Part shown: one piece after another, positions 1 to 39,676 of the stretch
How positions within the stretch are numbered: the stretch's first letter is position 1
Layout: the number at the start of each line of letters is the position of its first letter
Origin: Mesotaenium endlicherianum
Lineage: Eukaryota
DNA: 39,676 bases
Direction: 5' to 3'
NCBI GenBank assembly: GCA_009602735.1
Contig: WELA01002297.1
Span: 471,961 to 511,636, forward strand
Notes under the pieces: generated by a model
What the model saw: the letters and a program-made list of their open reading frames with translations, nothing else
Told to the model about the DNA's origin: nothing
Databases searched by the model: none
Translations under genes and position numbers: made by a program

Positions 1-323
1 GATTTGGGCCTCGTTGATGGCCCCACTGAGGTGCAAATAGTGTTGGCCTTCAAGTCTTTGTGAAGAAAGTAAACACTCTCGCCTAAGTTGATAGCCTAAA
101 CCAACATATGCCGATCCTTAATGCTCATCTTGGGGTGAGTCTTTCTCCTCTTCTTCACACTACCTTCCTCTTTCACTGGCCGTTGGTATTTGTGGCCGTA
201 TACCTTGATTAGTGATCTAACTATCCTTATTCGAGCCCGTTTTTTTGCTTCCCGAGGAGGTTGCGTTCTTCTTATACTACCCCCACGATCCATTGTCCTC
301 CACTCGGGTTCATAAGTCGCCAA
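1..323 (-). pseudogene. 5' part of an unknown basic protein gene running off the window
   Basis: ORF 96-323 is K/R-rich (KKRRK). The frame stays open past the TAG at 96-98 to base 1 (AINLGESVYFLHKDLKANTICTSVGPSTRPK). It is divergent from the + gene at 1092. Confidence 0.4.
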
Positions 324-1091
324 TCATCCCTGACACGCCCTACATTTTGGCCAAAATAATGGAGGGAGAATTTTGAGATGGCAAACTTCAGAGGCAGTGT
401 TCAACTTTCAAAACCTAATTTGTTGCGTGTTAGGTGCAGTGACCTGTAGGCGCAAACACAAGTGGCACCTGGGAGGTGATGTAATTGCAAGTTAAGTGAA
501 GTAAAATTACAAATGAAATTGGCCAACGACCACATGTGACGCGCCAAAATATTGCATCATTTGGCGGTTATGCCTATGCCAATTACGGTATTTTGTTGTC
601 ATTCTCTTTCGCGATGTAGGGCGTGTGCCCGACCCGATAATCCGATCAATTGAAGTCTGGAGGTACACCAAGTCCATATTTTTCTCGCGCTTGGTTGGTT
701 ATTGCACAGAAGTCGGACGTGGTTGGACGCCTCTTGTCACCTTCGACATCACATGCGACGTCCGATCACGTCCAATCGTCAAACCTGACCTCCTGTAACC
801 CAAAAACAGGGTACGTGGCCAACGTGGACCACCGTGGACTGTGGCAAACCTTCAACCTCGTCCTTCTATACCCTCCCAAGCAAAAATGCTCATGCAGAGC
901 CACGGCTTCATGCTAGTGGCTCATGTGATAATTCGTACAAGAGGCGCATTTACAATGCTCAATTTCTGTCCAATAGCATCCATTTCCGCCGTGACGTCCA
1001 CTCACAAAAGCTAAGCGATCAAACGTGCCTCGAGCAGACCGTGAAGGAAACCAGCGAATGTGATTCGAGAGCACTGCATCCTTCACCAAAA

Positions 1092-3204
1092 ATGTGCATG
1101 CCGCATGGCGCATGGTGTGAATGCCTTGAGCTCAACGAGTGGCAAAGCTCATATGAAGACCTTTGCTCGAAGCTCGAAGCTCGAACACGAGCATGCATGG
1201 CAATAATCGAGCAAAAGAAGGATGCAAAACGGGTTCACCGGCTTCCATCTTTCATTAAATTATGCCATTCCAACAATCTCTGGCCTCCACTCTCCCATTT
1301 CTTCCCTCTTCCTACGGCTACCTTCATTCCAGGCATCTCTCAATTCCAAATATGAGGCCCTGTGGTTGAACGTGCTTCCATCCTCACACTAGGGTATGCA
1401 AAATATGCAAGGTTTTTCATAGGTCCTGTTCAGGATCTGGGGCGCACAGAGGATGACAAACTCCCACAATATGCAAATATTTTCCAATGCCTAGCCAATG
1501 GCCAAAAAATTGGTGTGCTGGTTATAGACAACGCCAGAATCAAGTATGTGAAGGAACCGTTGTACGGTATCACATACTTGATTGTGGGTTATCTCAAGGA
1601 CTTCCATGCTATGGTGTGTGAAGCTGCTCTGTCAAACGGCTGCTGAAATGAATCGACTTACCAAAAAGGCGATTAGCAATTAGTTAACTTCTTTATATCA
1701 GCAAGTAATCTTCATGGTATTTCGTGTTGACTGATTAAACAGCAAAGGACAAGACACTAGCAGTGTACAATACTCGCGAGTCAAATGCAAGTAAACTACC
1801 ATCAATAATGCAACCAGTAAACTCATACATAAGCAAGGCTAGAAGACAATGCATATTAATGGCTTGTCGCCTTGGATCCAGATATCTCACAGTAAGCAGT
1901 ACAAGAGAGTTGGCCTCGTTTCCGAATGCCGAACTCGAGAGCATTCCTAGCATATGTACATGGAATGAGTTTACTGTTCAACGACAAGTGCGATGGCACC
2001 GCCTACCCAGGAGTTAACCACGTTGGTAGGACCTCGGTTAACCAAATCCACCGCCATCTCCCATCATCCCGATTCGCCATCCATCTTAAGGATGTCATCT
2101 GGCCATTCATCTAGCACACCACACTTAGATGTGTATCTAGGCAGTTCGCTGCTACCGAGTACGGAAGTTAGGTGGCTGTCAAAGAATGCGCCAGCAAGCT
2201 GACCTGAGCTGACTTGAGCCTGCTGCTCCCGATTGAGTCATTAAATTGATTATTTACTAAAGTTCAGCAGACTCAATATTAGTTAAAGTTCAGCAGGCTG
2301 AACTTATTTACCTATTATATTTAAATGAATATTATATCTACCAATATACTGTTTCATTACAGCTGCCGTGTGATCATGAAGAGGGAGGGTAGGCACTACT
2401 TTAGCCGCACTACGGTGCCGCGTGGTTATCCAGTGAAGTTCAAGGCGGAGTGTAAGGATCGCTCAGAGGAGTTGTCCATCGGGGAGGTGTTGAAATCCAC
2501 CAAGTGTAATTTAAAGTGTACGCTGGTGTGCCGTCCGAGAATTAAGAGAGTCGCAAACTTGCATGATATGAATAAGGAGTCTTGGACAGTGGGGGTCACA
2601 ATCATGGAGGCCTATCTCATTAACACTGCAGCCGCTCAGGAGTATAGGCATGGCAAGTGCCTGACGGAGGAAGAAGTATCTGAGCGCCGATGCAACATCA
2701 ACGTGGATCATCTGCTCCGCGGGCGCGCTGTTGGTGCTGAAGAGGCCGGGAGGGCAGAGCACAATTCTTGTCGTGTGGCTGGCGCTGTCAGAGAGGTTTC
2801 CCCGGCATCAATCTTGCGCTCGCGTAAGGTATTATTTCCAGCACTTCCCATGGCACTGGAGCCGCTGGTCATGCCGCTTCTCCTGCTGCTACCGCCGCTT
2901 GGGTGTTGCGGCAGACTCATGCTGTTGCTACAGCTTCAATATTATCCCCTGCTGCTGCTGCTACTCCTGCTACGCTCTTGCACCTGTTCCCGCTAAAGTG
3001 TTGCCTGCCTCTGCTGCTGTCACTGATGTCGTCCCCGGTGATACCACTGTTGCCAATGCTGAGGCTGCTGCTGGTCTTGCTCTTGCTACTCCTACTGCTA
3101 CTGCTGACTATGTTTCCGTCAATGGGGCAACCGAACAAGCAGCTCCTAGCGGGAAGCTCATCATCTGCTGGTGTACGCAGGCGTGGTCAGTGAGACTTCA
3201 TTGA
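1092..3204 (+). pseudogene. Unknown protein gene split by a solo LTR; Ala/Pro-rich tail
   Basis: ORFs 834-1355 and 1362-1646 share a frame and are separated by one TGA. Removing the LTR (1644-2361) and one GCTGC copy fuses ...EAALSNGC to RVIMKREGRHYF... of ORF 2325-2996 in frame. The 3' end (GCT-rich, 2900-3200) is uncertain. Confidence 0.65.
1644..2361 (-). mobile_element. Solo LTR of gypsy family B (718 bp) with 5-bp TSD GCTGC
   Basis: Ends are TGAAATG...CATTACA. GCTGC is present at 1639-1643 and 2362-2366. Homologous end to end with LTRs at 35361-36078 (718 bp) and 28025-28740 (inverted). Confidence 0.93.
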
Positions 3205-3739
3205 CATCAAGACCAGAGGTAGGCTGGTGTGCTCTTGCTTGCACTGAAAACATGTAATATGTCTCCACCTGACGGACCTTCACTTAGATATCCATGATGC
3301 TTGTGAACATACTGAGGACTGAATGAAGAAATAGGATAGGTCTTCCTCCTCCATGATGTTTGTGCCTCCAATGCCTAGAGTTAGCACATGCATCCCTATT
3401 TTTATCAACACTTAAGTTTATGGAGTTTTGTTGCAGTGTTGGACAGGGCAGTTTCATCCTCAGGCACTGAAAGCGCCGGCATGTCAGTAGGCGGTCAGCC
3501 CGAGCCCTCCGAAGGTGAAGACTAGGATGACAGGGACTGGGCGGACCTCCTTGGCTAGAGTGAGGAGCAGTGCACGTGCTCGGATGGAAACTGTTGGGGG
3601 GAATGTGCACCCTAAACCTCAAGTTTGGCTGGACCGAGGAGGAGAGGTCTCTGTTGTGAATAATAGCTGTGTCATGCAAATGCATGTCAATAGCACGTGG
3701 ACTTAGAGGGCCTAATAGTTGTACATATAGGCACGTTAG

Positions 3740-4197
3740 AGTTGCATGGCTCCTCTGCGAGCTCCTTGTATAATACTTGATGCTGATTCTTAGGCATGTT
3801 GCTTTAGTTGCACTACTACTGTGCAAATTGAAGGTTTGTACATATGCTTTTGAGATGCTTGTGTAAGAGGTGTCGGCTCCTTGTTGCTACAGAGTACCAA
3901 ATTTTTTTCCTCCATTCTGTAGGGAAGTATTAGGCTCTTGAGGGTCTTATGCAATTGACAAGTAACCAATGTACTTTCATGTGTGTATGTGTGGTTGTGT
4001 GATGTTGAGTCACCAACAACAACAAGCAATATAATCTTAGAAATTATGCGTATATACTTGTGTTACTGTGCTGCACTAAATGAAGCATTTACAGTCGCTA
4101 TGTCACTACTTAATAGTTGAATAATACACCTGCTGTTGTCCACAAGAGAACTCATTAATTGATCAAAATGTATATACAAGTTGAGGTCCTGTACCCT
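3740..4197 (-). repeat. Diverged ~450-bp repeat, copy 1 (inverted relative to 10932-11410)
   Basis: Shared blocks include GGTACAGGACCTCAACTTGTA, ACACAAGC(A/T)TCTCAAAAGC(A/G)TATGTACAAA and TACAAGGAGCTC. Begins immediately after the transposase stop codon. Confidence 0.8.
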
Positions 4198-4200
4198 ATG

Positions 4201-7200
4201 CTATATGTAGTCCTCGATCTGAAGTAGCTTTGGTGCGCGGCTGTGGAATTGGTTGAGAAGAAATTTGTTGCACGAGTTGGCATTGCGTATCATTTTCAAT
4301 ATACACCCGCCCGGGGGTTCTCTGCACTCGCCTTTATCCACCAACTTCCCGTGCAACTTGCACTCTCTCCACACGGCACAGCTTGTCCTGGCAAGGGCCC
4401 ACTCTTCGTCAACATCTCGACCAATGTCCTTCTTATCATTTCTGATGACATACCCGGGTAGATCCTCCATCTCCCAGTAGTACCTTTCCACCTGCACCGT
4501 TGCAATGATTTGGGACGTCGGTATGACGACTGTATCCGCCTCTAGCGTGAAGGCCGGATGCAAAGTGAACTCGTCAATCACCAAGCGTCCTCTCCGATCG
4601 CGTACAGGCTTGAGCGGCCTCACCAGAGCCCATAAATACTCCGTGGTTGTCCCGGGGTTCTCCCGCCTGTCCATGGGATGAGGGATGAGGTGCATGACGT
4701 GCACAAAGAGTCTTTCCACTCTGGCAACCCACACCTGCCTGTTCTTTCTCTCGGCTCCTGTGGCTAAGCCGTTGGCGGCCACTGACACGTGATCCTCTAC
4801 TCTGAAGGTCTCGTTGGGCCCTCCCTTGGAAGCCTTCTGGCACATGTATATGCGCCCATTAATCCATTCTTCGACAGAGACAATCTGCCGGCTCCCGTCC
4901 TCCTGGAGGCCATCACCCAGGACCTTTTCGTCGAACCTCAAGAGCGAGCGGTACTTCCACTCCATGTCCTCCTTTGTGAGTCCTATAGTCTCCAACTCCA
5001 CGAAGGAACGGTCTCGATGTTTCTCTATCCAGCTGCACAGTTGCAATTTGAGGGAGGAACAGAATGAGAATCATTCATCACCACTTTGCATGCCTCAAGC
5101 TTTCCCACCCATGTCGATGGCATGCACAATAGACTTGCAGATTGCATGCGACGAGAATATGCAATATGAAGCAGGAAGGTATAGGAGTAATACCAATTGC
5201 CGATAGCCCCATGGCAGAGCAAGACTGAAGCCACCTGCACCCGCATGTAGACCTCCCTGGATCCGGCGGCCTTGCTATTGTGCACCAGACGTGTATTTTC
5301 TTCCCCCGCATGAGGTCCCACAGCACCGAGTCTTCTCATAAAACTACTTCCTCTCACTGTCTCCACCACATGATCGGCCATTCCCATCAGCCGAGTGACT
5401 GTGTGACCGAAATCCCTGAAGATGTCCATCGTGCACATTCTCTCCAGAGTCCTATACAGTAGCCACTTGGATCTGTCCTGGCAATTCCTGTTATTGAGAG
5501 TCGGCATGTTGTTCTTCATGTACTTGTGCTTGCTCTCAAAGGACTGGCCCCATAGGTGAGCCATAGGGCCGTACTGCTTCAAGGCAGTGCTGTAATGTAG
5601 CAGAGAATGCATGTTGTGACTCGCGTCGTTGAGCTGAGCCGTGACCCCTGCCTCGGCATCGGCCTCTTGCGCAGGGAATGCCTCTACAAAGTCTCTGTGG
5701 AAGTCCTTTGCTAACCTCTCAATCTTGTTGACGTCCCTCTGGCTAATGGAGCTGGCTAAGCAAATCTGTATGAGCTTGCACAGCTTCACCCAGAGCTTCA
5801 GTGCCTTCAGCCTGTGCTTGTACTTGTCCGTGTTGAAGTAGGTCTATTCTGTGTGAAGCGTCTACACCCTCGGATGACAGAAAGGTTGCAGCAAGGCAAG
5901 CATGAGGGGTGCGAGGGCCATAAATGTCATCCCTATGTAAGTGCCGTGATCGCACATGGGCTTCTTCACCTTGTTGTCGCCTCTGTTCACCCTCGCCGTG
6001 TCGGCCCTGTAGTTGAACGCCATTTTCTCGAAAGGCGTCCAAGCACAGTGCGTCGCACTTCCCAATGTGTTCTTTGCCAACGCCTTTGTGATACCGAGTG
6101 CAAACAGGTGAAAAGGCTCCAAAGGCATCTGGAGTATGCGATTCCATCCGGGCAGTTCCTCCAATGGACTCTTCTCCCATCCATAGCCCTTTTGACCTTT
6201 TTCCACTCCATCCAACCTCTTTGCAGACGCTGCATGAACTGCCCTCAACCTCTTCACATCCGCCTCACACTCCCTCTTTGTTCTCTCCCCAAAGTTTTCA
6301 TCCAGCAACTCCTGTCTGGACTCTTCCCACGATCTCTTTTTAAATGCTGCTTCCTCACGCGCCTCCCCAACCTCCACCTTGTAACGCCTGGACTCTTCCT
6401 CAGTACGCGGCACAACATCATTCAACGTCAAGTTCCATTCTTGGAGCCCGTTCTTGCGTACGGTACACACGGGGCACAGGAAGTCGGAAGACTGCCCCTT
6501 CATCATCATACTCTTAGTCCTCTGTGGAAAACCTTGATAGAAGAGCGTCATCACCCTCACCAGACACGCTTGCTTGAGTGGAGCAAAATACATCTGCACG
6601 CCCTCCTGTAGTTGCTTCAGGTCTTCCCTCACGAGGGACTCGAGCACCTCACCATCCCAAGAGTCCATGCTGCCGAATGCAATGAACCTAATGATGCTGG
6701 TATCCCCGATGACACTGCTATCCAAATTTTGCAAGCGGTAGTAGTACCCCGTGACACTCTGACCCTTTTTTCTGAAGATCTTGAAAGCATCCACTAATAG
6801 CAATATGGCCAGGTTCACTACGGGCAGGTTCTTGGGATTGTGTGCCTCTCAATTGGCGTCTGGGGTACCCAGCTGGAAGTTCACAGCTGGTGCCGTTACC
6901 CTCCTGAAAACTCCCTCGTCCTTTTGTTTGAGAGCATCTACACACCAGTAGGTCTCCTTGCCTTCCACTACCCAACCGTGTTCCGACCGCTCCCAGCCTA
7001 ACTCCCCCCAGTTCCCCCCCAATGGTGGTGCACCATGAACAACTTCTCAGGTGCGCAGAATGAGGCTAGGGTCCACTTTCATGGGCTCCTTAGTGAGCAA
7101 GAGCTCCCCGTGCCCTTCACCCTTCTGCATCACGTGAGCACTTATGACGCGCTGTCTATCTGGTTGGCTACTGTCAGTCGACAAGATCTCGTGCACCAAG

Positions 7201-8311
7201 ACCATCACCTCTCGGCCGGCGGCACCTGCGCATGCAGAAAGGCCCTCGTCATTAATGACAAATGAAAGAATAATTGAGGAGAAGGAACTCCCAGGCACAC
7301 AGCAAGCTGAACTCCCAGACTCCCATGGCTAATATGCGATGTGGCAAGCAGGGGTTGCAGTGATATACCCGCTACTTGTGGGCTCATAACTAGGAGTTAC
7401 CCCAAGGCCACCTTCATTTCCTCCCCCCCTGTGTGCATTCGACAGCTGTACTCCCGAAAGAGCGGATGGCCAGTTACATATGGGAAATTGTAGAGCCCCG
7501 TCATCTCTCCGTCCACTAACACCTCAGGCTTGAAGTGGATCTCCCTGCTCAATAAATTGTCCCCCACCATCTCCGCCAGACTTTCGCTGACACGCTTGGA
7601 CCACAGCTTCTCCCCGCTTGGCAGCAGGGTTTCTTGCACACCATGCTTGTGAAATTTGGCTTTCGTCTTGTGTATGTCGTCAATCAAGCACCTTTCTTTG
7701 TCCTCTGCTCTGTAGAACTGGCTATTCAATCTCCACGCCTCTGTCAATCGTTTGGTTTTCTTAGTACTTACATTGTGCAGGATCTCGTAGCCACACTTGC
7801 ACAAGCACGTCGCGCTTTTGAACTTCCCCCGCTCTTCCTCCGTGGCCTCTAATATGATTTCGTCACCACAATTCAAAGCTAAATTTCCTGCTGCGTGTGC
7901 TGCAGCCTTGGCAGCCCTCTCCGATGCCCGCATAGCTGCGTGCTGTTCCCGTACCTCTGCGTGTAGTGCTAAATTAGCTAGTCTTTTGGCTGCCTCTTGT
8001 ACTCTTAAAGCATCCTTGCGCGCTGCTTCTGAGGCTTCTATTTGCACTTGCCTGAGATCTTCCTCTTCCTGCCTTAATTGTTGGCGTGCCTCATTTACCG
8101 CTAGCTGACTAAGGTGTGCTATCTCATCACTGTTTTCAACATGTCTTGCCCGCTCTTGTTCTCTGCGCAATGCTTCTTCATCTGCTGATTCAGCTCTACA
8201 GGCATGATGACAAACCACTCTATACCTCATCCATTCTCCACATTGAGTGCATTGTAATTTCTTATTTTGATGTGGTGCTTCACCACTGCCCAATATCCTT
8301 GGCATCTCCAC
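4201..8311 (-). pseudogene. CMC (CACTA/Mirage/Chapaev)/Plavaka-like DDE transposase, probably spliced, with premature stops
   Basis: Motifs occur in the expected order: LLVDAFKIF..SVTGYYYRLQNL (first D), YQGFPQR..CPVC (second-D position reads G; CxxC), LEPFHLFALG, HNMHSLLHY..YGPMAHLWGQSFESKHKYMK (E), then a beta-rich C-terminal domain ending FLLNQFH. ORFs 7047-7298, 5862-6818 and 5025-5789 form one frame broken by stops at 7047, 6849, 5862 and 5844. The N-terminus has a CxxC..H..C finger and a coiled coil. Probable introns lie near 7226-7400 and 5033-5240; splice phases are not resolved. Confidence 0.85.
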
Positions 8312-9003
8312 AACAACTCTAGTCCTCCTAGTTAAGTGTACCCCTTATGCATTCACCCAAAAACTACGGTTTTACTCGTGAAGAAGACGCCTCAACTGAT
8401 ATCTCCTTGGTGAAGGCAAGAGTATTATTGTCTTCACCTGATACAAGGCAATTTATTATTTGCCTTTGGATAGGTGCCGTATTTTTTCATGTTATTGATC
8501 GATTGCCTGGAAGTTCCGAGCCGACCAATTTATAGTACGTTGCAAATTTTTGGCAATGACGTGACCGTTTTAATTCCGTTGAAAAAAGGATCGGAGACAA
8601 GGAATTTGTCACGGCACGTGACCAACTTTCTGGTCCGTTTCTCTCCAGCGATTTCATTTGACGGACACAACATCCGACCACGACAATCGCAACACTCACA
8701 ATTGCACACACCACGAATGTGCATTCACTGACACGTATCGTCGTGTTTTGGGAGGAGTGTAACAAATGTGAAGGGCACACAAATTATTCCGTTGTGACGA
8801 GTCGCAGACGTCATGACATTTATGCGAGCAAAATGTGAGTTATCATACATTGTCCTCCGCGCGAGTGTCGCTCACGTTTGGGAGTCGGGATATGGCGAGC
8901 TCATGTGAAGTAATTTTTATTAGCAAATGCCACTTTTGGACAATAAAAAAAGGTACAGGAAGTTAGCTCTCTGCATGCTCTACATGCTGCTTAATCTTGC
9001 TTC

Positions 9004-9571
9004 ATGCAGGAAGGGTGGTCGACGAGGCAAAGAATGGCGTCCATTGCCATCTCAGCGGTGGACAACAAGAGCAACGACAACAAGTCCAACGCTAATAGCA
9101 GTAGTAAGAATGAGAAGGTTATTTCTCCCTCTGTTCTCTTTAAAAAGTCTCAATTGCCCAAAATTATGGCTCATCATTCAGAGTTGTACCTCCTGCAATC
9201 TCGTGATGAGAGTCTGAGCCTTGAGCAGAGACACAAAGCCTTGGATTGGCATGCCTTATACAAAGGGCTTGAGGAAACTTAGGAATGCTTCAAACGACAG
9301 GCTCTTGAGGAGCAACGAGCCGAGTCGAGATTTAAACAAGGGAGGCAGGCAGTAGAGAACTTGAGGCATTGGTTGGCGGAAGGCAACACTATGGTGGTAG
9401 AGTTTCACAAGCACAAGGGCCCGAGTTTGTGGATGTGGAGCGAGAAGGTGAAGGAGGGGGCCTGCTTGGCCATGCAAGATACATGATCAGTGCAACTTAA
9501 GTGCATGTGTGAAATGCCCTGTGTTGCTCAGTTCTTTTGGTCCGCTTGTTAGTTTAACAGTGGCCCAACTC

Positions 9572-9632
<61 letters not shown>

Positions 9633-10870
9633 TGCTATTTGTATGTTTGCAATTATTGAAGCAGAAGAGGAGGCCGGCATCCCCGTCGACTGAAGCACCG
9701 ATGTGCAAGGGACCGGCAGGGAACCCAAATCTGTCCCCGGCCACAACCGCCAAGAAGAAAGCCAAAACTCCATGAGAGGTATACACAGCCTCCTGACACC
9801 TTGAGAGCATGTGCATGCTAAACTGTCAACTGACTCTGCTTGTTGGCCACACGGTCTTAGAAAGGGCTCAACTTCCATGTTATGAGTGCAGGCATTCCAC
9901 GTGAAGCGGAGGTTACCATTTCAGTCCCAATGTGGGGGAAGAACAAGGACGGCTATGAACAGGAGTGGGGAGATTGCAACAACAAGAAGTCTCCACAGAA
10001 CAGAGACTCCGGCCTCAACAAAAAAAACTTGTAGACTCTGCACATGGTGAGTAGGTGCATGGTGAGTAGGTGCAAAATTAATAGTGTCTCACTTCATTTG
10101 TACTCCATCTGCATGCTCATGCACATTGTAGCAATCTCAGGCCCTCCTGCATTGGCTGATAGATCACAAGCAACGAATGAGCAGGCCCTCTCAGCGCAAG
10201 CGACACTCTGATGCTGCGACCTGTGACTGCAGAGAAGATTACTCCAAAGGGAGGCTCTTGCGGAACGTATTCGACCAGTTTAAAAAGTAGGACGCCAAAA
10301 TTCAAAGCGCCGCCACGTAGGAGGCCTCCAGCTAAGAAGTCAGCCCAGACAAACAAGAAAATGAAGCAGGCTGCAACTTCAGGCGAGGGTTCCGCTGCTC
10401 CAACAACTAAGAAGAACCAGCAACGAAAGGAACACCGCGTGTCCTCCGTGGAAGAAGAGGACACGGCAACACAGCGGGGTGAGGCAGAGACGACAAGCTC
10501 AGGTGGGCAAAAGATGGATTGGACTCCCTGTTGCACGCAAGTTCGCTGATGCACGCATATCTCAAGAGTCCAGCATCAATGGTGCACCTCTCGTGAACAT
10601 CTGCACAAGGGTAGGTCTACACATGATTGTCACTTGAAGAAATCGGAGCGCTTGTTAGGGATGATAGCATGCCAATATTGGGGCCACTAGAAGATACATT
10701 GTCACCCGTTTCATTTAAACTGAGCAGACTCTGCTTACAAACCGAAGCCCCGGGAGCTGCGTGCTGTGGAGCTGCTTGCTGTGGACTGAACAAGGCAGGA
10801 GCAAGAGGAGTGCCAAAGGCCTGTGTACAATAAGAGGTGCTAAAAGAGGTGATCTGGCATCGTTTAGAGA
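9004..10870 (+). pseudogene. Unknown multi-exon gene (charged helical N-terminus, K/R-rich low-complexity middle)
   Basis: ORF 9004-9282 continues in frame past TAG (ECFKRQALEEQRAESRFKQGRQAVENLRHWL...). Further coding-like pieces lie at ~9665-9775 and 10211-10549, separated by intron-like segments, one containing the (CT)n tract. No domain recognised. Confidence 0.45.
9569..9629 (+). repeat. (CT)n microsatellite, ~30 units
   Basis: Directly visible, with one interruption. Confidence 0.98.
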
Positions 10871-10931
10871 GCTAATGCAACAGTATGGCGGAAATATTTG
10901 TTGTAAGAAGATTTGGGGTACCAGAGTATAT

Positions 10932-11410
10932 GGTACAGGACCTCAACTTGTACATTTTTATATAAAATAAAGCAACAAAACTCTTGTCCACAGGTACTGT
11001 TGTTAGTAACATATACTGATTCCATGATGCACACCGCAAATTTGCTAGGAGCAGAGACTCCAATTGTTGCAGTGCAGGACACTAACACAAATACACATGC
11101 ATACTTTCTGATATTACATTATTGTACATTGTTGGTCACTCAACTTCACACAATCACGCATGTGCATTGGAGGAGGCATGAAAGTGATTTGGTTTTCAAC
11201 TGTTACTTTGACTGCATACATCCCCAAGAGTAAGGAGGATAAAATGATGCTACTCTGTAACAACAAGGCGCCTACACCCCTAACACAAGCTTCTCAAAAG
11301 CGTATGTACAAATATTTGACTCAGACGCTAGTGCTGCAACTAATGTAACCTACCCGTGAAACAATATGAACTACTGTACAAGGAGCTCAAAAAGGGGCTT
11401 TGCAACAGTA
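10932..11410 (+). repeat. Diverged ~450-bp repeat, copy 2 (inverted relative to 3740-4197)
   Basis: Same shared blocks as copy 1. The incidental translations PTPLTQASQKRMYK and PTPLTQASQKHMYK reveal the match. Confidence 0.8.
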
Positions 11411-11643
11411 AGAGCCACATGTGTACAACTATTGGGACCTTGTAAAAGGTCCTCACCTTGCATAGCTTCCATTGCTCTCTGCTTCTAGGTTGAAGCATCA
11501 TCATCCTCCGACTTTGCCCACCACAACTGCACATCCACAATAGCATTTAGTATGTTAGATGGAGGCGCAACAGTGCCAAAACTACCTGCCATTACATGTT
11601 GGGTACAATTAACACAAGAATTGTCCACCTCAAATCCTTCACA

Positions 11644-12424
11644 TCAAGAACTGCCTACCTCCACTCCTCCCATGTAGCAAACGGAGCACATGTTGAAACT
11701 TAAACCGCTTCCTTCCACAGCAACATCCTCACCCTCAGCTTCTTCTTGCACGCGTTTGAGTGCCCATGTATCACCCAGACACTTTCTGTGGGACTGAATT
11801 GCTTCTAATCTCAAGTCGCAATTCACCCAAATTGTATGAGGCTGTTTCTGACATCTGTACTAACTCCTTCATCCATTGGGCAATATCATCTGTGACTCTA
11901 TCAAACTTTCTCTTCCTATTTGGCCCCATCTCCTCAACTGGATCGTCATCAACTGGCTGGAGAGCTGCCACTACATCCAAAGTTGGCACTACATCTCCCC
12001 GTAATGCCTCAAGTTCTAATATTGGAGCTTTGCCTTTGTCTGATGTTGATGCCATGTCCTCCCCTAGAGCTAGCTAACGAGGCCTGCTTCTCAGACAGAA
12101 GGCTTGATCATAGAAGGCTGCAGCCTTTCTTTTGACATAAGATAAATGCTGATTGATGGTGATGTTTATATCTAATTCCGCCGTTGCATCACTCTGGATT
12201 ACCTCCAGACGAGTGATGTTATATGCAAGACTACTTTTCAAGGCTCCAATCCTTTTGATTTCCAATTTGGTTTCCTCTATAAATTCCTGCAGTTCATCAC
12301 ATAAATTGCTATGGCGCTGTTTCTTAGTTGGACTCACCGGTCCCTTTTCAGCACTACTTGTACCTCGTAACCCTTCACCCCCTTTGCTTTTGGACATTGG
12401 CATGTACTGGCTGTTGTCGCTCAC
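11644..12424 (-). pseudogene. Unknown coiled-coil protein gene
   Basis: ORFs 12074-12424 and 11771-12055 share a frame, separated by one TAG. Contains a heptad-like segment ELQEFIEETKLEIKRIGALKSSL and NLS-like PNRKRK. ORF 12587-12919 may be an upstream exon. Confidence 0.5.
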
Positions 12425-13715
12425 TCACAAGACAATGCAGTGTATGAACGATAAAAGCTAGCACAGCTCAAAGAGAAAGAGGGCCTGACTTTGTGACCAG
12501 CCTGAAATCTCAATTTTTGATATCGAATGTATCACGAGCACCACAAGGAACAAAAAAACTCTCCTAACATGCACACAACAGTCTATCTACGCACTGGCCG
12601 AGGGTCCCATCTGTGGATACATTTGTCTTCCATGTAGGAATGTACACCTGAGCCACTTACATGCAGCCATGGCTCTGCATGTGCATTTAAGAACAGGGCT
12701 CGATAGAGGTATTGAAGGACAAGGTTGGATGTTTCCGACTCGCAGGCGCAAGCGCTCGGGTTTGACGATTGAACGTAATTCGACGTCAGTGATTATGTCC
12801 AAGAACCAAGATTCGTTCAACCACGTCCAACCTCTGTGCACAGACCAACCAAGCGTGAGCAAAATATGAACTTTGTGTTGAACGTACTTCAAGTGACCAA
12901 AATATCTAGTCACGCACACGCTTTACTTCGCTGAAGCAAATGACAACAAGATACCGTGAATGGCATATATATAACCGCCAACTGGTGGAACATTTTGCGG
13001 GCCACAGCAAGATGTCCTTCAGAGGTATTCACACAATTATATTTCTAAATAGTATACCACTTGAAAATGAGATAACCTTCTGTAATAATTTGGTTACGAA
13101 ACATGGCCTTCCCGGAGTTTCGATCCTTCGTCTGCTCGTTCGGGAAATGTGCATGAGGTTGACAAAAACATTATGTTTGTTTCAGGAGCAATGCAATAGT
13201 ATGACGGAAATTTTACGTAAATGAAGTCTAAAAGGGTGGAATGGCTTCGGGGTTGCGACCCGACCATTATCACGCTCAACAGGGTCGCATGTGTGGGCAC
13301 ATCAGCTTTTCCACTACATCATACTGGGACATTCTGCCAGTGACGACATTCAAAGTTCATTACTAATGACGTCCTATCATCCACCGAGTACCACTGAAGT
13401 CGAAGCTAGCCCACCGTCGATGCCAACATCACCGCCCAAAGATGCCAAACTCAGTAGTGTAATGCACCTTCGCAGGCCACCTTCCCTCCATGAGCCAAAT
13501 TTGCAAATTTGACGCTAATTTTTTAGAATGACTTCCTTCCAATCTCACTTCATTTTGTATCCATAGAGTGCAACATGATGGGCCCTTTTAATGTCAAATC
13601 CGTTTCTCTCCCCATTTTAAAAGTGCACCACCGCTTTCAGTCACCGAGCTACTACAGACACGCCCACATTGTGTCATAATATATAGCACTAACACCAGAC
13701 AGGGAAATCTTTGCT

Positions 13716-14482
13716 ATGGTGGATGAGCACATGTCAGAGGACTCTACTTTCGCAGAATGTTTCTGTTCCATATGTTTAGGTGAGAACGCGCTTGTGTTTT
13801 TCTTGTTGTGCGAGATATTCAGTGCGATGAGCACGAGGTCAGCAATTTAGATTTTAATACTCTGCACAATTTTAAAAGAGGTCCTGGATTGCATCCTCAT
13901 TTTTGTTTGGCAGATGTTATGAACCCACCCGTGGAGGTACAAGATTGCGGCCACAGGTTATGCAAAAGGTGTATTGAGACAGCACTTGAAAAAGGGTAAG
14001 TCTTGGTCTTAATAGTTATTTTCCCTCAATGACTGGTGCTGCAATTTATTAATGGCACTCTAATGTGTAGCTGAATATTATGTGCAGCCCACTGTCATCT
14101 GCAGGATTCTCCACACTTGTGAGCCACATAATGTTCTAACAGCGGCATGTTGCCGTTTTTGCTCGTGCACCGATTTCCTTGCAGTAAGGGCAAGTGTCCC
14201 CTTTGTAGGAAGCCTGCCACCCGACGGGGATGCCGACGGTTGGATGCTCGTTTGTGTGCACTGATGCACAAACTTCGTTCCACTACCAACGGTTGTACAC
14301 TTGTCAACACTTTAAAATCGTTAGAAACAAGTGACTGCGTGGGTGGCGACTATGCCAACGAAGACACATAGTGTGTTACTTTAACGTTGTCCGAATTGAT
14401 GGGACGCCTGCAGACTAGAACAGCGCGGCTGTGCTGCACTGCTGCTATGCTTCTTTCACACACAAATTGCTGGCCAAGTAGA

Positions 14483-14544
<62 letters not shown>

Positions 14545-15507
14545 TGCAAACTGTCAACCATTTGGAGTTCTTTTCACAAATTGAGCAAGATACTGCACTA
14601 CAGCTCATTACACCATTTTCTTACATGTGACAGTCTCCAATGGCAAGCCGCCTCTCGACGAGGTTGTCTACTATCCGATGAGCAGTAGCTTCATCTGCGT
14701 TCCTGCTGTCTTCTTTGGAAAAGCGTGGGCACAGAAAGAGGTGGGCATACATCATGCTGACGTCTTCTTTAATGGCCAGTGCATAGAGGTACAAAAAGGC
14801 ATATTTGCAACTTTCTTCTGTGATGACGACGAATCGTTTTGGGTCTCAGAAAAGAACGTCAAAGATGATCACATTAAGGAGGATGAGGCTGTGTACAGCA
14901 GGGGTAGCACCGCAGCTCTTTCCGAAAAGTGTAGAACCTTTGTGGTCAACAACCCCAGCCTGTCGTCGGAAGCAAACATTGTAAAGACCAGGAAGGCAAA
15001 ATTGCCTCCCTACTTGACTCTGTTCTGGGGGTTGTTTAGGGTTAGTCCCATTTCGCGCGATTGTCAGTCTGATTCTTCATTCCAGCCGGCTCAATTTGGT
15101 AGTGCTACTAGTTGTCATAGTTCAGGGTAGATATGGAGGGGAAGGTCCTTGGAATACAACGATGGCTGTAACCATAGTCCCTTGTACTGTATCGCCCACT
15201 CGTGTACAGATGTCAGTGTGTTAGATAGGTATTCAAGATCATGTCTCTTCCCCTTGGGATCAAGCAGATTTACAAAAGTTAATGATAACCCGCAGCAGAA
15301 GCCTGTTGTTTTTTAGTGGCCTCGTGGAAGTTGTATCACAAGAGCCTAGCACGTATGAAATCACAGCTGCTTGTTCAATTGAATTCCAGCACACCAACAA
15401 GCGTTGAGTATGAGGTCGAGGTCCAGTACTTTCTGACAGGGTACTCTACCTCTGAGTTTTGTGCAGTGAATTCAGCGCATGATCAAGTCTGGCAGCATTT
15501 CAAATAA
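13716..15507 (+). pseudogene. Spliced RING1-like C3HC4 RING E3 ligase gene fused to unknown domain X
   Basis: Exons 13716-13779, 13914-13995, 14185-14477 and 14634-~15228 have phase-compatible GT-AG introns. They give CSICLDVMNPPVEVQDCGHRLCKRCIETALEKGKGKCPLCRKPATRRGCRRLDARLCALMHKL. Premature TAGs at 14369 and 15128. The third intron (donor GTAGAG) and the last exon (~15317-15507) are less certain. Confidence 0.8.
14480..14541 (+). repeat. (GA)n microsatellite, ~30 units, inside a predicted intron
   Basis: Directly visible. Confidence 0.98.
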
Positions 15508-15684
15508 TCGTCACTCAAATGGTCACTAGTAGAAGCAAATCACCCACTAAGAAACGTCACAACATACTCACTGCAAACTACAAAGTGCTATTTTAACTTC
15601 CTCCCCACACACTAGATGCCGTCATCAAAGGAGTCCTATCAAGCACCTGTTCTTATAGATCTTGGGATACTTGTTGCCCCTCTG

Positions 15685-17951
15685 CTAGTGAAGGCCGTCA
15701 ATCCCCACCAGCGTGCTCACATGCTTTCCGTTACACTTGTGCTGATGCTCGCCGTGTGCACTTTTCCCAGAAAGCCACGTGTTGAAGGCTGATGCCAACG
15801 TGTCACAAGTAGGATGACCTGAGTCTTTCTTTACTCTAATCTCCTCCTCCACAAAGTGGCCGAAAGGCAGTGCGCACCTCAGGACACCACAGCTGCCTCT
15901 CACGGGCTTTAGCAGGTTCAGCGAGGCCCACTGTTTGTTTGTGAGGCCACCCTTGACTCGTGGCGAAGCGCAGGGCTCACTGCGTGTGGACAGCGCATCA
16001 ATGGCCGCCTAGCAGAGGGACGCACGACATGTCGCCAGCAACGCGTGTCTCAGGGGCTGTGCCAGGCTTCCAATGCTTGCCCACTCCTTGTCACACCGCG
16101 GCCGATTGAACCACCGCACGAGTTTGCTCTTAGCGCACCTTTGTTCCTCAATCGACCTGTGCACGAGAGAATTGGGTATGGGAGCGACGGGAGGTGCATC
16201 TACCAGCGCCGACACGTGGACCGCCTGATGTTTCCTAAAATCACCACTCTGCATCTGCCAGGCAACCTTCGACCAGGCGGCTACCTCGTGCAACGGCGGG
16301 TCCTTGCTAAAATCGTACTTGTCTTCGTAGGCATGAGATATTCTACTCTTGATCCATGCCGAAAGGCCTTCCAAAATGGCATTATCTAAGTGGTAAAGCT
16401 GACGCTTTGCGTGGGCCATACAATTTGTCCAGCCAATTGGGAATCCTTGTAGGGTCTCTACGTCCTCCACGCCTAGCCCCCGGAGGTGAGAGGTGCGGCC
16501 CACCTTCTCTACCACGACAAGGAGGTTGGAATTCACGCACGTAACTGTGGGACAGAGGCCGTATGCCTTGTTGGGCAATGCCTCATTCAATCCCGATACC
16601 CACACGCCCTCGTACTCTGTCTTCTCCACCAGGCTGTGATAGGCACAGATGCATATTTCTGTCTGATTGCAAAACGCGCGAGGAGTGAATAGCAGGTTGC
16701 GCGAATCTCCCCAGCGCTTTGCAAGAATGACGACCTGCTCCCTAGCTTGGGGCTGTCCAAAGGACAGGCATTGCACGATTCTGTAAGCCCAATGGTAACC
16801 CAAGGCGTTCAGATTGTGAGCGACATGGGATATATAGGGAGTCCCACTTTGTGTTTTTCTCGTGAGCAGCCCCGGGACATTCTCCAAAAACGACGATAGG
16901 CACTCTCTGTTATTCTAAGAGGCGCCACAGGTGTACAATGAGACTAATTCGCTTCAACGACGCAACCTTCCTGCCTGTGTTACCTCTTGTCAACACATCT
17001 TGGCAGGGAAAGCCCGCCAGGACAAGGTCGATGCCTGGGGAAAGACTGCCCAAGCTCACTACATCCGAATGGACTTGAACACCAGGAAAGTGCTCCTTGA
17101 GGAGGGCCTGACAGCGGGGATTACTTTCAACAAAGACACATATTTTGTGCCCTTGGACGTGGAATGGCAACTCAAAATCACCTATACCAGCAAACAGACT
17201 GCACACTTTCAGGGGTACTCTTCTTTGCCGTCTCTCTTCAGGTGAGACCATTTGCCCATCAGAGTGGGGCAGTACACGTATGGCAGACAAGATTATACCA
17301 AGAGCCCAAGCTTAGCTTAGTGCAATGGACTATTGTGCCAATATTTGGTGGGGAGTCATAAACACCACTAGCAATAAAATGGGGATGTAGGATGCTGGGC
17401 AGTTTGCAGCGCCTAATAACCTCTATACTAGCATCACTGTGCAGCCTAGGGTTCTTGAAGACAAAAGCATCTACGTAGTTGTGTAAATCATATGTGCACT
17501 CAAATGTAGCACGCGTTGTAATTGTGGGTACGTGATATCGTGACACACTATCTTTGTCCACCCAATAATAGTCGCCTTCATTTCGATGGCCATGGCGGTG
17601 GAATATGGCTCCAAAGATATGCAGCTTCATCCTAAGCAAAAGCCTTCATAGAAGATAGTGTCAGCCTGCCCGCCATGCTATTGGGTCGCCCACTCCTCTC
17701 CAAAAAAGGGGGCGGGAATGTGAATGTAGGATGCTGCCATCTCGAATGGGGGGGCCTGAAGGGAGTGCAAGACAAACATAACATGAGTAGCTTCAAGGCA
17801 GGTGTCATACGTCCAAGTTGAAGATCCGCTACTTAATCAAACGAATACGTGCCATGTTTGCACCAAGTGCCATGCAAGAACTTTGGCTATTGTCGTCATA
17901 CCATGTATCGTCGCAAAGGCTGTGCCTCACGTGAGCATAGATCATCTTCAT
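15685..17951 (-). pseudogene. C5 DNA cytosine methyltransferase with N-terminal domain X (disrupted)
   Basis: Motif I SLFAGIG, II VE, III SDV, IV AGFPCQD, VI LENVPGLL, VIII QPQAREQV, IX LQGFPIGWT, X LDNAI. The WAYRIV..FG.PQ and GD.R..L segments resemble compact bacterial-like/algal Dcm-type enzymes rather than MET1, CMT or DRM. Lesions: TAA at 16910, an extra T at ~16886-16890, frameshifts near 17630 and 17250, and TAGs at 17829, 17678 and 16009. A phase-0 55-nt intron lies at 17756-17810. The frame continues past 16009 to 15685. Confidence 0.9.
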
Positions 17952-18605
17952 AGTCGGCACAGGTCGGCACTTGCTCTTTGCATGTACAGCGTAAGGGCTC
18001 CCCCCTAATCGTCGAAAGCGTACGACGTTCGACGACAACAAACGGCATTCAACACTTACGGTGAGTTCGTTTTTAACCGCCACCTTAGTAACGACACGCC
18101 ACCCATGACGGATGTCATTGTGGAGGCCCAAATAGTGTCGTGATTCAGTTCAACGACGTGCACTACCATCAAACCAAGAGATCATGCTGGATGTCGGAGT
18201 GAATTGTGAAATTGTGTCATAATCTCAGAAGAATGAAGCCAATCATCCCAAATTTGCGACTGCGGATCGAGAGTGGAAGACATATAGCAACGTGCCAGCC
18301 GCAGACGGCCGAAAAACACAGCAATTGATTTCGAAGTTCCCTCTGAGGTGGATCGGCGAGGAGCGCCGGAGGATTTTGCTTTCCATGGACAGCATAATCC
18401 ATGTGAGGCCTCAAATGGAACAAAATTCATTGGAATGGGCCGATTCAGCTCGAAATGGAGTTCCATTTTGTAAAGTGGTCAAAATAGAAACGATCTAGCC
18501 CATGTCCAATGTCAGGGTGAGGTGAGATTTGGTTTTATATAAGCACTCTATGAAGTAGCTAAATAACCCTGGACAGATGGAGTTGACATGTTTGATACAA
18601 ATCAT

Positions 18606-18825
18606 GGCGTGCAGACACAAAAACACTCCTCTCACCGTCTCCATCATCAAGAGGTAGGCAGACGTCACCCCCACATATACAGGTAAGTGGGCTGTACCCC
18701 ACGAGAGACAGAAGTATTATGAGGGGGTACGAGTCTTGGCGTGCAGACACGAGAAGGGCCCTCCTGTCACCATCTCCACCCGCAAGAGGTGAGCACATGT
18801 CACCCCCGCATACAGTGATAAGCTC
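18606..18825 (+). repeat. Two diverged direct repeats, period ~132 bp
   Basis: GGCGTGCAGACAC...TCACC.TCTCCA...CAAGAGGT..GCA...GTCACCCCC.CATA begins at 18606 and at 18738. Confidence 0.8.
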
Positions 18826-19977
18826 TTTAAATGTGCTGGGGGGCCTTGGTGTTTCTCCTCTAAGGGCTACATTTGCGCAATGCTGTGCAGGGACACGCCC
18901 ACCAACACAGAGTAGTGGGCAGCATGAGAATCGAGATGCCTCAATGAAATGGAGCTACAAGAAAGAGGGCTTCAGGCGCACTATCAACACCGCCTCACAG
19001 CAGGGGAGGCAACATGTCAGGCACAAAGCGAGCAAGGCACGTGAACATGCCCGTGTATGGCCAGCTACTCTTGGCCGTGAAATGTGCATTGCTACAGTTG
19101 TGAAAGATGTTCAGGAGGCTCTCTGAAATTGTGACTTTGTGCTATGCACAGGCCTGATGAAGAGGCATGTAAATGGCTCAATTCAGAATGCAATGGCAAG
19201 TACTACAAGGGCAAAAGAGGTCATTCGGTAGGCCACGCATAGCATGTAAGGGATTGGAGGCTTGCCTGGCAAGACATGTACCATAGGGAGCATGGCACGT
19301 GTAATGGATAGGGCACGTGCAGTGTGGTAGGCAGTGTAAAAGCACTAGCTTGGAGTGTAATTTATTTGAGTGTGAACGGAGGGTGGCATAGGAGCTTTGA
19401 GCTCGAGCGTGTGTTGTAGACCCAGCTGTTAAGTTGGTTGGATGCCGTGTGGCTCCCTGTGCATTGGACACATTTGTCAAGTTCAGATTAAAATTTATTA
19501 TGTTGCAAAAACGCTTCGCGATTGTCGGTCGTATTTTGCCCGCATCTATGCATCATGAAAATGACGCAGCACAATAGAAATTACACAAATGGAAGTGTTA
19601 CACTAATCGATGCTCGATTGAAGCGCTCTAGTGTGGGCCTGAATCTCCCCATTTGTACCTATTACCGCTAGCAACGCGCACCGACAATCTCCGCTCCTCC
19701 GCTAATCACTGCTGAGCTGCGGAGAATCCATCCTTGATTTGAAACGAAGTACATTCTCCAGTAGATAAGCGTAGTAATTACTGCGCCGCTTGACGGAGAG
19801 ACGGATCTACGCTCCGAGCGACGAGGCTGAAAAACGGGGGGGTCCATTAAAGTGTCGATCTCCGGTACCACTTTTGAACACTCCTCCGATTCCTTAAAAG
19901 CGGAGATTAGGTACTTCTCCGCCTAATTCGTTTCGTTTGGATATCAACGATCTCCACTAGATTGGTCTCAGAGTAAA

Positions 19978-22079
19978 AGCTGGCGCTGCAAATAAAGACT
20001 CGCTCGATCGAATAAATCCCTTCTCTAGTAACTATGTCAACAGCTTCTTCAACTCATCCAACTTCGCAAACGATTGTCAATAAGCGGGTCTTACTGGTGC
20101 CTTGCTCCCTGGTTACAACTCACTTTTGTGCTTCACGGCTCTTTGTGGAGGAAATCCTGCAGGTAGGTCCTCAGGAAACACGCATTTCAATTCCTCCAAC
20201 AGCACCTTAATTTGGGCAGGCATCTCAGCAGGCTTCTTCTTCTCTTGAGCAATTGAGCTCTGTTCCTTCTGAGCAAGGGGATCAGACACCACTACTTGCT
20301 CCTCTGGTGACGCGCGCTCTCCCAAAATTTTAGAATTCACGCTTGCTCCATCTGATGACCGAGCCAGGGTCCGCGAAACAAGGTCCATCTCCTTCTCTTG
20401 ATTTGCCTTGCATAGTTTCTTAATTTGTAGGCTCGACAAAAGACAATTACTTGTGGTCGTATCTACCTCCACCTGTTTTGCTATCTCCATTCGACCATCA
20501 CGCCCTTGGACTTTCACTTGTCCTGTGCTCCAATGCACTCAAGGGTTGGTTTTCCTTAGCCATGGCGGCCCGACATCACCTCATGGTGACCTAGCTCTGC
20601 CTGCTTCATAACTTCATCAAATTGGTGCCCCGCTACTTCCATGTGAATAGCTTTCGTAGGTGCACCACACTTGAGTCTCTGTTCATTTGCCAAAATTGCC
20701 TCCTTAGGCTCATTATGCCTCTGCACAAAGATTCGCCACTCTTTCCCCAGCTTCTTGTGCACAAAGTTTGCATTTGCGCCACTGTCAACCATACACTTCG
20801 CCTTGTTGCCGTCTACTACTCCTTACACGATAATAGGCTTGTCAACATCTCGTCTTTCGCTTCTTAGCAAGCTCTTGGGTGTAACCTTCTTGTGAGTTCC
20901 TTTCTTCACGCCAGTAGACACCCCAGAACGACGTACTGGCGTCCTCCTTTTTCCTGCTGTTGAGGTTGCTTCGCCTTCACACGACAGTCTCGAGCAAGAT
21001 GCCCAAGCTGGCCACAATTATTGCAGGGTCCTCTCGGCTTGTAAATTTGCTGCCTGCGCTGGTTATGGACAAGTCCCAACTCCATAGGTACTGTACCTTG
21101 TCCAGTGGTGCCTGGTGCTTGAGAACCAAACAATCAATGTCCTCCAAAGTTGTGGTCGCCCCAATGCCTCTGATTATACTCCACAGCGTCAACTCTTGTT
21201 TCCAATGCCATCATTTCTCCAAGACTGGTAGGGTCTTTGAGCGCCACTTCCTTGGCCACAGTTGGCTTGAGTCCCCTCTTGAACTTGTCCATCATGTCCG
21301 ACTTGTGCATGGATGGACGTTAAAGCACCAGCTCGTTGAAGCGCGATACATACTTCTGAACGCTTCCTCATTGACAAAGGCCCACCAATAGATCTTAAGC
21401 GGTAGCCTCAAGTGCAATAGGTTAAAATTGCTTCTTCAAACCTTCAAAAAACTAATCATTAATTGCAGGAACTCCAGCAGCTGCTCTTCTCGTTCATACC
21501 AAGCTCCGGCACTATCCTGGAGTAAAGTTATGACAAAGGCGACTTGCCTGTTGGGCGTGAGCGCAGAATACTCCATAAACTTCTTCATTCCAAAAATCCA
21601 TTGAGGAACAGGTGGCAATCCACGCTTTGCAGTATACACTTCAGGCTTAGGCGCACGCACTCTTGATGCAGGTGCAATAACTGGTTGCACCACTGGATTA
21701 ACATGAATTGGTGGTACAACAGGTGCAGGTGCCGAACTCGTCGAAGCGGCGTTCCCAACAACAACTTGCACCATTCTCTCCACCTCCGCGCACATATTTT
21801 GTTGAAATAGGGTGTAGGCTTCTCCTCCAATTTCATTTGTCATTTGTCTTAGCATCGCCTGCATCTCTTGTTGCTCTCTCGTCATCGTTGGCGCTGCCTG
21901 CTGCTCCACGCGCTTAACATGCTCGACATGTTCGCCTCCTCCAGTTGCCGACTGCAACTCCATAATATAATATGCAAACTACCCCAGCTCCAATACCAGA
22001 TGAAAGGGGCGGAGTGCCCCAGTGGAAGCGTAGTGAGTCACGAGGAAAAGAATTAGTTACAATCATATTAAAAAGTGCA
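19978..22079 (-). mobile_element. Ty3/gypsy family A, copy 1: 3' end of 5' LTR, PBS, gag, protease, start of RT (truncated)
   Basis: LTR end at 22001-22079. PBS TGGTATTGGAGC at 21987-21998. gag starts at 21963, with zinc knuckle CNNCGQLGHLARDC. Protease MVDSGANANF. RT N-terminus LLEKGFIRSSESLFAAP ends near 19980. Confidence 0.9.
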
Positions 22080-22813
22080 TGTAAGGTCATAGCTTTATAA
22101 AGTGCATTTTTTGAGTTTCGTGAAAGAATATTTTGATTCTATAGTAGTGTAGAGTGCATTTTTATGGTTATTGTGATATAAAGTGGAGCGAATTTGGTCA
22201 GGTGTTCAAAGAGTTATGAATTTCCAAAGTTTATTTAGTCTTGAGGTCGGTTGACGACTGTCCTTAATTCACAATGAGCGCAACGGTCGGATTGATCGAC
22301 AGCGTTGAGTGGTCAGGGCCGTTAGAGTGAATTTGAACCTTCACGTAACTTTGGCTGACGTGGCGTGCTGACTAGGTCAAGTTACCAAGAAGTTTCAGAT
22401 TAGCCTAGCGCGTCTAAGTTAGTATATTCTAGATTTCGATGCATGCATGTGGACGTCAAATCGGCCCGACACGTCAAATGAGACGGATCTGGTCTACTCT
22501 GGAATATTTTGGGAGGGACAATTTGCCGTTACTAAGCGGCCATCCTGCCTTGAAAGGAGGACTTAGGTCAAAAAACTATAAATAGGCGTAACTTCTTTGT
22601 TTCTAATCAATTTTCACTTCTATAAATCTCTACGAGTTTGTGATGACAAGACCTTTCATTCTAGTTCATTTGTGAGCAGTTTCCTGCTACACAGAATGTG
22701 AAGTAATTTTCCTAAGCTTTGTTAGTGATGTGCTGCTGCACTCTTTAGTATGATTGCAATTGGTTCTTTTCCTCGTGAGTCACTAAGCTTCCATTAGGGC
22801 ACTGCTCCTTTCA
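22080..22813 (+). repeat. 5' LTR of family A (734 bp)
   Basis: TGTAAGGTCA...CCTTTCA. The start is repeated at 25571. TATAAATA lies at ~22578-22585. Confidence 0.9.
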
Positions 22814-22815
22814 TC

Positions 22816-22827
22816 AGGTATCGGAGC
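22816..22827 (+). promoter_or_regulatory. Primer-binding site (initiator tRNA-Met type)
   Basis: AGGTATCGGAGC, 2 nt after the LTR end. The canonical plant form is TGGTATCAGAGC. Confidence 0.8.
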
Positions 22828-22850
22828 TGGGCTAGTTTGCATATTATATT

Positions 22851-24105
22851 GTGGACTTGCAGCCGGCAGCTGGAGGAGGTGAACATCTTGAGCATGTCAA
22901 GCGTGTGGAGCAGCAGACAATGCCAACAATGACTAGGGAGCAACAAGAGATGCAGGCGATGCTAAGGCAAATGGCGAATGCAATTGGAGGAGAAGTCTAC
23001 GCCCAGTTTCTACAAAATATGCGCGCGAAGGTGGAGAGAATGGTGCGAGTTGTTGTTGGGAACGCTGCTTTGACGAGCTCGGCACCTGCACCTGTTGTAC
23101 CACCAATTCATGTTAATCCAGTGGTGCAACCAATTATTGCACCTGCATCAGGAGTGCATGCGCCTAAGCCTGAAGTGTATACTGGAGAGCGTGGATCGTC
23201 GCTTGTTTATCAATGGATTTTTGGAGTGAAAAAATTGTTGGAGTATTCCCCGTTCACGCCCGACAGGCAAGTCGCCTTTGTGCTTATCTTGCTGAAGAAG
23301 AGTGCTGGAGCTTAGTATGAGCAACAAAAGCAGCTGTCTAGAGTTCCTGCTACAGTTGATCAGCTTATTGAAGGTTTGAAGAGGCAATTTCAACCCATTG
23401 CACCCGAGGCTACCGCTCAATATCTCTCGGCGCGTCTTCGTCAACAAGGAAGCGTTCAGGGGTATGTATCGCGCTTCAACGAGCTGATGCTTTAATGTCC
23501 ATTTCATGCACGAGTTGCAGATGATGGACATGTTCAAGAGGGGACTCAAGCCAACTGTAGCCAAGGAAGTGGAGCTCAAGGACCCAACCATGCTTAAGGA
23601 GATGATGGCATTGGCAACGAGAGTTGACGCTGTGAAGTATAGTCAGAGACAGTGGGGCAGCCAGAACTTTGGAGGATATCGACACTTTGGATCTCAAGCG
23701 CCAAGCACGAGTGGTCAAGGTCCAGTACCTATGGAGTTGGAACTAGTTCAGACCCAGCGCAGATAACAATATTTGAAGCCGAGAGGGCCCTGCTATAATT
23801 GTGGCAAGCTTGGGCATCTGGCTCGAGACTGTCATGGGAAGGCGAAGCAACCTCAAAAACATTTGGAAAAAGGAGGACGCCAATAAGTTGTTCTAAGGTG
23901 CCTACTGGCGTGAAGACGACAACTCACAAGGAGGTCATCCCCAAGAGCCTACCGAGAAGCGAAAGACAAGACGTTGACAAGCCTATTATCGTGGAAGGAA
24001 TAGTCGACGGCAACAAGGCGAAGTGTATAGTCGACAGTGGCGCAAGTGCAAACTTTGTGCACAAGAAGGTGGTGAAAGAGTGGCGAATCCCTGTGCAAAA
24101 GTATT
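22851..24105 (+). pseudogene. gag: Gag with CCHC knuckle and truncated aspartic protease
   Basis: PKPEVYTGE, FKRGLKPTV, CYNCGKLGHLARDC (23791-23832) and IVDSGASANF, with several stops and frameshifts. Confidence 0.9.
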
Positions 24106-25583
24106 ATGAAGCTTGAGAGAGGTTATGAGGAAGACCCAGAGTTTGCTTATGGTGGAGCAGCTGAGTCCAACTCGAGTATGCAGAAGAAGGACGGCATATG
24201 GTATTATGGTGATTCCAAGAGAGTGGTGGTACCTGACATCAAGGAGCTACGCGACCTACTACTTACGGAGCATCATGATTGCATATATGCTGGACACTTG
24301 GAAGCGAGAAGACGGCAAGCGTGCTGAAGCGGGAGTACTATTGGAGAAATATGGACAAGGACATCAAGGAGTGGATCAGGAGTTGCGATGCGTGCCAGCA
24401 AAATAAGATACCCAATCAAAAGGAGGGAGGTACATTGCAGCCCCTTCCTATTCTTGAGTATCCTTGGGAGCAGATTGCTATGGACTTTATCAAATCGTTA
24501 CCAGTTAGTGGGCAAGGGCACAATACAGTATGGGTTGTGTCTGATAGACTCAACAAGGTGGCACACTTCATTCCCATGAAGGAGACTTGTACGGCAGCAG
24601 ATGTGGCACGGCTATTCTTTGATTATATTTTCAGGCTACATGGGTTGCCGAAGGTGATTGTTTCAGATCGGGATCCAAGATTTACTAGCAACTTTTGGCA
24701 GTCATTGTTTACTTTGATGGGGACCAAGCACAGTATGAGCAGTTCTTATCAGCCTCAAACAGACGGGCAGAGTGAGAGGCTCAAGAGTCAATAGAAGTTT
24801 GCAAGAGGTGCTCAGGAGTTTTACTATGGAAGACCCTTTAGAGTGGGACAAGAAACTGCCAGGTTTAGAGTTTACCTACAATAACAGCATGCAAGGAGCT
24901 ACCAAGCAGTCAACATTCACTATGGTTTTTGAGAGAGAAGTATATCATCCAAGGAACATCTTGTTGGAGGAGGCCAAGGAGACTCAAGTTCCTACTACAC
25001 AACCTTTTGTGAAGCAGATGGCCAAGACTTGGGACACAACAAAGACGTGTATTTGGAAGGCACAAGAAGAGCAGGTCAAGCATGCTAATAAGCACAGGAG
25101 GGAAGTGACATTCCATGTGGGCGACAACTTACTCTTGTTAACAGAGAATCTACCTTTCACGGGCAAGAGGAAATTGCGGGCACGATTTGGTCCATCTTCG
25201 GTTCTCAAGCAGGTGAATCGAGTGGCCTACAAATTGGAACTTCATTCACGTTGGGGCATACATGATGTGTGCATGTCAGTTCCTTGCGGCCATACGTTGA
25301 CCCAAATGAAGGACATCCAGGACGACTACCTACACCGCCACCACCGGTTGAGATTGATGATGTATTGGAGTATGAAGTGGAGGCGATTGTCGGCGATTCA
25401 CAAGTCAAGCGAGGTCAACGACTTGTTCAAGAGTATATGGTCAATTGGAAAGGCTACCATGCGAACGACAACGCTTGGGAGCCGGAGGCCAACTTGACTC
25501 ATTGTAAGAGTAAGTTGAGACGTCATTTGCAGAATGCGTCGAGGACGTCGCATCTTGAGGAGGGGGATGATGTAAGGTCATAG
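24106..25583 (+). pseudogene. pol: Integrase (HHCC, DDE, GPF-type motif) plus chromodomain
   Basis: HHD..AGH..CDAC, IAMDFI, IVSDRDPRF, DGQSER, RFGP, and chromodomain EYEVEAIV..YMVNWKGY..NAWEPEANL. Frameshifted. Confidence 0.93.
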
Positions 25584-26051
25584 CTTAAAAAAAGTGCATT
25601 TTTGAGTTCAATGAGGGTATATTTTGATTCCATAGTAGTGTAGAGTGCATTTGTGTGGTTGTTTTGATATAAAGTTCATCAAATCTGGTCAAGTGATGAG
25701 AGAGTTATAGATTTTCGAAGTTTAATAAATTTTGAGGTCGGTTGACCACTGTCCTCATTTTACGATGAGCGCGATCGTCAGATTGACCGACAGCGTCGAG
25801 CAATGAGGGCCGTTAGAGTAAAATTGAACCTTCGCTCAACTCGACGGTCGCGCTCACCGCGGATTAAGGACAGTCGTCAACCGATCTCAAAACTAATTAA
25901 TCCGTGGAATATCCACACCTCTCTGAATACTTAACCAAATTTGATGAACTTTATATCAAAATGCCCACGAAACTGCACTTTACACTTATATGTAATCAAA
26001 GCATACTTTCAAGAAATTCAAAAATGCACTTCATAAACCTATGATCTTACA
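25571..26051. repeat. Two family-A LTR 5' portions joined in inverted orientation
   Basis: 25571-~25835 is the 3' LTR start following PPT GAGGAGGGGGATGA (25557-25570). ~25836-26051 is a reverse-complement LTR start (TGTAAGATCATAGG read from 26051). Confidence 0.88.
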
Positions 26052-26261
26052 AAGGGGAAACTTGCCAAAAAGTGACAGTAGGTGACAGTAATTGACAGTT
26101 GTGACAAGCATCCCACATTAAACATGAATCAAATTGGAGGGAGTGGGAACACATCTCGAGAACCAACCAATTGTTTTTACACATCCCTTCTCTACACTCA
26201 ATTGCGCTCACACTCACTTCTCTCTCAAGGGCACTCTCGCTTTCCGCTAACCCACACCAAG

Positions 26262-27906
26262 ATGGTCATCCAAAAGTCTAAACTCAAGAGGAAAATAAGA
26301 GCGGACAAGGCACACGCGGAGTATAAGGAAATTTTACGGGGACATCGAATCGTCCTCCATCTTATCTCAAAAATTGGAGCGACTTCGACTGCAGCGTGAG
26401 GCTCTGAAGAAGAAGGATGACGATAAATAAGCCAGGCTGAGGCAAGAAGAGCAGGACAAAAAGTTGCAGAGGAAGCCAAGAAGGCCAAAGAAGCTAGGCA
26501 AGCTGAGAAGAGGCGGAAGCAGCAAGCTGAGGAGGAACAGAGGAGAATCAAAAGCTATTGCTACACGGCAATGGGCAAGGGTTTTGATCTTTTGGAGGAA
26601 GCCTTTAAGTATGCCTAGAGGAGCCGAAGTGAGTCTCAAAAGGACATATCGCAGCAGGAGGGGGAGACATTCCCCAACTTTGACAAGTACATAAAGGTCA
26701 GCACAGGGCTCAAACTGTACCATGACTATGCCAGGATGGTAAGATATACGGTCTAGGAGGCCAAGGCACTGGCCCCGATGAAAAAAATCTGAAGTTGTGC
26801 TAATTTTTAGGATCTGGGACACAGACAAGGTCATTGAATTGATTTGTATGGACTTTGACAGCTTCAAGGATGCCACTGCTTACAAACGATTCAAGGCCAT
26901 GTAATATGAGGTGGAGAGAAGAACCTGCAAGTTCTTGGCAAGGAAGACCAGCCAGCTGGATCTCTCAGAACACTGGTACCCTTGTACTATGAAGAGGACA
27001 GACCCTGCTTTCTTCCTGCAACCCATTGATTGGCATTGGATGACCATTAACATGAGGGAAGAGCTAAATGACAGAGCTGAGAAAGACAATTTCTTGGCAA
27101 ACTTGCAGGGAAAAATATTATTGCCACCTCACATTGCAGCATGGGACCTAAGACTGGATAGAGTCAGGGATTGCATAAGACAAGAGACGCATAAGGATAG
27201 GACCAGGGCTACAAATTCTTTTTCTACGGGGAAGCATGCTTATGCCAAATGGACAAGTCAACATGGGGAGAAATGCCTGTATGCGGTCAGGACCCAACAA
27301 CCTCCACCGGCATCCAAAAGGGGAAGGTCAGTGGGATACTCATTTCCTCGGGAATAGCTGGAAGAGATGACCAGGGAGACTCAGAGGAACAGGAGGACAA
27401 AGAGGAGGAAGACGCAAGAGAGGAGTCTAGCCCTGTTGAGGCAGCGACCCCTGCTACATCCCCCACTTTGTAGTGGACTGGGCAGCCCTTGGCACAGGCA
27501 GCCTTGCAGCAGCTTGAGGAATCCAAAGCTCGAGTAGCTGGGAAGTTTCAGCAGGAGGAGTCCGACCCCTGGAGGTGAGACTCAGGCAAACAAGGCAAAC
27601 AGGAAGGCTGCCAAGGAGGCAGTGAGAGGGCTGCCAGCATCCTCCTCTCATAGAGGGCATGTGCCCGAACCCCATGTTATGCAGCACCCTTCTAGCATGT
27701 GAGTGTATGTTCCTGTCAATTCGGGAGCTGCACAGAAGAGGGTTTCCATCAACTTGCAAACTATGCAAGAGGAGGTAGCCCAGTTGTTACGTTCTCCTCT
27801 TGGTTCACCTTGGTCTAAGCCTCCGAGTTTCAGGAGACCACCGGATAAGAGACAAAGGTCCAAGTCCACGTCTCGCTTCCCAAAGGATAGAGCCCCTGGT
27901 ACTTAG
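26262..27906 (+). pseudogene. Family-B extra ORF (ORF3), unknown ~550-aa protein, copy 1
   Basis: MVIQKSKLKRK, a K/E/R coiled coil, core HWYPCTMKRTDPAFFLQP / LLPPHIAAWD / GKHAYA, an acidic stretch and an S/P/R tail. Contains stops and frameshifts. Confidence 0.8.
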
Positions 27907-28024
27907 TTTGGTGTTGTCTTTGTTTAGAGTCAGTCTGCTTTTGTGGGACATGTGAGTTACTTTGATGCAATCAGATATAGTAAACAGGTGATGTCGAGTC
28001 AACGATAATTTAAGTTAAATGGAT

Positions 28025-28740
28025 TGTAAAGCATCAATATATTGAGTAGATATAATATTCATTTAAGTATTGCAGTTGAGTAAGTTCACTCTGCTGAACT
28101 TCAGTTAGCATTAAGTCTGTTGCATGTTTAATAGTTGGTTTAATGACTCAGCCAGGAGCAGCCAGCTGAAGTCAACTTAAGTCAGCTTCTTGACACATTC
28201 TTTGACAGTCATCTGACTGCCGTACTCGGTAGCAACAACCCGCCTAGTTATGCATCCAAGTGTGGTGTGCTAGATGAATGGCCAAATGACACTCTTAAGG
28301 TAGATGGCGATTCGAGATGATGAAAGATGGCTCTGGATTTGGTTAGCCGAGGTCCTACCGACGAGGTTAACTCTCGGATAGGCGGTGCCATGGCACTTCC
28401 CGTTGAACACTAAACTCATTCCATGTCCATATGCTAGGTATTGTCCTCAAGTTTGCCATTTGAAAGCAAGACCAACTCTCTTGTACCGCTTAGTGAGAGA
28501 AATCTAAATCCAAGGCGAGAAGCCATTGATGCAAATTGTCTTCTAAACTTGCTTATGTATGAGTTTATCATGGCATGATTGATGCCCGCTTACTTGCATT
28601 TGACTCACGAGTATTGTTCACTTCTAGTGTATTGTCTTTTGCTGGTAAATCAGTTAACAAAACATACCATAAAGCTTATTTGCTGATATAAAGATCTTCT
28701 ATTAATTGTTAGTCGCCGATTGGTAAGTCGATTCTCTTCA
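28025..28740 (+). repeat. 3' LTR of family B (716 bp)
   Basis: TG...CA ends. Reverse-complement homolog of 1644-2361 and 35361-36078. Confidence 0.92.
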
Positions 28741-31700
28741 AGCAGCAACATCATGGTGGCGTACTATAAAGCGACTGTATTTCAAGCCATGGCCTAGAAC
28801 CCCCACCATCATATGCAAGATGGGCAAATTTTTGTGAGGCCCTCAAGAAGCCATTCACGCCCATCAATGTGGAGAAAATTGCCCAAGGAAAGCTCCACAA
28901 TCTCAAGCAAACGACGTCCAATCAAGAGTATACATTCAGATCTCACGCCCTCACTCTTGAGATCCCCAACATGTCTCTCGAGGAGAAGATTGATCGCTAC
29001 ATCTTTGAACTCAAGCCGAAGGTGGCAAAGAAAGTGGAAGTACGCAACTTCACGGACTTCTCAAAGATCATTCAAGTGGCCCTAAAGGTGGATATCTTGT
29101 ATTTTAAGCATTCATTGCCTTCATCTTCACGGGCACCGACAACACGGGTGTACGCGGCCCCTTCCGCATAGGAATCTGAACCCACACCCATGGAGGTTGG
29201 AGTCATCAAAAGAGACCCCGCGGTTGCCCAAAAGAGTGAAAGATCCTCCGATGACACTTATGATGCAAGACCCATGGAAATTCGAGTCTTTAAAAGGGAC
29301 CCCGCGGGCTGTTCGAAAGAGTGAAAGACCCTCCAATGACACTTATGATGCAAAAAACCAACAAGAAGTGAAAGCAAGACTCTCCCGGTTTGAAAAAGAA
29401 ACTCTCATGACGGCTAGACTATGCTCTCATTGTAAGGAGAAAAGCCATCGTGCATTTCATGCCCCAAAAAGTTGTCAAAAAATGGACAGCGTCGGTGAGG
29501 TGGCGACCCCCGTTGAAGACAACATTCCAGCCCCATTGAGTTGAAAAGGTTACCTTGGAGGAGAGAAGGTCCACATCTTGGTAGATAGCGGAGCTCAGGG
29601 CAACTTCATTGCTGCAGATTTGGCCACCGAGCACAACATTAGTATGCGTTCTCTTGATCACGACGAGAAGATTATGATGCCCGACGGATTCTCCTATATT
29701 GCTCGTTCCAAGAAGTCGTACCCCTTGGCTCTATCTATCAAGTCCTTCAAGGATAGAGTAGTGTACTTCCCCATACAATTGGGCAAGCACAACGTCATCC
29801 TAGGGACGCCTTGGTTGACCAAGCGCAACCCCCATGTTGATTGGAGAAACGGTACGATCAAGATCAAGAATGACATCGCTTCAAGAATCTATATTTTGCG
29901 CGCAATCCAAAAAATTCAGACCCCAAACATAAAGAAGCCGGCACACGAGATACTACTGTCCGCCCTCCAACTCAAGGGTATTGTGAGGAAGGGACACGAG
30001 CTTCTTTTGGCCTTGACCACGCCAAAAGACATCAAGAATGACATCAAGAGTCAAGAAGGCAGTCCCATTCCCAAGGAGATACAAGAAGTCTTGGTAGACC
30101 ACAAAGAAGTATTCTCCGCGGAATAGTCCAAGGGCCTACCCCCCAAGAGATTTGTAGACCACAAGATAGAGTTGGAGCCCAAAAGCAAGCCCATCTCTTG
30201 ACCTACGTTTCAGGATGTCACACACGGAGCTCGACAAAGTCAAGAAGCAAATTAAGGAGCTACTGGAGCATGGCTTCATTCGACCTAGCAAGTCGCCATT
30301 TGGGGCCCCGGTGCTATTTGTCAAAAAGAAGGATGGTACCTTGAGGATGTGTGTGGACTATCGCGCCCTCACCAAGATCACCATCAAGAATGGATACCTG
30401 TTGCCTTGCATGGATGAGCTCATGGACCGGTTGGATGGAGCTAAGTACTTCACGAAGGTGGATTTGAGAAGCGGCTACCACCAGATTTGCATTGCTGAAT
30501 CTGGCTTAGAGAAGACGCCATTCAGGACAAGATATGGATATTCTGAGTTTATGGTTCTGCCAATTGGATTCACCAACGCACCAACAAATTTCATGACTAT
30601 GATGATTACCATATTTCAGCCCACGTTGGACAGACTTGTGGTGGTAGTCAACAATGGCATCCTTATTTACAACAAGATCCTTGAAGAGCATGTACAACAC
30701 TTGAAAGAAGTCCTCGACGTATTGAAGCAAAACGAGCTATTTGCAAAGGAGTCAAAGTGCAAGTTTGCTTAACAAGACGTGGAGTTCCTAGGTCTCCACG
30801 TGGCTGCTAATGGCATCAAGATGGACCCCAAGAAGGCCACGGTGGTGGAGGAATGGCCGAACCCCACTACCAAGAAAGAGCTCCAATCATTCTTGGGATT
30901 TGCCAATTGGTACAGGAGATTCATCTAAAGCTCCTCGCACATAGCAGCCCCCCTCACAGATTAACTCAAGAAGAACAAGCCATATATTTGGACCAAGGAA
31001 GAGGAGGAAGCATTCCAACAATTGAAGCAAAGATTGACGACATCCTCGGTGCTCACACTCCTAAGTCCAAACCCAGATTGGCCCTTCCACGTCACCACCA
31101 ATGCATCTTCCTATGCAATAAGAGCAATCCTGCTCCAAGACCAAGGCAAAGAACTGCAACCCATTGCCTACTAGTCAAGGAAGCTTAATCTAGCCGAGCA
31201 GAGTTATACAACCGCGGAGCGAGAGGCGTTGGCAATTATATATGCCTTGAAGGTTTGGCGGTGTTACATTGAAGGGTACAAGGTGCTAGTCACTACGAAC
31301 CACGACGCGTTGAAGCACATCCAGACGCAACCGTATCTCTCAAGGAGACAAGCAAGATGGAGTGGATACTTGCAATAGTACAACATCAAGATTCAATACC
31401 AACCCGGAGAGACAAATCCAGCCAACCCCCTCTTAAGACTACTAGTGAACTCGGTAACAACAACCTTCCATACGGATTTGGGGGCAAGATTTTCAGCCGC
31501 CTATAAAGGAGAACCTTACTACAAAAACGGAGAAGCGGCCTTGGACCCATACAAGAAGCAAGAAGGCAATTATTGGGTGAGGCAAGACATGGGCCAGAGA
31601 TGTGTTCGTAATGACTTACAAGTCCGGCTCTTGCTTCTACGAGAAGCACGCGACAACCCTCTTGGAGGACACTTTGGGATCCTAAAGACCACGGGCGTTC

Positions 31701-34185
31701 TAGCCAAGACTTATTGCTAGCCAGGCATGTCTAAGCAAGTCAAGGAGTACTGAAGGAGCTGTGACACAAGCCAAAGAGTCAAGCCATCATCACAAAAGGC
31801 AGAAGGACTCCTCCAACCACAACCAATCCTTGAGAGGCAACGGACGGACATCTCAATGGACCTTATCGTAGACCTGCCCTTGACACCTCGAGGTCACATT
31901 GCAATACTAACGGTAGTGGACAGACTTACCAAGTTGACTCACTTCATTCCCACAACGACCAAGGTTACAGCACCACAATTAGCAAGACTCATCTTTGACA
32001 ACATCTTTCTACTCCATGGACTACCATAAAGAATTGTGTCTGATAGGAATCCAAAATTCACAAGCCATTTTTGGAAATATCTCTTCAAGAACTTGGGTAC
32101 ATTGCTGGATATGCCCATTACCTACTACCTGCAATCAGATGGGCAAACATAGCGTATAAATCATACCCTAAAGACCTCTCTAAAGGACTACGTGTCTACT
32201 TTAGAGCAAGACTGGACATGTACTTGACCCCCTTGGAGTTTGCCTACAATAACAGGATGCAGGCCTCTACCCAAGAGTTCCCATTCTCCCTCAACTATGG
32301 CTTTCATCCGACCACGCCACTGAGCTGCACGGCTGGCCATGATGAAGTACTTGCAGCGGCAGATTTATGGAGACATTGGAAGCAACCCTTGCAACAGCCA
32401 CAAAAGCTCTACAACACGAGCAAGATGCTCAGGCAAGAGTGGCAAACAGGTCCAAAAGAGAAATTACGTATAGAGTGGGTGACAATGTGTTACTATCATC
32501 CAAGAATATTTACCTGAACAACAGGCCTGCCGGCAGCAAGTTCTCTCCCAAGTGTTTGGTACCCTTCGAGATTATCCAGCAAGTCAACCTCGTTGCTTTC
32601 AAGCTAGAACTTCCCAAGTCTATGCACATCAATCCCGTATTCTACGCTTCCTTCTTCAAGCCATATGTGCAACCCGACAACAAGTTCCCAGGACGAGCGA
32701 TAATCCCACCAGCCCCAACAATAGTGGATGATCATTTGGAGTACAAAGTGGAAGACATATTGGCTATGAGAAATTGCAGGAGACAGCAGCAATACTTGAT
32801 CAAGTGGAAAGGATATCCAGATTGTGAGAACACTTGGGTGGTGGCGCACTGCCTTGACAAAGTTCAGAGAAAGATGAGGCGCTTCCATGCCGCCAACCCC
32901 CATCTTCGACCAGCCCCAAGTTTCTCTATTAGAAGCCCAAAGACTCATGGGAGGCAGCCTGCCATCATCCAGAAGCAGCAAGAGACCCTTTGAAGGCAGC
33001 CTACAAGAACCAGAAAGAGAAACAATTGACTTTGGACACTCTTCTCTTCATGTAGTTTTTGGACAGAAAACTAAAACTGCTACTGCTCATAGGTCTCTGC
33101 ATATTAAATTTTGAAATTCTACTTGGCTGTAATCCATGAATAGGTGATTTGTTATATTCTAAGTTTACTTGATTTAGAGCTATGGTTAAATAGATAAAAA
33201 TATGTGAGCACAAGGGAGTCTGGCTGCTGGCATTATTGGGGCAAAATATGCCTCACAACATTGTGCCCTCCCCTGAACTTTGAATGCTATGAACCTCAAG
33301 ACTATGGTACAACACATCTGCGCTCATTTGAAGACAAATTTTGCAGAGAAAAGAGAAGTAGAGAAGGACTTAAGGTTTTCAAAAGTCTCTGCACAGATTA
33401 GGAGGAGTTCCTACTCTTTTTGTTCTTGACGACACTCCAAAAATCAAAATGATCTCAAATATGGTGACCTGTTGAATGTCTTTGACGCGCTCTGTCTGGC
33501 ACTCAAGTGTTTAGATGTGGAGCAGTTCTGTGGATGCTATTAATTTTTTGAATCCGTGGCAGATTTTGGGCCAACTTGTACTACTTTCCTTATCATCAAG
33601 GAGTAGGCTAGCCAATAAGGTCACACCATTGACGACATTGTTTTGTCTACCTTGCATGAGTAGCACCTGACTTAAAGCCTTTGACTAGTCTTTTTTACGT
33701 GTGTGAGACGTGGTTTGACGCGCCAAGACGTTACTTTTTATGTTGGGGGAGTGATGTAGTCATATGGGTTATAATATATTAATTTGTTTTTACACATTTG
33801 AGTATTTTTAAGTAGATTTTTGAGGTACCAAGTGTGGATAGATACTCTGGTGACTTGGTTCATATCCTTTCAACCTTTTAAGGTAATTTTGAAGTTAAAG
33901 GAAGGACCTAGACTAATTCTATGTGGCAAAAGTCAAATATGCCGATCTTAGGTCAAAAGGACATGTGTACATTATTCTAGAAACGGGTGGCAACTTTTGG
34001 GATGTGCTGGGTGCCAACACATCAACTTGCACGTTCCTGGAAAGTACTCATGTAGCAAGCATATAAGCAAGAGCTAGATTATGAAGAGGCATTATAGAAT
34101 CACTCTTGTACTTGCAAAATTCCAGAAATATAATTACGTCAAGAAGCCATCTCTCTTTCAAGAAGCCACCACTTGTGTTCAAAGA
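28741..34185 (+). mobile_element. pol: Ty3/gypsy chromovirus family C: partial gag, PR, RT, RNase H, IN, chromodomain, PPT, partial 3' LTR (decayed)
   Basis: gag is cut at AATSWWR. Protease LVDSGAQGNF. RT LRMCVDYRAL..KVDLRSGYHQ, with the YxDD site degenerate (VNNG). RNase H ~31080-31400, integrase ~31650-32300, chromodomain YKVEDIL..YLIKWKGYPDCENTW. PPT GGGGGAGTGA is followed by TGTAGTCATA at 33755. The right boundary is approximate. Confidence 0.9.
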
Positions 34186-35360
34186 TCCGCGAATGTCCCT
34201 CGCGTCCATGCCTGGCGTCAACTCCTTAGCGGCGACGTATTGCAGCAACGCAGCATCGTCCCACACGTCCGTGGGCCCGCATTGCTGCGGCCAATGCCAG
34301 ACACCTCGTGTTGACCACCACCAAGTCGCGATCAGTGAGGCCTGTTGGCCGTGCATCGCTGTCCACTGTGAAGGCAAAGAAGGCTGCCGTATGGTAGGCT
34401 TCTGGCTCGTCCACGTTGTGGCGGGCCACAGTCAAGTCCCTTGAGGAGGGCAGTGGGTTGCGACTGAGACCGTTCGCGTCCATGTTGGTCCAGCAAAGCA
34501 TGTACTCTTGCAGGATGAGTGCCCACTGCGCGTACTTGCTGGTGAGGCGCTCCAACGTCATGAGCCACTTAAGCGGCTGATGGTTGGTGACGAGACAGAA
34601 GTGGGTGCCGTAGAGTTAGTGCCTAAAGTGCACACTAGCTCAGATAGCTGCCAGGCACTTCCCCTCGTAAGAGCCATAGTTAGCCTCGGCGCGGTTGTTG
34701 CTGCTACTGGCGTATGCCACCACGTATTCAAAGCCGTCGTGCTCCTGCACCAGCACTGCTCCCAGCCCTGCCTACGACCAGTCGGTGTGGAGGATGAAGG
34801 GCTTGATGTGGTTGGGCCGTTACGACACTGGAGCGCTCACCAGCAGCTCCTTGAGCTTGCCAAACGCCGCTTGCTGCTCTGTCCCCCATACATAGGCCAC
34901 CCCCTTCCGCTATAGGTTATTGAGTGGCTTAGCAAGGTTGCTGAAGTCAGGCACAAAGCAACGATAGTAGTTGACAATCCCAAGGAAAGCCCTCAATTGC
35001 GAGATGTCGGTCGGCGACGGGATGCCTGTGATGGCCATGATCTTGGCCAGCTGCGGCGCCAAGCCACTAGAGGAGAGAAGATGCCCGAGGTACTCCACCA
35101 GAAGATGCCCGAGGTACTCCACCTCTTGGGTCCCGACGGTGCACTTGCCTGGGTGACACTTGAGCCCAATGACCTCCAAGCGGTCTAGGACGGTGGTGAT
35201 GTACGCCACGTGCTCCTTGAACGTCTCACTAAAGTCGAGCACGTCATTGATGTAACACCAAGCAAAGAATAACCCTGCCAACTCCTTATGCATGAGTCGT
35301 TGGAAGGTGGCTGGAGCGTTCTTTAGCCCAAAGGGCATCACCCTCCACTTGTAGAGGTGC
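34186..35360 (-). mobile_element. pol: Gypsy family D fragment: RT C-terminal half and RNase H (GC-rich)
   Basis: YKWRVMPFGLKNAPATFQRLM, CYINDVL, FLGIVNYYRCF, LHTDWS, TNHQPLKWL, DANGLSR. Cut at 35360 by a family-B LTR. Confidence 0.9.
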
Positions 35361-36078
35361 TGAAATGAATCGACTTACCAGTAGGCGATTAACAATTAAT
35401 AAAGATCTTTATATCAACAAGTGTTCTTTATGGTAATTTCTATTAGCTAGTTTAACAGCAAAAAGAAAATACACTAGCAGCGAACAATGCTCTCAAGTTA
35501 AATGTAAGTAAACGAGCATCAATCATGCAATCAGTAAACTTATACATAAGCAAGGTTAGAAGACAGTTCGTGGCAATGGCTTATTGCCTTGGATTCAGAT
35601 GTCTCCCAGTAAGCTATACAAGAGAGTTGGCCTCGTTTTTGAATGCCGAACTCAAGAGCAATACCTTGCATATGTACACGGAATGAGTTTACTGTTCAAC
35701 GGCAAGTGCGATGGCACCGCCTACCTGGGAGTTAACCACGTTGGTAGAACCTCGGCTGACCATATCCATCGCCATCTCCCACCATCCCAAATCGCCATAC
35801 ATCCTAAGGATGTCATCTGGCCATTCATCTAGCATATCCCAATCATGTGCATGACTAGGCAATTTGCTGCTACCGAATACGAAAGTCAGTTGGCTGTCAA
35901 AAGATGTGTCAGCGAGCTGACCTAATTTGACTTTAGCCTGCTTCTCTCGGCTGAGTCATTATACTGATTTTTATTTAAAGTCTAGCAGACTGAAATTAAC
36001 TACAGTCCAGCAAGCTGAACATAATTAAGTATTATATATACATGAATATTGCATTTACCAATATATGGATTCATTACA
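35361..36078 (-). repeat. 3' LTR of family B (718 bp)
   Basis: Same length and termini as the solo LTR at 1644-2361. Confidence 0.93.
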
Positions 36079-36201
36079 ATCCCTCCAACTTAAATTGTTG
36101 TCGACTCAACAACACTAGCTAACTAACATGGTTAACTATTATTTACAATCACGCAAGACACATGCAACACAAAAGCAGACAGATTCAAATAAAAATAGCA
36201 A

Positions 36202-37802
36202 CTAAGTACCTAGGGCTCTGTCTCCTGAGGAGCAAGACCTGGAACTGGACCTTCTTCTCCTGTCTGATGGCCTCTTGAAATTTGGGGCCTCGGACCAGGG
36301 TGAACCAAGGGGAAAACGCAGCAACTAGGCCGCCTGCTTTTGCACTGTTTGCAAGTTGATGGAGACAGCTCTCTCCTGAGCAGTCTTCAAGCTGACGGGC
36401 ACATACACTGGCATGCCAGAGGGGTGCTGCATGACAGGGCTAAGGGCACATATCCTCTGCTAGAAGGGGATGCTGGCTGCCCTCTGATTTCCTCCTTAGC
36501 AGCCCTCATGTCTGCTCTATTTGACTGAGTCTCCTTCCCTGGGGTGGGGCTCCTCCTGCTGAAACTTCCCAGCCACCGGAGATTTGGATCTCTTGGTGGG
36601 CTAGGGTTAGACTCCTCCTCTCCGTTGTCCTCTCCATCGTCTTCTTCTTCCTCGTCCTCCTGTTTCTCTGAAACCTCTGGAGTTTCTCGGGTCATTTCTT
36701 CCAGTCGCTCCCAAGAAAAAGAGTATCCCACAAACCTCCCCTTTTTGGGTGCGAGTGGGGGCTGCTGAATACTGACCGCATATAACTCCTTCTCCCCTTG
36801 CTTACTTGCCGACTCGGCATAAGCATGCTTCCCTTTAGAGAAGGAATCCCTAGCCTTGGTCCTATCCGCTTGTGTCTTCGAGCTCATGCAGTCCCTGACC
36901 CCATCCAGTCTTGGGTCCCATGCTGCAATGTGAGGTGGCAGCATTTTCTTCCCTTGCAAGTCTGCCAAGGAATCGTCTTCCTTTGCCTTGTCATTTTGGT
37001 GGTCCTTGATATTAATGGTCACCCAGTGCCAGTTCGTGGGCTGTAGAAAGAAAGCAGGGTCCGCCCTCTTCAGGGTGCAGGGATACCAGTGCCCTGAGAA
37101 ATCTAATTAGCTGGTCTCTCTTGCTAAGAACTCCCAGCTTCTTCTCTCCACCACGTTGTACATGGCCTTGAACCAATCATGGGTAGCGGCATCCTTGAAG
37201 CTATCTGGTTGCATACGGATTAACCTGATGTCCTTGTCTATGCCCCAGATGCTTGGTATTGGCACAGCTTCAAACTCGTTCATCTGGGCCAGTGCTTTGG
37301 CCTCTTAAGTAGTATACCCCACCATCCTCGCATAGTCATGGTACAATAGAAGCCCTGTGCTGACCTCTGTGTACTTGTCAAAGTTCTCGAACGTCTCCCC
37401 CTCCCATTGTAGTATGTCCTTCTGCAATTTGCTTCGGCTTCTTTGGGCATACTTGAAAGTTCTCTCCAGAAGGTCAAAGTTCAAAGCCCTTGCCCATCAC
37501 CGTGAAGCGGTAGTTTTCAATCCTCCTCTGTTCCTCCTCAGCCTGCTGTTTTCGCCTCTCCTCGGCCAACCTTTGCTTCTCTGCCTTCTTGGCTTCCTCT
37601 GCAGCCTTTGTGTCCTGCTCCTCCTGTCTCAGCCTGGCCTGTTCCTCCTCCTCCTTCTTCTTTTGAGCCTCTTGCTGCAGTCAAAGTTGCTCTGATTCTC
37701 GAGACGAGATGGAGGATGATTCGATGTCGCTATGGAACTCCTTGTACTTTGCCTGTGCCTCTTGGCCCTTCTTTTCTTCTTGAGTTCCGACTTCTGAGTC
37801 AT
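36202..37802 (-). pseudogene. Family-B extra ORF (ORF3), copy 2
   Basis: MTQKSELKKK..., HWYPCTLKRADPAFFLQP, MLPPHIAAWD and FSKGKHAYA are all homologous to 26262-27906. Confidence 0.8.
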
Positions 37803-38620
37803 CCTCCTCAATCATAAACACAATGGGGTCAATGTAGTCATGATATTATGCACGATCGTGGAGTATTTGACAGGTGAGACCGTAGCAATGAGCGTTATCA
37901 AGTATGTAATACATGATGTAAGTGAACAGGAAGTGGGAGAGTGATGGAGTGAGAAGTGAGTGTAAGTGCAGTTCGAGTGTGAGGAATGGTTATGTAAGGT
38001 AATTTGAATGGTTTCCGAGTGTTAGCCTGCTCCCTCTAAATTAATGTTTCAGGGTGGGTTGCCTGTCAAATTGCTATTTCCTAGCACCACCTGTCAATCT
38101 GTCACTAACTGGCCCTTTCTTGCACACTAATTGTCACTTACTTTCTGTCACCTCCTGTCAGTCTGTCACTAACGGGTCCTTTCTTCTCGCCCACTAGCTG
38201 TGACTTTCTGGCACATTTCCCCTCCAACTTAAATGGCGACAAGACCTCCTGTCACTTGCCCATGTCAATTGAAATGACAGTTAGGGAGGTGTTCTAGCCG
38301 CCGAAAGGTGGAACCATTTCAATGCCCCTTAGGCATTGGTTAAATGGTCTGTACATTCCCAAGTATCCCCAGAGGCATCGTAACCCTTCTATCGAACCAG
38401 ATATTTCATGACATATTTGGATGATCGACGGACAAAGCGAGCGTCTAAAATCTCCTTGACCTCATACTCCTCAGGGTCACCATCCCTGACAGCGGGGGCC
38501 GGTCCCGATTGGACAGGTAACGGACGTGTGAACATTGTGTCACCCTTGATTCAAGGCTCTAGGACGGAGACATTAAAGACTAGGTGACCCTCGTATTCTG
38601 CTGACATGTTCGGTTTGTAA

Positions 38621-38960
38621 CTGGGTTACGCCGTTCGCCGAACTGGCCGTTCTTCGTACGCTTAATTAAGCGAACTGAGTCGGTTCGCCGAACTAAGCGG
38701 ACGAGAATTGTTTCACTCGTGCGTGCCCGCCAGGAACGTTACGTCGTTCTTCATGTGCGTGAGCGTCGGGGTTCTTCCACTTGTGAGTCTGAAAAACGTA
38801 TCGGTCGACGCGATTGGAATTTCTTAGTACAATGTGGCAGCTTTGCTGCAACGACGGGAACTTCAAAAAATTGCAAAACCGATATCGCTCGCTTGCAGCC
38901 TTGTAGTTGCTGATGGATTTTGGTTCACTGCGCAGAGGAACGAATTCAATTGTAGCCACC
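38621..38960. mobile_element. Probable end of a DNA transposon interrupting family-B pol
   Basis: Abrupt switch to CpG-rich sequence. GTTCGCCGAACT occurs at 38633 and 38683, flanking the palindrome CGCTTAATTAAGCG (38659-38672). Confidence 0.4.
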
Positions 38961-38969
38961 AAACCCGAG

Positions 38970-39676
38970 AGTGAGGGAGGTTGGGTAAGAGGCAGGGAGC
39001 GACAGATGGAGGGATGTTGGGACGGAGCAAAACGAAGAAGGTTTGGAGGGACCGAGTGAGGGAGCAAGCAGGGATTAGGGGAGCGACAGAGGAGCGGCAG
39101 AGTGAGCGAGGGAGAAGGAAAAGCGAGGGACGACGGGAGGCGAGGGAGATTGGGAGGGAGATTGGGAAGGGATAGAGGGAGAGAGAGGATGGGGGGAGAA
39201 GGGAGGGAGAGATGAAGGAAGGGAGGTGAGGAGGAAGCGAAAAAGAAAAGGTGGCAGGGAGGGAGGGAGGGAGGGAGGGAGGAAGCGAGGGAGGGAGAGA
39301 GGACGGAGTGCGGAATTCAAGAGAGCATGGAGGGGGAGGGTGGAAGAGGTTGAATCGAGAGAGGGAGCGAGGGGTAAACGGAGGGAGCGGAAAGCATCGG
39401 AGGGGGGAGGAATATGGAGTAGAGAGATAGAGAGGGAGCAAGAGTGGGAAGGAACGAGAGAGAGGGGGAGGAAGAGAGCGAGGGGGAGGAAGAGAGCGAG
39501 GGAGGCTGCAAGGGAAGGAGGTAGCATTGGAGGGAGGGATAATGAGCAAGAGTTGGGGGAGGGAGGCCAAGTGGGCAAGGATTGTAGAGGGGAATGAGAA
39601 TGGGGATAGGATGACTAAGAGGGTGGGGGAGAGGAAGGGGGAGAGGATGGGAGCGAGGTAGGCTGCAAGGGAAGGA
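38970..39676 (+). repeat. Purine-rich (G/A) low-complexity tract with (GGGA)n and GAGGGGGAGGAAGAGAGC repeats
   Basis: Directly visible; it extends to the window edge. Confidence 0.92.

Follow-up and report, generated by a model that had tools for sequence, protein, structure and literature searches.

Giant Plavaka elements that carry epigenetic cargo are already known. The accessible part of a study on the red alga Bostrychia moritziana (bioRxiv 10.1101/2025.02.11.637652) describes Plavaka elements of the EnSpm/CACTA superfamily in this and other red algae, those of Bostrychia being 17.4-19.1 kb in length and having three accessory genes. In fungi, TET/JBP genes ride on DNA transposons of the PlavakaB, EnSpm and ESTA types; according to the sections available of that work, CMC/CMCT transposases are defined by C(2)C and H(3-4)H motifs located after the second D and before the last E, and Plavaka termini read TGT..ACA or CATCA..TGATG with a TSD of 2-3 bp (PMC12730594). 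C5 DNA methyltransferases (DNMTs) have been captured by the retrotransposons KnitGypsy-Dnmt3, SymbioDIRS-Dnmt3 and SymbioLINE-Dnmt, and the same source, as far as its accessible text goes, mentions that marine viruses contain DNMT-bearing DNA transposons (PMC5890265). In charophytes, ChloroDNMT forms a family of host genes, often with a PWWP domain; the portions of the two sources at hand contained no description of ChloroDNMTs inside transposons or of ChloroDNMT activity (PMC12344493, PMC4412109). Finally, the available text on Amoebidium reports large repeats that comprise many genes, a Plavaka transposase among them (PMC11244446).

The window considered here is a stretch of 39,676 nucleotides from Mesotaenium endlicherianum. 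Its first ~20 kb are decayed and hold a broken Plavaka-like transposase, a broken C5 DNMT and a RING gene, with frames without family match between them (Table 1). We consider it probable that positions 1-19980 are a dead copy of a multi-copy cut-and-paste transposon of >20 kb, which would have moved the transposase, DNMT and RING genes together as cargo. With the red-algal elements, as described in the accessible text, this locus shares a Plavaka-like transposase, the 17-19 kb size class, accessory genes that include a DNA methylase, and mostly degenerate copies. However, the red-algal elements carry a fusion of an N6-adenine methylase with SET, plus ParB/2OG-oxygenase, whereas a C5 DNMT and a RING gene are found here, with tens of copies at most and termini not found. 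The fungal elements likewise pair a DNA-modifying gene with a transposase of the CMCT clade that has the C(2)C and the H(3-4)H motif, but in the sections consulted they carry a 5mC eraser instead of a writer, in a different host lineage. The retrotransposon DNMTs, from what could be consulted, resemble the present one in being captured C5 enzymes without companion domains and mostly silent; they are Dnmt3 or orphan DNMTs in the elements' own ORFs, while here a free-standing ChloroDNMT-like gene sits on what is probably a DNA transposon. The preliminary description had invoked these retrotransposons as a precedent, which holds for a DNMT in a mobile element but not for the family. It had also called the pairing of such cargo with a DNA transposon unusual. 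This is true to a lesser degree than stated, since the red-algal giant Plavaka with its adenine-methylase/SET gene is known; the C5 DNMT and RING cargo is a new variant. A literature search, with subscription journals and Repbase mostly outside its scope, did not bring up any CMC/Plavaka transposon reported to bear a C5 DNMT, nor any account of RING1 capture.

Table 1. Positions of the features within the window
Feature	Position	Strand	Remarks
Putative gene A, cut by window edge	1..349	-	no family match; multi-copy
Module P1, intergenic	474..939	.	inverted paralogue of 12633-13078
Putative gene B, interrupted by solo LTR	1074..2996	+	no family match
Solo LTR (TG..CA), later insertion	1644..2361	-	5-bp target duplication GCTGC
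Module T1, intergenic	3707..4202	.	inverted paralogue of 10925-11440
Broken Plavaka-like CMC(T) DDE transposase	4201..8344	-	retains the first D, C(2)C, H(3)H and the last E
Putative gene D, broken frames	9019..10970	+	no family match at cut-off
Module T2, intergenic	10925..11440	.	inverted paralogue of 3707-4202
Putative gene E, broken	11440..12424	-	no family match
Module P3, intergenic	12633..13078	.	inverted paralogue of 474-939
C3HC4 RING gene, 110 aa spliced, no stop	13716..14371	+	predicted introns 13780-13913, 13996-14184
181-aa open frame, possibly further exon or separate gene	14585..15130	+	no family match; multi-copy
Broken C5 cytosine methyltransferase, ChloroDNMT-like, no PWWP/Tudor	about 15685..17230	-	PF00145, tree, algal profile
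Broken frames upstream of DNMT domain, possibly its N-terminal part	17259..18149	-	no family match
Putative gene H, not among the seven genes of the preliminary description	18577..19400	+	85-nt internal duplication
CACTA pentamer, formerly proposed end, not a boundary	19629..19633	-	depth and contigs
Nest of Ty3/gypsy chromodomain-type LTR retrotransposon pieces	19980..39676	.	gag, protease, RT, integrase and chromo domains

The transposase copy in the window carries four stops in its core frame and two frame changes; the stop at 5864 was absent from other copies in 2-3 contigs per sequencing run. Residues D180, C285, C288, H407, H574, H578 and E598 were invariant in all nine rows of the alignment, and the second D, replaced by G in the window copy, was mostly D in relatives. 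Accordingly, C285/C288 and H574/H578 supply the C(2)C and H(3-4)H motifs of CMC/CMCT transposases. The window protein itself gave no direct Pfam match. Seventeen relatives were recovered at E<=0.001, the best of which scored 40.1 bits against Pfam Plavaka (cut-off 26.3); PF18759 was matched by 3 of the 17, one of them above the cut-off, and Transposase_21 by two, below the cut-off. In addition, its neighbours in the Atlas were Transposase_21, Plavaka and RAG1. A word-seeded protein search with the core was empty at its cut-off, which is a weak negative. Together, these data support a CMC/Plavaka-like transposase, an assignment made via the Pfam matches of the relatives, the Atlas neighbours and the conserved residues.

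The DNMT was recognised by PF00145 above the cut-off in two frames. Motifs I, IV (PC), VI (ENV) and VIII-X followed one another in order, and the whole span between motifs I and X was colinear with bacterial Dcm. Its lesions comprise a stop near 16910, a frameshift near 16887 and a stop at 16009-16011; other copies were free of the stop at 16011 in five contigs per run and of the frameshift at 16887 in three contigs (X1). A profile made from algal proteins of the DNMT+PWWP(+Tudor) type aligned with the sequence through the target-recognition region; applied to the window in six frames, it matched only the catalytic part. In the tree, the DNMT was sister to eight green-algal host DNMT rows (support 100/97, and 96 in a larger quick tree), these rows being contigs from metagenomes that were taken as eukaryotic on account of their PWWP/Tudor domains and neighbours, with no named reference sequences among them. 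The branch was long (1.7-2.9), and placement in the bacterial Dcm subfamily was not rejected (p-AU 0.125). A Dnmt3 identity was rejected. The catalytic domain groups with the algal proteins treated in the accessible parts of PMC12344493 and PMC4412109, from which it differs by the lack of PWWP/Tudor, the multi-copy state, the lesions and the long branch. Two word-seeded protein searches with the C-terminal part were empty at their cut-offs (weak negatives). On this comparative evidence, the DNMT was likely taken from the green-algal host family.

The RING domain scored 24.4 bits against PF00097 (cut-off 21). Both predicted introns are of the GT-AG type, with lengths of 134 and 189 nt. Among the PDB matches at E<=1, 10 of 11 were RING2 chains, the best being weak (E=0.1); in the alignment with RING2, two gap-free stretches meet at a predicted intron, with 21 of 57 residues identical (counted by eye). 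Exon 3 alone matched BRCA1 best. These comparisons weakly suggest a closest resemblance to Polycomb RING2/RING1B. RING1 and RING2 of PRC1 possess a C-terminal ubiquitin-like RAWUL domain. The 181-aa frame downstream of the RING gene gave no Pfam or PDB match and had a summed X1 depth of 1062-1462; single-sequence folds were uninformative (pLDDT 34 and 37, the latter for this frame). Frames of 1-19980 other than the transposase, DNMT and RING matched neither a Pfam family at the curated cut-off nor any PHROG. The transposase, the DNMT, the RING gene and the short introns had all been correctly recognised in the preliminary description. Of its arrangement of a transposase and at least six other genes on alternating strands, these three genes stand, while the remainder are frames without homology and the alternation is frame-based; its uniform decay does not extend to the RING gene, whose spliced frame of 110 aa is stop-free.

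Copy number was approached through the summed depth of contigs from two DNA runs, X1 and X2, which covered the stretches 1-9560 and from 14560 onward. The transposase was present at roughly 6-19 times and the DNMT at roughly 10-30 times single-copy depth, although depth summed over contigs cannot be read as a copy number and differs two- to fivefold between parts of the stretch. In X1, each of the 27 bins of 1-9560 that lie outside the solo LTR had a summed depth of 443-2230; the range was 443-1360 for the full set of 13 bins between 4148 and 8294, and 734-2245 for that of 20 bins between 14560 and 18659. Six long pieces of diverged contigs had X1 depths of 63-78, and up to 13 contigs showed another letter at one site. 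Since diverged copies cover both the transposase and the DNMT at multi-copy depth, neither is a single-copy host gene; a single-copy host DNMT, named in the preliminary description as the finding that would speak against its reading, was thus not what we observed, the DNMT being multi-copy to the same order as the transposase. RNA reads were nearly absent (mean depth 0-1.4 on the two genes), and those checked were mismatched or fitted partly. The copy in the window decays neutrally: private changes at 51 sites comprised 37 non-synonymous and 12 synonymous changes and 2 stops, with no signal of selection. The idea that a dead transposase lies next to a DNMT and a RING that are normal host genes in single copy could appeal to the intact spliced RING frame and to ChloroDNMT being a charophyte host family. 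For the DNMT, however, it is refuted by the lesions, the missing PWWP, the many diverged contigs and the near absence of RNA reads, and algal host DNMT genes sit among housekeeping genes instead. As a whole, we regard it as very improbable.

An unlikely reading, though the strongest competitor, is that independent repeat families piled up here, with a plain Plavaka-like element beside a separate DNMT/RING-bearing repeat. The region is a transposon graveyard, the mean depth of the DNMT exceeds that of the transposase core, and no contig joined the DNMT and the transposase of another copy, nor was any other long-range link seen, within the covered stretches 1-9560 and 14560 onward. Depth also stepped down to 365-446 after about 18660, gene H lying at ~5-6 times single-copy depth and thus below the DNMT. 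This step indicates that copies differ in content. Furthermore, one 3.5-kb contig matched only 122-506 and another joined 3627 back to 614, from which we infer rearrangement, or different neighbours, in part of the copies. Against a pile-up, single-copy level was reached by no bin of either covered stretch, and other-copy contigs (8268-8710 and 8641-9054) bridged the transposase start and the adjoining gap into gene D. Within 1-19980, Pfam revealed neither a second transposase nor a Helitron or recombinase gene. In addition, two intergenic modules recur inverted on both sides of the transposase and tie the left block to the RING block, in line with the internal duplicated segments reported earlier. 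Positions 474-939 matched 13078-12633 at 319 of 420 aligned bases (score 308; best shuffled 35), and 3707-4202 matched 11440-10925 at 354 of 478 (303; best shuffled 42). Judged by position, module P1 is likely a divergent promoter region and module T1 likely a convergent 3′ region. The duplicated promoter module pattern had 0 matches in JGI metagenomes, E2F-type motifs were not enriched (8 observed, 12.4 expected), and a comparison of 224 loci with 11 non-DNMT frames of the element, transposase included, yielded 0 matches.

The boundaries probably lie beyond the traceable stretch. Because gene A is multi-copy (summed X1 depth 1599 over 1-319), the repeat extends to the left of the window. The end proposed earlier at 19633 was rejected: summed depth before and after it was 405 and 365 in X1 and 322 and 375 in X2, and one contig from another copy runs across it, from 19329 to 19768. 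In the window, 79 instances of CACTA are present (70 expected), and the sequence at 19633 had 24 potential TIR partners at <=3 mismatches, where 28 were expected. Judged by the CMC/CMCT terminus criterion (TIR mostly CA..TG, TSD 2-5 bp), neither TIR nor TSD was found in the window, with the left end lying outside it and the right trace stopping at 19980, where depth jumps and loose ends appear. The Ty3/gypsy nest from there onward was rejected as part of the element, as was the solo LTR, a later insertion whose paralogues lie at 28025-28746 and 35358-36078 and which has a loose end on either side (1644 and 2361) and depth up to 1.1 million; its empty site in other copies is documented by a contig that links 1638 to 2362 (depth 297).

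That termini were not found, and that the densely packed genes are mostly without relatives, would also suit an amplified segment not moved by its own transposase, such as an endogenised giant virus fragment or a giant repeat like those of Amoebidium, in which the transposase would be a passenger. DNMTs do occur in viruses, and the accessible Amoebidium text describes clusters of up to 50 kb with a flanking Plavaka transposase (PMC11244446). Those giant repeats, however, form tandem clusters rich in tyrosine recombinases, none of which was found in 1-19980, a stretch also devoid of viral hallmark genes in Pfam and PHROGs, neither library being giant-virus-specific. Single queries of IMG/VR with the transposase piece and with the C-terminal part of the DNMT returned no relative, the DNMT grouped in the trees with algal host genes rather than viral rows, and the RING gene has introns of spliceosomal type. 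We consider such a segment quite unlikely.

Under the reading as one transposon, the transposase would have cut at termini beyond the traceable stretch, and the DNMT would have been captured from the host ChloroDNMT family and would then have lost PWWP/Tudor as its readers of chromatin. In ancestors that were still active, the DNMT would likely have methylated cytosines within the element itself, unguided by histones, and the RING protein would likely have served as a ubiquitin ligase or as a decoy acting on host silencing factors. Conditional on that reading, we only tentatively propose a self-marking function, which the preliminary description had raised along with manipulation of host silencing, the main alternative being passive carriage of host fragments. 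A broader scheme is unlikely in our estimation: a giant Plavaka-like family of the green lineage in which a host-derived ChloroDNMT and a Polycomb RING1-like ligase would be exchangeable cassettes between shared promoter/terminator modules, writing DNA and H2A marks on the element itself or on host chromatin.

If the one-element reading is true, a 5mC writer joins the cargo of CMC-type transposons, so far comprising TET erasers, adenine methylases and SET domains, and the green lineage would have a second, independent route of DNMT capture, with ChloroDNMT instead of Dnmt3. Reader-less transposon copies of the DNMT would moreover offer a simple assay of ChloroDNMT activity, and if the element also carried a Polycomb-type RING, this would point to a transposon that acts on two systems of silencing.

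The region is real, multi-copy, decayed and Plavaka-like, and carries genes for a C5 cytosine methyltransferase (DNMT) and a RING protein. Most likely it represents one element of more than 20 kb, the ends of which were not seen. In the DNA read run X1, single-copy depth was taken as 63-78, based on six long diverged contig pieces. Summed contig depth, which indicates an order of magnitude and no copy number, was measured over 1-9560 and from 14560 rightward. It amounted to 443-2230 in 27 of the 30 bins of 1-9560 (those outside the solo LTR), to 734-2245 in all 20 bins of 14560-18659 and to 365-446 in all six bins of 18660-19889, and X2, from the same sample, showed a matching pattern. Furthermore, up to 13 contigs carried a different letter at one site, by which copies were seen directly. 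Since summed depth drops from >1000 to about 400 at 18455-18660 and one other copy joins retrotransposon sequence at 18519, some copies of the element may lack gene H.

The preliminary description had set the right end of the element at a CACTA motif at 19633. This end had to be given up: depth did not drop there, contigs of other copies bridged the position, and CACTA occurred at chance frequency. Depth leapt to >30,000, with loose ends, at 19980, where a Ty3/gypsy nest starts, and base 1 of the window still lay within the multi-copy repeat. The LTR family of the solo LTR is extremely abundant, since its summed contig depth in X1 exceeded one million; RNA reads from other copies of this LTR start near 1928. 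The open frame in the 2.5-kb inverted pair may be an additional ORF belonging to the 3′ portion of a retrotransposon.

Features of the window, with coordinates and strand
Feature	Coordinates	Strand	Remarks
Solo LTR	1644-2361		5-bp target duplication, empty-site contig
Same LTR family, two further occurrences	28025-28746; 35358-36078		
Inverted intergenic pair	474-939; 13078-12633		74-76% identity (both intergenic pairs)
Inverted intergenic pair	3707-4202; 11440-10925		
Transposase	4201-8344	minus	three reading frames, four stops in core
RING gene	13716-14371	plus	
Frame adjoining RING gene	14585-14880		
DNMT	about 15685-17230	minus	
Gene H	18577-19400	plus	
Microsatellites inside element	9569-9629; 14480-14541		(CT)30; (AG)31; in or beside predicted introns
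Head-to-head gag-protease pieces	20710-22079; 22737-24109		one Ty3/gypsy family, 85% identical
Inverted pair, 2.5 kb	26271-28740; 35361-37796		74% identical
Open frames beside LTR in 2.5-kb pair	26905-27357; 36387-37106		

The earlier assignment of the transposase as CMC/Plavaka-like was upheld by aligned CMCT motifs, Atlas neighbours and Plavaka matches among its relatives. No direct Pfam match was found for the window transposase. A phmmer scan with the core, in which stops were replaced by X, identified 17 related proteins at E<=0.001 (best 1.5e-08). Pfam Plavaka was matched by three of the 17, one of them above the cut-off; Transposase_21 (two proteins) and DUF4218 (four) were matched below it, and nine matched none of these families. 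In the Atlas, the stop-free core was adjoined by Transposase_21, Plavaka and RAG1 clusters. When the window protein was aligned with eight of the 17 relatives, the C(2)C and H(3)H motifs were invariant, as were the first D and the last E; the second-D position was G in the window and D in most rows. The invariant set agrees with the motifs that PMC12730594 describes for the CMCT clade.

PF00145 was matched above the cut-off in two frames of the window DNMT, and from motif I to X the domain was colinear with a bacterial orphan Dcm subfamily. A metagenome scan with the alignment of this subfamily yielded 79 loci, some of which encode proteins of 640-1050 aa. PWWP was matched in two and Tudor in two of the three long proteins scanned, and PPR, Mg-chelatase, COG4 and Mpp10 genes are among the neighbours of the long genes. 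By comparison with PMC12344493 and PMC4412109, which describe ChloroDNMTs of chlorophytes and charophytes, the long proteins fit this family. A PPR gene lies near ChloroDNMT-type host genes in four algal-looking contigs (L084, L086, L100 and L137), hinting at conserved synteny. On the 10-kb metagenome contig L119, one DNMT fragment is inverted at both ends (1-822 and 9498-10319), which points to an artefact of assembly or, alternatively, to a terminal inverted repeat.

The window DNMT was sister to algal ChloroDNMT-type rows in three trees: a FastTree of 152 rows with duplicates not yet removed (support 0.98), a quick tree of 65 rows (96) and a carefully built 32-row tree (100/97), the last two comprising 8-9 algal rows plus random subsets of other loci. 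It stood on a long branch, and a bacterial placement was not rejected (p-AU 0.125). The algal profile aligned with the catalytic part of the window DNMT only, and a search of the window with this profile found PWWP and Tudor domains to be absent.

Spliced at two predicted GT-AG introns, the RING gene encodes 110 aa with a complete C3HC4 and no stop, and its frame passed the PF00097 cut-off. For a query that kept the second intron, which is in frame, with X inserted, RING2 chains made up 10 of 11 PDB matches (best E=0.1). The two halves aligned gap-free to residues 42-70 and 71-98 of 2h0d_B, the junction being the predicted splice, and exon 3 alone matched BRCA1 best. Because of this E value and the BRCA1 match, 'RING1-like' is kept as a lead only. 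The adjoining frame looks by eye like a ubiquitin-like fold, which would presumably suit a RING1-type C-terminal domain; searches and predicted structure gave no support for this fold.

Among the 28 pairs of eight intergenic regions, only the two inverted pairs passed the shuffle margin, and by tblastx the frames between the paired modules matched over no more than 17 residues. The arrangement has mirror symmetry about the promoter of the transposase, the modules being paralogous and the intervening genes not. We read this as differing genes set between shared promoter-like and terminator-like modules, a layout that suggests cassette exchange. The shared modules would also link the transposase block with that of the RING gene.

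Decay of the copy was analysed in the 80 best-supported difference rows, beyond which lay a further 1059 and 819. Putative coding frames held 51 of the 80 (37 non-synonymous, 12 synonymous and two stops, each site of three adjacent pairs being scored on its own), an approximately neutral ratio, and both stops occur only in the window copy. In four RNA runs examined to 6-24%, the DNMT region had a mean depth of 0-1.05 (X5, X8) and the transposase one of 0-1.41 (X6, X11). As the reads listed for these regions had many mismatches or only a partial fit, they likely derive from other loci.

To judge by its DNMT family, by its intron style and by the transposase having a relative in Mesostigma, the window likely comes from a genome of the green lineage, perhaps from a charophyte. 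Streptophyte algae contain Plavaka-like elements, as PMC13519894 reports, and retrotransposons are known to capture DNMTs, such as Dnmt3 in Klebsormidium (PMC5890265; for further comparison, PMC11244446, PMC4738411 and bioRxiv 2021.11.30.470311). No C5-DNMT-bearing CMC element was found in the published literature searched. On the simplest reading, the region is a single giant element of CMC type that carries passenger genes, similar to the Plavaka elements of 17.4-19.1 kb described in Bostrychia (bioRxiv 2025.02.11.637652). Their cargo is an adenine-methylase/SET gene and a 2OG-oxygenase, whereas the window region carries a C5-DNMT and a RING gene. Judged by enzyme family alone, the DNMT and RING passengers may serve self-methylation and act on silencing factors.

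Follow-up and report, generated by a model that had tools for sequence, protein, structure and literature searches.

The window analysed here is a stretch of 39,676 nucleotides of DNA from Mesotaenium endlicherianum (contig WELA01002297.1), in which a RING finger gene on the plus strand and a C5 cytosine methyltransferase pseudogene on the minus strand face each other. Each gene is modelled together with one copy of the same domain, here named X. The initial annotation had placed a RING ahead of the first copy and a C5 methyltransferase behind the second, and both families scored above their cut-offs (PF00097 and PF00145, see below). Copy 1 (X1; positions 14678–15016, plus strand) comprises 113 uninterrupted amino acids, and copy 2 (X2; 17388–17740, minus strand) contains a TAG at 17680 and a frameshift near 17635; the translations originally quoted for both are present in the sequence at these positions. 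Aligned end to end, with the letter X placed at the two breaks, the copies are identical in 36 of 113 residues (32%). Their proposed homology withstood a shuffle test, since the local alignment score was 145 and none of 5000 shuffles reached it (mean 25.7, sd 4.5, maximum 56); the two halves taken separately scored 77 and 73, each above all 5000 shuffles. The window has no third copy, because the best six-frame tile outside X1 and X2 scored just 51. Identity between the copies is highest at codon position 2 in each of the three aligned blocks (0.57, 0.58 and 0.52; slightly in block one), and the likeness is therefore old and lies at the protein level. Their DNA is about 50% identical, far more diverged than the non-coding repeat pairs of the window (70–75%), yet the protein motifs were kept, which points to long selection on both. 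As judged from these alignments, X1 and X2 are one old duplicated domain. Both open with an aligned Met just downstream of a splice acceptor.

The RING gene is modelled with four exons on the plus strand. Exon 1 (13716–13779) holds the ATG and the first Cys pair of the RING and ends in a donor scoring 7/9; exon 2 (13914–13995) contributes the C-x-H and C-x2-C elements of a C3HC4 RING and carries the PF00097 match (23.7 bits, cut-off 21); exon 3 (14185–14330) encodes the last Cys pair and the following helix; the last exon (14634–15130) ends with the stop at 15128–15130 and has an alternative donor at 15041. Three GT-AG introns thus give a stop-free ORF of 262 amino acids, which contains RING and X alone, with a complete C3HC4 pattern of eight zinc ligands in RING spacing at residues 17–56. 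These introns have donor scores of 7, 8 and 7 of 9, which 12 of 335 nearby GT sites attain. A donor at 14478 had been suggested for intron 3; it scores 5/9 and leaves an in-frame TAG, and it was replaced by the donor at 14331 (7/9, no stop). An (AG)31 microsatellite (14480–14541) lies within this predicted intron (14331–14633). RING-X is likely to be one spliced protein according to this exon model. If the splice at 14331 is not used, the frame stops at a TAG at 14369, and the locus could encode a RING-only protein of 110 amino acids and a separate X-only ORF; the ATG at 13716 stands in a strong context (G at -3 and +4), that at 14678 in a weak one. RING-X would probably have originated by the arrival of a duplicated X exon, together with the splice acceptor ahead of it, downstream of RING exons.

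The RING, initially designated RING1-like, is of the C3HC4 type, and its sequence could not be distinguished from those of other C3HC4 RINGs: exon 2 gave weak matches to many RINGs in the PDB (RNF4, E 3e-4; RING2-BMI1 chimera, E 8e-4; TRIM31, 0.016) and exon 3 matched BRCA1 with E 1. No RAWUL was matched in 14132–14476 or in X, which occupies the place of RAWUL in the RING-X model, and no SRA, PHD or UBL family was detected in either gene. A RAWUL-like segment common to the regions upstream of both X copies was considered and rejected (p 0.27).

On the opposite strand, the methyltransferase pseudogene (16012–17200) matches PF00145 with 43.8 and 38.6 bits (cut-off 22). Motif I (17194), motif IV with the catalytic Pro-Cys (near 17008) and motif VI (ENV, 16884) follow in canonical order, with motif IX at 16458. 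A frameshift is located near 16913; motifs VIII and IX are without the Arg present in four aligned relatives, and motif X near 16386 has Asp in place of Gly. Between X2 and the enzyme lies a linker (17200–17387, minus strand), where the two frames overlap at 17311–17262, so that a single frameshift would join them. The repair suggested initially, one stop and one frameshift, is correct for X2, but joining the methyltransferase needs this further frameshift. With five breaks in total, the X-DNMT gene is, by its sequence, a pseudogene. An upstream exon had also been proposed (17811–17951, minus strand); it contains an in-frame TAG, has a donor of 5/9 and is without homology support, resembling the RING-gene segment no more than by chance (p 0.27), and it is not retained as coding, although it may be a 5' leader. 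The likelier start is the ATG at 17740, which has a strong context (G at -3 and +4), and X-DNMT was very probably once a single protein beginning there. A possible C-terminal extension of the frame (15625–16011, minus strand) lies beyond a TAG at 16011, contains a second TAG at 15687 and belongs to no family. A PWWP at 15289–15612 and a RAG1-like helix in the methyltransferase tail were impressions by eye and gave no match. Reading of TAR as Gln was rejected, since ten coding stretches contained 109 CAA/CAG and 12 TAA/TAG codons, eight of the latter being ORF ends, and frameshifts occur as well.

The methyltransferase groups with a bacterial, Vsr-linked Dcm subfamily, with which it aligns over the full length (26–32% identity), and with P0068 (27%), a PWWP-bearing, ChloroDNMT-like protein. 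Two quick trees of 44 and 20 rows were calculated from chosen proteins. A broad clade of the catalytic domain includes P0068 (SH-aLRT 99), with which an ENVPGLL stretch is held in common; its branch is long, and the test left standing both a clade with P0068 and one with the bacterial rows (p-AU 0.57 for either; diagnostic columns 11 versus 14). Of the 120 matches listed, P0068 alone is likely to be a eukaryotic relative, and its PWWP reader suggests that it is a ChloroDNMT. In the X-DNMT gene no PWWP was found by Pfam, nor did any six-frame match to the tail of P0068 exceed shuffles, although a strongly diverged PWWP may be present or X may itself be one; in P0068 the PWWP stands behind the enzyme, whereas X stands in front of it, both enzymes being alike in their fusion to an extra module. 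Pfam gave no BAH or RFTS (replication-foci) domain before the catalytic domain, where only X and a linker of 55 amino acids precede motif I, and on these sequence features the enzyme is not DNMT1/MET1-like. A search with the methyltransferase piece of the window alone yielded 0 of 3605 candidates, and viral scans with the methyltransferase and with the transposase described below were empty. ChloroDNMTs are reported from chlorophytes and charophytes, with a PWWP that is frequent but not obligatory (PMC12344493). This report, the predicted spliceosomal introns of the RING gene and the non-rejection of the P0068 clade would agree with a ChloroDNMT-like and a RING gene that belong to the host and lie by chance amid transposon debris; such a reading is highly improbable in view of the five breaks, the relatives at several levels of divergence, the lack of a detected PWWP and an X domain without homologue among 1.84 billion representatives.

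The search for X in those 1.84 billion representatives returned four matches, all repeat-inflated and unrelated; a word search of longer proteins (56 candidates) gave no homologue, and no match was obtained in Pfam, NCBIfam, PDB sequences, the Atlas or viral contigs. In a search with a local X profile none of P0005–P0128 was among the 20 best domain rows. AF2 models of X were of low confidence (pLDDT 36 and 45) and their fold evidence was not significant; the low-confidence model of X1 residues 1–68 has four short strands and a short helical turn. With the better model, which is too uncertain to be informative on the fold, Foldseek returned no E under 0.001 and VIA no match (best Z 2.2). By hhalign, the F-x-x-F...W-V segment of X was aligned with its counterparts in a chromodomain and in the P0068 PWWP, with probabilities of 1.5% and 0.1%, and comparisons with the P0068 PWWP and Tudor-like parts were at shuffle level (p 0.11–0.91). 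The likeliest candidate for X, at slightly less than an even chance, is a small beta-barrel reader of histones or DNA, of the Tudor, PWWP or chromo type and with a conserved C-terminal segment. X could instead be a dimerisation module, by which RING-X would bind X-DNMT and ubiquitinate or recruit it in a direct two-protein complex. The presence of the same domain in neighbouring enzymes would suit a homotypic interaction, and RING2, BRCA1 and RNF4, relatives of the RING, work as dimers; since family searches detected no likeness of X to a known oligomerisation family and the copies are just 32% identical, this proposal is improbable.

About 5 kb from the gene pair lies a decayed transposase of the CACTA/Plavaka type (CMCT; 4204–8344, minus strand), with a first Asp near 6790, CxxC at 6476, HxxxH at 5618 and Glu near 5534. 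The C(2)C and H(3-4)H motifs are thus present and the usual second Asp is absent; five in-frame stops in 7418–5028 and frameshifts mark the decay. Atlas scores were 0.94 for Transposase_21 clusters, 0.93 for Plavaka and 0.91 for RAG1, and there was no Pfam match. Its C-terminal part looked BAH-like by eye. The transposase is surrounded by two inverted repeat pairs, A (535–939) with A' (12633–13006; about 75% over the best 257 nt) and B (3707–4202) with its partner at 10925–11440 (about 70%), the latter pair flanking it directly. A and B lack codon periodicity and are not coding, and a comparison with Rfam families gave no match. No convincing pair of TIR and TSD enclosing the two genes (CA..TG or TGT..ACA, 2–5 bp TSD) was detected in 1–20700, the best rows being within A and B. 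A' ends 710 nt before the start of the RING gene; should it be the end of the element, the gene pair would lie outside. Membership of the pair in a mobile element is fairly probable.

These blocks bear on the possibility that X binds DNA sequence-specifically, namely the non-coding blocks A and B of the element, and brings both enzymes there, as VANC does for VANDAL. Such a function would be consistent with the basic character of the conserved C-terminal segment (R-x-x-K-L-P) and with two duplicated non-coding block pairs around the transposase, and accessory proteins that bind their own element have been described or proposed for both VANDAL and Plavaka (10.1101/2025.02.11.637652). It is unlikely, however, as family searches revealed no DNA-binding family match for X, each arm has A and B as one diverged copy rather than as short tandem arrays, and the surroundings of the methyltransferase gene yielded no block resembling A or B (best z 4.3). 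The absence of any functional module is also quite unlikely; in that case transposon capture or local inverted duplication would have shuffled the X exon on two occasions, and RING, X and methyltransferase would be separate captures lying next to each other. Other old inverted duplicates in the window, the modelled nature of both fusions, the own ATG of each X copy and the possible position of the pair outside the repeat-bounded transposase unit would speak for this; against it stand the long selection on both X copies and the intact ORF of the RING-X model.

RNA records were surveyed in 6–24% of seven raw runs and in one contig set (166 records). Most reads were less than 95% alike to the window and matched X1, X2, the X2-methyltransferase linker and the transposase; one record was 95–99% alike and none reached at least 99%, and no read joint spanned any of the modelled introns. 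Diverged relatives of the X copies, the linker and the transposase exist in RNA runs of the species, and one read of such a relative lies wholly within the linker bin 17241–17407. Per run, X1, X2 and the transposase are covered by one or a few fragments, which may stem from DNA and establish no linkage between the genes. In X2, three reads change five codons, two of them silently and one to Val as in X1.

The reading preferred here, with a rough probability of 0.42, is that a large CACTA/Plavaka-type DNA transposon probably carried the facing genes as accessory genes, and that X would have aimed the predicted RING ligase and the now broken methyltransferase at the same chromatin. At sites bound by X, which would probably be the element's own copies, an intact copy would add DNA methylation through X-DNMT and ubiquitin through RING-X, so that silencing of the element could be tuned. 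The two-component writing module suggested initially draws partial support from the old domain behind a RING and before a C5 methyltransferase, the convergent genes, their relatives in the species and the adjoining transposase. A wider claim, that a transposon family encodes a two-enzyme writer of RING ligase and bacterial-type C5 methyltransferase wired by a new reader domain, and thus an independent invention of the coupling of ubiquitin and DNA methylation, must be called rather doubtful. The analogy drawn to UHRF1/VIM and DNMT1/MET1, a RING E3 ligase and a C5 methyltransferase possibly at the same chromatin, extends to the enzyme classes, but not to SRA, PHD, RFTS or BAH domains, and the methyltransferase is of another lineage. 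UHRF1/VIM and DNMT1/MET1 are not known to have a domain in common.

Transposons carrying chromatin enzymes are already known. Giant red-algal Plavaka elements (EnSpm/CACTA, 17–19 kb) contain a DDE transposase and the accessory genes PAG1–3, with cassettes of 6mA methylase and SET or of ParB-like protein and 2OG oxygenase, and most copies are decayed and weakly expressed (10.1101/2025.02.11.637652). A DDE transposase near genes modifying DNA or chromatin, and decay, are common to both, whereas the cargo presumed here combines a RING protein and a C5 methyltransferase that have a domain in common, and no ends of an element were detected around the two genes in 1–20700. Fungal DNA transposons carrying TET/JBP include EnSpm, ESTA and Plavaka and resemble the present locus in the CMCT-clade transposase, its C(2)C and H(3-4)H motifs and an adjoining gene for a DNA-modifying enzyme; theirs is an eraser and a single accessory enzyme, in contrast to a writer and a RING linked by a duplicated domain (PMC12730594). 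C5 methyltransferases also occur with eukaryotic retrotransposons (SymbioLINE-Dnmt, SymbioDIRS-Dnmt3 and KnitGypsy-Dnmt3, one of them in a charophyte), but there the carriers are retroelements, their enzymes being intronless Dnmt3 or orphan DNMTs, for which the accessible text describes no RING partner or common domain (PMC5890265). In the literature surveyed, mostly titles and beginnings of abstracts, no RING ligase and C5 methyltransferase joined by a common domain on a transposon were found. If the module holds at other loci, it would add a new domain for targeting and offer a compact system in which to test how a mobile element could write DNA methylation as well as ubiquitin marks. X1 is uninterrupted, and should therefore be directly expressible and its structure solvable.

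Domain X, 113 residues in length, is present in the window as copy 1 (14678-15016, +) in RING-X, a predicted gene (13716-15130, +), and as copy 2 (17740-17388, -) in front of the facing C5-methyltransferase pseudogene X-DNMT; both translations were found as quoted in the initial annotation. When an X was written in for each of the two breaks in copy 2, the copies were alignable over the whole length (36 of 113 residues identical), with a score of 145, compared to a mean of 25.7 and a maximum of 56 in 5000 shuffles, and each half of the alignment was significant by itself. Thus, the claim that the RING and methyltransferase genes share one domain was borne out. DNA identity was about 50%, peaking at codon position 2; the duplication is therefore old, and both copies were long maintained as protein. 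No third copy was present in the window, and all searches for homologues or a family of the domain were empty or spurious.

Structure prediction with AF2, based on an alignment of 2-3 rows, was of low confidence (pLDDT 36 and 45), and fold searches with the better of the two models were uninformative. A barrel of the Tudor/PWWP/chromo type is hinted at, as a lead only, by four strands and then a short helical turn predicted in this low-confidence model, by conserved aromatic residues, and by hhalign, which placed the same segment on a chromodomain and a PWWP with probabilities of only 1.5% and 0.1%, respectively. As to the role of the domain, a chromatin reader is ranked first, followed by a domain that binds DNA of the element itself and, in third place, by a dimerisation surface.

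For RING-X, splice joins between donors in 14301-14480 and acceptors in 14546-14680 were tested; four of eight in-frame joins were free of stops. The best one combined donor 14331 (7 of 9 consensus positions; a score of 7 was reached by 12 of 335 GT sites nearby) with acceptor 14634, whereas the donor 14478 proposed earlier scored 5/9 and required read-through of a TAG. The resulting model (exons 13716-13779, 13914-13995, 14185-14330 and 14634-15130, +) yields 262 amino acids without a stop, and hence the gene may be intact; without splicing, the RING frame terminates at 14369. RING and X are thereby modelled as one protein, with a complete C3HC4 RING at residues 17-56 and X at 113-225. Since single-exon PDB searches gave weak and mixed matches (RNF4, RING2, TRIM31, BRCA1) and a RAWUL domain was not found, "RING1-like" is only a possible designation.

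X-DNMT contains five breaks, if the tail belongs to the gene: TAG 17680, frameshifts near 17635, between 17311 and 17262 and near 16913, and TAG 16011 (all -). Among the methyltransferase motifs, I, IV and VI have stayed intact, and damage is seen in VIII, IX and X. ATG 17740 has a strong start context and lies where homology begins; an upstream exon suggested previously (17951-17811) contains a stop and found no support. A pattern scan of metagenomes gave 54 matches, including four relatives, all bacterial-type Dcm genes, which aligned with the whole C-terminal piece of 301 amino acids (25-30%). Among the best 120 of 838 matches in a profile search, PWWP occurred once, in protein P0068; Vsr (PF03852) was present in 40 of the first 61 (counted by eye). 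In the tree the enzyme fell into one clade with Vsr-linked bacterial Dcm relatives and P0068 (SH-aLRT 99), on a long branch for which more than one exact placement is possible; it is not DNMT1/MET1. P0068 likely belongs to ChloroDNMT, described as a green-algal lineage often bearing PWWP (PMC12344493). P0068 (1014 aa) contains a C5 methyltransferase and PWWP, plus a Cys-rich segment and a Tudor-like domain by eye; compared directly with X, its modules scored at shuffle level. In one DNA record (L003), a nucleotidyltransferase-like ORF (953-2071, -) and a two-transmembrane ORF (42-974, -) adjoin a bacterial methyltransferase and a Vsr-like gene; by eye, we take them to resemble a CBASS-type defence pair.

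The two-gene module proposed initially is supported in part: the old shared domain and the neighbouring RING and methyltransferase genes stand, and a RING1-like ligase is a possibility. The reading judged most likely makes the genes accessories of a large CMCT element in which X would be a common targeting module: at sites bound by X, X-DNMT would add methyl groups to cytosines and RING-X would attach ubiquitin to a chromatin protein. Mobile elements with chromatin-modifier cargo are a known general kind, since modifier cassettes in giant Plavaka elements (10.1101/2025.02.11.637652), En/Spm elements of 16-20 kb with 4-5 ORFs (PMC6431247), fungal transposons bearing TET (PMC12730594), retroelements bearing DNMT (PMC5890265), algal adenine methylases fused to PWWP (PMC4738411) and reader domains captured by transposons (10.1101/2021.11.30.470311) have been published. 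A RING and DNMT pair with a common domain was not found in the literature searched, although supplements of these papers may list such cargo; domain X is the unexplained part of an otherwise known kind.

A decayed transposase (8344-4204, -) gave matches to clusters of Transposase_21, Plavaka and RAG1 and has the C(2)C and H(3-4)H motifs given for the CMCT clade (PMC12730594). Its C-terminal part (4204-5070, -) looked BAH-like by eye, with no Pfam or PDB match. Two diverged, non-coding inverted pairs are nested around the transposase, A (535-939 with 13006-12633) and B (3707-4202 with 11440-10925). They may mark the ends of the element, or they may be regulatory blocks that were duplicated within a larger one; no target-site duplication decides between these. 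If A, the outer pair, marks the end of the element, the RING/DNMT pair sits 710 nt beyond it, and this is where the cargo reading is weakest. RING, X and DNMT may possibly have come together by chance juxtaposition. A lies between divergent and B between convergent ORFs, a layout that duplication of promoter and terminator blocks would give. Broken ORFs without family around the transposase (999-1643, +; 8995-10830, +; 11774-12424, -; 99-323, -) are candidates for additional accessory genes.

From seven raw RNA runs (6-24% of each read) and one contig set, 166 records were placed on the window, none at ≥99% and one at 95-99% likeness, and none with a joint at modelled introns. Diverged reads covered domain copy 1 (about 280 bases, run X6), domain copy 2 (runs X2, X4, X6), its linker to the methyltransferase (149 bases, run X4) and the transposase (runs X3, X5, X6); three reads over domain copy 2 changed five codons, two of them silently. 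The family therefore has several copies, and, to the depth covered, the one in this window looks silent. A 35-nt match in the methyltransferase (16397-16431) recurred in seven of eight data sets with constant, unlike flanks and therefore probably stems from another locus, an expressed but broken DNMT relative; a 472-nt contig in X10 represents this transcript, in whose flanks, read by eye, the motif IX-X region runs on, shifted by one base.

The window is repeat-rich eukaryotic DNA (G+C about 48%), with CG and CCG depleted and CWG mostly not. Debris of Ty3-type LTR retroelements (reverse transcriptase, integrase and chromodomain matches) fills its right half. Such traits tentatively suggest a host of the green lineage. 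A solo LTR-like element (1644-2361, TG..CA), with what by eye is a 5-bp target-site duplication, has relatives at 28025-28746 and 35358-36078, the three copies being 79-83% identical. A Ty3 gag-protease region occurs twice in 20710-24109, as inverted copies (85%) which face outwards with a short spacer between them.

Follow-up and report, generated by a model that had tools for sequence, protein, structure and literature searches.

The window, a 39,676-nt stretch of Mesotaenium endlicherianum contig WELA01002297.1, contains a RING finger gene that likely derives from RING1, the catalytic RING of Polycomb PRC1, but lacks the RAWUL domain and is present as a single, probably silent copy in a decayed transposon-like cluster, to which it is assigned by its context. 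On balance, we favor the reading that a large EnSpm/Plavaka-type transposon took up RING exons from a RING1 gene in the form of genomic DNA, and that their product would act as a chromatin-directed ubiquitin ligase. The copy in the window is itself a relic in a decayed cluster and is apparently silent. Coordinates of the relevant features are given in Table 1.

The first-pass annotation had proposed that the RING is split over three exons with two phase-correct introns, and this is confirmed: joining the three exons rebuilds a complete, stop-free C3HC4 RING in an open frame, with the eight zinc ligands in C3HC4 order and a spacing of C-x2-C-x12-C-x-H-x2-C-x2-C-x11-C-x2-C. Both introns are GT-AG, in phases 1 and 2, with sound polypyrimidine tracts, and exon 2 by itself scores 25.4 bits with the Pfam zf-C3HC4 model (cut-off, 21). 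The residue pattern quoted at first pass is also present and agrees with the printed RING2 chain, but the end then given, at 14290, falls short, as unspliced exon 3 reaches a TAG at 14369-14371 and the frame without further splicing codes for 110 aa. Candidate acceptors at 13698 and 13702, preceded by a CTAAC branch point (13689), point to a putative further exon 5' of exon 1. At the other end, phase-1 donors at 14292 or 14331 provide alternative exon 3 ends that are compatible with the acceptor at 14633 before domain X, making a splice from RING exon 3 to domain X a phase-compatible, predicted model. No second RING was found in the 39.7-kb window. Exon 3 matches 9675-9688 over 14 nt in inverted orientation, but this was attributed to chance (score 31, compared with a shuffle maximum of 42).

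Table 1. Features of the RING gene and of the surrounding cluster, in window coordinates
Feature	Position	Strand	Description
EnSpm/CACTA-Plavaka (CMC) type DDE transposase	4204..8344	-	In pieces
Non-coding block	10922..11445	.	Inverted homolog (~70%) of 3707-4205; the latter adjoins the transposase at its 3' end
Non-coding block	12624..13006	.	Inverted homolog (~74%) of 535-948; 700 nt upstream of the RING ATG
RING exon 1	13716..13779	+	From first ATG; zinc ligands 1-2
Intron 1	13780..13913	+	134 nt, GTGAGA..GGCAG, phase 1; codon after CxxCL, the RING1B D56 position
RING exon 2	13914..13995	+	82 nt; zinc ligands 3-6
Intron 2	13996..14184	+	189 nt, GTAAGT..TGCAG, phase 2; Gly codon, the RING1B G83 position
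RING exon 3	14185..14371	+	Zinc ligands 7-8, basic loop, post-RING helix; TAG at 14369-14371
(GA)n microsatellite	14479..14541	.	Between exon 3 and domain X
Domain X	14634..15040	+	~130 aa, stop-free, behind AG acceptor (14633)
Dcm-like C5 cytosine methyltransferase (PF00145)	16009..17252	-	Two frames; stop and frameshift near 16890-16915
X' (domain X paralog)	17262..17764	-	Immediately upstream of the methyltransferase; disrupted by a frameshift and one in-frame stop

Reference RINGs were collected by scanning metagenome contigs with an E-C-x-H-x-F-C-x2-C-I pattern (at least 119 loci) and viral contigs with two similar patterns, which gave 31 and 79 loci. Of the first 150 loci, 103 yielded a complete RING, as did 45 of the final 79; 138 of these RINGs are unique among the matches listed. 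This set is biased toward the scan patterns and is without BRCA1, RAD18, and plant ORTH/VIM genes with introns, and the family labels of the loci were assigned by motif in this analysis. Among the matches listed, the 11 RINGs ranking highest of the 138 with the spliced window RING are all RING1-type, with animal-type RING1 at 49 to 51 bits, plant-type at 36 to 42 bits, and the first non-RING1 RING at 38.9 bits, the last of which beats three of the four plant-type rows. A RING1 profile scores the window RING at 53.2 bits, above all 72 unlabelled RINGs among the matches listed (best, 49.0), and three BMI1-type rows outscore it. With a BMI1 profile it scores 25.5 bits and ranks 78 of 104, with 48 unlabelled RINGs higher among the matches listed; a BMI1/PCGF identity is not supported by this profile. 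A PDB search with exons 2 and 3 and the intron between them gave 12 matches at E ≤ 10, the first 10 being RING2 chains, with weak E-values of 0.04 to 0.6, and the other two TRIMs; exon 3 alone best matches BRCA1 (E about 1). On the reference ranking and the PDB search together, the RING1-type call made at first pass survives.

Two further features separate RING1-type sequences from other RINGs in this set. The 12/11 cysteine spacing is found in 21 of 24 RING1-type RINGs and in 5 of 114 others among the matches listed. A set of five residues, R70, R91, R101, D103, and L109 (RING1B numbering), which was picked after the alignment was seen, is complete in the window RING, in all 16 RING1 rows, and in six of eight RING1-like rows; among the matches listed, none of the 114 other RINGs has four or more of the five, and the maximum there is three. 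The window RING is ~40% identical to RING1 and shares eight columns with animal-type rows alone and three with plant-type rows alone, one plant row being without the first eight columns. At the level of sequence, RING1 ancestry of the window RING is supported.

The strongest evidence for ancestry is in the positions of the introns. Among the matches listed, the window acceptor site is AG in 16 of 118 scored loci and the donor site is GT in 7 of 118, but both homologous sites are present in just five loci (L087, L092, L116, L167, and L173), all of them plant-type RING1 or RING1-like, and in none of the 113 others. Exon 2 is identical in length (82 nt) and in its phases to the matching exon of these five loci. 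The upstream exon closes with CL-G|GT in all five, and the same phase is found at the start of the downstream exon in the three loci where it was recovered, as well as in the part-spliced transcript L118. The plant-type loci and the window gene do not have the 3' end of exon 3 in common. About nine other intron-bearing RING loci among the matches listed have introns at different places, as read by eye, and the other RING1 loci (animal-type, diatom-type, and others), some of which may be transcripts, have neither intron. The naive chance of two matching intron sites is 5e-5, a figure that proto-splice bias would raise. Agreement at both RING sites with five plant-type RING1 loci argues for descent from a RING1 gene and not for a convergent mimic, and the retained introns point to descent through DNA and not through a processed transcript. 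The earlier suggestion of a mobile-element RING1 mimic is partly supported, its RING1 type being upheld by introns and best matches. In one of the five loci, L116 (4001-6400), a diverged RING1-like gene of plant type, Copia-type sequence follows shortly after the third exon.

The genes surrounding the RING are probably those of a decayed mobile element. The core frame of the transposase (7064-5028) contains four in-frame stops, some perhaps intronic, and scores 0.91 to 0.94 against the Atlas clusters Transposase_21/Plavaka/RAG1, with 0.93 to 0.94 for the Transposase_21 and Plavaka clusters; Pfam gave no CMC-type match for the transposase, and a homolog search with the core returned none. The C-terminal transposase ORF (4204-5070, minus strand) has a pattern that we take to be like that of a BAH domain, for which Pfam gave no match. 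The N-terminal part of the methyltransferase is related to phage and bacterial Dcm enzymes (26 to 47% identity), and a homolog search with its C-part returned none; among viral loci, the best methyltransferase match, L001, lies on an ordinary phage contig that has the enzyme alone in common. From ~20 kb onward the window is Ty3/gypsy debris, and no ordinary host gene was recognized among the ORFs scanned. CG is depleted across the window and CAG/CTG is present at 0.57 to 0.89 of expectation, which suggests CHG methylation and, with it, a host of the plant or charophyte lineage.

The two inverted non-coding blocks (Table 1) can be read either as common promoter/terminator modules within a single large element or as the two limits of an element stopping at 13006; in the second case, that element closes 700 nt before the RING gene and leaves it out. 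No terminal inverted repeats with a 2- to 3-bp target duplication were found in 1-20100, and the left end may be beyond the window. The location of the gene in a mobile element, as given at first pass, is likely by context, but the ends that would delimit the element were searched for and not found. Homolog searches returned no second copy or close relative of the RING gene, and a two-exon query against 1.84 billion representatives, a search weakened by the intron in the query, returned one match, to a repetitive non-RING protein.

Domain X was placed 3' of the RING by the first-pass annotation and is indeed there as a stop-free frame. It and its paralog X' are alike over ~115 residues (score 149, compared with a shuffle maximum of 60 in 1,000), and both are preceded by an AG acceptor and have a Met at the equivalent place, such that domain X could be either an exon within a larger gene or a gene in its own right. 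In the window copy it would either be spliced onto the RING or be expressed as its own gene from a candidate start Met near 14678. Pfam, PDB, and Atlas gave no family for domain X, and no homologs were found among longer proteins. Two AlphaFold models have pLDDT values of 34 and 38, and a fold search with the first of these gave nothing below E 1.4; a match to Cullin-1 (E 0.19) is chance. Domain X may tentatively be likened to a PWWP/Tudor-like reader. One stretch encoding a relative of domain X was seen in a viral contig scan, and the viral scans gave no match to X' or to a PWWP pattern.

No RNA reads were found on the RING region (12600-14476) in four RNA runs, 6 to 24% of each of which was examined at 85% likeness. 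Three other raw-read runs from the same studies placed 2300, 13984, and 3660 reads on 14550-34500, and one contig set placed 21 contigs there, nearly all of these on the retroelement part; in these three runs and the contig set, depth was zero on domain X and at most 0.3 on the methyltransferase. The RING copy is likely silent, a grade short of proof because these control runs differ from the four runs. Silence would also suit a passenger, taken up as RING1 exons in Pack-TYPE style and drifting without serving the element, with its long end branch (1.3 to 2.5) reflecting neutral decay. The neighboring genes are broken, and residues invariant in RING1 are altered in the window RING (L68G, R81E, E86K, and Y114R), as expected of such a passenger. 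We consider this unlikely, since the eight zinc ligands, the E2-facing residues, the splice junctions, and the frame are all intact at ~40% identity to RING1, and neutral decay would rarely spare them. Moreover, the introns show no detectable need of a recent-capture account, and domain X is also found beside a second chromatin enzyme.

The functional residues of the RING bear on what an intact copy could do. The window RING keeps the I53, L55, L80, P88, and R91 positions, from which E2 binding is predicted. L55, L80, P88, and R91 participate in E2 binding in RINGs generally. A role in E2 binding is described for I53 (PMC10638273). Position 81 is E, reversing the charge of R81, which is reported to aid RING1B (PMC6465349). 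An Arg-Arg pair at positions 96 and 97, followed by G at 98, places the basic loop one residue earlier than in RING1B. Docking to the nucleosome acidic patch is described as occurring through K97/R98 in RING1B and K70/R71 in BRCA1 (10.1101/2024.01.02.573964); the window pair is in the BRCA1 register, at equal distance from the last Cys, and nucleosome docking may thus be retained. The post-RING helix pattern (L106, A108, L109, M110, and L113) is kept.

The absence of a RAWUL domain, claimed at first pass, holds: Pfam scans of the ORFs tried in the 39.7-kb window gave none, and tblastn of 15 RING1/BMI1 ORFs against the window gave the RING exons plus 27158-27259 (E 0.12, with a stop inside). 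The RING1 N-terminal arm was searched for upstream of the RING and not found. Writing of H2Aub or titration of BMI1 partners, as suggested at first pass, is thus hypothetical for a gene with E at 81, with neither RAWUL nor the arm detected, and with zero reads in the four RNA runs. RING1 is defined, in the sources available, by a RING together with a C-terminal RAWUL (PMC10638273, PMC6599366, PMC8594731), and the window gene is therefore not a full RING1 ortholog or a full PRC1 subunit; Arabidopsis RING1 minus its RAWUL is reported to keep part of its function (PMC12999195). A missing RAWUL, an E in place of R81, and a shifted basic loop, together with a retained post-RING helix, could indicate a decoy that binds host BMI1, or an E2 and the nucleosome, without productive H2A ubiquitination and thereby blunts PRC1 silencing, and transposon-encoded Polycomb antagonists have been proposed in plants (10.1101/2024.09.27.615353). 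This is rather improbable, however, given that the residues for E2 binding are preserved, as is the R91 position, that the Arg-Arg pair in the BRCA1 K70/R71 register perhaps keeps docking, and that the N-terminal arm is not detected.

Placement of the RING in trees is unstable, falling inside RING1 in two of three. A 103-row quick tree under a mixture model has it within RING1 (SH-aLRT 95) on a branch of 1.26, next to animal-type RING1 (99), and a 24-row tree limited to RING1 and BMI1 has it in the animal-type group (92/89), but in a 35-row LG+G4 tree, whose outgroups have long branches, it falls outside RING1. Neither placement with plant RING1 nor placement with BMI1 is rejected by AU tests (p 0.19 to 0.33). 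There is also a conflict between the residues, which are animal-like, and the introns, which are plant-like. D56 is described as metazoan-only (PMC10638273), and its codon in the window RING is split by intron 1 and is one base from the plant Gly. The one tree outside RING1, the small score margins, and the match of exon 3 alone to BRCA1 (E about 1) could be read as those of a generic non-PRC1 C3HC4 RING that is RING1-like by chance or through older common introns, but with both introns, the exon length, the spacing, and the residue set all as in RING1, this is very improbable. Least probable is a divergent host RING1 paralog amid transposon debris and not cargo: the RING exons and X are stop-free among broken neighbors, element ends were not found in 1-20100, and plants are reported to have RING1 proteins without RAWUL (PMC6599366), but domain X is common to the adjacent Dcm-like methyltransferase locus, no ordinary host gene was recognized among the ORFs scanned, and the RING has zero reads in the four RNA runs.

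The analysis shows the anatomy of the locus and its RING1 signatures; capture by this element, the RING-X fusion, targeting by X, and activity are inferences in line with the favored reading. A large CMC-type transposon would have picked up these exons from a host RING1 gene, and the captured RING would have lost its RAWUL and ended up ahead of the element's domain X. In intact copies, the RING would bind an E2 and use its Arg-Arg loop to dock at the nucleosome acidic patch, with domain X replacing RAWUL as the aiming part, and nucleosomes would be ubiquitinated at sites chosen by X. Domain X also precedes the methyltransferase and would aim that enzyme as well; with one domain aiming both enzymes, the element would govern its own chromatin state without the host route of PRC1 recruitment. 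A broader proposal, that a giant plant-lineage EnSpm/Plavaka family carries a RING1-derived H2A ligase and a phage-like C5 methyltransferase, both fused to X as a new targeting domain, and so evades or rewires Polycomb silencing with a component borrowed from PRC1, is doubtful and is offered tentatively.

Comparison with known systems places the window RING closest in kind to RING1/RNF2 (human RING1B and AtRING1A/B, the PRC1 catalytic RING), with which it has in common the C3HC4 order, the 12/11 spacing, the post-RING helix, the I53, R70, G83, R91, R101, D103, and L109 positions, and the introns of plant-type RING1. It differs in being without RAWUL and the N-terminal arm, in having E at 81 and the basic pair one residue earlier, in its ~40% identity, and in being followed by domain X among transposon genes. 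The RING of BRCA1, also an H2A ligase, has T-K70-R71 in register with T-R-R of the window RING after the last Cys pair, but differs in spacing after the last Cys, has no R91-type Arg in its alignment, and is not among the two-exon-query PDB matches at E ≤ 10.

Transposons with SET, TET/JBP, and DNA methyltransferase genes are already known. Giant Plavaka/EnSpm elements (red algal PAG2, with SET and a DNA methylase, and fungal elements with TET/JBP) have a CMC transposase, as here, and are described as carrying several accessory genes, including a DNA methylase, in 17 to 19 kb (10.1101/2025.02.11.637652; PMC12730594), but the window pairs a RING1-derived RING with a methyltransferase of the C5 type (PF00145), neither of which is named for those elements in the available text of these sources. 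Symbiodinium and Klebsormidium retrotransposons with a C5 methyltransferase, described as LINE/DIRS with Dnmt3-type enzymes in Klebsormidium and DIRS (PMC5890265), likewise join such an enzyme to a mobile element, whereas the enzyme here is Dcm-like and is beside a DNA transposase. VANC and PMD-C are described as plant transposon anti-silencing proteins that act on chromatin silencing (10.1101/2024.09.27.615353), but they are DNA-binding, non-enzymatic, and unrelated to PRC1 subunits. An old role of Polycomb in transposon silencing is proposed (PMC10638273), and no report of a transposon carrying a piece of PRC1 was found in the open-access literature, subscription journals being largely uncovered. 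If the favored reading is true and the element active, it would allow an arms race between transposons and Polycomb to be tested directly and would provide a natural RAWUL-less, retargeted RING1, and domain X would be a new candidate chromatin-targeting domain common to two writers.

RING1-like RINGs are also present as an expanded group in diatom-like contigs (L076, 3779-5460; L090, 1487-2940; and L134), where repeats stand in place of RAWUL. These repeats may resemble a helicase-associated domain, and the set is possibly an independent re-fusion of a RING1-type RING to another domain.

The window has several other features of note. Four ORFs without a recognized family (9034-9483 and 10181-10549, plus strand; 11774-12424 and 17832-18149, minus strand) are arranged head-to-head and tail-to-tail between the transposase and the methyltransferase, and 9034-9483 has an in-frame stop. 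A ~720-bp repeat at 1641-2361 has the look of a solo LTR, with its ends reading TG..CA and an apparent target duplication of 5 bp; it is 82% alike to 35358-36078 and, inverted, to 28025-28746, and it splits a plus-strand gene (frame 1356-1640 into 2362-2996) for whose product Pfam gave no match. A 1.4-kb gypsy segment is present twice, inverted and with 85% identity, in 20710-24109. At 29175-30340 and 32349-32852, RNA reads of related gypsy copies have joints with CT..AC-like ends in several runs, which are possibly spliced antisense transcripts.
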